NCBI GenBank assembly: GCA_023150835.1
Contig: JAKLKB010000026.1
Location: 1-57,885 of the forward strand
DNA length: 57,885 nt
Reading direction: 5' to 3'
Source of the DNA: Myxococcota bacterium
GTDB taxonomy: Bacteria; Myxococcota_C; UBA6777
In this document: positions 1 to 57,885 of the stretch, in pieces
How the letters are laid out: each line of letters opens with the position of its first letter
How positions within the stretch are numbered: the first letter of the stretch is position 1
Translations under genes and position numbers: made by a program
Notes under the pieces: model-generated
Seen by the model: only the letters and a program-made list of their open reading frames with translations
Databases searched by the model: none
What the model was told of the DNA's origin: nothing

Positions 1-138
1 GCTGGCAAGATACGAAAGGAGACGGAAAGATCGGATGGCAGAAGCTGTGGGAAGGTTACGAGCAATTTCTCGACATCCTCCAAGGATGGGAAATGTCAAA
101 AACATCAAGTGCATAGAAAAGAAGTGTCCAAGAGAAAG
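1..138 (+). mobile_element. 3' end of an IS4-family (IS50/Tn5-like) insertion sequence: transposase C-terminus (3..116) plus terminal inverted repeat (120..138)
   Basis: Frame 3 reads WQDTKGDGKIGWQKLWEGYEQFLDILQGWEMSKTSSA*, resembling the Tn5 transposase dimerisation tail (..DSKRTGIASWGALWEG..). The reverse complement of 120..138, CTTTCTCTTGGACACTTCT, matches the Tn5 mosaic end CTGTCTCTTATACACATCT at 15/19 positions. Confidence 0.85.
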
Positions 139-168
139 CCACAAGGGACCGATGGCCCCTTGACCCCG
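139..168 (+). repeat. Truncated copy of a dispersed palindromic element (..CAAGGG..CCCTTGACCCCG family)
   Basis: CCACAAGGGACCGATGGCCCCTTGACCCCG closely matches the reverse complement of 29218..29247 and the copy at 55610..55663. Confidence 0.75.
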
Positions 169-320
169 TGTTGGCGGAACAAACAACAACATTCCAAACA
201 AACAACCCTGCCGCTTGAGACGGCACGAACACGGGGAATTTTATCGATAAACCAGTCGCCCGAATCCAACAAACCAACGTGGATCGAATCAAGCAGTTCA
301 AAGAACAAAGGAGCTTCGTT

Positions 321-914
321 ATGGGACAAAAATACGTCAGTTTTTTTCTTTTTTTGAGTTTACTTTCGTTACAACACAGCGTCTACGCGAACCCATCACC
401 GTCTTCTCAAGGAGAATTTCTACAAAAAACATCGCAAAAAGCGACGATCACCAAAGCACTCCAGATCCCACCTCTGACCCAAACATGCTATATCGTCGGC
501 GGAGTGACGGGTTCGGTGCTGGGCTTTGGCATCGGACACGGCATCGTTGGGGAGTACAATTCGATGGGATGGGTCTTTACGATGAGCCAAGTGCTGAGCC
601 TCGCGATCCCGCTCCTTGCGGCGCTCACGATGGCGATCATCTATTGGGACGGCTCCGCAGCAGGAACCATCGATCACTTGATCACGACGTGGGCAAATTT
701 TTTGTGGGTAGGGGTGGCGCTTTGGGCGGCTTTTCGGGTGTGGGAGATCGTGGATCTGTGGGTGCGCCCGCATCATCGGCTGAGCGCAAACAACAACACG
801 TCCTCGACAACCCAACCCATCGTTGCTCCGATGCCCTCGAAAGCCGCCTTTGCGATCATTCCAACCATCCTTCCGCAAGGCGGCGTGGGGATTGACGTTG
901 TCGGTCAATGGTGA
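321..914 (+). CDS. Hypothetical membrane protein with signal peptide
   Basis: ORF 279..914, with ATG at 321 after GGAG. It has an N-terminal hydrophobic segment ending VYA and about three hydrophobic helices (GFGIGH.., LAIPLLAALTMAIIY, FLWVGVALWAAF). Confidence 0.7.
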   Translation: MGQKYVSFFLFLSLLSLQHSVYANPSPSSQGEFLQKTSQKATITKALQIPPLTQTCYIVGGVTGSVLGFGIGHGIVGEYNSMGWVFTMSQVLSLAIPLLAALTMAIIYWDGSAAGTIDHLITTWANFLWVGVALWAAFRVWEIVDLWVRPHHRLSANNNTSSTTQPIVAPMPSKAAFAIIPTILPQGGVGIDVVGQW

Positions 915-1037
915 AGCGAACCAGAGCGCAACAACGAATCGAGCCACATTGCAAAAAACAGCGGCGCGGTGGATACTTCTGCGGTGTGTTCGGCCTAAAG
1001 CCATCCCACGCGACACAGACCACACAGGGGGTCCACG

Positions 1038-3578
1038 ATGACTGGTTCTATTCGCTTGTTGTATCCGATATGTTGGATGATCTTATGTGTTTATCTTGGG
1101 CTGTTCTTGGGCGGATGCCCCGAACAAGCCTGCCCAGCAGGGCATTGCACCTCACAAGAATCCTGTTTAGCCGACGCTTCTTGTTCTTCTCCGAGCGAAC
1201 AAACATCAACGCCCGATACTACGAATCCACCCGATACCACGAATCCACCCGATACTACGAATCCACCCGATACTACGAATCCACCCGATACTACGCTCCC
1301 ACCCGATACTACGAATCCACCCGATACCACGAACCCACCCGATACCACGAACCCACCTTGCGCAGCAGACGGTGGATCGTGCGGATCGTTCGGGTGTTGC
1401 GCAGGACTTGTGTGCAACGATAAAAAGCTGTGTGTGCTACCCACTTCGGGCGAAGTGATCGTCAACAAAGACGAGTTTTTCTACAAACTGCCTGCCTCGA
1501 CAGCTTCTTTTCAGGTGTGGACACAACCGACCCTTCAAAAGGCCACACCCGAAGCAACCGCTCCATCCGCTCAAAGCGACGCCATACGCATCTACAGCGC
1601 CAAACGGGAGTTCGAGCCGTTTCAAGTCTTGTTGCGCAGCACCACTCCCAAAAGCATACAGATCCAATGGCAGACCTTCCCAAACCTCGGCGCATCGCAC
1701 CGAATGGAGATGGCGTTGGTGGGCTACAGCCAAGGCAAAGCCGAGTCTTTGACACCGATCGTCCAAGGGCAAACGCTCACGATCGCAGCAAACAGCACGC
1801 TCGCTGTATGGGGAACGCTGTTTGTCCCCGCTGACGCGCCCACAGGCGCTCACGAAACCACGCTGACGCTGCAAGACGGTACAACCGCACACACGCTGAC
1901 GTTGCGACTTCACGTCTTCGCGTTCCAACTGCCCGCAGAAACGCACTTTCGCTCACAGATGAACCTCTCGATCCAGCCCTTGATGGACGGAAAAGGCACC
2001 TACCAAGAACAATTGGATCGCGCCAAGCGCTTTTTGATCGAACATCGCTTTACTCCCAAATCTGTCCCTTGGCCCTCGGGCTTTGGGGCATCCATTACAT
2101 GGGAAAACAACAAAAACCCCCAACGCTGTAAGCAGTTCTACGATGAGCCTGATGAGTCACCGCCTTACAGTATCGGCCATCTTGCGCGTCGTTATGGCCT
2201 TGGGCAAGGTTGGAATGATGGCGTCGGTTTCCCAACGATGATGCTGTTCCAGTTTGTCGATAACGCAACCCCCCGACCCAGCAGCTTTTGCGGCGTTGCA
2301 CGAGGCACAGGACACGAAGGAACCACCGAGTACAACAACGCTTACGGTGCGTACCTGAAAGCATTGCAAGATTATCTCGCTCAAGCGAGCCTTTTGGACA
2401 AAGGCTACCACTATGTGATGAACGAACCACAAAACGATGCGGATCACGCATTGGCCGCGCACTTGTGCCGCCTGATCCGCCAAGCCGCGCCCAAGCTCAA
2501 GATCGCCATCAGCGAAGAAGCCAAACCACAGATCTATGCCGATAGCAAGGGCGCTTGTGGATATGATATCTGGATCGCGCACATCCCCACCTATGCGCCC
2601 TACACGGAAAATGCTTGGCAACGCCACCTCCAACACGGCGAAAAAACATGGTGGTACAGTCTGCCCCAAGATAGCGCCCCCTTTCCCAACCCCACACGCC
2701 CCGAAAATGACGGCATCGAAGTTCGCGTAATCCCTTGGTTGGCGTGGCGCTTTCGCGCCGAAGGATGGGCGTATTATGACGTTGGATCTTTTCTTACCAA
2801 CGGCAAACAGCCGACTGTGCGATTTGCACTCTTGCGCGAAGGATTCGAGGATTACGAATACCTCTGGCTGATCAACCAACAGCGCTACCCCATCCCCAAA
2901 CAGACCGCGATCCCCGACGAAAGCGTCAACCGCCTTGTCTCTAGCCTCACAAGCTACAACCGCGACCCTGCGGCCCTCACCAAACTGCGCCTTGAGATGG
3001 GCCGATACCTCGGCAAAGAACGTACGGACCTCCCCTTGATCAAAAGCGCCGATCCACCGCGCCCTCGTCAACCCTATTACCTCAACTTCCAAGATCCCAA
3101 CGGAGAACCCAAAGCCAGTCCCCTCCAAGTCAACGGCAAAACCTACCTCAAGATCGGCTGGGACAAGTACGACGAAAAGCGCGGATACGGCTGGTTTGGC
3201 CCCTACATCAGCGATCCCAAGATCACTCGCAGTCAATGGCTTGCTGATGCGCCCGTCAATCCGCTCCAACGCAGCATCCTCTATGATGACTATGGGCGCA
3301 AAAACACCTTTGAGATCGACCTACCCAACGGCCTCTACAAAGTGACTGTCAGCGTCGGTTGGCACAACAAAACCTACCGCTACCACCAAGTTTGGATCGA
3401 AGGCAGCCCTCTCATCGACAACGAAACCACCGATGCAAACAACCAGTACTACATCGTGCGCAGCGTAGATGTGGATCTCAAAGATGGCAAATTGACCCTT
3501 GAGATGGGCGGAAAGTCCCCCAAGTCCAACGACTTTGAATACACGATGCTCAACTTCCTCGATATCGAACTGCGTTAG
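1038..3578 (+). CDS. Lipoprotein with GH123/DUF4091-like glycoside hydrolase region and C-terminal beta-sandwich
   Basis: Lipobox LGGC, a DTTNPP linker, AKREFEPFQV, YVMNEP, WWY, and TVRFALLREGFEDYEYL (DUF4091-like). The C-terminus (Y..KRGYGW..DLPNGLYKVTV) resembles a carbohydrate-binding sandwich. Confidence 0.75.
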   Translation: MTGSIRLLYPICWMILCVYLGLFLGGCPEQACPAGHCTSQESCLADASCSSPSEQTSTPDTTNPPDTTNPPDTTNPPDTTNPPDTTLPPDTTNPPDTTNPPDTTNPPCAADGGSCGSFGCCAGLVCNDKKLCVLPTSGEVIVNKDEFFYKLPASTASFQVWTQPTLQKATPEATAPSAQSDAIRIYSAKREFEPFQVLLRSTTPKSIQIQWQTFPNLGASHRMEMALVGYSQGKAESLTPIVQGQTLTIAANSTLAVWGTLFVPADAPTGAHETTLTLQDGTTAHTLTLRLHVFAFQLPAETHFRSQMNLSIQPLMDGKGTYQEQLDRAKRFLIEHRFTPKSVPWPSGFGASITWENNKNPQRCKQFYDEPDESPPYSIGHLARRYGLGQGWNDGVGFPTMMLFQFVDNATPRPSSFCGVARGTGHEGTTEYNNAYGAYLKALQDYLAQASLLDKGYHYVMNEPQNDADHALAAHLCRLIRQAAPKLKIAISEEAKPQIYADSKGACGYDIWIAHIPTYAPYTENAWQRHLQHGEKTWWYSLPQDSAPFPNPTRPENDGIEVRVIPWLAWRFRAEGWAYYDVGSFLTNGKQPTVRFALLREGFEDYEYLWLINQQRYPIPKQTAIPDESVNRLVSSLTSYNRDPAALTKLRLEMGRYLGKERTDLPLIKSADPPRPRQPYYLNFQDPNGEPKASPLQVNGKTYLKIGWDKYDEKRGYGWFGPYISDPKITRSQWLADAPVNPLQRSILYDDYGRKNTFEIDLPNGLYKVTVSVGWHNKTYRYHQVWIEGSPLIDNETTDANNQYYIVRSVDVDLKDGKLTLEMGGKSPKSNDFEYTMLNFLDIELR
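1212..1355 (+). repeat. In-frame 18-bp tandem repeat x8 (PDTTNP)
   Basis: CCCGATACYACGAAYCCA repeated eight times, one copy encoding PDTTLP. Confidence 0.95.
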
Positions 3579-3843
3579 CGCCCCGCTCTCGTCCAAGTGG
3601 ACGCCCTCCACACCGCACTCTCCGTATAACCGTGTGAGTCCTGCCTTAGAAGACTTGACGCGAACAGAAAAAAAGCCTTAGTCTTTACGAGGCTTGCCTC
3701 CAAAGGCAGCGCGTTCTCCAACCCACCCCAACAAACAACGAGGCATACCACTCGTGCGCTTTGAGGGCTTGTAGAACGCACACGAGGCTCCGCCCCCTAC
3801 GCACCACGCCGCCTCCCTGAGGGAAGGCCCGAGGATACAGCCG

Positions 3844-5646
3844 ATGAGTAGCACAGAAAGCACCGCAGAGCGACGAAAAGACCGATACATCGGCCAAAAG
3901 ATCAATCATCTTCGATTGACGGCCTGCATCGGTACAGGCGGGTTTGGAGCCGTATATCGAGCAGAACACGAAAAACTTGGGACAGCCTTCGCCGTCAAAC
4001 TGCTGCATCTCCAACACCTCGACAACGACAAACTGATCCAGCGCTTTGAACGAGAAGCCCGCACCATCGCCCAGCTTTCGCACCCCCATATCATCCGCGT
4101 CTCCGACTTCGGACAAACCGAAGACGGCAGCTATTATCTCGTGATGGACTTTCTTTCAGGAACGCCCCTCAACGCAGCCATCGAACGCGGGCAGCGCTTT
4201 ACCACCGCAACCCTACGCACCTTATTTCAGCAGATCAGTTCTGCTCTCGATTACGTTCACCGCAAGAACATCGTCCATCGCGATCTCAAACCCGAAAATA
4301 TCTTTATCGAGATCGACCCACACAAGAAAGAAAATCAAGCCAAGATCCTCGACTTTGGCATCGCAGGCATCGCACGCGAACCCACCCTCACAGGCACAGG
4401 AGCCGTTCTTGGCTCGCCTCTGTACATGTCTCCCGAACAGATCCAAGGCAACACCAAAGAAGCTGACGCTCGCTCGGACCTGTACTCCTTGGGCATCGTG
4501 CTTTTTCAAACGCTCACAGGCGAAGCGCCCTTTCTGGCGAGCGATACACTTGGTGTTCTCTATAAACACATCCACGCTCCCATCCCCTTGCTCCACGAAC
4601 GACGCCCTGCGATCCCTTGGGCGCGAGAACTCCAAGCCTTTCTCCATCGCGCACTCGCCAAACAACCCGAACAACGCTTCCAAACCGCCGAAGACTTCGC
4701 TGCATCCCTCGATCTCGCACTCGCCAAACAAGAAGCTCTCGCCCCACAAGCCACCTTCCCCCAACGCCTCACTCTCGAAGCCATCTCCCAACAAGAAACC
4801 ATCCTCCCCACCGAAACACCCGTACGCAACCTCTCTCTCCCGCGTCTTTCCTCTCTCCCAAGCCGCCCCCTTGTGGATAGTCTCCAACTTCAAACGCCCA
4901 TCAAGCCAAGCAAGATGCGTTATCTTGTGGTCGCTCTGTTTTTCCTGCTTGCCCCCGTTGGCTGGTTTGGCTACATGCACTTCGCTGCACCTCCCCCGCC
5001 CAACCGCTCCGTACGATCCCTACCGCCAAAACCTTCCCTGACGGCCTCTGTTCCGATAAAAACAGCGGCAAAACCCGCCCTCGTTCTCCTCACAAAATCT
5101 CACCACCTCCTCCGCCAAACTCCACCTCTAAGCTCATCCCTTCCCCCCCAAAAGAACCCCTTGCGCCCTCGCCCTGACGTCCTTTCTTCTCTCCCAAAAG
5201 AAGGCCGTATCGCACTCGCAAACGGTATTTTGGCTTATCCCGCAGCAACCCCCAACCTACCCGCTCCTTGCTTGACGATCACCACGCAAACCGAAGGAGC
5301 CATCCTCTGGCAAGGACAGCAGCGCATCGGCCCTGTTCCGATCACCCTGATCGGTCCCGCAGGATCGACCTATCAGCTTCAACTCCAAGCACCCCACCAC
5401 GCCCCCCAAAACCTGACAGGCACGTTGCCCCAAACTGATCCTGTCACCCAAGTCGTCGACTTAATCCGCCTCCCCACCGCTCCCCACAACTCAGAACTCC
5501 GCGCCTTTCGCCGCCAAAACCGCCCATATCGAAACGCCCGAACAAGACGACAACTGCGAAAGCAACAAAGGAAAGAACTTCGTAAGCAACGCGACCAAAC
5601 AACGCCCCCCAAAACACGGGTGTTTGAGGTCGATGTCTTTCCGTGA
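3844..5646 (+). CDS. Membrane-anchored Hanks-type Ser/Thr protein kinase with PEGA-like extracytoplasmic part
   Basis: GTGGFG, AVKLL, HRDLKPEN, DFG and GSPLYMSPEQ motifs, plus the TM helix YLVVALFFLLAPVGWFGYM. Confidence 0.93.
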   Translation: MSSTESTAERRKDRYIGQKINHLRLTACIGTGGFGAVYRAEHEKLGTAFAVKLLHLQHLDNDKLIQRFEREARTIAQLSHPHIIRVSDFGQTEDGSYYLVMDFLSGTPLNAAIERGQRFTTATLRTLFQQISSALDYVHRKNIVHRDLKPENIFIEIDPHKKENQAKILDFGIAGIAREPTLTGTGAVLGSPLYMSPEQIQGNTKEADARSDLYSLGIVLFQTLTGEAPFLASDTLGVLYKHIHAPIPLLHERRPAIPWARELQAFLHRALAKQPEQRFQTAEDFAASLDLALAKQEALAPQATFPQRLTLEAISQQETILPTETPVRNLSLPRLSSLPSRPLVDSLQLQTPIKPSKMRYLVVALFFLLAPVGWFGYMHFAAPPPPNRSVRSLPPKPSLTASVPIKTAAKPALVLLTKSHHLLRQTPPLSSSLPPQKNPLRPRPDVLSSLPKEGRIALANGILAYPAATPNLPAPCLTITTQTEGAILWQGQQRIGPVPITLIGPAGSTYQLQLQAPHHAPQNLTGTLPQTDPVTQVVDLIRLPTAPHNSELRAFRRQNRPYRNARTRRQLRKQQRKELRKQRDQTTPPKTRVFEVDVFP

Positions 5647-6992
5647 TCCGCCCCTCACAACCGCTCATTCGCCCAAAGAGAGACCGTATGCGATCCCCCG
5701 ACACTTTCTTCGCGCAACAAGCGCCTCGCTGCTTTTTACTCCTGTTTTGCGCCCTGCTTTCTTGGATGCCCCAAACCGTCTTCGCCCAAGATCGCGAAGC
5801 CTACGAGCGAGAGCTTCGCACACTCTACGCCGAAGGAAAAACGTTCGCCGAAAAGCAAGAATACAAACAAGCCTTGATCAAATTCAAAGCAGCCCTCGGT
5901 CTCTTCGACCAGATGAAAGCCGTCTCAAAAGATGACGCCGAAAAAAAAGCCCTTTTTCAACGTCGAAAAATGCTTCTTTATACCATCGGTCGAACCTATC
6001 AGTACGATAAACAATGGAGCAATGCTTACAAATACTATCGTGATTGCCTTAAAGAAGATCCCGACGTCAAAGTCAAGCAACTGATCCAACAGCACCTCCA
6101 AACCATCCAGCCCGAGATCACAGGCGATATCGAGATCGAATCGACCCCCTCCCCAGCGACCGTCCAATTGCGCGATGAATGGGGGCAGATCATCACGGGC
6201 CAAACCCCGTTCAAGCGCAAAGTTCCTGCGGGCACCTACGCAATCACCCTCCAAAAAGACGGATACACCCCCGTCCTCAAATCCATCCAGATCCGCCACC
6301 GCGCAACCCTTCAAACCCAATACAACCTATCTTCCGCACGTTCCACCTTCACCCTTCAAAGCAACCCAAGTGGCGCACAGGTCAAGATCGTCGGACTCAA
6401 CGGCCAAGAATACACAGGCATCACCCCCCTCCAACAAGCCCTTCTTCCCGGGCGCTACGAGATATCCCTCAACCTCCCCCAACACCAAGAGAAACGTTTC
6501 TTTGTTACGCTCAAGACGGGTTCGGAGCTAAACCGCCAAGAAACGCTTACCCGCATCGGGACAAGCGTCACTCCACCCTTGCGCACAAACCCACCCACCC
6601 ACGAAGAAAAGCATCTCTTCGAACAACGAAAAAAACATTTACAACAAATGAAAACTTACGCAACGACGGCCAATACGCTCGGTTTTGTGTCGGGCGCTTC
6701 GTTCCTTGCGTGTACTGTGACGTGGGCTATCGGCAACGCCAAGGTTGGGGAATTCAATAACAAAGCAGGCGATTTTACCTTCAACGGAACCGCGCAAGAA
6801 AATTATGACACCGCCAATACATCACAAGGATTGCGTGCAGCCACTTATGTCTTTCTGGGCTTGTCTATCGCCGCTGCAGTGACAGCCATCAGTTTTGCGG
6901 TCATGGTCGTCGCTGCCCCTCCCCCCAAAGCCTCAGCCTCTCGAAACGCCTCGTTCGCCCTTGAAAAGCAAACGCTTTACTCCGTCCGTTAA
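5643..6992 (+). CDS. TPR plus PEGA-domain protein
   Basis: GTGA overlap with the kinase, a signal peptide, TPR-like helices, two PEGA repeats (IESTPSPATV..G.TP; LQSNPSGAQV..GITP) and C-terminal hydrophobic helices. Confidence 0.85.
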   Translation: MIRPSQPLIRPKRDRMRSPDTFFAQQAPRCFLLLFCALLSWMPQTVFAQDREAYERELRTLYAEGKTFAEKQEYKQALIKFKAALGLFDQMKAVSKDDAEKKALFQRRKMLLYTIGRTYQYDKQWSNAYKYYRDCLKEDPDVKVKQLIQQHLQTIQPEITGDIEIESTPSPATVQLRDEWGQIITGQTPFKRKVPAGTYAITLQKDGYTPVLKSIQIRHRATLQTQYNLSSARSTFTLQSNPSGAQVKIVGLNGQEYTGITPLQQALLPGRYEISLNLPQHQEKRFFVTLKTGSELNRQETLTRIGTSVTPPLRTNPPTHEEKHLFEQRKKHLQQMKTYATTANTLGFVSGASFLACTVTWAIGNAKVGEFNNKAGDFTFNGTAQENYDTANTSQGLRAATYVFLGLSIAAAVTAISFAVMVVAAPPPKASASRNASFALEKQTLYSVR

Positions 6993-7037
6993 AAGCGAAA
7001 AAGCCTGAGATATCCTGTCAACAAGTATCGACTACGA

Positions 7038-7343
7038 CTACGAATCCTTCGGTACACACTCACCTCGGAGCGACGACCCAGAGGGGGCGCTCTCCGAACA
7101 TTTTGGGCGACCTACGTTGAAGCACTTCCCACAATCGCGATTGTTCGAGCAAGAGACGACACCAGCGCAACTATCTTGGTCGACACATCCGCCGCCAACG
7201 CACGCTTGACCTGCGATGCAATCATCGGTTGTTCGGCAAGGCTTGTAGGCGAGTTCACAAAAGCATCGCGTCAACGACAGCAACAAAAAGCAACAAAAAA
7301 ACCAACCCCACAACAAGCGGCGTGTTCGCATCGATCTCTGCAT
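7038..7343 (-). CDS. Small Cys-rich secreted protein or lipoprotein
   Basis: Hydrophobic N-terminus followed by CRTTDDCIAGQACVGGGC-type motifs. It lies 18 bp downstream of the co-oriented 7362 gene. Confidence 0.6.
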   Translation of the reverse strand: MQRSMRTRRLLWGWFFCCFLLLSLTRCFCELAYKPCRTTDDCIAGQACVGGGCVDQDSCAGVVSCSNNRDCGKCFNVGRPKCSESAPSGSSLRGECVPKDS

Positions 7344-7361
7344 CTTTCCGAAAAGCCTCCA

Positions 7362-10175
7362 TCATCGGGGGTTTGGAGCAGCCGCTTTTTTGGCCTCTTC
7401 GACGGCTTTTGACAAACGCTGGATATCTGTCTGAAAAACACCTAAGCGCTGTTTCATTTGTTGCTCTTGCTCTGTCAGCCGCTCTCCAAGCGATTTCAAG
7501 ATCTGCATCGCAGACGGAAGCGTCGAAGAGACGTTGTCCACCGCCATACGAAAGGTCTTTGCGTCCTTTTCCATCTCTCGCAAGCGGCCTTCTGTTTGCG
7601 TAGAAAACTTCTTGAGTAGCTCAAGCGCTTCTTGGATCGGCTTGAGATCCGCTGCGATCCGCGTGAACATCCAACTTCGCGCTTCCGATTCGGCCACCAA
7701 ACGCTTCATTTGTTCTTTGTTTTTGGTATCTTCCGCCACAAGGCGCGCCAGCGCTGCGGGCAGCGGGAACAATATCTTTTGCGTCGCCGCCAATTGGCGA
7801 GAGAGCTGTTGTGCGCGCTGTTGCAACGCATCCAACGAAGCCTTGTGCGCCTCAAGCTGTCGTACTGCTTTTTCCGACGCTTGCTGTAATGCTGTGTCTT
7901 TTGCTTCAAGGGCCTGATGGCGGTTGTCTGCTTGCGCTTGTGCTTGTTGCACCGTCTTGTCAAGCCGCGCCAAAGCCTCGGCCTCGCTCTGGATGCGCGT
8001 GCTGTGTTGTGCGAGGATCTTGCCTTGCGACGCCAAAGCCCCTTGCATCGCTTTTTGCAACAATTGCAACGCGGAGATCTGTTGTTGTTGACCCGCGATC
8101 CGCGCCAAAAGCTCCTTGTGGCGGGAGGCTTGCTTTTCTTGTTCTTCTTTGGCTCGATCTTCCGAGGCTTTCAACGCACGCGATAGATCCGCCAATTGTT
8201 GCTTTAATTGCCCGATCTCGCTACCTTGGCTTTTCCTCGCTCCCTCCAAGCCTTCGACACGCCCCGCCACAGGCGTCACCATCGAACGCGCCCCCTTCAA
8301 CAACATCTCAGGATCAAGAGGCGGCCAAACCAAACGCGCCCCCAACAACCCCACCAAAAAGATCCCCACCAACACCCCCACCACTTTTCCCAACGGCATC
8401 CCTCCCATCACAGCAGGAGGCATCAAAGAATTCGCTGCCACCGCAGCTTGAGAAAGCTCACTCCCCGTCGATGAACTCGTCGGTTTTGTCGCCTGCTCCG
8501 AGGTGCTCTTTTCTGTAACCTTCGCTGGTTCCGATGCTTTCGCAGCTTCTGTAACCTTCGCTGGTTCCGTTGCTTTCGCGGCCTCTGTAATCTTCGTAAT
8601 CTTCTCTGGTTCCGATGCTTTCGCAACTTCTGTAACCTTCGCTGGTTCCGTTGCTTTCGCAGCTTCTGCAACCTTCGTAAACTTCGCTGGTTCCGCTGCT
8701 TTCGCAGCTTCTGTAATCTTCGCTGGTTCCGCTGCTTTCGCAGCTTCTGCAACCTTCGCTGGTTCCGTTGCTTTCGCAGCCTCTGTAATCTTCGTAATCT
8801 TCGCAGGTTCCGCTGCTTTCGGAGCTTCTGCAACCTTCGCTGGTTCCGCTGCTTTCGGAGCTTCTGTAATCTTCGCTGGTTCCGCTGCTTTCGGAGCTTC
8901 TGTCACCTTCGCAGGTTCCGCTGCTTTCGGAGCTTCTGCAACCTTCGCGGGTTCCGCTGCTTTCGGAGCTTCTGCAACCTTCGCGGGTTCCGCTGCTTTC
9001 GGAGCTTCTGTAACCTTCGCGGGTTCCGCTGCTTTCGGAGTTTCTGCAACCTTCGCGGGTTCCGCTGCTTTCGGAGCTTCTGCAACCTTCGCGGGTTCCG
9101 CTGCTTTCGGAGCTTCTGCAACCTTCGCAGGTTCCGTTGCTTTTGGAGCTTCTGTCACCTTCGCGGGTTCCGCTGCTTTCGGAGCTTCTGCAATCTTCGC
9201 AGGTTCCGTTGCTTTTGGAGCTTCTGTAATCTTCGCAGGTTCCGTTGCTTTCGGAGCTTCTGCAACCTTCGCGGGTTCCGTTGCTTTCCGAGCTTCTGTC
9301 ACCTTCGCGGGTTCCGCTGCTTTCGGAGCTTCTGTAATCTTCGCAGGTTCCGCTGCTTTCGGAGCTTCTGTCACCTTCGCGGGTTCCGCAGCTTTCGGAG
9401 CTTCTGCAATCTTCGCGGGTTCCGCTGCTTTCGGAGCTTCTGTAATCTTCGCAGGTTCCGTTGCTTTCGCAGCCTCTGTAATCTTCGCAGGTTCCGTTGC
9501 TTTTGGAGTATCAGAAGGTTTGTTGGAAAAGCTGTCTGTTTTTGGCGCGGAGGAGCGGGACAAAGAAAGAGAGGGTTTCGGTGGTTCGGTCGGTTTCGTT
9601 GGCTCTGTGGGGACTGGCGGGGTGGCTTTTTTAGAGGAATCTGTCGAGGTTGTGGATGCGGATGATTGGGCAGGATCGATGGCTTTTAAGGAGGCCATGC
9701 TTGGGGAGGTTTTTTGTGAGGAGAGGGGATCGTCAGGAGTTGTTTTGGATGGGGGTGGTTTGAATGCCTCTGTTTTGGTGGTGGGGCTGGTGGTGGAGTA
9801 CGAAGTGCGGGCAGGCAAGGAGTCCGAGGAGATCGTCTTGATCGCACCGAGCGAGCCGCTCGAACGGCTAGGCGAGGTGTTCCCTGAAGAGATGGGGCTG
9901 GTTGTAGGTTTGGTGGGCGTTGGGATCGGAGAGCGAGTATTTGTGGGTGGGGGTATCTTCTCGGTGGTTGCAGGAGAAGAAGCTGCGGGGGTTTTGGAGG
10001 GGGAAGGCTCGCTTTGGGAGAGGTTGGAATTCAAAAACGAGTCGATGTTGGTATCGTTGCCAAGCAGCGCATCAAGATCGCCAAGCCCCTCGAAGAGATC
10101 TTCTTGTGCAGCAGGGGGCTTACTTGAGGGAGTGAGTGGATGGGCTTGCGCGTTCTCTTTTTTCGATGAAGTCAT
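7362..10175 (-). CDS. Bitopic membrane protein: disordered Pro/Ala/Lys/Glu repeat N-terminus, one TM helix, C-terminal coiled coil
   Basis: Likely start MTSSKK at 10175. It has 27 KAAEPAKVTEAP-type repeats, the TM VVGVLVGIFLVGLLGA, and about 300 aa of heptad-rich Q/E/L/A sequence. Confidence 0.85.
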   Translation of the reverse strand: MTSSKKENAQAHPLTPSSKPPAAQEDLFEGLGDLDALLGNDTNIDSFLNSNLSQSEPSPSKTPAASSPATTEKIPPPTNTRSPIPTPTKPTTSPISSGNTSPSRSSGSLGAIKTISSDSLPARTSYSTTSPTTKTEAFKPPPSKTTPDDPLSSQKTSPSMASLKAIDPAQSSASTTSTDSSKKATPPVPTEPTKPTEPPKPSLSLSRSSAPKTDSFSNKPSDTPKATEPAKITEAAKATEPAKITEAPKAAEPAKIAEAPKAAEPAKVTEAPKAAEPAKITEAPKAAEPAKVTEARKATEPAKVAEAPKATEPAKITEAPKATEPAKIAEAPKAAEPAKVTEAPKATEPAKVAEAPKAAEPAKVAEAPKAAEPAKVAETPKAAEPAKVTEAPKAAEPAKVAEAPKAAEPAKVAEAPKAAEPAKVTEAPKAAEPAKITEAPKAAEPAKVAEAPKAAEPAKITKITEAAKATEPAKVAEAAKAAEPAKITEAAKAAEPAKFTKVAEAAKATEPAKVTEVAKASEPEKITKITEAAKATEPAKVTEAAKASEPAKVTEKSTSEQATKPTSSSTGSELSQAAVAANSLMPPAVMGGMPLGKVVGVLVGIFLVGLLGARLVWPPLDPEMLLKGARSMVTPVAGRVEGLEGARKSQGSEIGQLKQQLADLSRALKASEDRAKEEQEKQASRHKELLARIAGQQQQISALQLLQKAMQGALASQGKILAQHSTRIQSEAEALARLDKTVQQAQAQADNRHQALEAKDTALQQASEKAVRQLEAHKASLDALQQRAQQLSRQLAATQKILFPLPAALARLVAEDTKNKEQMKRLVAESEARSWMFTRIAADLKPIQEALELLKKFSTQTEGRLREMEKDAKTFRMAVDNVSSTLPSAMQILKSLGERLTEQEQQMKQRLGVFQTDIQRLSKAVEEAKKAAAPNPR
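8510..9505 (-). repeat. In-frame 36-bp tandem repeat x27
   Basis: Plus-strand unit about TTCGCNGGTTCCGYTGCTTTCGGAGCTTCTGYAAYC. Three units carry a 9-bp insertion. Confidence 0.95.
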
Positions 10176-10535
10176 GTGCTCACCTGTGATCCTGTAGAAT
10201 GTTATCGAAGAACCCCGATAGTGGCTGTTGCAAAAAGATCCCGAGACGCTATCACAAGCGAACAAAAGACGCTAGAACCGCTCTGCCCAACTTGACGGGG
10301 CGTTGCACTGTTCCATCCAACAGCATCGCTCCTGTGAGGGGTCACGCAGCTTTTGCGAGAACAGATGCCTTGCCAGAAAACAAGTCCAACGTCGTGGCTC
10401 CTCTGTACAAAAGAAAAGAATTCAGTAAGGTTCCTTTGTTGCCGCTTGACAGGTGGCGCATGAAAGAAAAGGGCAAGACAGGCAAGACAAGTCTTTTGTT
10501 TGCTGGTTCAATCGTTGATAAAACGGGAGGTTTTC

Positions 10536-11798
10536 GTGACAAGGCAAATCTTTTTGATCGTTATCGCGCTGGTGACGGGTGTCGTGTTGGCGCGCAGTCA
10601 CAGCGCTTGTGTGTTTGGCGTATCGGTCTGCGAGTACGACGGTAAACAGTACAGCGAGGGCCAACGCTTCGATGCGAAGGACGGTTGTAACACCTGCGTA
10701 TGCAGCCAAGGGAAAGTAATGTGTACGTTGATGGCGTGTACACACTGCACCTACGATGGGAAAAAACACGACGACGGAGCCTCATTTGCTGCGACTGATG
10801 GTTGCAACACTTGCACATGCAACAAAGGGCAAGTGGGTTGCACCAAGATGAATTGCAACAAGACCTGCACCAGCAAAGACACCAGCAAGTGCGGAGGTGG
10901 CGAGTTTTGTGCGTTCGATGCAGGATCGTGTGGCCGTAGTGAGCAAAGAGGTCAATGCAAGGCCAAGCCGCTCGCGTGTGACGCCCAGTACGATCCCGTA
11001 TGCGGCTGCGATGGCAAGACTTACAGCAACGCCTGTAACGCCGAGACATCGGGATCTTCGGTGGATTACAAAGGCATCTGTGTAACAGGTTCGTGTAGTC
11101 ACCTTGGTCATGCCTATGCAGACGGATCGACCTTCCCGAAGGGGGATGGTTGCAACACTTGTACGTGTACCAACGGCAAAGTGGGATGCACAGAAAAAGC
11201 CTGTCCACCGCCGCAAGAGTGCGGAGGGATCCAAGGTGCGGTCTGCCAAAACAAAGCAGAGATGTGCATCCTGCCCAACGGAAGCTGCAAAACAGCCGAG
11301 GCCAAGGGGAATTGCCAGATCCGTCCCCAAACTTGCCCCCAATCTCTCGATCCAGTTTGCGGATGTGACGGAAAGACTTACAACAACGCCTGTGCAGCGC
11401 ACGTTGCGAACGTACAGATCGATTACACAGGGAAATGCAAAGAAGTCTACAAATGCACCTACGACAACAAACTGTACAACGATGGCGAATCTTTCCCATC
11501 GAGCGACGGTTGTAATGCCTGTACTTGCCGTGAGGGAAAAGTCATGTGTACGTTGCTTGTTTGTCCACAGCCTTGTGGGGGTAGTGGGACAGCGGCGTGT
11601 CCAGCGGGGCATTATTGCAACTACAACGACGGAAAATGCGGCGAGATGAACACCAAAGGCATCTGCGCTCCACAGCCCAATATGTGCGACGAAACCAACG
11701 CCCAAGTATGCGGCTGCAACAACACCACTTATCAAAACGCCTGTAAAGCCGCAGCAGCGGGAATTTCCGTCAAGTCGAACGGCGCTTGCACGAAGTAA
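10536..11798 (+). CDS. Secreted multi-domain protease inhibitor-like protein (4 pacifastin-like plus 3 Kazal modules)
   Basis: GTG start after GGAGG. Four CNxCxCxxGxxxCTxxxC modules and three (P/Q)VCGCxxxTYxNxC modules. Confidence 0.85.
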   Translation: MTRQIFLIVIALVTGVVLARSHSACVFGVSVCEYDGKQYSEGQRFDAKDGCNTCVCSQGKVMCTLMACTHCTYDGKKHDDGASFAATDGCNTCTCNKGQVGCTKMNCNKTCTSKDTSKCGGGEFCAFDAGSCGRSEQRGQCKAKPLACDAQYDPVCGCDGKTYSNACNAETSGSSVDYKGICVTGSCSHLGHAYADGSTFPKGDGCNTCTCTNGKVGCTEKACPPPQECGGIQGAVCQNKAEMCILPNGSCKTAEAKGNCQIRPQTCPQSLDPVCGCDGKTYNNACAAHVANVQIDYTGKCKEVYKCTYDNKLYNDGESFPSSDGCNACTCREGKVMCTLLVCPQPCGGSGTAACPAGHYCNYNDGKCGEMNTKGICAPQPNMCDETNAQVCGCNNTTYQNACKAAAAGISVKSNGACTK

Positions 11799-11848
11799 TA
11801 CGATATCCGCAAGATGTGTGAAGGATCGTGCGTAGATGCCCAATCCTT

Positions 11849-11874
11849 GTGCAGCCACAGGGGGCTGCACCTAC
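11849..11874 (-). repeat. GTAG-family REP element
   Basis: Reverse complement GTAG-GTGCAGCC-CCCTGT-GGCTGCAC, a perfect 8-bp stem after GTAG. Confidence 0.8.
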
Positions 11875-12004
11875 GTTTAACGATCACGCTCCCTGCGGAT
11901 TTCGTCTAAGGCATCGGCATCGCCCAAGGTCCCGCCACATCAGGCTCCGCAACAGCCCAAGGTTCCGCTGCATCAGGCCCCCGCAACAGATCGGCAAGAC
12001 TTGG

Positions 12005-12982
12005 TTAATCAAACACAACGGAGGATTCGGCGGGATAGTGTGGTTCTTCGCCCGCTAAGACACGAACAACATCGTACACAACCCAACTCATTGCGGCGAG
12101 AGCTTGGGCGGTACGAGAAGCAAGGTGGGGTAGAAGTCGGATATTGGGGTGTTTCCACATCGGGGCATCTTGGGGAGGGGGTTCGGGATCATGAACATCC
12201 AAGATCGCCTGTCCACCGTGTGTTTGAGCGCGCTCGGCCCACGCACAAAGAGCCTCATGATCGATCAACATTCCACGGGCTGCGTTAAGCAGCGTGCAAT
12301 GCAAGGGGAGCTGCGAAAAAGCCGATGCGTCGAGAAGATGATGGTTCGAGGATCGTCCGTCGGTGTGGAGAGTCAAGATGTCGGAGTGTTGGTACAGCGT
12401 TGCTTTGTCGGCGGCTTCGTGACGGGTGGCTTCCGAAAGACCGAGTGCGTCGTGCGAAAGCAGATCGTTGTACAAGACGCGCAGCCCAAAAGCGCGTGCG
12501 ACCTCTGCAACACGCCGCCCGATCCGCCCCATGCCCAAGATCCCCAGCGTCATCGTGTCCAATTGTCGCCCAAACAACTGCTTGCGATAAGCGTGAAAGG
12601 CTGCGGCCCCGTCTTGTGGGGAGAGCGAACGGCGCGGGCGCAAGGCATCGAACAACAGCGCCCACACATACTCGACAACGGCTTGTGTGTTGGCATCGGG
12701 TGTAAAGACCACACGGACGCCACGCGCAGCACACGCAGCGAGATCCACGTTATCCAAACCGACGCCCGCACGCCCGATCACCCGTAGATGCGGGGCAGCG
12801 GCCAGCAGCACCTCATTGACTTGTGTGTAAGTGCGGATCACCAAGCCATCGGCCTCAGCGAGAGCTTGCCAAAGGGTGGCGGTGTCGTTATGTGGGATGC
12901 GCGTCAGGTGGACACGTTCGGAAAGCCATTGGATGGCTTCGTCGTCGAGATGCTCTGTCAAGATCACACGGGCCTTGGACAT
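12005..12982 (-). CDS. D-isomer-specific 2-hydroxyacid dehydrogenase (phosphoglycerate dehydrogenase-like, no ACT domain)
   Basis: RAGVGLDNVD, GMGRIG (Rossmann), NAARG, LDVHDPEP and PHLAS motifs. Confidence 0.92.
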   Translation of the reverse strand: MSKARVILTEHLDDEAIQWLSERVHLTRIPHNDTATLWQALAEADGLVIRTYTQVNEVLLAAAPHLRVIGRAGVGLDNVDLAACAARGVRVVFTPDANTQAVVEYVWALLFDALRPRRSLSPQDGAAAFHAYRKQLFGRQLDTMTLGILGMGRIGRRVAEVARAFGLRVLYNDLLSHDALGLSEATRHEAADKATLYQHSDILTLHTDGRSSNHHLLDASAFSQLPLHCTLLNAARGMLIDHEALCAWAERAQTHGGQAILDVHDPEPPPQDAPMWKHPNIRLLPHLASRTAQALAAMSWVVYDVVRVLAGEEPHYPAESSVVFD

Positions 12983-13022
12983 TGAGTTCTCCTTTGGCGG
13001 CTGTGGAGGGCCGATTCAACGG

Positions 13023-14225
13023 ATGTTACGCGGGATCGAGTTAGAAGATGCTTTTTTGCGGGTCAACGCGGTGCTTTCGCGGTACGCGGAGTTATGGACC
13101 CCTCAACCTTTTATGCACAAGACCTTGCCTTGGGAAGAGGACTTTCCTGCGATGTCTTGTTTTTTGCGCGCACTGTCCGAGGAGCAGGGGCGAGCGATGG
13201 AGGGCGACGTGTACGCCATCGCATCGGCGGTTGCGCCGTTTTTTCCTGAGGCCCAAGAGATCGTCGATCTGGCCCTTCTTGTCGGCCCGATGGCGCAAGG
13301 GACCGAGCCTGATTTGGGCCCTTTTTTCGGAGTGGATATCCCGGGACGAAAACTTGCGCAGATCCAAGCTTTTTCACGGACGCTGCCTGATCAAGGGTTA
13401 GACTTTCTGGATTGGTGTGGCGGCAAAGGCCATCTGGGGCGGATGTTGGGGGCTTGGCATCGCCGCCATGTGACCTGTCTTGAGAGGCAAGAGACCTTGT
13501 GTGCGGATGGTCGGGCTTTGGGGCTGCGCGATCAAGTCGAGATGGCGTTTCATTGTGTCGATGTGCTTGCAGACCAAAGCGCGGAACTCTTACAACCCTC
13601 GCATCATGTGGTCGCGTTGCATGCGTGTGGGCCGCTGCATCGGCGCCTTCTCGAACAGGCAAGACCTCGACAGATCCGAGCGATCCATCTTTCGCCTTGT
13701 TGTTATGTCCTTGATGTCGCCGATCACTACAAGCCGCTATCCACGCTCGTACAAGATCGTGGGATGTTGCTGACACGAAACCAAGTGCGCCTTGCACTCC
13801 AAGAGACCGTGTTTCAAGCCCAGCGACTTGTGCATCGCCGACAGCGGTTCAATCGGTGGCGTCTGGGTTTTGATTGTCTCCAACGCGATCTGCGCGGCAT
13901 CGACGCCTATCGACCGATGCCTACAGTCTCGCAAGCTCTCCTCGATCAAGGGTTCACGGCTTTTTGTCACCACATGGCCGGGCTGATCAGCCTCGCGCTG
14001 CCTCCCGATCTGGATCTCTCCCGCTACGAAGCGATGGGGGCTTTGCGTCAAAAAGAAGTGTTGGTCCTCGAACTGCCGCGCCTGTTGTTTCGCCGTGTGC
14101 TTGAGATCTGGCTCGTCCTTGATCGCGGCCTTTTTTTGCACGAACAGGGCTATGAAGTGACGGTGGGTTTGTTTTGTTCGCATACGCTTACGCCGCGCAA
14201 TCTGTTGATCCAAGCCTTGCGCTGA
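13023..14225 (+). CDS. SAM-dependent methyltransferase (Methyltransf_32-like)
   Basis: LDWCGGKGHLG, VALHACGPLH, SPCCY and TPRNLLI motifs. The start was moved to ATG 13023 to avoid overlap with the divergent gene. Confidence 0.85.
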   Translation: MLRGIELEDAFLRVNAVLSRYAELWTPQPFMHKTLPWEEDFPAMSCFLRALSEEQGRAMEGDVYAIASAVAPFFPEAQEIVDLALLVGPMAQGTEPDLGPFFGVDIPGRKLAQIQAFSRTLPDQGLDFLDWCGGKGHLGRMLGAWHRRHVTCLERQETLCADGRALGLRDQVEMAFHCVDVLADQSAELLQPSHHVVALHACGPLHRRLLEQARPRQIRAIHLSPCCYVLDVADHYKPLSTLVQDRGMLLTRNQVRLALQETVFQAQRLVHRRQRFNRWRLGFDCLQRDLRGIDAYRPMPTVSQALLDQGFTAFCHHMAGLISLALPPDLDLSRYEAMGALRQKEVLVLELPRLLFRRVLEIWLVLDRGLFLHEQGYEVTVGLFCSHTLTPRNLLIQALR

Positions 14226-14358
14226 TCCACTCGCCCCGTCCTTGCGGCCTTGGGTTCAGATTTTGAACACCTGTCTTGTTTGCATCGTGGCATGGTACGC
14301 CCCAAGTCAGCAGGGGCCGTACAGACGGCCTGATCAAACAAGGACAGGATAGAAGCGT

Positions 14359-17160
14359 ATGCAAAAAGCAAAGAATCGCGTGTTGTGGCTGATCGGATTG
14401 TTGTTCACGATCAGCGCGTGCCAGATGAATACAGAGACGACGGAACTCGCCCGCACTTTTCAACCGATCATCGGCGGAAAAAAAGACCTAAGCAATCCTG
14501 CGGTGGGTGCGCTTTCTGTGCAACGCCAGCAAACCTTTTGTACGGGAACCTTGATTACACCGCGCCTTGTGTTGACAGCGGCGCACTGTGTGGATGCGGT
14601 CAACCAATACCGCAACCAAGGAGCGACCGTCGAATTCCGTATCGATATCCCCTCAGGAACAAGCTTTCGCAGCGAATACCAAGTTGTCCAATCGACACAA
14701 AACCATCCCAATTGGTCAGGAACCAGCGGCTCCGTAAGCAACGACATCGGCGTGCTGATCTTGACCAAAAACGTGACGGCCACCCCACCGATGGCGATCA
14801 ACACCGATCCGATGAACAACACATGGGTAGGCCGCGATCTGTTCTTCCTTGGCTACGGCCTGATCCAAACTCGCCCAAGTATCGTCTCTGCCGATCAAAA
14901 ATACAGCACAAATATCCCGATCTCACGGGTTTCTACAACTACTTTTGAAAACTACAAAGCCGGAACCAGCGTATGCAGCGGAGATTCAGGTGGCCCCGCT
15001 TTCTACAGCGTCAACGGTACGCTCAAAGTCATGGGGGTCAACTCCTACGTCCAAGGCAGCGTGATCGGCGGACGCCAGCCCGCCTGCGACGGTTCCTCCA
15101 CCTCGATGCGTGTGGACGCCTATCTGTCTTGGCTCCAGCCGCTGATCAACCAATACGGCGGCAACTGTCAGATCGATAGTGATTGTGGGCCTTGCTACAC
15201 TTGCACGAGCGGCAAGTGCAATCGCCGCTACCCTGCGATCGTTCAAAACCTCTGCAAGCCTTGCAGCAAGCCTGATGATTGTGGCGGGCCACAAGATATC
15301 TGCGTCCGAACTCCCGATGGAAACCGCTGCGCCCAAGCCTGCGACATCCAAGGTTGTTGCCCCGAAGGTTATGCCTGCGGAGACTTTGGCGGACAGAAAC
15401 AATGTATTCCTTCGTCTGGTCAATGCGCACCTGCCGCTTGCACAGCCAAGACAGAGTGCGGCCCGGGCGAAGACTGTGTCGGTGGTTTTTGTAAGCCTGA
15501 ACCTGTGAACGTCGAAGCGGGAGCTTGCAAACCTTGCAACAACGGCACTTGTAACGCAGGACAGCGTTGTGCGGATCTCGGCGTCGGCGGGAAACGCTGC
15601 CTCCAAGCCTGCAAGGACGGGAACTTTTGCCCCGGCAACTACGACTGCAAAGATATCACAGGTGGCCGCTATTGTGTCCCACGCAACGATCTTTGCCCTT
15701 GCACCGCCAACACGGACTGCGACGCAGGCGAGATCTGCCAAAGCGCAAGCTGCCAAAAACCCGGCGGGGGAAAATTTGGTGACGCATGCAGCGCACAAAA
15801 GCCCTGTGCATCGGGCTATCAATGCACTCCCACCCAAGGAGGCGGCGATGTCTGCATCCAACCATGCGGTCCTTCGGCCCCGGGCGGCAACGGTTCTGCC
15901 CCCGGCAACCCGGGATCGTACTGCAACAACAACCAATGTATCCTCGGCGCACAATGCGCCAACGTCGGTGCCCCTCAGCCTGTTTGTTTCCCCCAACAAT
16001 GCACCTCTCAAGCAGACTGCACCAACGGCGGACAATGCACGCCCATCCAACAAGCCGGCATCAGCGTATGTTTGTGCAACGGCAACACGCAATGCAAAAC
16101 AGGCTACTGCAATACCGCTTTGTTTACGCAATTTTTCGGGCAACGTGTCGGTGCTTGCGCGAATCCTCCGACCGGCAATCCTAATGGTGGTTGTGATGCA
16201 GGAACGACCTGTAAAGACAGTCAAAATCCTACGCAAAACTGCGCAAGCAACAGCCAAGCCTGCATCTGTTTCCCTCAAGGCACCAAAGACGTCGGTGAAA
16301 ACTGCTCCCAAAGCGAGTTGTGCAAAGAGGGCCTTGTCTGCGTCAACACAGGCGCAAACAACGTCTGCCTAGAAACATGCACCCCCAACTCTCCCGGGCA
16401 ATGCAAATCAGGTGGCGCATGCAATATCCCCGCACAAGGCGGCACTTACTTTTGCGGCTGCAATGCACAAGCCCCCTGCGCAAGCGGCAAAACCTGCCGT
16501 CCTTTTGTGCCGGGTGCAGGGATCTGCACACCCAACGGCGCAACGCAAAACTGCGGAAACGGCACTTGCGAAGGCGCACTTGGTGAAAATTGCTCGACTT
16601 GCGCGCAAGATTGCGCTTGCACAAACGGGCGTCAGTGCATCAACAACCTCTGCCAAGATCCCGCTCCCGGGTGCGGTGACAAGGTCTGCGGAAACGGTGA
16701 GAATTGCACCAACTGCCCGAGCGATTGCGCATGTCCAAGCGGGAAAGAATGTCAAGCAGGCGTCTGCAAAGAACCCACCCCACAAAGCTGCGGAAACGGA
16801 AAGTGCGATACTGCGCAAGGCGAAAACTGCGGAAACTGCGCACAAGATTGTGGATGCCCACCCGATGGCGTCTGTCAAGAAGGAACCTGCAAAGCCCGTC
16901 CCTCCGAATCCACAACACCTGTCGATGGCGGAGATGTCGAAAAAGGCGGTGCATCCGATGAATCCACCGCACTCCCTTGTGCTGCTGCGGATCAGATCGT
17001 CCAATGCGATCCCAACGGCCAAAACTGCGCCAACATCTGCCCGCCCACAAAGACGGGATGTTCGGGCTGTAACGCACACTCAGAACCTGCTACACCTTCC
17101 GCATTTTTTGTGATGCTGTTGGTCTTGCTCCTGTTGCGGCGCCGAACCTTTTCGGCCTAA
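14359..17160 (+). CDS. Trypsin-family (S1) serine protease with Cys-rich stalk and MYXO-CTERM-like anchor
   Basis: Lipobox ISAC, IIGG activation site, and triad LTAAHC / NDIGVL / GDSGGP. The C-terminus reads GCSGC..FFVMLLVLLLLRRR. Confidence 0.93.
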   Translation: MQKAKNRVLWLIGLLFTISACQMNTETTELARTFQPIIGGKKDLSNPAVGALSVQRQQTFCTGTLITPRLVLTAAHCVDAVNQYRNQGATVEFRIDIPSGTSFRSEYQVVQSTQNHPNWSGTSGSVSNDIGVLILTKNVTATPPMAINTDPMNNTWVGRDLFFLGYGLIQTRPSIVSADQKYSTNIPISRVSTTTFENYKAGTSVCSGDSGGPAFYSVNGTLKVMGVNSYVQGSVIGGRQPACDGSSTSMRVDAYLSWLQPLINQYGGNCQIDSDCGPCYTCTSGKCNRRYPAIVQNLCKPCSKPDDCGGPQDICVRTPDGNRCAQACDIQGCCPEGYACGDFGGQKQCIPSSGQCAPAACTAKTECGPGEDCVGGFCKPEPVNVEAGACKPCNNGTCNAGQRCADLGVGGKRCLQACKDGNFCPGNYDCKDITGGRYCVPRNDLCPCTANTDCDAGEICQSASCQKPGGGKFGDACSAQKPCASGYQCTPTQGGGDVCIQPCGPSAPGGNGSAPGNPGSYCNNNQCILGAQCANVGAPQPVCFPQQCTSQADCTNGGQCTPIQQAGISVCLCNGNTQCKTGYCNTALFTQFFGQRVGACANPPTGNPNGGCDAGTTCKDSQNPTQNCASNSQACICFPQGTKDVGENCSQSELCKEGLVCVNTGANNVCLETCTPNSPGQCKSGGACNIPAQGGTYFCGCNAQAPCASGKTCRPFVPGAGICTPNGATQNCGNGTCEGALGENCSTCAQDCACTNGRQCINNLCQDPAPGCGDKVCGNGENCTNCPSDCACPSGKECQAGVCKEPTPQSCGNGKCDTAQGENCGNCAQDCGCPPDGVCQEGTCKARPSESTTPVDGGDVEKGGASDESTALPCAAADQIVQCDPNGQNCANICPPTKTGCSGCNAHSEPATPSAFFVMLLVLLLLRRRTFSA

Positions 17161-17381
17161 ACACGGCACCGACACACGCCCACCAAACCACCCTCGAAAT
17201 TCTTTGACACTCGATTTGCGGCCTCCCCTCTTGATCACCGCAGGCATAATTTGCGGCCTCCCCCCTTTTCGTCACAGACACAAACAGCTATCTTCGGTCG
17301 GATAACCCAAGCGCTCGTGCGCGATCACGACCCTCAAGCGCAAGGCCGTCTGAAAAGACCCGATCCAAGGAAGAGATCATC

Positions 17382-20132
17382 ATGCAAGTGTGTTGGCAAC
17401 AAGCTCTGCGCTTTGGCGTAGGTGCGATGATTGGTGTGTTGTGTGTATGGATGCTCACAGGCCCAACGGCGGTCTATGCGTGGAATCCGCTTGTTTTGAA
17501 TGGCGCTTGTGCCGAAAAGGGGACGCCTTGCAGTTCGACCGTCGGCAACGCAGGCGGCGAAAATGCCTGTTGCGATCCCGCAAACCCCCGAGCAGGCGGC
17601 TACAGCAGCGTTGAACAATGCGCAACGCGAAACGCTTGCGCAGGCGGGCGACCCTATAGATGGCTGAATCTTCCTGTGGTGTGGTTTTGGAACCCCAACG
17701 GACTCTCAGCGGGCTTTCGTAGTCGCAACGAGGCGCAGTATGAAAGCGCACTCAAGGCCGCTTGGGATGCTTGGAACAAGCCGACGTGTACCTCTTTTCA
17801 ACACCGCTACGGCGGACGCACCACCAAAGGCGGCGATCGCAACGACAAAACCGTCGTGATCTACTTCCCCACACAAACCGAATGGGCGCAGTTTGGGGCG
17901 GGAAACTCGACCCTCGCCTTTGCACGACCCAACCCCACAAGCAGCGATGGCCGCCTTGAAGATGGAGATGTGATCTTCAATCCCAACGTGGGCTGGGGTA
18001 CTTCACCCGTTCAACGTTCGGAGTACGACTTTCTCGCCGTAGCAGCGCACGAGATCGGCCATGCCATCGGCCTCGGACATAGCCAGTTTACGGGCGCTTT
18101 GATGTACTACGCAACACGCGGTAGCGGCGAAGAATGGAGCCGCTTGGGTGGAAAACTTCCCGCCGATGATGAAACAGCCATCTGTACGACCTATCCAAGC
18201 CTCAACTGCGCCCAACCCTCGGACTGTGGGGGATGTTTTACTTGTGGCACAGGCGGAAAGTGCGTCATCAAATCGATCCCACTGGCTCGCAATCTGTGTA
18301 AACCATGCACAAAGCCCGATGATTGCGGTGGATTGCAAGATATCTGTGTCCGAACCCCCGATGGCAACCGTTGCGCCCAATCCTGCGACAACAACGGCTG
18401 TTGCCCAGACGGATATCGCTGTTCTGATGTCGGAAACGGCCTGCGGATGTGCATCCCCGACTCAGGCCGCTGCCCCCCCATCTCGTGTACAACCTCCGCC
18501 GAATGCGGCCCGGGAGAGCAATGCGCCAACGGCACATGTTCCCCCCCTGTTGTCTCCCTAAAGTCGGGCGTTTGCACGCTCTGCCCCAAAGGCACCTGCC
18601 CCAACCAAACAGGGTGCTTTGATATCGATGGCGAAAAACGATGCCTCCAACCTTGCGTCGCTGACAACTTCTGCCCACAAGGCTATGTCTGCGGATTGTC
18701 TAGCACCTTGGGCCGCCAATGCGTACCTGAAAAAGGATTCTGCGCTTGCACCAAAGACGAGGACTGTCCCCCCACCCAACGCTGCGAAAGCGGAAACTGC
18801 CGTATCCCGGGTGGCGGAAAATACTTTGATATCTGCACTGACAAAAAGCCCTGTGGCCCCGGCTACAACTGCCTCGAACTCCAAAATGGCAACAAAGCCT
18901 GCCTTCAACTTTGCGGGGCCAACGCCCCTCCCCACTCAGGACTCCCCGGCACCCCGGGCGCTCCCTGCAACAACGGCCAATGCTCCCAAGGCGCTCAGTG
19001 TTTTTCTCTAGGTGCGGGGAGCAATGTCTGCTTTCCTGAGTCCTGCAACAACGGTGTCTGCACCAGCGGCGGTCAATGCTTCCAGATCCCCCGCGTAGGC
19101 AACAACTGCCTTTGTCAAAAAGATGGCGACTGCACCACAGGCTTTTGCAACACCGCGATCCTCAGCCAGATCTTTGGCGGTTCCTACGGTGCTTGCGCTC
19201 CCAAACCTGACAACTACCCGTGCGAAAAAGACTTTTTGTGCCTTGACTTTTCCACCAGCAAAGGCTGCACAGGACAAAGCCAAGCCTGCGTTTGTCGCCC
19301 GGGACCCAACGTCAAAACCCGCGCAGTAGGCGACACTTGCAACGCCTATATCGAAGACTGCAAACCCGAAGCCGACTGCGTCGCAAGCAGCAACTCCCCA
19401 CGAGACGGCCTCTGCAACGAACGCTGTAACCCCCGAATCACCGGCCAATGCAAATCAGGCGGAGGTTGTATCATCCAAGGTGCAAACAGCTTTTATTGCG
19501 GTTGCAGCACACAAGTCTCCTGTCCACAAGGCAGCGAATGCCGCAACATCAACCCCTTTACAGGACAAGGTATGTGTGCCAGCGCTGCCCTCGACTGCGG
19601 CAACAAGACCTGCCAAGCCGACAAAGGCGAAGATTGCACCACCTGCCCCGCCGATTGCGCTTGTCAAAATGGCCTCACTTGCCAAACAGGTGCTTGTGTC
19701 GCTGCGGGTTCTTGTGGCAACGGAACCTGCGAAGCTGACAAAGGCGAACACTGCGGCTCTTGCTCCGCCGACTGCGCCTGTCCAAACGGGCAATCTTGTC
19801 AAAACAACACTTGCCAAACCATCCCCACCCAAACCTGCGGAGATGGAAAATGCGAGGCCGACAAAGGCGAACACTGCGGCTCTTGCACCGCTGACTGCGC
19901 CTGTCCAAACGGGCAATCTTGTCAAAACAACATCTGCAAAACGCCCGCTCCTAGCCTGCCCTGCCCCGCCGAGGAACAACGCGAAGAATGCGACGTCGAA
20001 GGCAACAACTGTGCAATGGTTTGCGTCACCCCCAACACAGGCTGCGGATGCCAAAGCACTCCCTTCAACCAACCCGTCCTGTGGTTCGGCCTTTTGTTCT
20101 TTCTGCTGCCCCATCTCCGCCGCAAGCCCTAA
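17382..20132 (+). CDS. Matrixin (M10-like metzincin) metalloprotease with Cys-rich stalk and MYXO-CTERM-like anchor
   Basis: Signal peptide, HEIGHAIGLGH and Met-turn ALMY. The C-terminus reads GCGC..VLWFGLLFFLLPHLRRK. Confidence 0.93.
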   Translation: MQVCWQQALRFGVGAMIGVLCVWMLTGPTAVYAWNPLVLNGACAEKGTPCSSTVGNAGGENACCDPANPRAGGYSSVEQCATRNACAGGRPYRWLNLPVVWFWNPNGLSAGFRSRNEAQYESALKAAWDAWNKPTCTSFQHRYGGRTTKGGDRNDKTVVIYFPTQTEWAQFGAGNSTLAFARPNPTSSDGRLEDGDVIFNPNVGWGTSPVQRSEYDFLAVAAHEIGHAIGLGHSQFTGALMYYATRGSGEEWSRLGGKLPADDETAICTTYPSLNCAQPSDCGGCFTCGTGGKCVIKSIPLARNLCKPCTKPDDCGGLQDICVRTPDGNRCAQSCDNNGCCPDGYRCSDVGNGLRMCIPDSGRCPPISCTTSAECGPGEQCANGTCSPPVVSLKSGVCTLCPKGTCPNQTGCFDIDGEKRCLQPCVADNFCPQGYVCGLSSTLGRQCVPEKGFCACTKDEDCPPTQRCESGNCRIPGGGKYFDICTDKKPCGPGYNCLELQNGNKACLQLCGANAPPHSGLPGTPGAPCNNGQCSQGAQCFSLGAGSNVCFPESCNNGVCTSGGQCFQIPRVGNNCLCQKDGDCTTGFCNTAILSQIFGGSYGACAPKPDNYPCEKDFLCLDFSTSKGCTGQSQACVCRPGPNVKTRAVGDTCNAYIEDCKPEADCVASSNSPRDGLCNERCNPRITGQCKSGGGCIIQGANSFYCGCSTQVSCPQGSECRNINPFTGQGMCASAALDCGNKTCQADKGEDCTTCPADCACQNGLTCQTGACVAAGSCGNGTCEADKGEHCGSCSADCACPNGQSCQNNTCQTIPTQTCGDGKCEADKGEHCGSCTADCACPNGQSCQNNICKTPAPSLPCPAEEQREECDVEGNNCAMVCVTPNTGCGCQSTPFNQPVLWFGLLFFLLPHLRRKP

Positions 20133-20396
20133 CCACCGCCTTGTTCACAACGCCCACGCCACAGAAAAAAGAAAGAACAGAATAAGTGGGTGGCCCGATA
20201 CGTCTTTTAGCGTGCTGAAAAGCAGGTGGCTTGTTCGTGATCGCATCACCTCCAACAAACACAACGCTTTTCCCCGCAAGGCGCCAGACAGAAAAGGACG
20301 AGAGACCGCCATGGAGGCACAACGCACCCAACAAGACGTTCGCCCTTTCCCCGCACAAGCCCGTGCATTCTTCACCACTTGCGTCGAGATAAAGCC

Positions 20397-23300
20397 ATGA
20401 GAAATTACCGTTCCAGCGATTCCATCGAGGCTTTCGTTTTTAACGAAGAAACTCTCCACGCAGGAACCCGAGAAACACCCGCTGCTCTTCCTACGCACAC
20501 TCTTGCTGCCCTCACGCAACCCACCCTCTTGCACGAAGTCTTTGAGCGCCAAGTACGCCTCACCCCCGACAACGTGGCTGTCGAGTTTTTTGAAAAACGA
20601 CAACAACTCACCTACCGACAACTCAATGAAAAAGCCGATGCCATCGCAGTCCTATTGAAAGAACGTGGAATCAAAGCCAACGAGATCGTCGGACTTTATC
20701 TGCCCCGCAGCATCGAGCTTTACATCGCGATGCTCGGCATACTCAAAGCCGGAGGAGCTTATCTCCCGATCGATGTCGAATTTCCCGAAGAACGTATCCT
20801 CTTTACACTCGAAGATGCCGAAGCCCGCTTGGTGATCACGCACCAGCCGCTACTTCAACGCCTACAAAACAGCCCGAGCGAACCTCTTGAAATCCAAGAG
20901 TTGTTGCTGCAAGCCACCCAAATCACCCAAGACGATATCTGGCAGATCCGACAACAACGTGGAAATCCCCAAGATCTTTGTTATATCATCTACACTTCTG
21001 GCACAACAGGCCGTCCCAAGGGCGTTTGCATCTCTCACCTCAACGTCATGACGTTCGTTCAAGCGATCATCGATTTGTACGAGATGAACGAACAAGATCG
21101 CGTACTGCAAGGCTTTTCGACCGCGTTTGATGCCTCCCTCGAAGAGATCTGGATGGCCTTTTCCGCAGGCGGAACCTTGGTGATCGGCACACAAGACACC
21201 ATGCGCGCCGTCGACGAACTCCCCCACAAGCTCCGAGAAATGGAGATCTCCGCTTTCTCCACCGTCCCGACATTGCTCGGCGTCATGGCCAAAGAAGAAC
21301 TCCCCGCCTTGCGCCTGTTGATCTTTGGTGGAGAAGCCGCCCGCGCAGACATCATCGAAAAATGGGCGGCTCCACACCGGCGATTGATGAACGGCTACGG
21401 GCCGACCGAGTGTTCCGTAGTCTGCACCTTTACATGGTGTCAGCCCCACGAACCCGTCACCATCGGCGGCCCCCTCCCTCGCTACGAGATCGCCGTCATG
21501 GACGCCCAACTTCAAAAAGTCCCGCACGGCCAAGAAGGCGAACTGTGCGTCGGAGGCCCCGGCGTCTCTTTGTTGGGCTATCTGAAACGTCCCGATCTGA
21601 ATAAAGAAAAATTCTTTACTCAAAACGGCATCCGCTACTATCGGACAGGCGACCTTGTCCGGCTCAACGATCAAGGCAAGCTGCTCTACTTGGGGCGCAT
21701 CGACTCACAAGTCAAGATTCGCGGATACCGCGTAGAACTCGAAGAGATCGAAACACATCTCATCCAAGCGCTTACCCGCACAAACGATCTCAACCATCGC
21801 TGCGAGGGCGCGATCGTCGCCGTTCAACAAGACGAAACGGGCGCCCCCCATCTCGTGGCCTTTTTGCTCCAAGAGCAGCCTTCTCCCTTTTCGATCCAAA
21901 CGCTCTTGGCTCCTTTGCGCGAAAAGATGCCCTCCTACATGATCCCAACGCAGGTCGTCTCGCTCGCCCCCACCGCCATCCCGCGCATGAACAGCGGAAA
22001 AGTCGATCGCCGCGCACTACCCGCCTTTTCTGCCTGCACAGCCTTGAGCCACGAAGCCGCCGATACCTCGTGGGATTCTCCCCTCGCAGAGGGCGCTTCG
22101 ACAGAACAACGCCTTCACCATATCTGGCGCAGCGTCCTACAACAGCCGATCGGCCTCGAAGACTCCTTCTTTGATTGGGGCGGAAACTCCGTTCTTGCCG
22201 CCCAAGTCATCTCGCGCTGCCGCCAAGACGCCGAACTCTCGATCCTCAGCATCCGCGATCTCTATCAACATGAAAATGTTCGTAAATTACTTCTGCGCTT
22301 GCGCGAGCGCCAACAAGCCTTGCGCCCCCAAAACGCTCCAAACCAAGCGTCTTTCACTGACGCCTCCACCCACACAGGCTCCCAAGCTCTCCCCAAACCC
22401 TACCGCGTGGCTTACACCAAGTTTTTGGCGGTTGCCACTTCGCAGCTTGCCTTGATGCTGGTGGGTCTGCTCGCTGGCTCGATCTTCTTCTTTGGCAGCA
22501 TCTACACCGCCTTCCATCTGACCAAACAGACCTACAACGCCTCGCCTGCTCAGCTCCCCTCCTTCGGCCCGCTGCTGTGGGTCGGGGCCGCGATCGCATT
22601 CTTCTTGCTTTTGCCTGCGCTATTTTTTGTCGGTGGCGTGTTCTGGGCGCTCTTTGTCAAGTGGGTATTGGTGGGACGATTTGAAGAAGGAGATTATCCT
22701 GTTTGGAGTTGGGGATATTTCCGATGGTGGATCCATAAAACCCTGATGGGTCCTGCCCGAGCCTTGGCCGAATCTTTTGTGGGGACGCCCTTTGCGCCGT
22801 TCTTTTATCGCATCTTGGGCGCAAAGATCGGAAAAGACGTATACATCGGCATTCCGCTTCACGAACCCGACCTGCTCACGATCGGAGACGGAGCCACTCT
22901 TTCGGATGGCGCGAACCTTCGCACGCATGCGTTTGAGCGTGGCATCCTCAAACTGCGGCGCATCCATATCGGTGCGCATACATTTGTCGGTTCACAAGCC
23001 ATCGTACGAGGTGGGGCGCGGATGGAAGAAGGCTCTCGCCTGCATCCGCTTTCTTGCCTGATCGAAAACACCGTCTGTCCGCCTTCTTCCGAATGGCGTG
23101 GCTCTCCTGCCGCGCCGATCCAAGAACCCACCAACCTAACCACGCTGCTCGACCAACACGACCAACAAACTCGTCCCGAGGCTGGCTGGGGACGTTTCCG
23201 AGATCGTCTGAGTGTCTTCTTTTGGCAATCCGCCTACTCTTACGTCTTTCAGCTCATCCGCAGCGTCCCTTACCTGATTGAATTTGCTGCATTACTGGCC

Positions 23301-24605
23301 CTACAGTACACAACAGGCGCAGTCCTCGCGCTCAACCTCTGGATCTTGCTCCCTGCCACCTTGTTGTTCTCAACGCTGCGTTTCTATCTGTTGCTCGCAT
23401 CGATCATCGCTGCAAAGTGGCTGCTCACAGGCCGCGCCGTCGCTGGAACGTACGCGATCAACAGCCGAGAGTTTGTGAAACGCTGGTTTACAGCGCGCCT
23501 GATGCACTTGTTTGTCGATCCGGGCGGAACTCGCGGTGTCACCGAAACGATGCTGATGCCCTACGCTTGCCGTTGGTTGGGCATGAAAGTTGGGAAGAAC
23601 TCGGAGATATCGGATGCTCGCGGATGGCAGCCTGATCTGATCTCGATCGGTGACGGCGTGATGATCGCGGACGCTTGTTATATCGGCGCTCCTGTGATCC
23701 ATCGCGGTCTGATCACCTTGGCAGAAGTGCAGATCGGAGATCGCTGCTTTGTCGCCAACGCCGCACACATCCCGATCACCACCCCCCGCGTGGAAAACGG
23801 TTGCCTTGTCGGTGTTCTCTCCATCGCGCCCGATAAAATGGAAGTCGGAAGCGACTGGTTGGGTTCTCCTCCCATGCGACTTCCTCGCCGTATTCGTCAT
23901 ACTCCTCCCGATGCGCTCACATGGCATCCTCCCAAACATCTGATCATCGCACGCGGCATCTTCAACTATTTCAAGATGGTCACACCCGGAATGCTCCCCG
24001 AGATGCTCTTTTGGATCACGCTCAAGATCAGCGTCCTCGCTTACTTGAGCGCCTCGCTGGCGGCCTTCTTCCTGCTGTTTCCCCTGATCATGTTTGCCTC
24101 GACCTTCGCCACATTGATGTTGCCTGTCGCCGCCAAGTGGCTTTTAATCGGCCGCTACAAAAGCGGCGAACGCTTCTTTTGGACGTATTGGATGTGGCGC
24201 TCCGAAGTGGCCTACGAGATCGAACTCTTCATCATGTCCAGCTTTGGCGAAGCCCTTGGAGGAACCCCGCTCATGGCTTGGTGGTACCGCATCAAAGGAA
24301 CCCAGATCGGCAAAGCCGTTTGTATCTTTGGAGGTGTCGTCATGGAGGCCGATCTCACAACGATTGGAGATTACACCTGCATCGAAGGATTCTTACAAAC
24401 TCACCTGTTCGAAGATCGCGTCATGAAGCTCGATGAAGTCCGTATCGGCTCCGATTGCACCGTTGGAAACGAAGCTTGCGTTCTCTATTCCTCGAAGATG
24501 GGCGACTGCTCCAGCCTCGCTGATCTTTCGCTGATTATGAAAAGCGAAACCTTCTTACCGAACCACCACTACCGTGGTATCCCCGCAGAAAACGTCCCCG
24601 CTTAA
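20397..24605 (+). CDS. Pls/PosA-family membrane-bound NRPS-like enzyme (A-T-TM / three left-handed beta-helix-like C domains)
   Basis: YTSGTTGRPKG, FDAS, NGYGPTE, YRTGD, QVKIRGYRVE and SGKVDR motifs, with PCP FFDWGGNS. Three repeats of KW.L.GR..G.Y..W plus LGAKIG/LGMKVG/KGTQIG follow, ending LQTHLFEDRVMK. Confidence 0.93.
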   Translation: MRNYRSSDSIEAFVFNEETLHAGTRETPAALPTHTLAALTQPTLLHEVFERQVRLTPDNVAVEFFEKRQQLTYRQLNEKADAIAVLLKERGIKANEIVGLYLPRSIELYIAMLGILKAGGAYLPIDVEFPEERILFTLEDAEARLVITHQPLLQRLQNSPSEPLEIQELLLQATQITQDDIWQIRQQRGNPQDLCYIIYTSGTTGRPKGVCISHLNVMTFVQAIIDLYEMNEQDRVLQGFSTAFDASLEEIWMAFSAGGTLVIGTQDTMRAVDELPHKLREMEISAFSTVPTLLGVMAKEELPALRLLIFGGEAARADIIEKWAAPHRRLMNGYGPTECSVVCTFTWCQPHEPVTIGGPLPRYEIAVMDAQLQKVPHGQEGELCVGGPGVSLLGYLKRPDLNKEKFFTQNGIRYYRTGDLVRLNDQGKLLYLGRIDSQVKIRGYRVELEEIETHLIQALTRTNDLNHRCEGAIVAVQQDETGAPHLVAFLLQEQPSPFSIQTLLAPLREKMPSYMIPTQVVSLAPTAIPRMNSGKVDRRALPAFSACTALSHEAADTSWDSPLAEGASTEQRLHHIWRSVLQQPIGLEDSFFDWGGNSVLAAQVISRCRQDAELSILSIRDLYQHENVRKLLLRLRERQQALRPQNAPNQASFTDASTHTGSQALPKPYRVAYTKFLAVATSQLALMLVGLLAGSIFFFGSIYTAFHLTKQTYNASPAQLPSFGPLLWVGAAIAFFLLLPALFFVGGVFWALFVKWVLVGRFEEGDYPVWSWGYFRWWIHKTLMGPARALAESFVGTPFAPFFYRILGAKIGKDVYIGIPLHEPDLLTIGDGATLSDGANLRTHAFERGILKLRRIHIGAHTFVGSQAIVRGGARMEEGSRLHPLSCLIENTVCPPSSEWRGSPAAPIQEPTNLTTLLDQHDQQTRPEAGWGRFRDRLSVFFWQSAYSYVFQLIRSVPYLIEFAALLALQYTTGAVLALNLWILLPATLLFSTLRFYLLLASIIAAKWLLTGRAVAGTYAINSREFVKRWFTARLMHLFVDPGGTRGVTETMLMPYACRWLGMKVGKNSEISDARGWQPDLISIGDGVMIADACYIGAPVIHRGLITLAEVQIGDRCFVANAAHIPITTPRVENGCLVGVLSIAPDKMEVGSDWLGSPPMRLPRRIRHTPPDALTWHPPKHLIIARGIFNYFKMVTPGMLPEMLFWITLKISVLAYLSASLAAFFLLFPLIMFASTFATLMLPVAAKWLLIGRYKSGERFFWTYWMWRSEVAYEIELFIMSSFGEALGGTPLMAWWYRIKGTQIGKAVCIFGGVVMEADLTTIGDYTCIEGFLQTHLFEDRVMKLDEVRIGSDCTVGNEACVLYSSKMGDCSSLADLSLIMKSETFLPNHHYRGIPAENVPA

Positions 24606-24644
24606 ATCACCACCACTGGGTATCCCCGCAGAAAACGCCCCCGA

Positions 24645-25457
24645 TCAAAAAAGAGTGGGGATTTGTACAGAAAAAGCAGGCAAGAGCGCAGGACACCGCG
24701 ATAGACAAACCAACGACTCGTGCAGGTGCTTGGCCGCCCAATACAGTTGCGCCACCACCTTCGCGGGTTCTTGCGTTTCTTGAAGGGCTAATGTGGGTAT
24801 TTTTTCTGACGTATGAAAAAGGCCCGCATCCTCAGTACTTGTTCTCGCTTCTTTTCGATTTTCCTCCGTAAGCAACGAACAAATGTTCGGCCTCACAACA
24901 TCCGACGGCGAAAACCCAAGAGAGGCCAACTGCTTTTGATAACGCCAAAAAAGACTTTCCAAACCACGTGCAGACCAGCCGGGCAAATAATCGTATGGCG
25001 GCGGTGGGAGTTCAAAGTCCGGCAAGCGCACACGGCGCAGCCCCTCATCCAAAAACCCGCGTAAAGCAGATGCTGTCGTCGGCAATGGCCCGTTCATCCC
25101 CAACCAAGACAAGACTTCTTCACCGTACGAAGCCACAAGATGCTGACGCAAGTGTTCGATCTCTCGCAAAAGCTCCCCCAAACGCCGCTGCCGCTCATTT
25201 TCGCCAACGTCCTCTTGCGACGCTTCGCGCAACAACGCCCCTTCCCAACCCAACAGCGCGATCTCTAACCGCGCACGCAACGCTGCAACAAAACCTTCGA
25301 TGTGCTCTTGCACCTGAAAGGGATCGAGATCGGATGTCATCGTGCTTTGAACGCGTTCCACCGCGACATACAGCAGATGCGGTACATGAACCTGCAAGTC
25401 TCGCAACAACGCACGTACTTGCTCGACAGAAGGGGGGCGGAAAGGATGCTCGATCAT
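24645..25457 (-). CDS. Hypothetical helical protein
   Basis: ORF 24645..25538, with ATG at 25457 preceded by AGGAG. No recognisable motif. Confidence 0.55.
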   Translation of the reverse strand: MIEHPFRPPSVEQVRALLRDLQVHVPHLLYVAVERVQSTMTSDLDPFQVQEHIEGFVAALRARLEIALLGWEGALLREASQEDVGENERQRRLGELLREIEHLRQHLVASYGEEVLSWLGMNGPLPTTASALRGFLDEGLRRVRLPDFELPPPPYDYLPGWSARGLESLFWRYQKQLASLGFSPSDVVRPNICSLLTEENRKEARTSTEDAGLFHTSEKIPTLALQETQEPAKVVAQLYWAAKHLHESLVCLSRCPALLPAFSVQIPTLF

Positions 25458-25951
25458 CGTTGAAAACTCCTGCACTTTGCCATCGCAAAACGTCCGCGCC
25501 CCACGCAAACGACACACCACACCAACCCACCCAAACAAACCTACACGAACATACGAAGATCTCTACGCTTTTTCACAACTCCTGTTTTTTATTTGGACGC
25601 TCCGAACGCAGATCTGTCCAAGTTTTGGACAGGCCGACGTTTGAGATCTGGACAGACGAGTGTCTCGAATCTGAACAGTCATACGATACCCGAGTGATGT
25701 ACACAGAGGAGAATACGTAGACGCCTTGTGCTTGGGCAGAACAGGGGGCTGCCTCACCCTTTTTACGATCACACAACGGGCGGATCTCGTACCACTTCTG
25801 TCCAAGATCCGAACAAGGGTTGCTTGGAAGAAGTTGGGCGCGGATGCAAAAGGGACAACTCTTTGCGCGATCCTTCGATAATTTCGCGTTGCTTTTGTAC
25901 AACCCGATCACGGCGCATGATGCGCCCCCCCAACCGAACGGAGATCAACCG

Positions 25952-28900
25952 ATGCCCATCAAAAACGATCCAAGCGTCGTCCGCCAACAGCTTCAACAAG
26001 CCTTGAAGAACGGCGTACTCAGCCAAGGTGAATCCAGCAAGATCTTGAAATCCATCGAAAAAGACGGTGTCACACAAAGCGAAGTGGATACTGTCGTGGA
26101 AACCCTCAAGCAAGCCTTGGGCGACGGCATCAGCGGCACAAAGCTCGATACCAGCACCGCTTCGCGCCGCGCCACCGTCAACCAACTCTTGGGTCAACTC
26201 GACAACAAACAGCCGCTGTCCGTCGAAGGGCGAGAAAGAGCACGCACAGGCTCCGTCAGTTGGCTGGATCTGATGGTTCAGCAAAACAGCTTCACAGGGG
26301 CGATCGAGCCGCTCGCCGAAAAGTCCTTCGCAAGAGGCGTTGTGGGCGTCGAAGATGACGGATCCTTGGCCCTTGACAACACGCTGCTCAAGATGGACTC
26401 GCAACCCGCCTCAGCCCAACTCAACGAAGCCCTCTGGAGCCTCACCAAGTCCGGCCAGATGCAAAGCGTCCCCACAGACCGCTTGGGCGCGCTCCAAGAA
26501 AAACTCGTCCAAGTGATGCAAACCCAACTCTCCGTCGAACAAGAAGCACCCGGAAAATACCGTCGATTTACCGCTGCCACCGCCGCTGCGGGGGCGCTCG
26601 CAGACACCGCCGAAAAATGGGACGCCAAGACCATCGACGCTGCTTTGGCCCAAGCCAAAACCGCCCCCACGCCCCTCATGCAAGCCCTCTTGCTGCGTGG
26701 TCTGGAAAAAGCCACCCTCAGCGATACCCAAAAAGCCACCCTCGCCGAGATCAAAAAACCCGATCAATCCGAAAAGATCCTCGAAACCTTCGACAAACTT
26801 CGTACAGAAAACCTGCAAATCGATTGGAAAAAAGTCGACGGTGAGACTGCGCAATTTGGCTTGAACGCTTTGACTTTCGCCAAAAATGAGGCCGCCGTTG
26901 AGAACATCACCAACGGAATGAAAACATGGAAAGATCTGAACAACGACTACAGCAAGCCTTGGGATGGTGAAGAAGTCGGACACATGAGCCGCGTCCTCGA
27001 AAGCTATGTCGAAAAATACCCCCAAGCCTCCTTTGTGTACGGCACATTCGCCACAGGCGCCCCAAAAGAGATCGCCAACATCACCAACGCACGCGCCATC
27101 GAGTCGCTGACACCTGCTCTTGACGCCAATCCGCCCAAGTTCGGGACTTTCCCGTTGACCAAAGACCAAGCCGCTTTCGTCAAAACGCTGCTGCCCAACC
27201 TCCAAGACAAAGCAGCCGCTGAACGCCTAGAGCGTTCGCTCCAACAAGCAGGCGCCCTCTTCTCCAACCAACTCCCTTCCTCTTGGGGAACACCCACCTC
27301 GCCCTCTCAACCCATGCCTCCCGCCGCCTTTGAGATGTTCAAAGAGGCCGTGACCCCGTACCAAGAACAAGCAGGCGGCACAGCCACAGGGAAACTGGAC
27401 TACACAGAATTTCAAAAGAATTTTACGACACAAGTCAAAGATCTCCACACGCAACTCAAACCCCGCCTCAGCGAACTCAGCGCAACCCCACCTCGTTGGG
27501 GAACCACCCAACTCTCCACAGAAGCCGCGCAGTACGTCAAAGGGCTGCTCCAAGACAACCTGCGTTCCAGCATGAGCCTCGACAACATCGGTCGCGCCCT
27601 TGAAGTCGTGAGCAAGCACCACGGCGGCCCCATCCAAGGCGACAGCCTCACACAACTCCGCAACATCATCTCCGACTACAAAGCCGAATGGCCCGATCGC
27701 ACCACCTTTGACTTCAACAAACTTGAACGCATCGCCTCCTACAAAGTCCAAGGCAAAGAAGTTCCGCTGTGTACCATCAACGGAAAGCCCGTTGGCTTGG
27801 CCGATTTCTACAACAAAGTCGGTCTTGATGTCCGAACTGCCGTCAAAGCCGATACATTGCGCCATCCTTGGCAAGCGGATCGCATCGGACTACGTGGGCG
27901 CGAAGCTGTCGAGATCTTGGATGTCGTCGCAGAACAAACCCTACGCGGAGAAGGCCCCGTCGCTGCGTTGCGTAAGCAATTCCCCAACGCGACCGTCGAA
28001 GTCCTTGCTACCGGCCAAGACGGCGGACACCAGCAATTCATCTATCAAGTCCAAAACAACGGGCGCCAGCAACTGTTCGCCCAAGGCTCCGACGGTGCCA
28101 TCCAGCCCTACAATGGCCGCACCGAACCCGCGCTATTTCGCGCAACCATCGGAAAAGAAGGCGAGATCAACGTCCAAGTCCCCCAAAGCATCGACGGACG
28201 CCGCTATGTCTTGCAAACCAACTACGGTGTCGGCGACAAGATCGATATGGAATGGTACGATCCTCGCGGAAGCACCGTCGCTGAAGAAGGCAAGCCCTTT
28301 GAAAGCAATCACCGTGTACTCCAAGCCGAGATCCTTTCCTTCGATGCCAACGGCAACTACACCGTCCGCTACACCCCACCCAACGCCACCGAACCCACCA
28401 CCAAAACTCTCCCTCTCGCAGATATCCGCCGCGCAAACAACCCTCACTACTTTAAGCCGCTCTCGTCTTCTTATTCGGATGTGACCATCAACGTCAACAC
28501 CGATCCCGCGCTCAAAGAGTTTCTCCAAAACGCACAGCCCGTCATCGATCGCTACCTCCCCCAAGACGGCTCGCTCGTTGGACTCAGCGCTGATCAACTC
28601 GCCAAACGCCAAAAAGAGTGCATCTCCGCCCTAATGGACTACACCTCCCATATCGTCAAATACCCTAGTGACAAGGGCAGTTCGGACGCTAACTCCCAAG
28701 GCTACCACAAACTCCTCGAAGACAACTACCGCGTTCCGCTCGGCGAGTTGGTCAAGCTTGGTCGCGGTGTCTGCCGTCACCAGTGCATCTTGGAACATCT
28801 GTTGTTGCAACAAGCAGGCATCGATTCCCGCCTTGCATCGGGAGCCGCCAACACCTCGTCGGGTGGCTTCCGTGGCTACCACATCTGGGCCGAAGTCTCG

Positions 28901-29047
28901 CTCGCCGATGGAAGCCGTTTCCTCTCCGACCAGACGTGGAGCGATCCCACCGTCCCGCTCTGGGATGGCGCGTACAGCACCGACAAACGCCGTATCGAAA
29001 TGTACGATCGAACCGCCCGCTACGACTCCAATATGGTCCTCGAATAG
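25952..29047 (+). CDS. Large protein with C-terminal transglutaminase-like (Cys-His-Asp) domain
   Basis: GVCRHQCIL..LLQQAGIDSRL..G..YHIWAEV..FLSDQTW. ATG at 25952 after GGAG; no signal peptide. Confidence 0.8.
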   Translation: MPIKNDPSVVRQQLQQALKNGVLSQGESSKILKSIEKDGVTQSEVDTVVETLKQALGDGISGTKLDTSTASRRATVNQLLGQLDNKQPLSVEGRERARTGSVSWLDLMVQQNSFTGAIEPLAEKSFARGVVGVEDDGSLALDNTLLKMDSQPASAQLNEALWSLTKSGQMQSVPTDRLGALQEKLVQVMQTQLSVEQEAPGKYRRFTAATAAAGALADTAEKWDAKTIDAALAQAKTAPTPLMQALLLRGLEKATLSDTQKATLAEIKKPDQSEKILETFDKLRTENLQIDWKKVDGETAQFGLNALTFAKNEAAVENITNGMKTWKDLNNDYSKPWDGEEVGHMSRVLESYVEKYPQASFVYGTFATGAPKEIANITNARAIESLTPALDANPPKFGTFPLTKDQAAFVKTLLPNLQDKAAAERLERSLQQAGALFSNQLPSSWGTPTSPSQPMPPAAFEMFKEAVTPYQEQAGGTATGKLDYTEFQKNFTTQVKDLHTQLKPRLSELSATPPRWGTTQLSTEAAQYVKGLLQDNLRSSMSLDNIGRALEVVSKHHGGPIQGDSLTQLRNIISDYKAEWPDRTTFDFNKLERIASYKVQGKEVPLCTINGKPVGLADFYNKVGLDVRTAVKADTLRHPWQADRIGLRGREAVEILDVVAEQTLRGEGPVAALRKQFPNATVEVLATGQDGGHQQFIYQVQNNGRQQLFAQGSDGAIQPYNGRTEPALFRATIGKEGEINVQVPQSIDGRRYVLQTNYGVGDKIDMEWYDPRGSTVAEEGKPFESNHRVLQAEILSFDANGNYTVRYTPPNATEPTTKTLPLADIRRANNPHYFKPLSSSYSDVTINVNTDPALKEFLQNAQPVIDRYLPQDGSLVGLSADQLAKRQKECISALMDYTSHIVKYPSDKGSSDANSQGYHKLLEDNYRVPLGELVKLGRGVCRHQCILEHLLLQQAGIDSRLASGAANTSSGGFRGYHIWAEVSLADGSRFLSDQTWSDPTVPLWDGAYSTDKRRIEMYDRTARYDSNMVLE

Positions 29048-29217
29048 TCCCCCTCCATAGCCTCCCTCGAATAGTCTCCCTCACCACCACGCCCCACCAA
29101 GCCAACAAGCCGCTCCTCTCTCTCATAAGACTTACGCAGTTGCCAGAAAAATCCGTGTTCGTGACACTTCAAGCGAGAGAGTCGCTGATTTGAAAGACAG
29201 TGATCTCTTCGCCCGTA

Positions 29218-29266
29218 CGGGGTCAAGGGGCCTTCGGTCGCCTGCGGGGCATGGGGCAGCGCCCCA
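29218..29266 (-). repeat. Dispersed palindromic element (..CCCTTGACCCCG family), full copy
   Basis: Reverse complement TGGGGCGCTGCCCCATGCCCCGCAGGCGACCGAAGGCCCCTTGACCCCG. Confidence 0.75.
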
Positions 29267-29327
29267 TAGGCGTTAGGTGAAGCCACATCTCGCGGGCATC
29301 ACGCAGAGGATATCGAAAAGAAGAGTT

Positions 29328-29579
29328 CACGGAAATCACGGAAATCACGGAAAATACGGAAAGCACGGAAATCACGGAAATCACGGAAATCACGGAAATC
29401 ACGGAAAGTTCGGAAAGCACGGAAAGCACGGAAAGTTCGGAAAGCACGGAAAGTTCGGAAAGCACGGAAAGTTCGGAAAGTTCGGAAAGCACGGAAAGTT
29501 CGGAAAGTTCGGAAAGCACGGAAAGCACGGAAAGTTCGGAAAGCACGGAAAGTTCGGAAAGCACGGAAAGTACGGAAAG
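29328..29579. repeat. Intergenic 9-bp minisatellite x28 (NNCGGAAAN)
   Basis: Units CACGGAAAT, CACGGAAAG, TTCGGAAAG and TACGGAAAG with an invariant CGGAAA core. Confidence 0.97.
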
Positions 29580-29617
29580 TGCGGCGACGGGGTTTCTCTG
29601 TGCGCTCAGACTTTCTG

Positions 29618-29862
29618 CCTTCCTCCCCCTCGCGGCAGCAGCGAGGCTTTGCGAGCGTCGCAGGGAGAGGAGACGCCCGAAGGGCAGGGGTGAGCGTCAC
29701 GCGATTTGTCCCCCAGTAAGAGCCAAAGACCGTGAACAGGGGAGGGAGAGAAAGTCGGAGGCAGCGAGGTTTTGGTGTTCCATGCCACACGCTGTTTGCA
29801 CGAGAGAGCGTCTTTGCCTGCTCCAACTTCCCCCCGTGAACAGGGGGGATTGAGGGGGGGGC
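29618..29862. repeat. Cluster of degenerate GC-rich palindromic elements
   Basis: CCTCCCCCTCGC..GGGAGAGG..GGGGTGAG; GTGAACAGGGG occurs twice; CCCCCGTGAACAGGGGGGATTGAGGGGGGG. Confidence 0.55.
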
Positions 29863-29963
29863 GAGCAAAAGAAAAGGCGATCAAGACCGACTCGACGAGG
29901 TTTCCACCTTCACCTAACGCTTATGAGGCAGCGCTCCACAAAAACCTTCCAACCGCGCAAGTT

Positions 29964-32252
29964 CTATTGAAACTTAAAATTCAATCCCACCAAAAGAGTC
30001 AAATAAAAACTCGGCGGGCGGGCTTCGGCGAAAAAGTTCCCCGGAAAGAAAAAGTCCAATTCAAAGGCAGCACTCATCCAAGGCGTGATGCGGTATGTGG
30101 CTTCAAGATCGATCTCAAAACCATAGAAGTTTCCCGGGCGTATCCCTTGTTGGAAAGAAGCCAACGGAAGGGCTTGTGACCATAACGGCGCTCCCTTCAA
30201 GATCACCTCGACAACGCTCACGGTTTCAGTTTCTTCCTCTTCGGCCTCTTCTTCCTCTTCGTCTTCCTCTTCTTCCTCGTCCGCTTTTTTCTTTGCGGGT
30301 GCTGTCGGCTTGGGCGTCGGGGATGCTTTTGCTTCGGTGGCTTTGGGTTCAGCAGAAGACAGCGGTTTGGTTCTCTCGGCAGGCTTGGGCGCGGGCGCTT
30401 TGCCCTCTTCGTTGAGAGGCGACGCCTTGGACTGTGCTTTTCCGTCAGGCGCTTTTTCTTCTTCCTCCTCCTCCTCTTCCTCTTCCTCCTTTTCTTCCTT
30501 TCCTGCTTTGCCTTGTTTTTTCTTTTCATCCGCGAATTTCTTTTTTAACAATTTCTTTGCTTTTTTCTGGCTGGCTTTTTTCTTCTTTTTCGATGCCGCG
30601 ATCTTTTGATCGATATGGAAGCGCAAAACAAAACCGGGCGCGATCACGCCTCGCCCCGTCATTCCGGCGATGCTGATGTTTCGCTGCGAAGATTCCGAGT
30701 TAATCCCACCATTGAAGAAGATGTTGGTGTAGCGCAATTGAGGGGCGATCCCCATAAAAGCATGGATGGTCTCGCCTTCTCGCACCCTTACGCTATCGCC
30801 GCTTAAAAAAACAAAAAACAAAGCACTCGAAAACATCGGATGCCAGTCGTAGGTCACTTTCAATTGACCCGCAAACCCCAAGCCCGTCAAAGGCATATCG
30901 TCCACGATGGTTTCAGGAGCCTCTCGGTTCACTTGCTGTGTGACGAGTGGCTGGCTTTGTTGCCCGATCTGGCTCTGTCGTTCACGCAATGCCGGCGGCA
31001 ACGTGCGATCCAGAAAGCCCGGAGGACGGACTTGGGGATCACGCGAAAGCACCAACAACATCTTCGAGTAATAAAGATGCGCGCTCCCTTCGATCTTCAG
31101 ATTCTTCCACTTAAAAGCGCCCTCCACACCCACCCAAAAGTGATGCCCTTGGGATTCCATTCGACCCGAACAAGCGTTTAAAAAGTGTGTACGCGGCAAC
31201 GGCGCTCCTGCCGGGATAATGCCTCGTTCTTGTTGCGTCTTGGCCACCGCCGTCATACCGTCGATCTCCGCCGGAACCGCCAAAAGGGAGCGCAGGCTGG
31301 CGAGTTTTCTTTCATCGCACTGCACAGCCCCCGATTCGCATTGTTGCAGCTCATCATAAGCCTTTTGATGACTTGTTTTCGCGACTTTGTATGGTTCGTC
31401 AAGGTTTCGGGGGGCTTGGGGTTCCGCCAAACAATTGAATTCAAGATCAGGATTATAGCGTTGGTTGTATTGACGAGACAGCCCTGCAAGGATGCTATCG
31501 CGCAAGATCGGATACAAAAGTAACCCACCCAAAGAATCTCCGTCGTACATATACGCAAAAGAAATTCCTGCGCTATGTTCATCATCAAAGACATACTCAA
31601 ACGAAGTATGCAGGACAGGACTTTTCTTTCCCGACGCAGTAAATGTGCTATCCGGCAAAAAAGCATCGATCTTTAAGCGAAAAGGAGCCACCGCCGCTTC
31701 GCGTTCGGACAAGTCCATCAAAAAACGAATGCCTAGCGCATAGTTATCGTAGATCGCAGCCCGCCCAAGACTGAGGTTCATGATCCCCGCACGAACCCCG
31801 ATCCATTGATCTTTTGCAAAGTACACATGGGTATACAACTCGCGGATCATAAAAGATTCACGCAACAAGATATCCATCGGATTCACGGAGGTTCCCGTTT
31901 GAGCAGGGTAAAGAACCGTGTTGTTCCACTCGATACGAAACGCATCGCGGGTGCTATTTTTTCGCTGCCCAACCAACAACTCCCCCAGATCCAGCCGCAG
32001 CTTGGAGTGAACAAATTCGCTCCATTCCACTTCGGTTTCAAATCCCGCAAGCAGCGAACCCGCAACAAGATTCTCATCAAAAGACAGCGAATCTCCACTG
32101 CTGTTAAGCGTCCGATAATCCCAATTAAAACGAGGACCAAAGCTCAACTCCCATGTGGCTTTGATCGCGACGGCCTGCGGAGGGATCAAAAAAAACAAAA
32201 AGACAAGAGCAAGACAACGCACGAACAACGGGCGCATTGTGGGGAGGCGCAT
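29964..32252 (-). CDS. Putative outer-membrane beta-barrel protein with a long charged low-complexity insertion
   Basis: Signal peptide and alternating amphipathic strands (YGFEIDLEATYRI, AFELDFFFPG). It ends in LNFKFQ. Confidence 0.7.
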   Translation of the reverse strand: MRLPTMRPLFVRCLALVFLFFLIPPQAVAIKATWELSFGPRFNWDYRTLNSSGDSLSFDENLVAGSLLAGFETEVEWSEFVHSKLRLDLGELLVGQRKNSTRDAFRIEWNNTVLYPAQTGTSVNPMDILLRESFMIRELYTHVYFAKDQWIGVRAGIMNLSLGRAAIYDNYALGIRFLMDLSEREAAVAPFRLKIDAFLPDSTFTASGKKSPVLHTSFEYVFDDEHSAGISFAYMYDGDSLGGLLLYPILRDSILAGLSRQYNQRYNPDLEFNCLAEPQAPRNLDEPYKVAKTSHQKAYDELQQCESGAVQCDERKLASLRSLLAVPAEIDGMTAVAKTQQERGIIPAGAPLPRTHFLNACSGRMESQGHHFWVGVEGAFKWKNLKIEGSAHLYYSKMLLVLSRDPQVRPPGFLDRTLPPALRERQSQIGQQSQPLVTQQVNREAPETIVDDMPLTGLGFAGQLKVTYDWHPMFSSALFFVFLSGDSVRVREGETIHAFMGIAPQLRYTNIFFNGGINSESSQRNISIAGMTGRGVIAPGFVLRFHIDQKIAASKKKKKASQKKAKKLLKKKFADEKKKQGKAGKEEKEEEEEEEEEEEKAPDGKAQSKASPLNEEGKAPAPKPAERTKPLSSAEPKATEAKASPTPKPTAPAKKKADEEEEEDEEEEEAEEEETETVSVVEVILKGAPLWSQALPLASFQQGIRPGNFYGFEIDLEATYRITPWMSAAFELDFFFPGNFFAEARPPSFYLTLLVGLNFKFQ

Positions 32253-32458
32253 GATGTGGACTCCTTACCCTCAAAAGCGTGGTGACTTCGCAAACAACAC
32301 AGCAGCAAACATACGACAGGTTTGAACGTTTGCGTACACAACACCCGCAAGCCTAGCCGATGCGATGATTCGATCGCAAGATGTTCGCTCTTGCGCTGCT
32401 GTCTTGTGCTATGTATTGTCGGTGTTTTGCGTTGACGTTTGATCGAAAAAGGAGACTC

Positions 32459-35400
32459 TTGTTGCGAAAGATCGGACCCAATGAGACTTGCCCGTGTGGA
32501 AGCGGAAAAAAGTACAAGCGTTGCTGTATGCGCAATGAACGCGAAGAGAACGCTCAGACCGAGGGAAGAGAAGCCGACTTCATCCCCACCACCGAATATG
32601 CCGAGGCGATGCGGATGTTGCTCCAAGAATCCTCCAGCCCTTCCGAGATATCCCCAAAACTCGCCGCCCTCTTTTCTTCCACCTCCGATCTTCCCGATTA
32701 TTCGGCCCTCAAACCCTTCCAACCCACCGCCTTGCTCCCTTCGATCGAACCTAAGTGGCGGCCCTTGCCAGAGCGTCTGCTCAAAAATCAAGCCTACTCC
32801 AAGGAACTTCTACGCCTTCTCCACCCCGAACAGCAGCGATACCTTTGGATCATCAGCGAACAGATGAATCAACAAACCCCCAAAGCATGGGAACAAGCCC
32901 TCGCGCTTTTGCAAAAAATTCCTCTTGCCGAGCGTTGTAAGCTGCGTGGCCTATTCTTATCGGAGTTGAATGCGTTGTCTTCGCTCGGGCGGCGCGATGC
33001 TTATCTACAAACCCTGCTGTCTGCTCTACTCACCGAAGGGGATCCGTTCTTTTGGTTTGATATGGGAGGGCATCTGCTTCGTTTGTCCAATGAATTTCAG
33101 CAAACCATACCTCTTCCGACGCAAGAAATCATACTCCTTTGCAAAGCACTTCAAGAAAAAATACCAGAACAATCTTCCCCAGTCTTGCGTATGTTTCTAT
33201 TGCACTGTGCCTCTTTTTTTCCAGAATTCTATCAAGAATTGTCTGAAAAACATCGCATTCCGCGATTGTTGGCAGAAGCTTGGAGAGTCGAGCATTTTTT
33301 CCCACAAAGCCCACTCTACGGGTATTTATTGAGTGCTCTAGTGTACACCACTCAACGCCTTGTTTCGGTGTGCGATTTGTTGGCTTCATGGACGGAGTCG
33401 CTCAAAGTAGGCCGCTTCTTATGGAAGCGGCTGATCGAAGAAACTGTGGGTTCCTTGCATGGGCTGTTTTTGCTGCTCGACAAACAAGGTGAACCCGAAA
33501 CGATCCTTGCGATCTGCCGAGAACTTTTGTCGATCTATCCAAACGACCCACACCTCCACTACTGGCGCGGTCGTCTGAAAACAGAAGAAAAGCATTCGAA
33601 GGAAAAAGCAGAGAGTTTTGGGATCGTGATGCGCCAAGCTTCGAAACTTCCAAGTATCTGTTTGTATGAAGTCGCGCTGTGGTGGTTATCCAACAAAGAG
33701 ATCCCTCCCGATGTATGGGCTTCTTTGCAGTCTTTTGAAGCGGCGATTGCAGAAGAGATTAGCTTACAAACGTTCTTTTTGCGCATGGGCGTCTTGTTTT
33801 TTCGCTATGTGCGGCATGGTGAAGACGAAGATCTTTTGCAAAAGATCGAGCCGTTGCTTGTAACCTACGGGGAACTCCCGGGCGTCACGCGCTATGCTTA
33901 TGAACATCTCGTGATGATGGGGCGTTTTGCGGAGATCGAGCCGATCCTTGTCCACGCATGGGAAGAGAACAAAGCCGAAAACGCTTTTGCAGGGGCGCTG
34001 TTGGCTGTGGGATGGGCAAGCCGAGGCGAAACAGAGCGCGTTCGTGCTTTGTTTGCATCCGAGGCCGAAGCGACCACCTATCTTGAAAGCCTGCCTTTGG
34101 TGGGAAGTCAATTACCGCAGCGTTTTGAGTTGGCTTGGGGTGCCTCTCAACTGCGCAGCGGTGACGAAGCACAGGGTATGAGATGGCTAGAAAAGGTCTA
34201 TGCACAACAAAAGGATCACGAAACTGCGCTGGCCTTCTTAGAAGCGCTATTTCAACGCCTTGGCCTGTTAAAGCAAAGCGCAAAGGACGAAGACAACGAA
34301 GCCTTTGCGCGTTTGTCTTTGCGTTTTGAAGCGATCAGCGCGCATCTGCAATCCACCCGAAAAGAACCACCACAGCTCGTTTTTTTATTGTGCCTTTATC
34401 ATATTTTACGAGAAGAATGGGAAACAGCGCGTACGTTCTTAAACAAGATCGACACCGCTGTTTTTGATGCAGATCCGTCCATGCACCCCCTCGGCTTTTT
34501 GCTTTACACGCTGACCCACGCAGGTTGCGGAGAATGGGAGGAGGCCGCCCGAGCCGCGCTTCGATTTTTTCCAACCGTTATGGAAAGGAAAGAGCTACAA
34601 GATATCTTTCACCAGTTTTTTATAGGACTTGTGGATGCTTATGCCGAGCAACAAAAACACGCGACAAAGTTGGAAAGAAAGATACAAAAACAAGAAGCAC
34701 AAGGAAATGTACTCTCTAGTTTACAAGAAGAAAAAGCAAAATTAAAACAAATACTTCGCAAGATTTCTTCAGAAAAAGGAACTTTACAAAAAGCACTTTT
34801 TGATATTCATCAAACCATACAATATCCAGAAAAAAAACAGAATGAGCATGAAAACTTATTGGAAAAAAAAGTAGAAGAGTTCAAAAAAAGACATCAGATT
34901 CTTTTGCGTGAATTCCCATACAACCATCGAGAAATGTTGCTACAAGCAGAGCGGTTGTGGTGGCAGTCAGCCCTTTCGCCAAGGGATGATCATGCCCCAG
35001 TAGCCTTGCAATTTTCGCGGGTTGTGGAGTGGGCCATCAATCATTATTGGGTGGATCCCTTGATGGCCTTTGCTTTGGAGCGGGGGCAGATGCTGGCCGA
35101 TCTTCCTGCTTGTCGAAGCCGTCTGCTGCCCGCCCAAAATCGCCTCACCTTGGGGGATGCCTTGCGGCTGTTTTATATGGAGGTTGTGCGCGAAAAAGAC
35201 GGAAAAGAAGAGAGACAAAAGAACGCCCACGCCAACGAGGCACTGCGGATCTTGCTTGCGGCTTATTGGTCCGAGCGAGCAACACCTGCCTCTGCCCAAA
35301 ACGAACAAGCCGCCCGCTATCTTCAAGAGGAGGCTGTCTTCGTTTTGACAGACCTGTTGCGCTTGCGCAACCGTGCGAGCCACGCGGGGGCGATCTTGAG

Positions 35401-35506
35401 CCGAACAGAAGTCGGCCAACTGCGGGGGTGGGTGCTTGGAGACGAACAAAGTATCGGGTTATTGGAAGCGTTTGTGCGGTTTATACGATATCCAAGTGAT
35501 GTGTGA
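32459..35506 (+). CDS. SEC-C zinc-motif protein with helical repeats, coiled coil and HEPN-like C-terminal domain
   Basis: KIGPNETCPCGSGKKYKRCC at the N-terminus (TTG start after GGAG), TPR-like helices and a K/E/Q coiled coil. The C-terminus has FSRVVE and LRNRASH (RxxxxH). Confidence 0.8.
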   Translation: MLRKIGPNETCPCGSGKKYKRCCMRNEREENAQTEGREADFIPTTEYAEAMRMLLQESSSPSEISPKLAALFSSTSDLPDYSALKPFQPTALLPSIEPKWRPLPERLLKNQAYSKELLRLLHPEQQRYLWIISEQMNQQTPKAWEQALALLQKIPLAERCKLRGLFLSELNALSSLGRRDAYLQTLLSALLTEGDPFFWFDMGGHLLRLSNEFQQTIPLPTQEIILLCKALQEKIPEQSSPVLRMFLLHCASFFPEFYQELSEKHRIPRLLAEAWRVEHFFPQSPLYGYLLSALVYTTQRLVSVCDLLASWTESLKVGRFLWKRLIEETVGSLHGLFLLLDKQGEPETILAICRELLSIYPNDPHLHYWRGRLKTEEKHSKEKAESFGIVMRQASKLPSICLYEVALWWLSNKEIPPDVWASLQSFEAAIAEEISLQTFFLRMGVLFFRYVRHGEDEDLLQKIEPLLVTYGELPGVTRYAYEHLVMMGRFAEIEPILVHAWEENKAENAFAGALLAVGWASRGETERVRALFASEAEATTYLESLPLVGSQLPQRFELAWGASQLRSGDEAQGMRWLEKVYAQQKDHETALAFLEALFQRLGLLKQSAKDEDNEAFARLSLRFEAISAHLQSTRKEPPQLVFLLCLYHILREEWETARTFLNKIDTAVFDADPSMHPLGFLLYTLTHAGCGEWEEAARAALRFFPTVMERKELQDIFHQFFIGLVDAYAEQQKHATKLERKIQKQEAQGNVLSSLQEEKAKLKQILRKISSEKGTLQKALFDIHQTIQYPEKKQNEHENLLEKKVEEFKKRHQILLREFPYNHREMLLQAERLWWQSALSPRDDHAPVALQFSRVVEWAINHYWVDPLMAFALERGQMLADLPACRSRLLPAQNRLTLGDALRLFYMEVVREKDGKEERQKNAHANEALRILLAAYWSERATPASAQNEQAARYLQEEAVFVLTDLLRLRNRASHAGAILSRTEVGQLRGWVLGDEQSIGLLEAFVRFIRYPSDV

Positions 35507-35610
35507 TCGCAATGTCGATGCGATCCGCTGTAATGGTGATGCGGGTGGCGTCTCCCTGATTTGATGAAAAACATTCGGTAGCTCTAGGAGAATAGGCGAA
35601 GTGTCCGAGT

Positions 35611-35635
35611 GTTAGCCCCCTGTGGCTGCCCCTAC
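35611..35635 (-). repeat. Degenerate GTAG-family REP element
   Basis: Reverse complement GTAGGGGCAGCCACAGGGGGCTAAC, sharing its core with 11849..11874. Confidence 0.65.
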
Positions 35636-35714
35636 ACCGTTACGGTCACACGAAGGGCGGATTTCGTATGAGTCGGTCCAAAGAACAGCAAGGACTTGGA
35701 ATGGAGCTGATCAC

Positions 35715-36107
35715 TCAAAGAGCCGTGAGCTGGCCCAAGACGCTGCTGGTGATATGGAGAACCCACGTCTGGAAATCTTCTTCCGAGATATCTTGCAATT
35801 CTTTACACGAAGGCTCGATAAAATGCTCCAAGAGGATCTCTTGATCGAGAGAACGTTTAAGGAATTGTTGGCAAGCGCTGCGTTCGCAGCGATGGTGACA
35901 TCCAGCAAGACCGATGAGGGACTTGGCTTGGCGGGCGAGTTGAAGAGCGTGAGGTAATTCGGCCATCAGAGGGACGAGATCGATGATATCGATATCGTCG
36001 ATCTGTTCGCGCAAAAGTTGTGCGACGCGTTGAGTGAGTTGGCCGCGTAGCGTATGCCCATTGCAAGGGACAAGGATCACAGAAGCAGCAGAAACAGACG
36101 GAGGCAT
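35715..36107 (-). CDS. DGC-like (putative zinc-binding) protein
   Basis: VILVPCNG..GQL and LIGLAGCHHRC match the DGC pattern (CxG..GQ; I.IDGCxxxC). Confidence 0.7.
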   Translation of the reverse strand: MPPSVSAASVILVPCNGHTLRGQLTQRVAQLLREQIDDIDIIDLVPLMAELPHALQLARQAKSLIGLAGCHHRCERSACQQFLKRSLDQEILLEHFIEPSCKELQDISEEDFQTWVLHITSSVLGQLTAL

Positions 36108-36145
36108 CGGGGACTCCTAAGGAAGAAAGAAAGCAACCATGCACC

Positions 36146-36538
36146 TTAAAGAGAGACAGCTTTGTGCGTGATCAACAAAGAGGCGAGTTTGGTCAGCCCT
36201 GCTTGTGTGACACAAGAGCGCAAGCCGCCGACTTGATGGGCTTGAGGCGGGAGCGCGGCTTGGGTTTCTTCGGCACAACTCGCACAGACATAGATCTGCC
36301 CGCCCGCTTCTTCGAAAAGTTTGGTGTAGATATCGAGTCGATCAAAACCGGGGATATGGATGCTTTGAAGAACCGATTCAAACGCCCAGATCGCAGCTTG
36401 TGCGTGCAAAAAGACGACAACTTCTTCGCCCATCGCTTGGAGAGAAACCGCCAAAGCAAAGGCCAATGTCGCACGAGAACCACCGTCTTCTTGGCCGTGT
36501 GTCAGGACGATGAGATGCCCTTTGGGTGTTTTTGTCAT
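36146..36538 (-). CDS. DsrE-family protein (CxxC)
   Basis: LIVLTHGQED..RATLAF..VVFL..GGQIYVCASC. Confidence 0.88.
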   Translation of the reverse strand: MTKTPKGHLIVLTHGQEDGGSRATLAFALAVSLQAMGEEVVVFLHAQAAIWAFESVLQSIHIPGFDRLDIYTKLFEEAGGQIYVCASCAEETQAALPPQAHQVGGLRSCVTQAGLTKLASLLITHKAVSL

Positions 36539-36547
36539 AGATAATCC

Positions 36548-36931
36548 TTAAAAAACAGTAACTTGTCCTTTAATCATAATCTCTGCGACACTGGAGAGGC
36601 CGGCATAATGGGCACCTTTGCGCAGCGATTGGCGAAAAGCGTTGCTGTCCATGGTGGGAAGAAAACAATAAGCATCCAAGCAAGGCGAACACACAAGCAC
36701 GGGTCCGCCTTGTTCGAGATAAGTGCTGAGATACGTTGCGAGCGTGGGTTCGTCAGCGAGTTGGACATCTTCGCCCGTCCCTTCAAAAGCCCACCGGGTA
36801 CCCGAGAGAGTCAGAAAAATACTTACATGGCAGTCCATGGCTTGTAAAGCAAGAGCGAGTTTGGTTCCAAGCAAAGCGGCTTGACCGCCGTCTTCGCGAC
36901 CGCGTGTGATGATGATCAGATGAGGTTGCAC
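36548..36931 (-). CDS. DsrE-family protein (CxxC), paralogue of the adjacent gene
   Basis: LIIITRGRED..VSIFLT..GGPVLVCSPC. Confidence 0.88.
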   Translation of the reverse strand: MQPHLIIITRGREDGGQAALLGTKLALALQAMDCHVSIFLTLSGTRWAFEGTGEDVQLADEPTLATYLSTYLEQGGPVLVCSPCLDAYCFLPTMDSNAFRQSLRKGAHYAGLSSVAEIMIKGQVTVF

Positions 36932-36961
36932 AGGAGACTCCGTAGGAACGGGAAAAAGCGC

Positions 36962-37552
36962 TCAAACCACAAAGAACAGCTTGGATTGGACGGCATCTCC
37001 GAGACAAGAAGTCACACCCGCACACTGGAGATTGGGAAGACCCATGATATCTTCTTCGGTGAAGCCCATGATCTCCATGGTCAGCGTGCAGATGGTGAAC
37101 TTGACACCTGCTTCGACAGCCATATCCATCAGTTGCGGCAAAGAAGAAGAACCCGCTTTTTGCATAAAGTGGCGCATCATCATGGCTCCCATGCCGCCGA
37201 AATTCATTTTGGAGAGGCCGACGCGTGCGGGGCCTTTGGGCATCATCCATCCCATCATACGAGAAAGAAAAGATTTTTTTCTTTCAGGCAAAAGGCTTCC
37301 TTTTTTTCCAAGCGCAGGTTGATGTTTGTCTCGGCGCAAAAGATTCAGTCCCCACAAAGCAAAGAAGATATTGACTTCGAGGCCCATCGAACGGGCGGAC
37401 ATGGCGAGCATAAAAGCGAGAAAGACGCGATCAAAGTCGTCGCTCGATAGCAAGATCGTCATCTGTTGGTTATCCGCAGCAGCGGCATTCATGGCCTTGC
37501 TTTGCATGGCTTGGGCGAGTTGTCGTGCCAAAGAGTCCGAAGAGACAGACAT
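36962..37552 (-). CDS. DsrE/DsrF/DrsH-like (DsrE2/YrkE-type) protein
   Basis: SDDFDRV, IFFALWGLNLLR, LSKMNFGGMG and GVKFTICTLTMEIMG. Confidence 0.92.
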   Translation of the reverse strand: MSVSSDSLARQLAQAMQSKAMNAAAADNQQMTILLSSDDFDRVFLAFMLAMSARSMGLEVNIFFALWGLNLLRRDKHQPALGKKGSLLPERKKSFLSRMMGWMMPKGPARVGLSKMNFGGMGAMMMRHFMQKAGSSSLPQLMDMAVEAGVKFTICTLTMEIMGFTEEDIMGLPNLQCAGVTSCLGDAVQSKLFFVV

Positions 37553-37594
37553 AGGAGGCTCCTTTGAAGGAAATCGGCTTGATTCACCGATGGA

Positions 37595-39139
37595 TCAGGG
37601 CTTGTGCAACCAAGCGTGGTACACATGGCCTTGTTGTTTTTCTTTTTGGACGATGTATCCGTGGATATCGCACCAGGCTTTGAGATCGACAGGAAAAGCA
37701 GGGTCGTCGGCGCTGACTTTCAACGGGTGTTTGGGATGTTCGCGGACCTGTTTGCTAAGCTGAACGATGGGCATAGGACATTTGAGTCCGCAAAAATTGA
37801 GGGGGATCGGTTCGGGGGCAAGATCTTCAAAAGAGTCGCTGGAAGCGGAAAGATGCGAAAGGCCGTCAGGAGGAAGCGAAAACGATCCAGAGCTGGTAGG
37901 TTGCGTTGCGTTTGAGGCGAGAGGAACGGGAAGATCGATCAAAGAATCAATGGGGATAGGAGGTTGTAAGGTCGGCGTGCGGGTATCGGTATCGCGAGAA
38001 AACACAACGTTCCCCGAAGCTGGCGACAAGGGGCTACGAGGAGAGGGCGTAGGAGAGGAAGCGGGAAGAGAGTTGTTTCCGACATATTCTGTTGGTGGTT
38101 TCGAAGAGATCGAGGACAACGAGGAGGAGGAGGTCGAAGGGGCGGGAAGAGCGAGCCAAACCACCACAGATTGGTCGGATTGTTGGGCATGAAGAAAGCG
38201 GACGTCTTTTTGTTCGCACCAATGTTGGACGTCTTGGATGAATTGGGGATCGCGGGTTTCGATGCGCAAAAGGCCGGATTTGGTGTGTTGTTTTCGTTCT
38301 TTTTGCAAAGCGACGAGGTGAAGCGGCGAGCGTTTGTCGTTGTAATCGAGGCTCGCGAGCAACGGAAGTCCAAGTTCGCGGACAGGCGGAGGAAGAAGCG
38401 AGGTGCTTTCAGAAGCAGAAGCCAAAGCAACAGGAGAGACGGGAAATGTCGAAGCGGCGAGAAGTTCGGGAGGGACTTTGATGACAAAGGAGCTCGAAGC
38501 AGGCGCAGGGATCACAGGAGGCTTTTTCGCGAAGTGTAGTCGCACACGAAAAGGCAAAGCGTCGGGTGAGGAGAGCCATTCGACACGCGCTTCGCTGCGT
38601 TCTGCCCATGCTTTCAGATCTGCTGGAAAAGCCCGATCATCGGCCATGATATCCAGTGCGGTGGGATTGCTTTTTCGGACATACGCCGAAAGCCGAACGA
38701 TCGGCATCGGACACTTGAGTCCGAGATAATCCATGGATTCGATCGCTGCGTTTTCTGCGCGGGCAGAAGAAAACACCAAGCGACAAAGGGCAGAAACGGT
38801 CTTCTCGATCTCTTTTTGCAAAAGCCCCACAGAAGAAAAGTCGGGCGTGAACAACACCGCGTCAGGTGGGCGAAAAGAGTCCATTTGTGCCTTGGTATCT
38901 TCGATCGAGCGGCTGGTTAAGACCACGAACGCATGGGCCAAAACGAGTCGACGATGTGCGTACAGATTGTTTTTTTGAAGAGCTGCGAGGTCGATCAAGA
39001 CGACCGAAGCGGGCAAGATCTGGTGCAGTTCCTTCGCAGACAGAGCATTTCCGTATTGTAAAACGGCGACTTCTTCTTGCGTGACAGGCGGGAGTCCAAG
39101 CCACTGCGAGAGCGTGTGATAAGCTTGTTGAGATCTCAT
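37595..39139 (-). CDS. Multi-domain sulfur carrier: Cys-less DGC-like N-terminus plus three TusA/SirA domains
   Basis: DYLGLKCPMPIV..ADDRAFPADLKAW; a degenerate DYNDKRSPLHL..TRDPQFIQDVQHW; and NFCGLKCPMPIV..ADDPAFPVDLKAW. Confidence 0.88.
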   Translation of the reverse strand: MRSQQAYHTLSQWLGLPPVTQEEVAVLQYGNALSAKELHQILPASVVLIDLAALQKNNLYAHRRLVLAHAFVVLTSRSIEDTKAQMDSFRPPDAVLFTPDFSSVGLLQKEIEKTVSALCRLVFSSARAENAAIESMDYLGLKCPMPIVRLSAYVRKSNPTALDIMADDRAFPADLKAWAERSEARVEWLSSPDALPFRVRLHFAKKPPVIPAPASSSFVIKVPPELLAASTFPVSPVALASASESTSLLPPPVRELGLPLLASLDYNDKRSPLHLVALQKERKQHTKSGLLRIETRDPQFIQDVQHWCEQKDVRFLHAQQSDQSVVVWLALPAPSTSSSSLSSISSKPPTEYVGNNSLPASSPTPSPRSPLSPASGNVVFSRDTDTRTPTLQPPIPIDSLIDLPVPLASNATQPTSSGSFSLPPDGLSHLSASSDSFEDLAPEPIPLNFCGLKCPMPIVQLSKQVREHPKHPLKVSADDPAFPVDLKAWCDIHGYIVQKEKQQGHVYHAWLHKP

Positions 39140-39330
39140 CACACCCCCCATTCAGACGAGACGGACAGACGCAAAAGAGAAGAATCCCACAAGATGCGCG
39201 AAATGCGGCGGCTGCAATCGATCCTGCAAGGCGAAACCTCGATGAAGGGAAGTCTCCGTGAGTGTTGCGAGATGTGGCCGCAGCAACGGTGGGCCGTAGG
39301 ATGCAGTGAAGACATAACGGTATCCTCGGA

Positions 39331-39813
39331 TTATCGGGTTTCAAGGTGCAAAATATATTCATCGCCATGAAGGGCATCTCGATCGTCACAAGAGACACGA
39401 AACGGCAATTGTACCGAATCAAGCGCACCTTCGATCAGTAAAGCCAAGACGTTTTCGGTCGGGAGTCCCATCTGGCGACGTGCAGGAAACAACACCCGAC
39501 TGATCATGCAACGCATCACAAGGATCGAAGGACGCGCATGGATATCGGTCTGCGCCAGTTCAAAAACACGGACGAGACCGAGAACACTGAAGACCTCGGC
39601 CAGTTGTTCTAGCGCAGCCATCAGATCGCGTTCGAGCGGGAGTTGGCGGGCGAGAGAGGCCCCCCACTGGCGCAAGATGGCGCGATATTGATCGATCGTC
39701 AGGACTCCTTGATCGATGCTTTCCATCAGGCTGCGAAGAAAAGAGAAGAAAACCTCGTTGCCGCCGGCATAAGCAAGTCGTTGTGATTGGGAGGGTTGTT
39801 GCGAAACGCTCAT
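39331..39813 (-). CDS. Hypothetical protein, V4R/MetOD1/BcsD-like fold suspected
   Basis: ATGA overlap with the upstream gene. Pattern FLRSL.E..D....ILRQWGASLA..L..L..LG....ILVMRC..LIEGAL. Confidence 0.55.
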   Translation of the reverse strand: MSVSQQPSQSQRLAYAGGNEVFFSFLRSLMESIDQGVLTIDQYRAILRQWGASLARQLPLERDLMAALEQLAEVFSVLGLVRVFELAQTDIHARPSILVMRCMISRVLFPARRQMGLPTENVLALLIEGALDSVQLPFRVSCDDRDALHGDEYILHLETR

Positions 39814-41363
39814 GGCGAATCCTTCGGTGGAGAGTGTGGAGTGGGGACACAAACGCGTTGAGGTTGTTTGTTTTTTCGATGGAGTGGGACTTCGATGCAC
39901 GTTGTTCCGACACGACAGCCCTGTTTGGGGAAAAGCCGAAAGTCGCACTGCGTCATACACAACCCCCCTTTGGTGATCGGCAAGGGATCAACGTAAGGAG
40001 CCAAAGCCTCGGCACGGATACAAGAAGACGGCGCGTGCCAAGGATTCGTCGAGCGCGGACACCACGCCAAGCAATAACGAGTGCAGTATCCGCCTTTTGG
40101 AACAGGCAAGCACATCGGTTTGGTGTAGCCACAAGACTGTTGCGAAGTGCAAAGTCCTCCGATCCAACCTTGGTTGACCATCTGACTGCGCAAAAGATGG
40201 GCAGCGTCGACAGGTGAAGGCTTCGGAGAGGCTGGAGGCTTCGGAGGCGTCGGAGGATTCGAGGTGGGACGATCCGAAGTAGGCGGTTGCACAACAGAAG
40301 AGGCGACATCGGTCAGCGGCTTTTTTTCGGGCGGCGTCGTGTTGGGCTTTTGTGCGACGGTGGCAGACGCATGAAGTGGTCGTGCTGACGTTGCTTCGGG
40401 CCCTATCGTGGATGGCTTTTGGGTCGAAGAAGCATCGGAGGGGCGAAGCGCGCTGGGTCGCGGTGGTTCGGGCGGTTTCGTTCCAAGAGAAAGACGAGAA
40501 AGAGGCGGATGTTTCGATGTTGTCGAAGAAAAAGGAATCGGAAAAGGAGAGGCGAAACGCCACCAGATCGCCGCAGTAAGCAAGAAGACGATGAAAAGGC
40601 CCATATAGCGGGTCTTTTTACGAGCTTTGACGGCTTGATCTTGGAACAGTCCAGTTTGCGGCCCCGAAAAACGCGCCACCGAAACAGAAGGCGCGGGATT
40701 TGGCGGGAAAACATCGTTGCGTGGAGTTGTGGCAGATCTCGGATCTGCCGAAGGAGTTGTCGTCACGGCGACGGATACAGGTGCGGTGGTCGACGCGGGC
40801 GCAGAAGCGACAGAAGCCGCACGAGCGGAAGATGGGGCGGGAAGGAGAAGGTGGCGCTGTTCAGGCAAAGAGGGCAGGTCGACAAAGCGCCGTCGTTTGG
40901 GCGAAAAAGCGGCAGGAGGTAAAAAAGCGGGAGTGTGCGGGACTTGCGGGATCAAGGCCGAATACGAAACGACCGCATCTTCGAGGGAACGGAGTTGGCT
41001 TTCAAAGGGGGCATCTGGGGCAAGGATCACTTCGCGTTCGACGGGAGCAACGTGCGCAAGCAGCTTTTTGGGGCAATTGTCCTTGCATCCAGCCACGCTG
41101 ACGCGGGCTTGTGCGCACTCGTAGCGATGTTGGGTCCCGGGGCCTTTGTGAAAGATCAAGGGCGGGATGGAATAAATGCACGCAAGATGTGGTGATTGTC
41201 GTTGCGCGAGGGCTTGCACGATCCGCCCGATTTGTGGGTTTTTGTCGCAACCATCGCAAGGAACGATCGCGACTTCTTCGGTGGTGGTAGGGGGAATCGC
41301 CAGAAGCGACCAGCGGCTGCGCGAAGACTCTGGTGTGGACATGGAATGCCTTTCTTGGGCCAA
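39810..41363 (-). CDS. Membrane protein: DGC-like N-terminus, Pro-rich linkers, one TM, Cys-rich C-terminal domain
   Basis: IVPCDGC..GRI..VAGCKDNCPKK, the TM YMGLFIVFLLTAAIWW, and WIGGLC..C..C..GGYCTRYC..CP. Confidence 0.78.
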   Translation of the reverse strand: MAQERHSMSTPESSRSRWSLLAIPPTTTEEVAIVPCDGCDKNPQIGRIVQALAQRQSPHLACIYSIPPLIFHKGPGTQHRYECAQARVSVAGCKDNCPKKLLAHVAPVEREVILAPDAPFESQLRSLEDAVVSYSALIPQVPHTPAFLPPAAFSPKRRRFVDLPSLPEQRHLLLPAPSSARAASVASAPASTTAPVSVAVTTTPSADPRSATTPRNDVFPPNPAPSVSVARFSGPQTGLFQDQAVKARKKTRYMGLFIVFLLTAAIWWRFASPFPIPFSSTTSKHPPLSRLSLGTKPPEPPRPSALRPSDASSTQKPSTIGPEATSARPLHASATVAQKPNTTPPEKKPLTDVASSVVQPPTSDRPTSNPPTPPKPPASPKPSPVDAAHLLRSQMVNQGWIGGLCTSQQSCGYTKPMCLPVPKGGYCTRYCLAWCPRSTNPWHAPSSCIRAEALAPYVDPLPITKGGLCMTQCDFRLFPKQGCRVGTTCIEVPLHRKNKQPQRVCVPTPHSPPKDSP

Positions 41364-41369
41364 CCCGCC

Positions 41370-43316
41370 TTACCCTTTTTCAGGGGGAGGATAAAAGGAT
41401 TGTAGTTGCGCGAGAAGCTTGAGATCGAGTTGCCGTTGCATACTTCGCTGTAGCGGGCCTTTGTGCGCACGTACAAAAAAATGAGCATTGTGCCAACCAA
41501 GGAGAGTTTCGAGAGCTTCTTCTCCACACGTCGAGCCGAGGCGAACATCCAAGATATCCTCGCCTTGGCTATAAAGCATGGCTTGGAGCGAGTCGTCTGT
41601 TTTCAAAAAATGCGTACAAAAGATGCCGTCATGTTCGCTTAAAGTGCGCAATAATTGAGAAAGATGGATATGGCGAAGCTCTCCCTGTAACAGCGTTTCT
41701 TCTGGAGAGATTCCAAGATAATTCGCGGAAGAAGACATACTTCGTTCTAGTCGAATATTTTCCCCTTCGAGCTGCGAATTCTTCAGTTGCAATTCTTCGA
41801 TGATCTGTGTGGCATGGAGATTTGCGTCCGCAAGCGCGCTCAATCGGTCGCGTAATTCGGCTTCTTTGACGCTGCTATGTTCTACGTTGCGTTGCAAAAG
41901 TTGCAGGCGTTGGATGGTCGCAGAGCTTTGTTCGAGCACTCGCAAGCGCTCGTGGATATCGGAGAGGGAAGGACGCCCGAGATGGACAGTGCTGATCCCA
42001 CACAGTTCGATCGCCATGCGCAAGAGTTCAGGCTGGGCCTCTGCGAGAACAAGCACTTTGTGGACATCGTGAAAATCTTTGAGGGCTTGGAGAAAGGGAT
42101 GTTCGAGGGCGACATGAAGGCCACCAAAGATCACACCGGCGGGGACGCGTTGTTGGGAGAGGAGTGCGCGGAGCGCTTGATGGATCTGGTCGTTGTTTTC
42201 GAGCAGTTGGATCTGATAGCTTTTTTGGTTTGACCAAGGATCGACAAGGCGGCGGATCAAGGATTCGTCGAAAAGAGCATCATTGGCGAGGAGATAAACG
42301 ATGGGGCGGCGTTGGGCTTGGAGCAAAGGTGAGCTTTGTGTGAAGGAACGAGCGAAGATGCCCGAAGATTGGGCAGATGAAGCGTTGGAGGCGGGTTGGT
42401 TGGGCTGGGCGACAAATTGGCGAACACAATCTGCGGTGATGCGTCGAAGTTTCTCTTGGGTTTGAGGAAGGATGCAAGCTTCTAAGGCATCGAAAAAAGC
42501 GCGTGCGTGGGGGTAACGTTTCGTGGGTTCGGGAGAAAGAGCACGTTGAACGATCGCGGCGAGAACAGGGTCGATCTGTGGAATGACTTCTTGGATGGGT
42601 GCAAAGTTCGGATCCATCGCAGACTGTAAAGCACGCCATGAATGCTCGCGAGCAAAAAGAGTTTGTCCCGTTAAACCTTCATAAAGTAATATGCCTAAAG
42701 TATAAAGATCAGAGCGATGATCGACGACTTCCCCACGCGCTTGTTCGGGGGAAAGATAGCCAAACTTACCTTTGATCGTGCCGGGTTGAGTCTGATGAAG
42801 CTGATCGCGGAATCGTGCAAGCCCAAAATCCGCCAACTTCACATGGCCTTCTCGGGAGAGCAGGAGATTGTCTGGGCTGATATCGCGATGCACAAGGTTC
42901 ATGGGTTCGCCATGTTCGTCTTTCAGGTGGTGCGCGTAATCAAGAGCCAACAAAGTCTGCATCACGATATAGATCACCACTTCGGGCGGGATCCCGTAAC
43001 GCGCTCGAATCAACGAAGACACCGTACACCCATCCACATACTCCATAACGATGGCGTACTCTTGCTCAAGGCGCTCAAATGACCAAAAAGACACGATGTT
43101 CGGGTGATTGAGATAAATCGAGAGGCGAGCTTCGTTCATCAAACTGTTCATGAGTTCCGAAGATTGCGACCATTGCGCGGGAAGCTTTTTCAACACCACT
43201 TGCTTTTGAAAGCCTTCGACACCTTCGTAAGCCGCAAGGTACGTCACCCCCATCCCCCCTGCACCAAGCAACGCCTTGAGAGAATAAGAGGAAGACGTTT
43301 TTTCGGTGTTTTTCAT
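41370..43316 (-). CDS. Ser/Thr kinase plus degenerate receiver domain, coiled coil and DUF4388/PATAN-like domain
   Basis: [22 protein letters not shown] and GKFGYLSPEQ motifs. The C-terminus reads LQGELRHIHLSQLL..GEEALETLLGW. Confidence 0.9.
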   Translation of the reverse strand: MKNTEKTSSSYSLKALLGAGGMGVTYLAAYEGVEGFQKQVVLKKLPAQWSQSSELMNSLMNEARLSIYLNHPNIVSFWSFERLEQEYAIVMEYVDGCTVSSLIRARYGIPPEVVIYIVMQTLLALDYAHHLKDEHGEPMNLVHRDISPDNLLLSREGHVKLADFGLARFRDQLHQTQPGTIKGKFGYLSPEQARGEVVDHRSDLYTLGILLYEGLTGQTLFAREHSWRALQSAMDPNFAPIQEVIPQIDPVLAAIVQRALSPEPTKRYPHARAFFDALEACILPQTQEKLRRITADCVRQFVAQPNQPASNASSAQSSGIFARSFTQSSPLLQAQRRPIVYLLANDALFDESLIRRLVDPWSNQKSYQIQLLENNDQIHQALRALLSQQRVPAGVIFGGLHVALEHPFLQALKDFHDVHKVLVLAEAQPELLRMAIELCGISTVHLGRPSLSDIHERLRVLEQSSATIQRLQLLQRNVEHSSVKEAELRDRLSALADANLHATQIIEELQLKNSQLEGENIRLERSMSSSANYLGISPEETLLQGELRHIHLSQLLRTLSEHDGIFCTHFLKTDDSLQAMLYSQGEDILDVRLGSTCGEEALETLLGWHNAHFFVRAHKGPLQRSMQRQLDLKLLAQLQSFYPPPEKG

Positions 43317-43603
43317 CGCAAAACTCCATCAACAGGTTGTGAGTCAAGGAAAAAGGCTTGTCTCCAAACGCCTGTTTGACCGTAATCATCATAGAACTTA
43401 CGCAGTTGGAGGGTTGATGTAGAGTTCCACCCCGCACCTGTCTGCTTTACAGGTGTTGTCGAAACGACACAAGAACCCCTCAAAGAAAAACACGCTCGTT
43501 CAAGAACACAGACCCGCAAGACAGAGGCAAAGCAACGTCCTCGCCTCGAAAAAGCCATCGAGAAAAGCGTAACTCCTGCATAAAAACGGGGATGACGAAA
43601 CCG

Positions 43604-44791
43604 TCATCGATAAGGGAACGGCGAAACGCCGACAAAAAGCGTGTGAGTATAAAGCAATGCGACGTACACCACGAGGGCGGCAGAAAGGCGGAGAAGAGAA
43701 ACATCCTTTCGTGTGAGGCGCGTTCGCCCTTGAATGACCGCCAAGAAAGGAAGGGCGGAAGTTTGTTGCGCAAAGGCTTGCCATGCCTCGCCCTGCGTTG
43801 CGCGGCGGCGAGCATCGATGTGCGCCATGCCGACGAGGGCAAGAAACGTCACACTTCCAAAAAGGATGACACTCGCGAGATCGCCGTTGGTGGGGATATG
43901 CAACATCCCCCAAAGCGCAAACGACCAAAGAGACGGATGGCGCGTGATCTTGAGGATACCTTGGACGGCGTCTTGTGCAGAGAGTCGATTTTCTTGTCCG
44001 GCAGTCGTGGGACTTGGGGTACTGACGCCCAACACAAACAACACACACACCACAGGCATCCCCAAAAGCGGCAGATAACGCGTCCATGCAGGTGCCACCC
44101 AAAGCTCGACATACGGCGCAGAAGACCAGCCCCACGACATCCACAGCATCGCAGTCAAGGCGATGATCGAATACAAGCCTTGAAAAGCGCCGTTTCCAAG
44201 GCGGTCGCTCAAGCGGCGGCGAACAGCCAAGCTAGAAAGCCCGAGATGACCGAAGACAAAGAGCAGCGCACCGAGGATCACATGCCAAAGGCTTACTGTC
44301 CCCTTAGTTCGGGCTTCTTGGAGCTTTTGAGGTTCGGAAAGATCGCGTAAGACAGCGAGGATCGCTTCTTCTTCTTGTGCGGCCAGCCGATACGCGGGCA
44401 TCACAGGAGCATACCCTTCGCGGATCTCGGATTGCGGTTCACGCAGCGCACGCAACAAAGCCTCGCGATCGGCGATCGCATGGAGGCGTTTTCCGCCGCG
44501 CTGGATGGCGCGAGGCTTGTTCCATAGCCCCGCCAATCCCGGCCCGATATGGCGATCGAGATCAAGGCGATGGCAGCCAGTACAACCTTGTTGAACCAAG
44601 ACCTTGCGGCCCAGTACAAGGTGTTCTTTGCGGCGGATCGAAGAGGCGAGGTCAGATCGCGTAGGTTGTTTTTGCGCGGATTGCGCGGGCGGTTTTTGCG
44701 TGGATTGTGCAAGAGCCTCGGCCCATCCACCTCCGATGAAACCCACCCACCCACCCACCAAGACAAGATACCTCATGCCAAGATTTCGCAT
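43604..44791 (-). CDS. Cytochrome c-NnrU fusion protein
   Basis: Signal peptide, heme motif CTGCH, GPGLAGL and GY..VMP (Met ligand), then NnrU-like GLYSIIAL, ITRHP, HIPTNGD, HIDARR and TSALPF. Confidence 0.85.
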   Translation of the reverse strand: MRNLGMRYLVLVGGWVGFIGGGWAEALAQSTQKPPAQSAQKQPTRSDLASSIRRKEHLVLGRKVLVQQGCTGCHRLDLDRHIGPGLAGLWNKPRAIQRGGKRLHAIADREALLRALREPQSEIREGYAPVMPAYRLAAQEEEAILAVLRDLSEPQKLQEARTKGTVSLWHVILGALLFVFGHLGLSSLAVRRRLSDRLGNGAFQGLYSIIALTAMLWMSWGWSSAPYVELWVAPAWTRYLPLLGMPVVCVLFVLGVSTPSPTTAGQENRLSAQDAVQGILKITRHPSLWSFALWGMLHIPTNGDLASVILFGSVTFLALVGMAHIDARRRATQGEAWQAFAQQTSALPFLAVIQGRTRLTRKDVSLLRLSAALVVYVALLYTHTLFVGVSPFPYR

Positions 44792-44872
44792 CGTGAACTC
44801 CCAAACCTTTCGCAGGACTTCGTCTCAACAAACACCAACAAGCAAAGCTCGATATCCGTCCCAACGCAAGGG

Positions 44873-46918
44873 CTAAAAGGAATCTCCCTCGGGGAGACTC
44901 CATTCTGTCGAAGAAGAAGTGCGATGCGCCTCGTCCATGCGGCGCAAAAGATCCAACAAAAGCTGATCCGTGCGTTTGTGGATCGTCGTTTCAACCCCCG
45001 CAGGAAGGGCTTGTAGCATAAAATGCGCGTCTGACCAACGGAGCAAAAGCTCGATCACAGGCTCTCCACGCAACACCCCATAACAAGCATCCACCACTTC
45101 GCCTTTTTCAAAAAACAGGGATGCTTGATGAGGATCTTCTTTGCGGATCAAGGAGACGCACGCGCTTTTTCGGCTCAAGTTGAGCAACTGGAAGATATCA
45201 GTCAGCGACATCTCACGAAGTTCACCACGCATAAAACAGCCCGAACGATGGGCTTGCATCTCTTCGGTAAGCAAAGTGCGCGAGATGCGTTCGAGAAAAT
45301 GATCTTTGGCTTCAAGTTCTTTGTTTTTGGCATTAAGTTCTTCAAGAAGTTGAACTGCTCGGATATTGGCCGCAGCGAGCGCGTCGACCCGCGAACGCAT
45401 CTCGATCTCGATTTGGCTGCTGCTTTCCAGACGTTTTTGAAGCATATGCAAACGATCGGAGCTTTGGTGCGTGTTCAAAAAAGAGTGGAGGTGTTCCTGA
45501 ATCCCATCCAGCGTCAAGGGAGCCTGCAACGTGGCCGTCACGCCGCAAAGTTCGACGGCCAATTCGACGATCTCAGGTTGGGGTTGATCGAGAACCAACA
45601 GCTTCGCGATATGGGGATGACTTCGCAGCGCCGCAAGAAAGGGATGTTGCAAAGCCACTTGCAAACCAGCAAACAAGACACCGTCCGGCACACGATGAAG
45701 GTTTTGAAGTGCATCTATCGCACGAGAGCTATCCGCCTTGTCTCGCAAGATCTCGAACTGATAAGCCTTGCGCCCTTGCCATGGGTTGGCGATTTGATTG
45801 CAGAGGCTTTCGGGAAAAAAAGAGTCATTGTGCAAGAGATAGATCAGCGGCTTTTGATGATGTTCAGAAAGAATAGCATGATGCGTTTGTGAAGTTTGTC
45901 GCATAGAATTCACAGAAGGATCCGATTGAACCAAAACAACCTTTTTCTTGTTTTGTAGTGTACTTAACCAACCAGAAGAAGTTTTTTTATGCTCTTCAAA
46001 TCTCTTTTCTGCGAGAAAAGTATGCAGTTTTTCTTCGAGAAGCCGTCGCATTTTTTCGAGGCTCCAAGGTAAAACAAAGACTTCAAGCGCATCATAAAAA
46101 GACCAAGCATTTTGGAAGCGCTGTTCAGGATCGGATTGAAGGGATTTGTGAACGATATCGATCAAGGACGGGTGAAGTTGGGGGGCCGCTTCGTGGAGAG
46201 GTGGGATGGCACCTTTTGCAGAGAGTTGAAGCATCTGGAGCGGGTGTTCTGCTTGGTAAAGACGGCACCCCGTCAAGCCTTCGTACAACAAGATGCCCAC
46301 AGCGTAGAGATCCGCACGCTGGTCGAGTCTTTGGCCGCGTGCTTGCTCGGGGGACATATAGCCGTATTTGCCTTTGATGGTTCCGGGCTGAGTTTTATCG
46401 AGTTGATTGCGGATCTTGGCAAGACCAAAGTCGGTCAGTTTGGCAAAGCCATTGTGGGCCAAGAGCACGTTGTCTGGGCTGATATCTCGGTGGACGAGAT
46501 GCAGGGGGCGTCCGTTTGCGTCTGTTCGTTTGTGAGTGTAATCAAGGGCCAGCAAAAGCTGCATCACAACGCACAAAACAATCTCTGGTTCGAGCCGTTC
46601 GGTATTTTGCATCCAAAAAGACAGAGGGCAACCATCGATATACTCCATCACAAGGGAGTATTCATTTTCTTCGTGGAGCAAGTCGTAGATGGAAACGATG
46701 TGCGGATGATCGAGCATCACCGCCAGCCGAGCCTCCGAGATCAGGGCATCGACCATCATCGGATCATGCGTCAGGTTGGGATGCAAGCGTTTCACGACCA
46801 CTTGTTTTTCAAACCCCTCGCTCCCTTCGTACGCAGCGAGGTAAGTGACACCCATGCCACCCGCCCCCAACAATCTCTTGAGTTGATAACGCTTCGCGGA
46901 TCGCAGAGCAGACACCAT
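44873..46918 (-). CDS. Ser/Thr kinase plus degenerate receiver domain, coiled coil and DUF4388/PATAN domain (paralogue of 41370..43316)
   Basis: [17 protein letters not shown] and [10 protein letters not shown] motifs, then [39 protein letters not shown] at 46918 after GGAG. Confidence 0.92.
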
Positions 46919-47044
46919 ACGATTCTTCTCCTGATTCTCTTTTAAAAACAAACTCTTGTGTCGATTTTCGACATTCATCCGCACCGTCGCGCCATGCACC
47001 GCGCCAACACACGCACAAAGATACGGCACCTTCAAAAACTTTCT

Positions 47045-50000
47045 TCACAGATGTTCGATCCAAGCCAAGCGTTGGGCGTGTTGATGGCAACGCCTCCAAT
47101 TTTCCTGCTCAAAAACCTGTCGCACGTCCGCCTTCGCCCGCTGAAGAGATTGTTTTCGTTTGGAATCAGTGGACGCAGAAGTGGAGGCATGGGGTTCATT
47201 TTGTACCCAAGAAAAAGGTTTGGCATAAAAAGATAAAAAGTCTTCTAACCCTCTCTGTTGAAGCTGATCGAACATCGCTAAGGTTCGTACAGTATGTCGG
47301 AGATCTGGGGGGAGTTGCTTGTGGATGCGCCAAAAGCCCTTGGGATCGAGCGTTCGCGTGAATTTGGGGTCAAGACTTTTTGAGGTGGGGTGAGCGCAAT
47401 CGCGCAAGATCCAATGCAGATCTTGTCGGTTAAGGCCAAACAGGGCGGAACAAGCGGCGTCTAGCGCACTATGCAAGATCTGGCGTTGTATAGGCGTGTT
47501 TGGAAAGGCAAGCAGAGGGTCGATCTCAGGGAAGTGTTGCGGGATCTCTTGCTGCCATCGCAACCAAAAAGGGGCGTGCTGCACGCCTGCGAAACACAAG
47601 CGCGCACAGATCATGCCCAACCACCCCGTGACCGGAGCGCGAAGCGCAGGGAGGCGCGTTTCTGCCATCAAAAAGGCATTGAGGTTGGTTCCAACAAGAC
47701 GATGGCGCAAAAGCCAGTCGTAGATCAAAGAACCCATCAGCGCGGTATGCGCAAGCAAGGCAGGGGTGGGAAAGTCAAGCTGTGGTGCCGCAAACAATCC
47801 GATCGAATTTCCACATGGATAGGACGAAGTCAGACAAGAAACGATCAAAGCCCGTTCGTTGGTGGCGTTGCTGAGGGCGCGAAAAGCGATTCGAGGCGCG
47901 TGTTGAGCCTTGGGCCATTCGCGATAAAGTGAGGGCGGAACAAAGAATTGGGACTGCGGTGGAGCAAGCGGATCATGGCGTACCCATCGGCTTCGATAAC
48001 CTGTGCCTCCCCAATAAGCCGCTGCGTTGTGGCTATAGTCGTACAGCATCGCGCCCTGATAGAGCGGCAAAAGGATATCTTCGCAGCGCAACGAAGACAA
48101 CGACATCACCGAGCCTCCATCCGCAGAAAGGATCTGCTCAGGATCAAGGTCGGCTTGGCGTTCGTCGAGCTGCACAGGAGAAAGCGTCTTTCGCGCAGAC
48201 ATCGAATTTTTGGACATGGCTTTCCATACACCACGCAGTCGATGACCGTACAATGTGGGTTTGAAACCTTGGGCCTCGGCTTGCTCGCAAGACAGAAAAT
48301 GCCGACTGTGCGAAGTCATATTGAATTCGCCTTGTTGATACACCAGCGGGAAGTGCGCTTGTGCTTTGGGTAACGGCTCGGTATGTTCGATGATCTTGTC
48401 GAGAAGCTCGATGTCTCGGGGATGTTGGAGTTCAAAAAAGCACAAGCTATGTGGACTCAGCGCTTGGATGCGCTTTTTGGGATAGGGCTGCGCGTGTTCT
48501 TCGGCGTGTGCCCAGTCCTCAAGGGTTCGCTGCATAAAAGCCGTTTGGACTTCCTTGGTGCGACCGCCTTTTTGCAAGATCACCGCGCAAAATTTGAAAC
48601 GCGGATCGATGGCAAACAAACTCGATCGGTTTTCAAAAGAAAACAACCACTTCCATCGGCAGCGAGAAAGAAACAATCGCCGCAGTGCATCGGCTCCTTT
48701 GTCGCTGTAAAGACTCGCAGGGACAAGCATCGCAAGATGTCCATCGCTTCGCAAAAGATGATACGCCAGTTCCAAAAACAGCTTGTATGTATAGGGCTTG
48801 CCTTCTCCTTGGTAGCGGAACGGTGTGGGTAAGGCCGCATTTGTGGGGGCTTTGCGATCGTTGTGTCGGGTTGCGCGGTCTTGGTGTTGGGCTTCGTGGC
48901 CATCGCATTGTGTTTCGTGGCCTTTGCGTTGTGTATTTCGCGACATTGGATGTTTGAGCCATCGAGCGATCTGCTTGCAATCGTCTTGTTGTTGTTTCCA
49001 CAACACAGCCAGATGCGGATCGTCAGCAAGCAAGGCACTCTGACAGACAAGTGCCTGTTGTTTGCGCAAGAGCCGAAACGATGGGGCAACAGCAGAGAAA
49101 AATTCGCGAGCGTTGGGTTGCAAGGTTTCCCAAGGCGGATTGCCCACGATCATATCAAAACCCCGTTGCGACGGGGAAAAGATTTCAGGGAACGCCAAAG
49201 GCCAATGAAAAAAGTTGTATGTTTTGGCGATCCGCTGCGATATCTCTTGCGTCATCACGGGCCAAGAAGACAACGGATGCTCAAACATCGCGGAGGTTGG
49301 GGCATGTAGGCGCTGCGCTTCGGGCCAAAACCACAAAGCGCAGCGTGCGTCTGTATACTGCCATGCCATCGAGCTTTCCGAATATTCAGGCCAAGAGCTT
49401 ACGGCAAAAGATGGATCATCCGATCCTGACAAAGCGTGTTCTGAGATCTTTCCCGTGTATCGGGAGTTCGCAAAGATATGGCTTGGCTCGCTCTCGCTTT
49501 CCAAAGAGGGCAGACTGCCCAACAACGCATCGCCACACCGCAGATGCACCGTCAGTTCGGCAAACGGCATCTGCGGATCTCCCACCGCCAACCAAAGCCC
49601 AAAACGTGCGATCTCTACAGCCAAAGGATCGCGATCCACACCATACAAACAAGAACGCACGATACAGCGGCGGATCTTGACTTGCTCTCCCTCTCCCACC
49701 GACACAATCCGATGTTCTTGCTCTCCCTCTCCCACCGATGCGAAATGGTCAGAAGGTCGGGCACTTTGCGCATCGTTTTCGTTTGGACAAGCAGCGGCAC
49801 GTTCGCAAGAAGCCTGTTGGATCGCAGAGGTGATGCAATCCAACGCCGCCAACAAAAAAACTCCCGCTCCCATCGCAGGATCACAGACTTTTATCGAAAA
49901 AGCCGTCGCACGATCTTTTTGCTCTGGATCAAGTTGCGCCCAAGCCCGCTGCACCGTCAATTCTGCAAGGCGCGGCTCCGTGTAAAAAGTACCGCCGCCC

Positions 50001-50878
50001 TTGCGCATCCCCTCCCAAACCCCAAACACAAGGCTTCGTTCGTTCGTCTCGCGGAGATGGAGCTTGTCAGATTCGTGGAGATGAGGTTGCTCTTGCGATG
50101 ACACATCCGATGCTTCGGTCGATACATCCGATGCTTCGGTCGGTACATCCGATGCTTCGGTCGGTACATCCGATGCTTCGGTCGATACATCCGATGCTTC
50201 GGTCGGTACATCCGATGCTTCGGTCGGTACATCCGATGCTTCGGTCGATACATCCGATGCTTCAGTCGATGAGAATGGGGGGGACTCAGCCAAAAGAGAC
50301 GTTGATTGGGACGGAGAAACGAACGAAAGGTGCCAATCAAGCAGAGATTCGTAAGCAGTCCCAAGATGCGAGAGAGGCAACGTCGAAAAAGCTCGAGCAG
50401 AGCGTCCTCCTGTGAGTTCACGAAGGAAAGCAAAAAGCTCCGCATCGTCAAGCAAAGCAGGCGTCTCTTCCAAAAGGCGACAAGCCACGCCAAGAGGATG
50501 ATCAGGCGAAAAGGCAGGGCTTTGAATCGGAGCAAGCAACGCGCACAATGCGGCCCATCCAAAGGGTTTCGAGGGAGGATGCTGTGAAGAGAGAAGGGCC
50601 GAGGCAAGAGGCTTGGCATAGCGCAAAGAAAGAGCGCGATAAAGCGCCCACAGGCTCGATAATTTGGAGCGTTTCGGGGTCGAGAATAAACCCCGACTTT
50701 CCGCAAGAAAACGCATGCAACAACGCATCACAAAACGCAACAGCGCTTGGTGGATGATCTTGGGAGCGGGCGGTTCGCTTTGGATCGGCTCCTTCCAAAG
50801 AGACAGAGAGGCGCGGAGCAACCGTTGCAGCGCATCGCGTAAACTCGGAGAGTACGATGTGAACGATAGGTTCGACAT
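47045..50878 (-). CDS. Large N6-adenine DNA methyltransferase (type IIG/Eco57I-like architecture)
   Basis: RKGGGTFYT, VCDPAMGAGVFL, LYGVDRDPLAVE, GDALLG, FHWPLAFPEIF and IVGNPPW, followed by a TRD-like C-terminus. The start is uncertain; 50878 avoids overlap with the divergent gene. Confidence 0.88.
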   Translation of the reverse strand: MSNLSFTSYSPSLRDALQRLLRASLSLWKEPIQSEPPAPKIIHQALLRFVMRCCMRFLAESRGLFSTPKRSKLSSLWALYRALSLRYAKPLASALLSSQHPPSKPFGWAALCALLAPIQSPAFSPDHPLGVACRLLEETPALLDDAELFAFLRELTGGRSARAFSTLPLSHLGTAYESLLDWHLSFVSPSQSTSLLAESPPFSSTEASDVSTEASDVPTEASDVPTEASDVSTEASDVPTEASDVPTEASDVSTEASDVSSQEQPHLHESDKLHLRETNERSLVFGVWEGMRKGGGTFYTEPRLAELTVQRAWAQLDPEQKDRATAFSIKVCDPAMGAGVFLLAALDCITSAIQQASCERAAACPNENDAQSARPSDHFASVGEGEQEHRIVSVGEGEQVKIRRCIVRSCLYGVDRDPLAVEIARFGLWLAVGDPQMPFAELTVHLRCGDALLGSLPSLESESEPSHIFANSRYTGKISEHALSGSDDPSFAVSSWPEYSESSMAWQYTDARCALWFWPEAQRLHAPTSAMFEHPLSSWPVMTQEISQRIAKTYNFFHWPLAFPEIFSPSQRGFDMIVGNPPWETLQPNAREFFSAVAPSFRLLRKQQALVCQSALLADDPHLAVLWKQQQDDCKQIARWLKHPMSRNTQRKGHETQCDGHEAQHQDRATRHNDRKAPTNAALPTPFRYQGEGKPYTYKLFLELAYHLLRSDGHLAMLVPASLYSDKGADALRRLFLSRCRWKWLFSFENRSSLFAIDPRFKFCAVILQKGGRTKEVQTAFMQRTLEDWAHAEEHAQPYPKKRIQALSPHSLCFFELQHPRDIELLDKIIEHTEPLPKAQAHFPLVYQQGEFNMTSHSRHFLSCEQAEAQGFKPTLYGHRLRGVWKAMSKNSMSARKTLSPVQLDERQADLDPEQILSADGGSVMSLSSLRCEDILLPLYQGAMLYDYSHNAAAYWGGTGYRSRWVRHDPLAPPQSQFFVPPSLYREWPKAQHAPRIAFRALSNATNERALIVSCLTSSYPCGNSIGLFAAPQLDFPTPALLAHTALMGSLIYDWLLRHRLVGTNLNAFLMAETRLPALRAPVTGWLGMICARLCFAGVQHAPFWLRWQQEIPQHFPEIDPLLAFPNTPIQRQILHSALDAACSALFGLNRQDLHWILRDCAHPTSKSLDPKFTRTLDPKGFWRIHKQLPPDLRHTVRTLAMFDQLQQRGLEDFLSFYAKPFSWVQNEPHASTSASTDSKRKQSLQRAKADVRQVFEQENWRRCHQHAQRLAWIEHL
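50102..50269 (-). repeat. In-frame 21-bp tandem repeat x8 ((S/P)TEASDV)
   Basis: Plus-strand unit YACATCCGATGCTTCGGTCGR. Confidence 0.95.
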
Positions 50879-51047
50879 GAGACAAAACCGTGGGCCTTGC
50901 GAAGGGCCTCTTGCGTTAGAAAAGAACAGAGGGATAGCTTCGTGGCGAAAATTCTTGATTGCAAGAGGATGACTCTTTTTTAGGGCAGGCGCAAGATCGT
51001 GCGAGGTGGTCAACATGGGCAAAAGAAAAGCCAAAGGAGTGACAAGG

Positions 51048-51836
51048 ATGCGAAAGCCACAGGGCCTGATGCGGATCGTGTGGGGGTGGATGTTCTTGGG
51101 GATTGTGGTTGGGATGGGCGGTGGATGTGTGCCACGCTCACGCGCACAACCCGAAAAGATCGAGCAGAACACGGTTTCCAAACGCAAAACGCCGACTCCC
51201 CGCTCTGAAAGCATCAACGCCCGCTTTTTGAGCAAAACGTTGGACGTCGAGCACTGGCAAAAGAATTTTTCGTCGCACGGTCGGGAAGTCTGGAAACATC
51301 GACACGCGATCATCGGGCGGTTGGGATTGCGGTCGGGGATGGCTGTGGCAGATCTAGGCGCAGGGACGGGGGCCTTTTTGAATGCGCTGCGCCGTCCGAT
51401 ATTGCCGAATGGAACGCTTTATCTAGTGGATATCTCGCCGCGTTTTGTCGAGCTTTTGAATGCACGCGTCAAAAAACAAGGACTCAAGGACGTGTTGGTG
51501 ATCCAAAACACAGAGCGCTCCACCCGCCTTCCGGCCTCTTCGGTGGATGTGATCTTTACAAGCGACACCTACCATCACTTCGAGTACATCAAAGAAACCT
51601 TGGCAAGTATCCACCAAGCCCTCCGTCCCAAGGGGCGCTTTGTGGTGGTTGACTTTGAGCGGATCCCCGGGGTCTCTCGGCCTTGGATCTTGGGACACGT
51701 CAAACACGACAAAGCCCACGTGATCCGAGAAGTCCAACAGCAGGGGTTTGTGTTGTTGCGCGAAGAAAAAGTCCCCGGCCTCAAAGAAAATTATATGTTG
51801 GTATTCGAGAAACAAGAACGTCTGTTACCAAAGTAA
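51048..51836 (+). CDS. Class I SAM-dependent methyltransferase, probably exported or a lipoprotein
   Basis: VADLGAGTG, YLVDIS, DTYHHF and LRPKGRFVVVDF, with a hydrophobic N-terminus ending GGGC. Confidence 0.88.
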   Translation: MRKPQGLMRIVWGWMFLGIVVGMGGGCVPRSRAQPEKIEQNTVSKRKTPTPRSESINARFLSKTLDVEHWQKNFSSHGREVWKHRHAIIGRLGLRSGMAVADLGAGTGAFLNALRRPILPNGTLYLVDISPRFVELLNARVKKQGLKDVLVIQNTERSTRLPASSVDVIFTSDTYHHFEYIKETLASIHQALRPKGRFVVVDFERIPGVSRPWILGHVKHDKAHVIREVQQQGFVLLREEKVPGLKENYMLVFEKQERLLPK

Positions 51837-51889
51837 TATTGCTCGATTCGATCAGACAATTTGAAAACGGCACAAAGGGAAAGGAAACG

Positions 51890-53146
51890 ATGGAGAACAG
51901 GTCATTGGGAGGAGGTGCGTTGTTGGCGTTGATTATTGCCAACATCATTGGGACGGGCGTGTTTACGACGTCGGGTTATTCGGTCGGTGCGTTGGGTAGT
52001 CGGGAAGCGGTGCTGTTGGCGTGGTTGGTGGGGGGAGTGCATGCGTTGCTGGGCGCGCTAAGTTATGTGTGGCTGGTTCAGCGTTATCCGCATTCGGGGG
52101 GTGAATACCTGCTGCTGTCGCGGGCTTTGCATCCAGCGGCAGGCTACGTGGCGGGATGGGTGTCGTTGTTTGCGGGTTTTACGGGGCCGATCGCGGCGGC
52201 GGCGCATGGTTTGGAGGCATACGCAGGGATGACGGGGGTGCGTTGGTTGGGAGCAAGCGCGATCGTGCTATTTGCCTTGTTGCATGGGGTTTTTGCACGA
52301 GGCGGGGTGTGGGTACAAAATGCAGCGGTGGCGCTCAAGATGGTGTTGTTGCTTTTGTTTGTTGGATGGGGGATGTGGGGGATCACGATACGCCCCGATC
52401 TCGGATCGCTGGAAGTCGCGAACTGGTCGGCCTTTGGTTCGGCTTGTGTGTGGATCAGCTTTTCTTATACGGGCTGGAATGCTGCGGTGTACGTGGCGGG
52501 TGAGATCAAGGATATCGAACGAGATCTCTTTCGATCGACGTTGGGAGCGGTGTTGATCATCACGGCGCTGTATCTTTTTCTCAACGCGATCTTTTTGTAT
52601 GCAGCGCCGATCGCGGCCCTTCAAAACAAGGCCGATGTTGGGCGTCTTGCAGCCTCGGCGTTGGGAGGTACGGGTGCTGCGCAGTTTTTGTCAGCGATCG
52701 TGGTGTTGGCATTGGTGACGTCGATCTCTGCGATGAGTATGGCAGGGCCGCGTGTGACGTGGCAGATGGCGCGGGATGGCTATCTGCCTGCGATCTTTGG
52801 GCGCGGTGAACCCCCGCCGACGCTGGCGATCTTTCTTCAAGCGGTATTGGCTTTGGGGGTTTTTTGGTTCTCTTCGCTCAAAGAGCTTTTGGGAATGATC
52901 GGACTCACCTTGATCCTGTCCTCCGCAGGAACGGTGTGTAGCTTGTTCGTCGAAGAGTCTCGTCACGGATGGCGGCCCAAAAGCAAGCTGCATCCGTTGT
53001 TTCCGATCTTGTTTGTGATATCCACGCTTGCGATGGGCGTTTGGATGGCGTGGCGCTCGCCTAAAGAAGCGGCTGTATCGGTGGGAGTGATCATCTTGGG
53101 GGTGTTGGGCTACGCGGTGCAGCGCAAGAGAACAAAAGCAGATTAA
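51890..53146 (+). CDS. APC-family amino acid permease
   Basis: NIIGTGVF, SGGEY, FSYTGWN, GEIKD and MARDG motifs, with about 12 TM helices. Confidence 0.92.
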   Translation: MENRSLGGGALLALIIANIIGTGVFTTSGYSVGALGSREAVLLAWLVGGVHALLGALSYVWLVQRYPHSGGEYLLLSRALHPAAGYVAGWVSLFAGFTGPIAAAAHGLEAYAGMTGVRWLGASAIVLFALLHGVFARGGVWVQNAAVALKMVLLLLFVGWGMWGITIRPDLGSLEVANWSAFGSACVWISFSYTGWNAAVYVAGEIKDIERDLFRSTLGAVLIITALYLFLNAIFLYAAPIAALQNKADVGRLAASALGGTGAAQFLSAIVVLALVTSISAMSMAGPRVTWQMARDGYLPAIFGRGEPPPTLAIFLQAVLALGVFWFSSLKELLGMIGLTLILSSAGTVCSLFVEESRHGWRPKSKLHPLFPILFVISTLAMGVWMAWRSPKEAAVSVGVIILGVLGYAVQRKRTKAD

Positions 53147-54714
53147 GGGAAAAGCGGGATAGATTTGTTGATCAATTCGATCAGCTCGGAGTGTGTTGGA
53201 TCGTTGGATTGGGCGGCTTGTTTGGCGATCTCGCGGGCTTGTGTGAGCGTCCAGCCTTTGGCGTAGGGACTGCTGCGGAGGATCTCGGCAAAGCCCATCA
53301 CAGCGGTCGCAAAGCGCAGCGTCCAAGGCGTCATCTCAAAGGGACGATGCAAAAGCAGCGTCGGGACGGGGGTGACTTCTTCGGTGGCGGGGTCGTCTTT
53401 GGTGGCGTCAGGGCCTTTGTAACGCAAACGCACCGTAATCAAGGGCGTCGGCGATTGGCTTTGGATCAGGGGTTGGATCTCTTGTTGTTTGAGTTGAACT
53501 TCGTAGAGTGCGGTGACGGTGTGTCCTGCGCCCAATTCACCCGCGTCCACCTTGTCGTTGCGAAAGTCCTTGTCTGCGATATCTCGGTTTTCGTAGCCGA
53601 TCAAGCGATAACGCGCCACATAATCCTTGTTGAACTCGACTTGCACTTTTACATCCCGCGCAAGTGTCACCATGTTGCTGATGAATTTGTCCCGAAACAC
53701 CCGAACGGCCTGCTCTTCGTTGTCGACGTAGTAGCTGTTTCCGTTGCCTTTGTTTGCAAGTTGCTCCATCCGTTCGTCTTGGTAATTTCCAAGACCAAAG
53801 CCCACCGTGGTCATCGTAATTCCCTGTGCAACGTAACTTTCGATGGTCTTGAGGATCTCTTCGTAAGAAACACGACCGATATTGGCGTCCCCATCGGAGA
53901 AAACGATCACGCGGTTTTCGTGGCCTTTGACATACGCTTTGGAAGCCATCTCGTAGGCCAACTCCATACCGCTGCCCATCGCCGTGCCACCGCCTGTTCC
54001 GAGAGTATCGATGATCTGTTTGATCCGCGTTTTTTCGGTCGCGTCGGTGGGTTCGAGCAGCTTGGTGGTTCTTCCGGCATACGTCGCGATCGCAACACTA
54101 TCTCCTTTGCGAAGCTGATCAAGCAAGACAGAAAGGCTCTTTTTGACAAGACCGATGCGATCAGGGCCTGTCATCGAACAAGAAGTGTCGAGCAAAAAAG
54201 TCAAATGCAAAGGACGGCGTTCTTCTTCAGTCAGCCTTCGTCCTTGAAGACCGACACGCAAGACGTAATTCTCTTTGTTGAAAGGAGAGATCGCCCCGTC
54301 GACATGGACGAGCAAAGGTTTGTCCTTGGGCGATTCGTAGCGATAATCGAAGTAGTTGACAAATTCTTCGACACGAACGGCGTAAGCATCGGGTTTTCGG
54401 CCCGCATTCAGTTGCGCTCGCGTGTAAGTGTAAGACGAAGTATCCACATCAATGGCAAACGTGGAAAGGTTGTCGACAGCCGGATCTTCCCAAGGATTGA
54501 CCGGAGGAGGTTGCGGATTGTTGGGGTTTGGTTCGGGTGAGGAGGGCGTTCCCCCATCGCTTGTAGGAGATTCAGCCGACGCTTTTTGCGACGAATCGTG
54601 CGGATAGATCGGTGTGTTGTAAGGATTGCCGCCATAGCGAGACTCCGCAGCACACCCCACCATCATCAAAAAAACACCCATCCACAGGCTCTTGTACCAC
54701 GCGCTTGTCAACAT
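53143..54714 (-). CDS. YfbK-like VWA-domain lipoprotein (vWF_A N-terminus, VWA, DUF3520)
   Basis: STFAIDVDTSSY, VRVEEFVNYFDY, MIDAS DTSCSM, SDGDANIG, YRLIGYENR and DAGELGAGH. ATG at 54714 after GGAGG; lipobox MVGC. Confidence 0.92.
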   Translation of the reverse strand: MLTSAWYKSLWMGVFLMMVGCAAESRYGGNPYNTPIYPHDSSQKASAESPTSDGGTPSSPEPNPNNPQPPPVNPWEDPAVDNLSTFAIDVDTSSYTYTRAQLNAGRKPDAYAVRVEEFVNYFDYRYESPKDKPLLVHVDGAISPFNKENYVLRVGLQGRRLTEEERRPLHLTFLLDTSCSMTGPDRIGLVKKSLSVLLDQLRKGDSVAIATYAGRTTKLLEPTDATEKTRIKQIIDTLGTGGGTAMGSGMELAYEMASKAYVKGHENRVIVFSDGDANIGRVSYEEILKTIESYVAQGITMTTVGFGLGNYQDERMEQLANKGNGNSYYVDNEEQAVRVFRDKFISNMVTLARDVKVQVEFNKDYVARYRLIGYENRDIADKDFRNDKVDAGELGAGHTVTALYEVQLKQQEIQPLIQSQSPTPLITVRLRYKGPDATKDDPATEEVTPVPTLLLHRPFEMTPWTLRFATAVMGFAEILRSSPYAKGWTLTQAREIAKQAAQSNDPTHSELIELINKSIPLFP

Positions 54715-54850
54715 CGTGTCCTCCTTGCTATCCAAAATGCGTTCTTGCCTACAATCTGTAGGTTCGGCGATGATGCCAAGGCAAAAGGCGTACCAAGCAC
54801 CAAGAACCGTCAAACCTAACGCCGAAAGAGAGAAGGGAAACGTAGGTTTC

Positions 54851-55543
54851 ATGAAAGAAAAAGACAAGCATTTGGTCGGTATATCGGCCTCTCTTGGCCG
54901 ATGGTTGCAGGGTGTAATCGTGGGTTTTGTGATCCTCAAAGGACTTTCTACGCAGTGGTATCCGGGGGGTACGGTGTTTTCTGCGCGAGATGTCGGTTAC
55001 GATTTTTGGCGCAACTATCTTTGCGATGTGATGGCTCCTGTCGCACTCAACGGGCAGATCAACACCCACGCTTCGATCCTTTCGGGGGCTGGTGTGGGCG
55101 TGTTGTACTTGTTGGGCTTGTTGCCTGTATGGTGGTTTTTGCCGATGTTATGGGGAGGACGAAGATCGGTACGTTTGGCGCTGCGATTGTTTGGGGGATT
55201 TTCGCTGCTTGGGATGGTCTTGATGCTCGGAGAAGGAATGGGCTATCACCCCTTCTCTCACGCGGTAGTTTCGGCGATTGCGGCAGGTGCTGGCTTTACA
55301 GCGATGGCGTTGTTGGTGCTATGGCTGCCGTGGTCGGGTTATGGGACGTGGCGGCTGCGTGCGCTGGAATGGTGGATCGTGGGGTTGGGGATACTGAATC
55401 TTGTGACCTACCTGCGCACCCAATGGTTCCAAGCCCCTGTGACCGCCTTTTTGCCCGCTTCTCAAAAACTTGTGCTGATCGCGCTGCTCGTCTGGCTTTG
55501 GGTTCTCGCTGTCCACCTCCAACGCCCCCCCTCCTCTCGTTGA
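54851..55543 (+). CDS. Integral membrane protein
   Basis: YPGG..GYDFWRNYLCD motif and about six TM helices. Confidence 0.7.
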   Translation: MKEKDKHLVGISASLGRWLQGVIVGFVILKGLSTQWYPGGTVFSARDVGYDFWRNYLCDVMAPVALNGQINTHASILSGAGVGVLYLLGLLPVWWFLPMLWGGRRSVRLALRLFGGFSLLGMVLMLGEGMGYHPFSHAVVSAIAAGAGFTAMALLVLWLPWSGYGTWRLRALEWWIVGLGILNLVTYLRTQWFQAPVTAFLPASQKLVLIALLVWLWVLAVHLQRPPSSR

Positions 55544-55609
55544 CCCAAAGCCGCCCTCTCCGTGTATGGGGAAATGTAATGTATGGGTGCGACTTGTTGG
55601 ATGGTTTTG

Positions 55610-55663
55610 TGGGGTTCCACCCCACGCCCCGCAAGGGAGCGCGGCTCCCTTGACCCCGTATGG
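55610..55663 (+). repeat. Dispersed palindromic element (..CCCTTGACCCCG family), full copy
   Basis: TGGGGTTCCACCCCA hairpin followed by the CAAGGGAGC-GCG-GCTCCCTTG hairpin and ACCCCGTA. Confidence 0.75.
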
Positions 55664-56156
55664 ATGGGGCGATCACAGGTTTTCCAAAACAACGGCTCTT
55701 TCGCTTGGGGGGGTCCGAACACGGCTTTTTTATCCGCTGCGTTGATTCGATTGTATTTTATTACATACAGATCTGACTGTATGTTTTTCAATACATCTTC
55801 GTTTCGTTGATTTGTTGGTTGTTTTGTGTTTGTGAGGCGCGGCCCCACACCCCGCCACAGACTGCCGCCCGTCCCGTGTTGGTAGGGTGAGCGTTTGCTT
55901 TTCAAACTAACAGCGTTGCCGCTTGAGAGGCTGCGAACACGTCTTTTTTTGTAGTTTTGTAACTCCGATGGAAACTGCTGTGAAGTAAGACAAAAAAAGA
56001 AAAAAGCATTGATTTGCGCAGCTTTTCTCTTTATAGTGACAGTTTGGTGTAGAGTGGCGGTTGGTTGACGGAAACCAACACAAAAGCATCGCTTTGCCCA
56101 CTCTGCTTTTAACGCACCTCCCGATCATAAACGCACCTCCCGATCATACAAGAGCA

Positions 56157-56213
56157 GTCAATGACCCGCTCCTTCGGTGGCGGGCTTGCCGAAGCAAGTC
56201 CGATTGACCAGAC
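56157..56213 (+). ncRNA. HEARO/omegaRNA-like 5' structured module (IS200/IS605 IscB-type end), apparently orphan
   Basis: GTCAAT(56157)..ATTGAC(56208)CAGAC encloses hairpins CCCGC..TTCG..GCGGG and GCTTGC-CGAA-GCAAGT. Confidence 0.6.
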
Positions 56214-56350
56214 GACAACAGAGGATGTCACGCAAATGAAAAGTGTAAGAGTATTCCCACTCTAAGACCCTGAAGAATACAAAACCACCTAAGGACCGGA
56301 TTCCACAAACTTCCAACAACACAACATCTGAGATGCAAAGGAAAAAAACG

Positions 56351-57607
56351 ATGTCGAGGAAAACAAGAGTATCCGTTTGGTTATATGGCGCTATCGCCCT
56401 TTTTGGTTGGTTGGCGGGTGGTTGTTTGATGGGTGGAGCAGCTACGCCTTCATGTGCAAGCGACTCGGATTGCGCGAATGGCGAACGTTGCGTGTCGGGG
56501 CGATGCCAGACTACCGGTTGCCGCTCTGATCAAGACTGCGACGCAGGCCGCTGGTGCGGCAACGATGGTACGTGTTTGTTGTCAAAAGAAATTTATTGCG
56601 AAAAAAATGAAGACTGCCCTTCAGACGCGAATTGTAACGTGCAAGAAAGTTTATGCTCTTTACCCCGCGACTCTCAGCCCCCAGGCTGCAAATCAGCTCA
56701 AGACTGCAAATCGAGAGAAACATGTGAGGTGTCGACAGGTAAATGCGTTGAGATAGCGGTTGGGTGTCGTGCGGATAACGAGTGCAAAAACGGAGAGATT
56801 TGTAATCTCCAAACGAATCGCTGCGAAGCGGCACCCAGCGGTTGCAGATCAGCTCAAGACTGCCGCCAAGGAGAAACCTGCGACATCGCCTCTGGGCGTT
56901 GCCAAGCGTCGAATCCTTCAGGCTGTCAAAGCGACAAAGACTGCTCTGTAGAGCAAAGATGCAACGCTCAGGGCAGTTGCGAGAAAAAACCGCAAAGCAC
57001 GACTTGCTCCGAGCATTCCCAATGCAACGAGGGCTTCGCGTGCAGAATTGACCTCAAAGAGTGTGTTGAAATCCCAGCATCTGTAACGATACGAATCGAA
57101 GGCGCAATGATCGGCCCGGGAACAGCAAGCGGAGAAGGTTGGGAGGGGGGGGCAATCTCGCAAGAAGCCGCAAAAAAAATAACCGAGATCATGACAAAGG
57201 CAGCAACCTCCTATTTCGGACTTCCCAGCGACTTTGGACTGGGCGCGGCGTTGGGCGAGATTTCGTCACTGTTGGTTGGCCTTTCTGCCCCACCTGACGT
57301 TTTCGGAACGGCGGAGTTGCTATCGCCAGCCCAAACCCCGTTACAAATTGAGTTACCACAAAAAGACGACACTTATAACCCAACGTGGGGCGTCGGATGG
57401 TCAAATGTTCCTCTATCAAGAGAAGCAAAAATCCGTATAGTTTTAACCGACTACGATCCGCTAGACAGCAACGACGACATCGGCACAGCGATGTTGAATT
57501 TCAACCATCTGATCGCGGCATACTGGAAAGGCGAGGTCGTCCAAATCAACGTAGCAGGACAAACAAACAACTCCATTCTTTTTGTTGGCATTTCCGTTGT
57601 TCGTTAG
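56351..57607 (+). CDS. Cys-rich repeat lipoprotein with C-terminal C2-like domain
   Basis: Lipobox LAGGC and eight CxSxxDCxxxExC-type repeats, then PDVF..DDTYNPTW..IVLTDYDPLDSNDDIG. Confidence 0.85.
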   Translation: MSRKTRVSVWLYGAIALFGWLAGGCLMGGAATPSCASDSDCANGERCVSGRCQTTGCRSDQDCDAGRWCGNDGTCLLSKEIYCEKNEDCPSDANCNVQESLCSLPRDSQPPGCKSAQDCKSRETCEVSTGKCVEIAVGCRADNECKNGEICNLQTNRCEAAPSGCRSAQDCRQGETCDIASGRCQASNPSGCQSDKDCSVEQRCNAQGSCEKKPQSTTCSEHSQCNEGFACRIDLKECVEIPASVTIRIEGAMIGPGTASGEGWEGGAISQEAAKKITEIMTKAATSYFGLPSDFGLGAALGEISSLLVGLSAPPDVFGTAELLSPAQTPLQIELPQKDDTYNPTWGVGWSNVPLSREAKIRIVLTDYDPLDSNDDIGTAMLNFNHLIAAYWKGEVVQINVAGQTNNSILFVGISVVR

Positions 57608-57730
57608 ATGAAGATGTTGTAAGTCAGTATCGCTTGATTTTTGTAACTTTGGTGCTTGAGCAGCAAGGTTCTTCGGGGTCCGTTCAAACCAACGCCATGA
57701 GAGAGGTATCAAGATGCAACACATTTCAGC

Positions 57731-57808
57731 CAGGGCAACCAGGTGTGGTTGCCCCTACGTGTTGGAAATCACACGGTGTTTCGTAGGGGCAGGCCCCCGT
57801 GCCTGCCC
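57731..57808. repeat. Back-to-back pair of GTAG-family REP elements
   Basis: CAGGGCAACCAGGTGTGGTTGCCCCTAC on the minus strand and GTAGGGGCAGGCCCCCGTGCCTGCCC on the plus strand. Confidence 0.8.
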
Positions 57809-57885
57809 TCGATCTGTTGCGTCGGTGACCTCTTCATCGCCATCTTTTTTGAACGAACCCGTTCTTCGGGCGCGAAAGTTGAAGA

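Follow-up and report, generated by a model that had tools for sequence, protein, structure and literature searches.

Three paralogous DGC-superfamily domains in one TusA/DsrE gene set, one of them fused to a TusA array and lacking the cysteine motif

The DGC family (Pfam PF08859) consists of stand-alone "putative zinc-binding proteins" of about 130-180 aa and of unknown function, and a preprint describes four conserved, potentially metal-chelating cysteines in its domain (bioRxiv 10.1101/2022.10.17.512643). The family is large, with 6,982 near-length relatives of one member at E<=0.001. No function is assigned to it: the full-text literature, searched by accession and family names, gave passing mention only, and its COG number and related phrases retrieved nothing there. 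Sulfur-carrier genes occur in recognized sets. Among those described are a dsrE3A-dsrE2B-tusA cluster in Metallosphaera cuprina (PMC4175335), Rhd-TusA-DsrE2 sets in sulfur oxidisers (PMC11094781), and the DsrEFH and TusBCD heterohexamers, in which three related DsrE-fold subunits form stacked rings (PMC11094781).

We analyzed a stretch of 57,885 nucleotides (the window; GCA_023150835.1 JAKLKB010000026.1:1-57885) holding an eight-gene set on the minus strand (35715-43316), which contains three paralogous domains of the DGC (PF08859) superfamily in one operon. The original prediction held that these domains act as adaptors docking a TusA array onto a membrane receptor, which would give the DGC family a role.

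An operon with three DGC-like domains

The order of the eight genes is conserved in three genera of a six-genome GTDB phylum: Ser/Thr kinase, membrane DGC-like protein, TRAPP/V4R-like protein, N-domain with three TusA domains, DsrE2-like protein, two DsrE-like proteins, and free DGC protein (Table 1). The bacteria that host the set are rare and uncultured.

Table 1. Positions of the genes and domains of the set, counted from the first letter of the window.
Feature	Position	Strand	Characteristics
Ser/Thr protein kinase, 648 aa	41370..43316	-	Pkinase 131.7 bits; first gene of set
Single-pass membrane protein, likely start ATG 41342	39810..41363	-	Cytoplasmic DGC-like domain, Pro/Ser/Thr-rich linkers, one TM, outer 12-Cys domain
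Membrane DGC-like domain	40974..41309	-	PCDGC ... VAGCKDNC; 4/4 motif Cys
Predicted TM segment	40542..40607	-	Kyte-Doolittle; KARKKTR on N-side; N-in, C-out
Cys-rich C-terminal domain	39813..40160	-	12 Cys; last ~115 aa of membrane protein
Small protein, 160 aa	39331..39813	-	Weakly TRAPP/Bet3/V4R-like
Multi-domain protein, 518 aa	37595..39151	-	Cys-less DGC-like N-domain, three TusA domains, low-complexity linkers
Cys-less DGC-like domain	38753..39118	-	Motif positions Y33, A36, R81, D85; alignment, profile
TusA domain 1	38528..38737	-	CPMP cysteine C147; motif scan, Pfam
TusA domain 2	38138..38353	-	Ser replaces carrier Cys: RSPLHL, S275; motif scan
TusA domain 3	37598..37804	-	CPMP cysteine C458; best Pfam stretch, residues 451-516
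DsrE2-type sulfur-carrier-like protein, 196 aa	36962..37552	-	PF13686 DrsE_2 143.5 bits
DsrE/DsrF-like protein, 127 aa	36548..36931	-	VCSPC; PF02635 36.1 bits vs 22.7
DsrE/DsrF-like protein, 130 aa	36146..36538	-	VCASC; PF02635 37.2 bits vs 22.7
Free DGC-domain protein, 130 aa	35715..36107	-	PCNGH ... LAGCHHRCERSAC; PF08859 44.1 bits, E 2.3e-11; last gene

The kinase gene lies immediately 5' of the membrane DGC gene in G002, G003, and G004, and a Pfam search with the C-terminal ~340 aa of the kinase gave no match below E 0.2. The start codon of the small-protein gene overlaps the stop codon of the membrane DGC gene (ATGA, 4 nt), and in the four loci read and in a metagenome contig the small-protein gene always stood between those for the membrane protein and the TusA protein. 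Against Pfam TRAPP the small protein stayed under the cut-off of 27 (13.8 bits, E 0.05), and its top Atlas cluster, taken as a lead only, was TRAPP (score 0.90, 170 shared features; V4R at rank 13). Searching for related loci with an alignment of this protein recovered 3 genome loci and 2 metagenome loci. Contigs from an RNA library, which may contain DNA, matched the set without differences and spanned gene junctions. Promoter and terminator scans, compared with shuffled sequence (1 against 3.9 and 14 against 10.7), were judged at or below expectation.

Both Cys-bearing copies named in the original prediction are present. The free protein (PCNG at residues 14-17, LAGCHHRC at residues 67-74) passes the PF08859 gathering cut-off of 27 bits. 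It has three of the four motif cysteines, with His at the second position, and an additional Cys forming C-x3-C-x4-C; its AF2 model had a pLDDT of 88.4, and the gene occupies the same place in G001, G002, and G004. The membrane protein, conserved in G001-G004 and in P0015 and P0018, scored below that cut-off both directly (21.7 bits, E 2.1e-4) and in the genome scan (25.2 bits), and the first 135 aa of the TusA protein did not match PF08859 at E<=1. The four cysteines were present in all six membrane-type domains read. As predicted, the central motif is A-G-C in the free and membrane copies; it is T-S-R in the TusA N-domain and D-G-C in a canonical DGC protein elsewhere in the genome (contig C70; PF08859 113.6 bits).

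The transmembrane segment is a prediction from hydropathy, being the sole 19-residue Kyte-Doolittle window above 1.6 in the membrane protein. The Cys-rich C-terminal domain is probably extracytoplasmic. It matched nothing in Pfam at E<=10 or in the Atlas at >=0.9, and the only other copy in the genome (E 2.2e-13) belongs to a protein with a lipoprotein-type signal sequence.

In the multi-domain protein, three stretches matched TusA PF01206 (106.1 bits; cut-off 28.6). By motif scan the relatives contain 2-6 TusA domains, and the fusion of a DGC-like domain to such an array is a previously unlabelled architecture. TusA motifs were found in 11 of the 12 proteins scanned, P0011 having none, and each of the 11 has one non-Cys TusA domain: the residue is Ser in nine (window included), Ala in P0013, and Gln in P0014. 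Downstream, the DsrE2-like protein matched PDB entries 3pnx (E 1.3e-22) and 2qs7 (E 1.8e-8) and missed the cut-off of 210 of the NCBIfam DsrE2 equivalog NF047629 (58.1 bits). A PDB sequence search with the 127-aa protein gave no match at E<=1, and the three DsrE-fold proteins matched none of the NCBIfam DsrE, DsrF, DsrH, TusB, TusC, and TusD models at E<=1.

Homology of the TusA-linked N-domain

The original prediction also stated that the N-terminus of the TusA protein aligns with both Cys-bearing copies. In BLASTP this held, marginally, for the membrane N-domain (11/34 identities, E 3e-4), and the free DGC protein gave no match. An hhalign comparison of the three Cys-less sequences alone with canonical DGC proteins yielded E 0.74, and with the in-operon DGC copies a weak E of 4e-4 (probability 35%). 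The BLASTP values, the E of 0.74, and the missing Pfam match would fit a resemblance due to chance or convergence of unrelated alpha/beta domains. A profile search points the other way. The profile was built from 10 Cys-bearing N-domain relatives from other genera and metagenomes, none of them from the window's genus, and when the genome's 70,221 six-frame ORFs were searched with it, only four matched at E<=10: the membrane DGC domain (E 3.9e-14, ORF residues 21-132), the TusA protein (E 1.5e-9, residues 12-129), the free DGC protein (8.5e-4), and a canonical DGC protein on another contig (0.12). There were no false matches. A 12-row TusA N-domain profile (A5) found the membrane domain at E 1.8e-14. 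The TusA protein was missed at E<=10 when the profile came from three membrane-type domains of other genera.

Further evidence against a chance resemblance came from the relatives. Eight of the 12 N-domain family members matched PF08859 at E<=1 (best 2.9e-6), and in the hhalign alignment of the family profile to 24 canonical DGC proteins (probability 73%, E 3.1e-5) the Cys motifs fell opposite each other. The orthologous position within the TusA gene is occupied by a Cys-bearing domain in G003 and G004, and in a metagenome contig a Cys-bearing N-domain-TusA gene directly follows the small-protein gene. Since the Cys-less sequences alone miss canonical DGC proteins, the link from the Cys-less N-domain to DGC is transitive via these Cys-bearing orthologues; the pairwise alignments alone are marginal. 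A word-index protein search with the N-domain returned two proteins, both of the window's genus. An 897-aa repeat protein, P0017 (E 6.5e-6 over six stretches), without Cys motifs or TusA, was excluded by judgement, not by a test.

The AF2 models are consistent with homology. The N-domain model had a pLDDT of 80.3 (core 88-93), and its predicted topology is that of the free DGC model: the order of elements is b-a-b-a-a-b-a-b-a in both and the strands share alignment columns, a likeness judged from these two properties. Foldseek found no PDB match at E<=0.001 for either model, fold searches with both gave only generic flavodoxin-like matches, and the five entries common to their top-50 VIA lists are all generic alpha/beta folds. 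The in-operon DGC profile, run against PDB sequences, returned chance rows only (E>=0.47). Taken together, chance or convergence is strongly disfavoured and to us barely credible, and the N-terminus of the TusA protein is almost certainly homologous to DGC domains, with the cysteines lost, as the original prediction had it.

In the tree the TusA N-domain was closest to the membrane domain, in a clade of their own (support 98/92) apart from canonical stand-alone DGC proteins. The TusA-linked and membrane N-domains are sister paralogues of a divergent subfamily that lies below the Pfam threshold. It is a rare one: of 1.84 billion representatives, 14 matched at E<=0.001. The claim that the locus gives the DGC family a role overreaches, because the canonical proteins form a separate clade and have other fusion partners.

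Cysteine loss and selection on the N-domain

The CxxC...Cx3C motif is kept in 9 of the 12 TusA-linked relatives and lost only in the window's genus, where the four positions read Y/H, A/T, R, and D/E. The N-domain of the window has none of the four motif cysteines and a single Cys, C123, outside the motif. The three Cys-less sequences form a clade (support 100/99) on a stem branch of 1.74 changes per column.

Such a long stem might be read as the mark of a slowly decaying relic that serves only as a spacer after loss of the metal site. Identity to G002 was 59% in the N-domain, 71% in TusA domain 1, and 90% in TusA domain 3, the most conserved part of the protein (dN/dS 0.04). This places the N-domain among the faster-evolving parts, with an identity similarly low to that of the Cys-less TusA domain 2. 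A gap of 179 nt separates the small ORF from the TusA gene in the window's genus, compared with a 4-nt overlap in G003 and G004, which suggests that the 5' end was remodelled. Against a relic, the dN/dS of the N-domain was 0.136 (G000 vs. G001, 120 codons), near that of the TusA domains (0.04-0.10) and well under that of the second linker (0.37); these ratios come from one close pair, dS being saturated against G002. E26, E27, A29, and R68 are invariant in 12/12 TusA-linked domains, and E26, E27, and R68 are kept in 8/8 when four TusA-linked and four membrane domains are aligned. The window's copy retains the subfamily residues E26, E27, R68, A72, H73, and A74, the core of its model is predicted with confidence, and three species of the genus show neither frameshifts nor stops. 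We therefore consider decay distinctly improbable. The loss of all four cysteines under purifying selection shows that the role of this copy is cysteine-independent, and its job is probably structural rather than chemical.

Function and comparison with known systems

We hypothesized that the tetracysteine site of the subfamily is a structural metal site, most likely for zinc, and would be neither catalytic nor sulfur-carrying. Being structural, such a site could disappear once contacts between side chains, perhaps an Arg-Asp/Glu pair, took its place. What the N-domain still does would be to make a protein-protein or scaffolding contact that keeps the TusA array assembled with other products of the set. 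The combination of a structural metal site with a docking role falls somewhat short of an even chance in our judgement. As the best explanation overall, the sequence of three DGC-like paralogues, a structural site, loss of its cysteines from one copy, and a scaffolding role stands at about even.

A different function is conceivable, in which the DGC-like domains are chemically active: an Fe-S or metal-thiolate centre, or a Cys cluster passing on sulfane sulfur, a metal, or a metalloid. The domains would then be entry or exit points of the TusA/DsrE relay, and, with the free and membrane copies doing the chemistry, the TusA-linked copy would be a pseudo-domain in the window's genus. The retention of all four cysteines in 9/12 TusA-linked and 6/6 membrane-type domains fits a chemically required site whose task has passed to another copy in a single genus, and the free copy keeps three motif cysteines and the further conserved one. 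In the models the cysteines are placed just past strands 1 and 3, which would be the edge where folds of this kind commonly have their active site; the fold matches, for their part, are within the range of common arrangements. The fusion partners of canonical DGC domains include MOSC, MobA-like, GNAT, and haem-copper oxidase modules, and DGC is reported in an ars operon (bioRxiv 10.1101/2022.10.17.512643); these contexts fit a cofactor or metalloid role. The copy in the window, having lost all four cysteines while under purifying selection and with a confidently predicted fold, works without them. We regard this reading, relay ends and pseudo-domain included, as rather unlikely.

If the N-domain is a scaffold, its most obvious partner would be the membrane sister domain, with a homodimer, the small protein, and the free DGC protein equally open. 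Both sister domains were present in 5/6 genomes searched, never one without the other, and their genes are one small gene apart in the four loci read. A complex prediction with the membrane N-domain (5 rows) and the TusA N-domain (12 rows) gave no verdict (0.00 in both runs) and is uninformative either way. Specific docking of the TusA N-domain to the domain of the membrane protein, the pairing of the original prediction, seems unlikely.

A persulfide or thiosulfonate relay through the three DsrE-type proteins and the two TusA domains that bear Cys would carry out the sulfur chemistry. The presence of a kinase and of an outer Cys-rich domain suggests that this relay may be tied to an extracellular signal. 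A wider and quite unlikely proposal is that the operon encodes a kinase-controlled, membrane-tethered persulfide relay with the DGC-like modules as zinc-stabilised pairing domains and the outer Cys-rich domain as the sensor. The cytoplasmic copy of the membrane protein would recruit the TusA array via its sister domain, the free copy would compete with or cap this pairing, and the outer domain would read an extracellular signal and thereby switch TusA/DsrE sulfane-sulfur traffic. The Cys-less copy of the genus would then be a natural "metal-free" pairing domain, and the DGC fold would receive its first assigned function, that of an interaction module.

The locus represents a natural experiment, in that one lineage dropped the whole tetracysteine site from one copy and the domain is still under selection. 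This argues for a role of the DGC fold beyond metal chemistry, and the locus provides matched orthologues with and without the cysteines that can be compared directly. In the gene set, sulfur carriers are also combined with a kinase and with a membrane protein resembling a receptor. The reach of these findings is limited by the rarity of the subfamily and its occurrence in uncultured bacteria.

Compared with PF08859, the domains described here share the predicted ~100-residue alpha/beta build, with Cys after strand 1 and G-C-x3-C after strand 3 in the Cys-bearing copies. They differ in that the membrane and TusA-linked domains have an additional N-terminal segment, LLGIPxxxxEE, and a signature RRLxxAHA, the subfamily motif is A/S/G/N/E-[GA]-C and not D-G-C, and fusion to a TusA array or a membrane anchor was absent among the Pfam-labelled fused forms found. 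Zinc-ribbon ribosomal proteins exist as Cys-containing and Cys-free paralogues, the tetracysteine site having been lost as a block with fold and function kept. Their fold and context differ from those described here, and they are a precedent for a dispensable structural metal site only. As in DsrEFH and TusBCD, three DsrE-fold genes stand in a row, here directly downstream of the TusA gene, a likeness read from the genes alone; unlike in those complexes, the three here include a DrsE_2-type protein of 196 aa. As in the M. cuprina cluster and the Rhd-TusA-DsrE2 sets, the TusA gene adjoins genes for DsrE2-type and other DsrE-type carriers, and carrier cysteines are shared with them, here in two TusA domains and the DsrE-like proteins. 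No rhodanese, sHdr, Dsr, or Sox genes were found in the window (Pfam, 31 ORFs). Unlike those sets, this one has a three-domain TusA array (2-6 domains in relatives), one domain of which is Cys-less, and it is extended by three DGC-like modules, a kinase, and a membrane protein that resembles a receptor.

Three DGC-type domains in one gene set

Eight closely spaced genes on the minus strand (35715-43316; table below) encode three paralogous domains of the DGC superfamily (Pfam PF08859) in three architectures: a free protein, the N-terminal domain of a membrane protein, and the N-terminal domain (N-domain) of a TusA protein. No rhodanese, Hdr, Dsr or Sox genes were found within the window by Pfam. 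RNA-seq contigs assembled from three libraries of one activated-sludge sample match the operon without differences and span gene junctions (for example 38912-39858 and 36496-38211), which is only a hint of expression, since such libraries can contain DNA.

Features of the gene set and its surroundings
Feature	Position	Strand	Remark
Ser/Thr kinase	41370-43316	-	
517-aa protein, membrane DGC type	39810-41363	-	PF08859 21.7 bits, E 2.1e-4, cut-off 27
160-aa small protein	39331-39813	-	ATG overlaps stop of preceding gene
518-aa TusA protein	37595-39151	-	three TusA stretches; Pfam assigns TusA alone
Middle TusA domain, non-carrier	38138-38353	-	RSPLHL, Ser for carrier Cys
DrsE_2-type protein	36962-37552	-	
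DsrE/DsrF-like protein	36548-36931	-	
DsrE/DsrF-like protein	36146-36538	-	
130-aa free DGC protein	35715-36107	-	PF08859 44.1 bits, cut-off 27
NnrU-cytochrome c fusion gene	43604-44791	-	directly adjoins the set
Ser/Thr kinase with DUF4388	44873-47035	-	
Dispersed repeat, two units of ~50 nt	35483-35534, 35624-35672		
432-aa multi-module protein	10500-11798	+	
Trypsin-like and matrixin-like protease genes	14359-20132		

The cysteine motifs of the original prediction, PCNG..LAGCHHRC in the free protein and PCDGC..VAGCKDNC in the membrane protein, are both present, and both copies do read AGC instead of DGC. In the free protein the second motif position is His (Leu in a third genus of the same GTDB phylum, G004), and a conserved extra Cys lies five residues past the fourth (G-C-x3-C-x4-C); these changes may give it a ligand set different from the canonical one. 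In the 517-aa protein KARKKTR precedes the only hydrophobic segment, and the last ~115 residues contain 12 Cys. This Cys-rich module has one further copy in the genome (contig C120:21067-22452, E 2.2e-13), and the protein that carries it there has a lipoprotein-type signal sequence. From the segment and that signal, the predicted topology likely places the DGC-like domain on the cytoplasmic side and the Cys-rich domain outside. The C-terminal motifs of the C120 protein are those of what we take to be a LAS-type (D,D-peptidase-like) metallopeptidase.

Directly upstream of the set, on the same strand, come the gene for an NnrU-cytochrome c fusion and another kinase gene; G002, another species of the window's genus, has two kinases upstream and no NnrU gene in the stretch read. 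The gap between the free DGC gene and a convergent SEC-C/TPR gene contains two units of a dispersed repeat family with 62 further genome matches (E<=0.001, 78-94% identity), often paired 60-120 nt apart. Contig assemblies from several runs break off at these units, and the family looks REP- or MITE-like. Elsewhere in the window, Pacifastin, Kazal, VWC and fibronectin-I-like modules occur together in the 432-aa protein. These are protease-inhibitor and matrix domains of animal type, unusual for a bacterium, and the protease genes lie near the gene for this protein.

Homology of the N-domain to DGC

Pairwise support for homology between the N-domain and DGC is thin: BLASTP aligned the N-domain with that of the membrane protein (11/34 identities, E 3e-4) and gave no match with the free DGC protein. 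Orthologous genes occupy the same place within a shared gene order in G003, from a second genus, and in G004, and their N-termini keep cysteines (VPCGGC...LSGCSHHC and VVTCDAC...VEGCTEGC, respectively). A profile of four N-domain orthologues was searched against 1.84 billion representative proteins and matched 14 at E<=0.001. Eleven carry the N-domain (followed in ten by 2-6 TusA domains), two are of the membrane-anchored type, and one, a repeat protein, was judged spurious and dropped. Canonical stand-alone DGC proteins are absent from the 14. One matching protein, P0011 (302 aa), has a Cys-bearing N-domain and then a low-complexity tail without a TusA motif, which makes it a fragment or, alternatively, the subfamily's fourth architecture.

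The pattern CxxC...Cx3C is present in 9/12 aligned N-domains. PF08859 matches 8/12 at E<=1 (best 2.9e-6), and at this threshold the window's own N-domain is not matched. Alignment by hhalign of the family profile with 24 canonical DGC proteins (the genome's own copy and 23 chosen among the best 120 of 6,982 matches) gave E 3.1e-5 and a probability of 73%, with the Cys motifs in register. A non-circular test used a profile of 10 Cys-bearing domains from other genera and metagenomes, excluding the window's genus, against 70,221 six-frame ORFs (>=60 aa) of the genome. Four matches were obtained at E<=10, and no others: the membrane protein (E 3.9e-14), residues 12-129 of the window's TusA protein (E 1.5e-9), the free DGC protein (E 8.5e-4) and a canonical DGC protein on another contig (E 0.12). 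The original prediction of a DGC-like N-terminus without cysteines in the TusA protein is borne out by this match and by the motif columns, which hold Y/H, A/T, R and D/E in place of the four Cys in all three species of the window's genus. Against the link, the three Cys-less sequences alone did not reach canonical DGC (E 0.74) and gave only a weak match to the in-operon copies (E 4e-4, probability 35%). Nor was the TusA protein recovered at E<=10 with a profile made from three membrane-type domains. Because the Cys-less sequences match DGC weakly or not at all and their Cys-bearing orthologues do match, the link is transitive, yet firm.

For the N-domain, AF2 modelling from a 12-row alignment gave a mean pLDDT of 80.3, with 88-93 in the core, and the elements b(28-33) a b(50-53) a a b(74-79) a b(98-101) a. 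The model of the free DGC protein (pLDDT 88.4) has the same element order, the strands of the two models share alignment columns, and the Cys positions come directly past strands 1 and 3. A tree was built from 37 domains (13 TusA-linked, 6 membrane, 4 free, and 14 of the 24 canonical), and only its starred groupings were used, as the bootstrap was unsettled and long branches meet. TusA-linked and membrane domains group together (98/92), free copies form a separate clade (96/84), and canonical proteins stand apart (100/100). The Cys-less trio is a clade (100/99) whose stem is long, at 1.74 changes per column. Common to the two sister subfamilies are LLGIPxxxxEE before strand 1 and an R close to the end of the helix preceding strand 3; E26, E27 and R68 are kept in 8/8 rows compared.

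Loss of the cysteines and conservation of the set

The tetracysteine site of the TusA-linked copy has been wholly lost in one genus, and the domain has been kept under selection. Between G000 (the window's genome) and G001, another species of its genus, dN/dS of the N-domain is 0.136 over 120 codons, compared with 0.04-0.10 for the three TusA domains and 0.37 for the second linker; these values rest on this pair, and dS is saturated against G002. Identity to G002 is 59% for both the N-domain and the Cys-less second TusA domain, 71% for the first and 90% for the third. The N-domain is faster-evolving than its neighbours yet constrained. The small gene and the TusA gene lie 179 nt apart in the window's genus (window 39152-39330) and have a 4-nt overlap in G003 and G004. 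Remodelling of the TusA gene's 5' end may have occurred in the very lineage in which the cysteines disappeared.

In G002 and G004 the order is kinase, membrane DGC, small protein, N-domain-TusA array, DsrE2-like, two DsrE-like and free DGC. The ORFs of G001 match the set in size and order, G003 matches up to its contig end, and on a distant metagenome contig the small protein gene still adjoins a Cys-bearing N-domain-TusA gene. By family profile, both sister domains were found in 5/6 phylum genomes, the sixth being 86% complete. Sampling of the lineage is sparse, with six species genomes in the GTDB phylum, and all comparative counts here are limited by it. The relatives' records name Myxococcota or Myxococcales MAGs. 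The G000 assembly is 7.56 Mb in 239 contigs. Exactly one TusA domain lacks the carrier Cys (replaced by Ser, Ala or Gln) in 11/11 arrays of 2-6 domains each, which points to a conserved non-carrier module within the array.

Proposed role and comparison with known systems

The subfamily is rare and restricted to uncultured bacteria. No description of this Pfam-subthreshold DGC subfamily, its fusion to TusA arrays or its Cys-less variant was found in the full-text literature covered, and we regard all three as undescribed within it. They are of use chiefly as a natural experiment on a domain family yet to be characterised.

We propose that the tetracysteine site would be a structural metal site, and that the subfamily's conserved role would be to bring proteins of the set into contact. 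In the main rival reading, DGC cysteines are chemically active, and the window's genus delegated the chemistry to its other two copies. A DGC protein in an ars operon, described in bioRxiv 10.1101/2022.10.17.512643, points toward such activity, and the 21 fused forms found of canonical DGC domains leave room for it: 17 with GNAT and one each with MOSC, a MobA-like NTP-transferase and haem-copper oxidase subunit I (proteins P0139-P0158), and P0018, which is of the membrane type. Partners linked to Moco may hint at the function of the canonical family. For a role in contact, the original prediction had the DGC copies hetero-oligomerise and dock the TusA array onto a membrane receptor; pairing of the array with the membrane protein would be the most natural candidate, because the two carry sister paralogous domains and a single gene lies between theirs. 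Sulfur chemistry would fall to the DsrE-type proteins and to those TusA domains that keep Cys, an analogy drawn from the TusA/DsrE relays of PMC4175335 and PMC11094781.

Follow-up and report, generated by a model that had tools for sequence, protein, structure and literature searches.

Gene organization of the locus

The window analyzed here is a stretch of 57,885 nucleotides of DNA from a Myxococcota bacterium, in which positions 35715 to 46918 carry ten co-oriented genes, all on the minus strand. Open reading frame calls and Pfam searches confirmed all ten, with the domains named in a preliminary description of this DNA, and the short gaps reported there (6 bp, an ATGA overlap, then 42, 30, 9 and 38 bp) are exact. 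Three larger gaps were absent from that description: 81 bp between kinA and the cytochrome c gene, 287 bp between the cytochrome c gene and kinB, and 179 bp between the V4R-like gene and the TusA gene.

The first gene, kinA (44873..46918, minus strand), encodes a soluble Hanks Ser/Thr kinase with a C-terminal DUF4388 domain (Pkinase 136 bits, DUF4388 60 bits), and its open reading frame extends on to a TTG at 47035. The kinase domain, in which all catalytic motifs are present, is followed by a middle domain of ∼120 amino acids, a coiled coil and DUF4388. The middle domain is conserved in eight of eight aligned kinases and contains an invariant histidine and an invariant cysteine. The other kinase, kinB (41370..43316, minus strand; Pkinase 132 bits), is from the same subfamily, shares ∼41% identity with kinA over ∼650 amino acids and ends 6 bp upstream of the gene for a DGC membrane protein. 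Between the two kinases lies a cytochrome c-NnrU membrane protein (43604..44791, minus strand; NnrU 154 bits), which has a CTGCH motif and a Cytochrom_C score of 18.7, under the cut-off of 21.3. A terminator-like hairpin with a T-run (43591..43608, minus strand), found by consensus scan only, sits at the stop codon of this gene and may mark the boundary between a kinA/cytochrome c unit and a kinB-to-DGC unit. The region holds 24 such sites compared to 15.7 ± 4.0 in shuffled sequences, and the hairpin is therefore weak evidence.

Non-kinase proteins of the cassette

Downstream of kinB are seven genes, and cysteines are a conserved feature of each of the proteins that they encode. The first is a single-pass membrane protein (DGC-TM; 39810..41363, minus strand), described here from an alignment of five orthologues. 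Its N-terminal, cytoplasmic DGC-like domain scores 21.7 bits, under the DGC cut-off of 27; its cysteine residues align nonetheless, four of them being invariant (C36, C39, C93 and C97). A low-complexity linker, a transmembrane helix and a Pro/Ser-rich linker then lead to an outer domain of ∼110 amino acids with 12 invariant cysteines. This cysteine-rich module recurs in a predicted lipoprotein with an Extensin-like_C domain, which places it outside the cytoplasm.

The start codon of the V4R-like gene (39331..39813, minus strand) overlaps the DGC-TM stop codon (ATGA). Its 160-amino acid product has no Pfam or NCBIfam match and contains one invariant cysteine, at position 103 of an alignment whose first row is longer by one residue at the N-terminus. 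The structure model (pLDDT 84.6, pTM 0.80) and Foldseek searches with it, which returned TRAPPC3 (6aq3; E = 2.7e-5, TM = 0.58), BcsD (E ∼1e-4) and the phenol sensor PoxR (E = 2e-3), predict a Bet3/V4R/BcsD fold. The protein families of the cassette are rare; for the V4R-like family there are 19 representatives in 1.84 billion proteins, none of them fused to another domain.

The next gene (37595..39151, minus strand) fuses a DGC-like domain to three TusA domains (106 bits in three stretches) through Ser/Pro-rich linkers, and thus ties DGC to TusA. In this genus the DGC-like domain is degenerate, having lost its cysteines, and a motif scan finds the CPMP cysteine in two of the three TusA domains, with a serine in the middle one. 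The orthologues in genomes G003 and G004 retain four cysteines in this domain, and the latter has six TusA stretches by Pfam, five of them with CP[ML]P. A DsrE2-type protein follows (36962..37552, minus strand; DrsE_2 143 bits), with two invariant cysteines in its alignment (C155 and C183) and only 58 bits to the NCBIfam DsrE2 equivalog model, for which the cut-off is 210. Two DsrE family proteins come next: DsrEa (36548..36931, minus strand; 36 bits), with an invariant CSPCxxxxC motif (C81, C84 and C89 in five aligned orthologues), and DsrEb (36146..36538, minus strand; 37 bits), with an invariant HGxEDGG motif and CxxC (C85 and C88 in 17 aligned homologues). The best solved relative of DsrEb is 3mc3 (E = 3e-4), and C85 aligns with the cysteine of the YVC motif of that structure. 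The last gene encodes a small DGC protein (35715..36107, minus strand; 44 bits) with four invariant cysteines in its alignment (C15, C70, C74 and C79), whose model (pLDDT 90.5) has a generic flavodoxin-like α/β fold and no specific match.

Conservation in related genomes

Comparison with relatives reduces the ten genes to a conserved unit of eight, in the order kinase, DGC-TM, V4R-like, DGC-TusA(n), DsrE2, DsrEa, DsrEb and DGC. This order is kept in three genera (G001 and G002, which share a genus, G003, where the cassette is split over two short contigs, and G004). The comparative evidence as a whole draws on five related genomes from a single family, and these do not count as independent. 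Upstream genes vary: this window has a type IIG restriction-modification (RM)-like gene, G003 an MscS-like gene and G004 a divergently oriented GTPase gene. Since the order and the orthologous kinase recur in two other genera with different flanks, the arrangement goes beyond chance. Start and stop codons overlap within the cassettes of G003 and G004, as at the DGC-TM/V4R junction of this window; the orthologous kinase overlaps the DGC-TM gene by ATGA in G003 and is separated from it by 48 bp in G004. The bacteria with this cassette form a rare group; they are Myxococcota-like and have large genomes.

One kinase subfamily accompanies the DsrE and DGC genes in all three carrier genera, the opposite of what would have refuted the preliminary proposal (kinases never found with these genes elsewhere), and its middle domain is found in five of the six genomes of the family, exactly those five with the cassette. 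In the sixth, G005, the middle domain was not found, and DsrEb, the V4R-like protein and DGC are likewise lacking. Searched against this genome, the cassette kinase of G004 matches kinA best (401 bits over 528 amino acids) and kinB second (358 bits), while the next, unrelated kinase reaches 226 bits over the kinase domain only. G004 also encodes a second kinase of the subfamily at a separate locus, whose surroundings are free of cassette genes for about 8 kb; the subfamily thus also occurs away from the cassette.

The “twin” kinases of the preliminary description are not ancestral, as a single kinase stands at the cassette in G003 and G004; the second kinase is a duplication within the genus, kinA being the genus-specific paralogue of kinB. 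The cytochrome c-NnrU protein, also counted there as a component, proves to be an accessory insertion between the kinases, outside the conserved cassette: among the six family genomes NnrU occurs in G000 and G001 only, and the corresponding position in G002 is a 690-bp gap with no open reading frame. The fusion is a member of a family already present in Myxococcota, the nearest Atlas cluster (67 members, 100% with NnrU and 51% with Cytochrom_C) having Myxococcota as its commonest phylum. Both the second kinase and this gene are thus late additions in the genus. The suggestion of nitric oxide sensing had this fusion as its sole basis, and is poorly supported because the gene is an insertion present in two of six genomes. 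Taken overall, the earlier interpretation is partly supported.

Genome context and expression

The cassette is the only site of TusA and DsrE domains in the genome, which is 93% complete. As described previously, Dsr, sHdr, Sox, rhodanese and thiolation genes are absent from the window, where no such domains were found in the 20 other large open reading frames, and the lack of the classical partner pathways extends to the 93%-complete genome: searches gave no DsrC and no SoxZ matches, and the only CCG protein is a two-CCG protein. Five rhodanese domains are encoded, all away from the cassette, which itself contains no sulfur-loading enzyme (rhodanese or cysteine desulfurase). The organism is present in activated-sludge libraries. 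Zero-mismatch contigs from four RNA-Seq libraries (one sample of one study), which may also contain DNA, span most of the locus and bridge the DsrEb/DsrEa/DsrE2/TusA, TusA/V4R and V4R/DGC-TM junctions; among the matches listed, none crosses the kinB/DGC-TM junction.

A possible cysteine relay with its own kinase

The cassette joins TusA, DsrE and little-known, cysteine-rich DGC proteins to a dedicated Ser/Thr kinase. This combination has not been described previously, and the statement that no known pathway has such a composition held up in a literature search, which found no paper with it. In the available text of PMC11094781, TusA and DsrE proteins hand persulfide or thiosulfonate between cysteines, and form trimeric rings.

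The function of the cassette we can only infer. The best reading, which we put forward tentatively, is that the eight genes encode a cysteine relay, likely of persulfide (sulfane sulfur), functionally tied to its own cytoplasmic Hanks kinase. The single-pass membrane protein would expose a disulfide-rich domain on the outer side of the membrane and keep a four-cysteine DGC domain in the cytoplasm, and the translationally coupled Bet3/V4R-fold protein may bind a small ligand or adduct. Sulfur or redox equivalents would pass between the conserved cysteines of the DGC-(TusA)n scaffold, the DsrE2-type protein, the two CxxC DsrE proteins and the small DGC protein. The kinase, with its private Cys/His middle domain and DUF4388, would read the loading of the relay and convert it into Ser/Thr phosphorylation. 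Conserved linkage, orthology of the kinase, the DGC-TusA fusion, the conserved cysteines, the genome context, the RNA contigs and literature precedent all favor this reading. Against it stand the abundance of kinases in the genome, the off-cassette kinase of G004, the lack of a sulfur-loading enzyme in the cassette, and the 287- and 179-bp gaps with the terminator-like hairpin. Both sulfur carriage by the cysteines and information flow from carriers to kinase we infer; disulfide redox or the binding of metal(loid)s would account for the CxxC motifs and Cys4 DGC domains as well as sulfur carriage does.

Alternative explanations

The same synteny and co-occurrence also suit a reversed relationship, which is somewhat doubtful, where the cassette mobilizes or detoxifies reactive sulfur species (persulfide, polysulfide or thiosulfonate) in a heterotroph that does not oxidize sulfur, and the kinase is only a switch. 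The kinase would act by phosphorylating either the poly-TusA and DGC-TM proteins, at their Ser/Thr/Pro-rich linkers, or another target. Such long linkers do occur in these two largest carrier proteins; however, low-complexity linkers are common in the proteins of this genome, including the neighboring type IIG RM-like protein, and are therefore weak evidence for phosphorylation sites. Detoxification would accord with a genome that has no dissimilatory sulfur acceptor, with occurrence in activated sludge, and with the proposal, in the available text of PMC11094781, that DsrE4-type proteins detoxify reactive sulfur, but the cassette contains no persulfide dioxygenase, SQR, sulfite oxidase or thioredoxin reductase for sulfur disposal.

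It is unlikely that the cysteines instead bind arsenic, selenium, tellurium, copper, zinc or mercury, in a thiol-chelate trafficking or sensing module of ars-like logic. DGC proteins elsewhere do have such company: in 30 loci their neighbors are ArsP-type permeases (11), thioredoxin/AhpC-like proteins (10), DsbD/CcdA (7), ArsR (6) and LMW phosphatase/ArsC-like proteins (2), with DsrE or TusA in none, and available text of a preprint (10.1101/2022.10.17.512643) lists PF08859 among the members of an ArsR-ArsP-ArsE operon, as a probable Zn/Cys4 protein whose function is unknown. The cassette DGC proteins diverge from these canonical ones (14–22% identity), however, and ArsR, a permease, an efflux pump, ArsC and thioredoxin are all absent from the cassette. 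The CxxC sites of DsrEa and DsrEb weakly resemble those of metallochaperones (2ew9; E = 0.56, non-significant), and one TusA domain weakly matches the selenium-linked YedF model (29.7 bits, cut-off 110), whereas persulfide is carried in the TusA family by the conserved CPxP cysteine and in the DsrE family by the conserved active-site cysteine.

That the kinases are mere neighbors of an unrelated carrier operon, or defense kinases belonging with the upstream type IIG RM-like gene, is less probable again. Pkinase matches number ∼152 in the genome, a density of about one per 50 kb, and three fall inside the window; the PADLOC type IIG REase-MTase model matches the gene upstream of kinA at 384 bits, and the kinases match the PADLOC PD-T4-6 and mad6 models at 175–231 bits. 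The 287-bp gap and the hairpin would likewise set kinA and the cytochrome c gene apart from kinB. These PADLOC and the NCBIfam kinase matches span the generic kinase domain only, however, and NCBIfam scores fall far under curated cut-offs (e.g., MADS6 130–138 bits against 460). The DGC-TM gene of both G003 and G004 has the orthologous kinase gene as its immediate neighbor, RM genes are absent from the vicinity and a tblastn search with the RM-like query gave no matches in either locus, and the kinase middle domain is present or absent together with the cassette.

Finally, an ordinary accessory sulfur-transferase set feeding rDsr, sHdr or Sox oxidation encoded elsewhere is very improbable given the zero DsrC and SoxZ matches, the single two-CCG protein and the lack of further TusA or DsrE domains in the 93%-complete genome, even though available text of PMC11094781 links TusA and DsrE2 to sHdr and rDsr, and TusA-DsrE2 adjacency is a widespread pairing, with a TusA match within 1.5 kb in five of the seven loci from other phyla found by the DsrE2 query.

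Gene content and conservation of the cassette

The region 35715-47035 contains ten co-oriented ORFs on the minus strand, encoding a kinase (kinA), a cytochrome c-NnrU membrane protein, a second kinase (kinB), a membrane protein with a DGC-like domain (DGC-TM), a V4R-like protein, a poly-TusA protein fused to a DGC-like domain, DsrE2, two DsrE proteins (DsrEa and DsrEb), and a small DGC protein. The domain labels assigned to the ten genes in the preliminary description are borne out by Pfam, and the literature searched contained no instance of this set of families, in agreement with the claim made there of a new combination. NCBIfam matches for kinase, TusA and DsrE2 all fall under the curated cut-offs and add nothing specific. 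The short gaps quoted between the genes, including an ATGA overlap, are correct, but gaps of 81, 287 and 179 bp had been omitted. Apart from these ten, the window has 20 large ORFs, and no sulfur-metabolism gene occurs among them.

In GTDB the lineage constitutes a phylum of only six species genomes, all of one family and 5–11 Mb in size, and the relatives are labelled by NCBI as Myxococcota, Myxococcales or Deltaproteobacteria bacterium MAGs. The comparative evidence for the cassette comes from five related genomes, and the ten window proteins were compared with the relatives by tblastn together with ORF and Pfam checks. All ten genes are present in G001, a genome of the same genus, and nine are present in G002, also of this genus, where cytochrome c-NnrU is missing and the 690 bp between the two kinases contain stops in all three forward frames. 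In G003, from a second genus, the genes lie on two short contigs: one carries an MscS-like gene, a single kinase (Pkinase and DUF4388) joined to DGC-TM by an ATGA overlap, the V4R-like gene, and DGC-TusA running to the contig end, and the other carries TusA, DsrE2, DsrEa, DsrEb and DGC. A tight eight-gene block is found in G004, from a third genus, in the order kinase, DGC-TM, V4R-like, six-domain DGC-TusA, DsrE2, DsrEa, DsrEb and DGC; adjacent genes overlap by 4 bp at two junctions, and unrelated genes of the opposite strand lie on either side.

The window cassette is flanked upstream by a type IIG restriction-modification-like gene and downstream by a SEC-C/TPR gene, both kept only within the genus. 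Since the flanking genes are genus-restricted and the gene order is kept in relatives, the conserved unit comprises eight genes, one kinase among them. That kinase and carriers are linked in a conserved way is established; an orthologous cassette kinase occurs in all three genera that carry the carriers, so the co-occurrence with DsrE/DGC genes proposed earlier stands. Searches for independent lineages with a DsrEb alignment returned four loci from genome contigs, all from the same family, and two from metagenome contigs, both near-copies of known ones. The type IIG restriction-methyltransferase-like gene (47045-51313, minus strand, 1422 aa), directly upstream of kinA, scores 384 bits in PADLOC, has an Eco57I domain, and contains an internal tandem peptide repeat (STEASDV/PTEASDV).

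Carrier proteins and their relation to known sulfur relays

TusA and DsrE proteins are sulfur couriers in dissimilatory sulfur oxidation, tRNA thiolation and cofactor synthesis, and the Cys of the TusA CPxP motif is the persulfide-carrying residue. The poly-TusA protein (37595-39151, 518 aa) contains three TusA stretches (PF01206; 106 bits against a gathering cut-off of 28.6), with CPMP in domains 1 and 3 and SPLH in domain 2, while the G004 protein has six Pfam stretches, of which five carry CP[ML]P. It scores 60 bits against the 78 required of the NCBIfam TusA equivalog and is therefore no equivalog. The N-terminal domain of this fusion, paralogous to that of DGC-TM, keeps four Cys in G003 and G004 and has lost them in the window genus. 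Related long poly-TusA proteins are rare, with five found in 5.8 billion sequences (8000 candidates scored).

DsrE2 (36962-37552) matches DrsE_2 (PF13686) with 143.5 bits against a cut-off of 25 and has two invariant Cys; at 58.1 bits against 210 for the DsrE2 equivalog NF047629, it is a family member and not a characterised equivalog. DsrEa (36548-36931) and DsrEb (36146-36538) match DsrE (PF02635) with 36.1 and 37.2 bits against a cut-off of 22.7. An invariant CSPCxxxxC marks DsrEa, while HGxEDGG and CxxC are invariant in DsrEb, for which a word-based search found only 17 clusters. The nearest solved relative of DsrEb is 3mc3 (E 3e-4), with the profile yvCa aligning with the active-site YVC of 3mc3, a DsrE/DsrF-like protein named DsrE3A SSO1125 in one source (PMC11094781). 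It is established that what the cassette carriers conserve is their Cys residues. We tentatively read the cassette as a persulfide-type Cys relay coupled to its own kinase as a sensing device, a reading that may be correct but whose likelihood we place somewhat below even.

The rDsr relay of Allochromatium vinosum passes through rhodanese, TusA, DsrEFH and DsrC, as outlined in the same source (PMC11094781). Both systems encode TusA together with DsrE-family proteins bearing conserved active-site Cys, and the three consecutive DsrE-family genes here recall DsrE, DsrF and DsrH. Here, in contrast, the genome has no DsrC, DsrAB or linked rhodanese, TusA is a three- to six-domain fusion with DGC, DsrE carries CxxC, and the unit also includes a Hanks kinase, a membrane DGC protein and a V4R-fold protein. 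The TusA-DsrE2-DsrE trio is likewise common to the sHdr cascade (TusA, DsrE2, DsrE3A/B/C) and the dsrE3A-dsrE2B-tusA genes of Metallosphaera cuprina, but sHdr, LbpA and lipoamide dehydrogenase genes are not nearby and there is one CCG protein in the genome. The pairing of DsrE2 with TusA is also common in other phyla (5/7 loci). We regard a kinase-regulated sulfur-handling module as a rather unlikely explanation.

A sensing device has a precedent in Hyphomicrobium denitrificans, where two sources describe ArsR-type repressors, sHdrR and SoxR, that sense sulfane sulfur with SoxT/TusA-type delivery (PMC11582611; PMC12423496). Sulfur-trafficking proteins thus act in signalling beyond catabolism, although the output there is a DNA-binding repressor, whereas the cassette encodes no HTH protein and has a Hanks Ser/Thr kinase as its sole signalling enzyme.

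DGC proteins and the V4R-like protein

The small DGC protein (35715-36107) matches PF08859 with 44.1 bits against a cut-off of 27 and has four invariant Cys, while the weak N-terminal DGC of DGC-TM (21.7 bits) and that of the G004 TusA fusion (19.6 bits) fall below the cut-off. Three canonical Cys columns are kept in the cassette DGC and the fourth Cys is displaced, with 14–22% identity to canonical members. A model of the small protein (pLDDT 90.5) has a generic flavodoxin-like fold, with the LMW phosphatase 1zgg as best Foldseek match (E 2.4e-3, TM 0.46) and a best Z of 8.7 in the VIA wide search; as modelled, the fold gives no functional lead.

DGC-TM (39810-41363, 517 aa) has a cytoplasmic DGC-like domain in which an RWS motif and the four residues C36, C39, C93 and C97 are invariant, followed by basic residues, a single transmembrane helix, and a C-terminal domain with 12 invariant Cys. 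The 12-Cys module recurs, fused to Extensin-like_C (LAS-peptidase-like), in a predicted lipoprotein elsewhere in the genome (G000:C120:21067-22455, locus L071), and its position behind a lipoprotein signal peptide places the module outside the cytoplasm. An Atlas search with this outer Cys-rich domain gave no score above 0.81.

Among 401 genomes sampled, 48 encode a DGC protein. Within 1.5 kb of 30 canonical DGC loci (27 outside the family), we found ArsP-type permeases at 11, thioredoxin/AhpC-like proteins at 10, DsbD/CcdA at 7, ArsR at 6 and LMW phosphatase at 2, with DsrE or TusA at none of the 30 and Pkinase at none. The window proteins gave one weak DGC match only in tblastn against these loci. 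An ars-like DGC context is likewise described in a preprint, which terms the function unknown (10.1101/2022.10.17.512643). The DGC Cys at the CxG and (D/A)GCxxxC positions are conserved both here and in the ArsR-ArsP-thioredoxin(ArsE)-DGC-CcdA loci, but the usual neighbours of canonical DGC are absent from the cassette. We consider it quite unlikely that the cassette is a thiol-chelate module for metal(loid)s or chalcogens. The window's genome has a second, canonical DGC protein (113 bits, G000:C70:108393-108701, locus L039); in G001 (L038) and G002 (L035) this protein adjoins a GT21 glycosyltransferase, and none of the three loci has DsrE/TusA neighbours.

The V4R-like protein (39331-39813) has no Pfam family match and one invariant Cys. 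Foldseek relates its AlphaFold model (pLDDT 84.6; modelled with one extra N-terminal residue) to TRAPPC3/Bet3, to BcsD and to the V4R domain with which PoxR binds phenol; 34 matches reach E <= 0.001, with TM values of 0.5–0.64. The sequence has no match at E <= 0.01 to PF02830, PF04051 or PF03500, with TRAPP and Cellsynth_D at E ~0.05, below their cut-offs. An exhaustive profile search of 1.84 billion proteins found 19 representatives, all at E <= 2.8e-19, 157–211 aa long and unfused. Complex prediction pairing the V4R-like protein and the DGC domain of DGC-TM was uninformative (score 0.12, mark 0.32).

The kinases and the cytochrome c-NnrU insertion

Hanks kinases are recognised by catalytic motifs that include a Gly-rich loop, VxK, HRD, DFG and SPE. 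Both kinA (44873-46918) and kinB (41370-43316) match Pkinase (PF00069; 136 and 132 bits against a cut-off of 31.7), kinA also matching DUF4388 with 60 bits, and the catalytic motifs, including LGAGGMG and SPEQ, are invariant in all eight aligned kinases. The same eight share a private middle domain (~120 aa), in which one His and one Cys are invariant, followed by a coiled coil, and all except the shorter G004 copy have DUF4388. A PDB profile search with the middle/C-terminal region returned coiled-coil noise only. The middle domain was found in five of the six family genomes; the exception is G005 (86% complete), in which DsrEb, the V4R-like protein and DGC also have no match.

Sequence identity of ~41% over ~650 aa indicates that kinA and kinB are co-orthologues from a duplication in this genus. 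The twin kinases had been proposed as a feature of the system, which does not hold for G003 and G004, where the kinase is single. Searched against the whole window genome, the G004 cassette kinase matches kinA (401 bits/528 aa) and kinB (358 bits/508 aa), and the next match has 226 bits over a 280-aa kinase domain only. Between the duplicated kinases, the cytochrome c-NnrU gene (43604-44791) matches NnrU (PF07298) with 154 bits against 24.7, and Cytochrom_C with 18.7 bits against 21.3, a CTGCH haem motif being present N-terminal of NnrU; a terminator-like hairpin lies at its stop codon. This architecture is represented in the Atlas by a cluster of 67 proteins, whose commonest phylum is Myxococcota. 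Among the family genomes, NnrU was found only in the window's genome and G001, with no ORF between the kinases of G002. The gene, earlier counted as a component, is a late insertion outside the system, and NO sensing via NnrU was dropped as an explanation.

The kinase could also be a mere neighbour of the carriers or a defence kinase. There are 152 Pkinase matches in the window's genome, so a kinase beside any given gene is unremarkable in itself, and G004 has another full-length member of the cassette kinase subfamily (G004:C95, locus L072, 8452-10407; 35% identity to kinA over 685 aa) at a locus free of cassette genes, which counts against exclusivity of the tie. In a comparison with the anti-phage kinase systems PD-T4-6, MADS MAD6 and BREX PglW, PADLOC matches cover the kinase domain only, and the NCBIfam scores lie far below the curated cut-offs (MADS6 130–138 bits against 460, PglW 54 against 990). 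Together with the conserved link to the carriers, this makes a neighbour or defence kinase very improbable. At 3844-6992 (plus strand), the window also carries a third Hanks kinase (Pkinase 180 bits) whose stop codon is overlapped by the next gene, which encodes a TPR/PEGA-domain protein.

For a persulfide-type relay feeding a kinase, mycobacterial PknG offers a partial parallel, with a rubredoxin-like motif and Cys-dependent redox control of a Hanks kinase. Conserved Cys in an accessory domain of a Ser/Thr kinase is found in both, but the PknG site is an intramolecular metal/redox site, while here a separate set of carrier proteins is encoded with the kinase.

Genome context and sulfur acceptors

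The window is contig C169 of a 7.56 Mb assembly that is 93% complete. TusA and DsrE (PF02635) matches in this genome are found in the cassette only. Searches of the assembly for SoxZ and for DsrC/TusE (PF04358), the acceptor of the DsrEFH/TusBCD complex in rDsr and tRNA thiolation, found none; there is a single CCG protein with two CCG domains, where sHdr would call for several HdrB-like copies, and five rhodanese domains and a split YeeE-like pair occur elsewhere. A classical Dsr/sHdr/Sox accessory role was dropped in view of the absent DsrC and SoxZ and the one CCG protein, and a dissimilatory accessory set is extremely improbable.

Expression

One activated-sludge sample supplied four RNA-Seq libraries, which contain 63–70% of the sampled locus words, and the RNA-library contigs show no differences from the window. 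These contigs bridge DsrEb/DsrEa/DsrE2/TusA (36496-38211), TusA/V4R (38278-39722) and TusA/V4R/DGC-TM (38912-39858); the 5′-end of kinB and the intergenic stretch between it and the cytochrome c gene are covered as well. The stretch 44873-45323 is uncovered in all four runs, and among the listed pieces none crosses kinB/DGC-TM, although such gaps in contigs are no proof in either direction. Because the contigs carry neither strand nor transcript ends and the libraries may contain DNA, they are consistent with co-transcription of the cassette but are not proof of it. A scan for sigma-70-like promoters, uninformative for this lineage, gave two sites, both on the plus strand and fewer than in shuffles, and Rfam has no match in 35000-47500.

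Just downstream of the small DGC gene, the intergenic stretch 35624-35672 contains a ~46-nt repeated element, for which blastn of 35507-35715 gives 153 genome matches including itself, many at 87–95% identity. Many different loose ends of RNA-library contigs fall exactly there; the repeat has no Rfam match and looks REP- or MITE-like.

Significance and other features of the window

The cassette parts belong to known families. The cassette is new in that it is coupled to a Hanks kinase, has a DGC-TusA fusion and a membrane DGC receptor-like protein, includes a new V4R-fold family and a new kinase accessory domain, and lies in a genome that lacks the classical acceptors. To our knowledge, the known bacterial sulfane-sulfur sensors are transcription repressors. 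The cassette could, in its most specific and unlikely form, be the first persulfide sensing pathway with a Hanks Ser/Thr kinase output instead of a repressor, in which an outer disulfide-rich/inner DGC membrane receptor would load the poly-TusA/DsrE relay, DGC would be a new sulfur-accepting or -donating module, and the Cys/His middle domain of the kinase would be the final acceptor and switch the kinase. Conserved couriers that are fused to the uncharacterised DGC domain and tied to a dedicated eukaryote-like kinase, in a genome with no classical acceptors, would bring Ser/Thr phosphorylation signalling within the reach of sulfur relays. The cassette would also give a first functional handle on the DGC domain, a new small Bet3/V4R-fold family and a new kinase accessory domain, and samples for testing expression exist because the organism occurs in activated-sludge libraries.

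Elsewhere in the window, 14359-20132 and 20379-24605 (plus strand) hold large genes for trypsin-like and matrixin-like proteases, after which comes a 1408-aa NRPS-like gene with AMP-binding, PP-binding and hexapeptide-repeat domains. Two further genes (10500-11798 and 56333-57607, plus strand) encode secreted-looking proteins with animal-type Cys-rich modules (Pacifastin, Kazal and VWC) and weak RECK FnI and Dickkopf-like matches, a content unusual in a bacterium.
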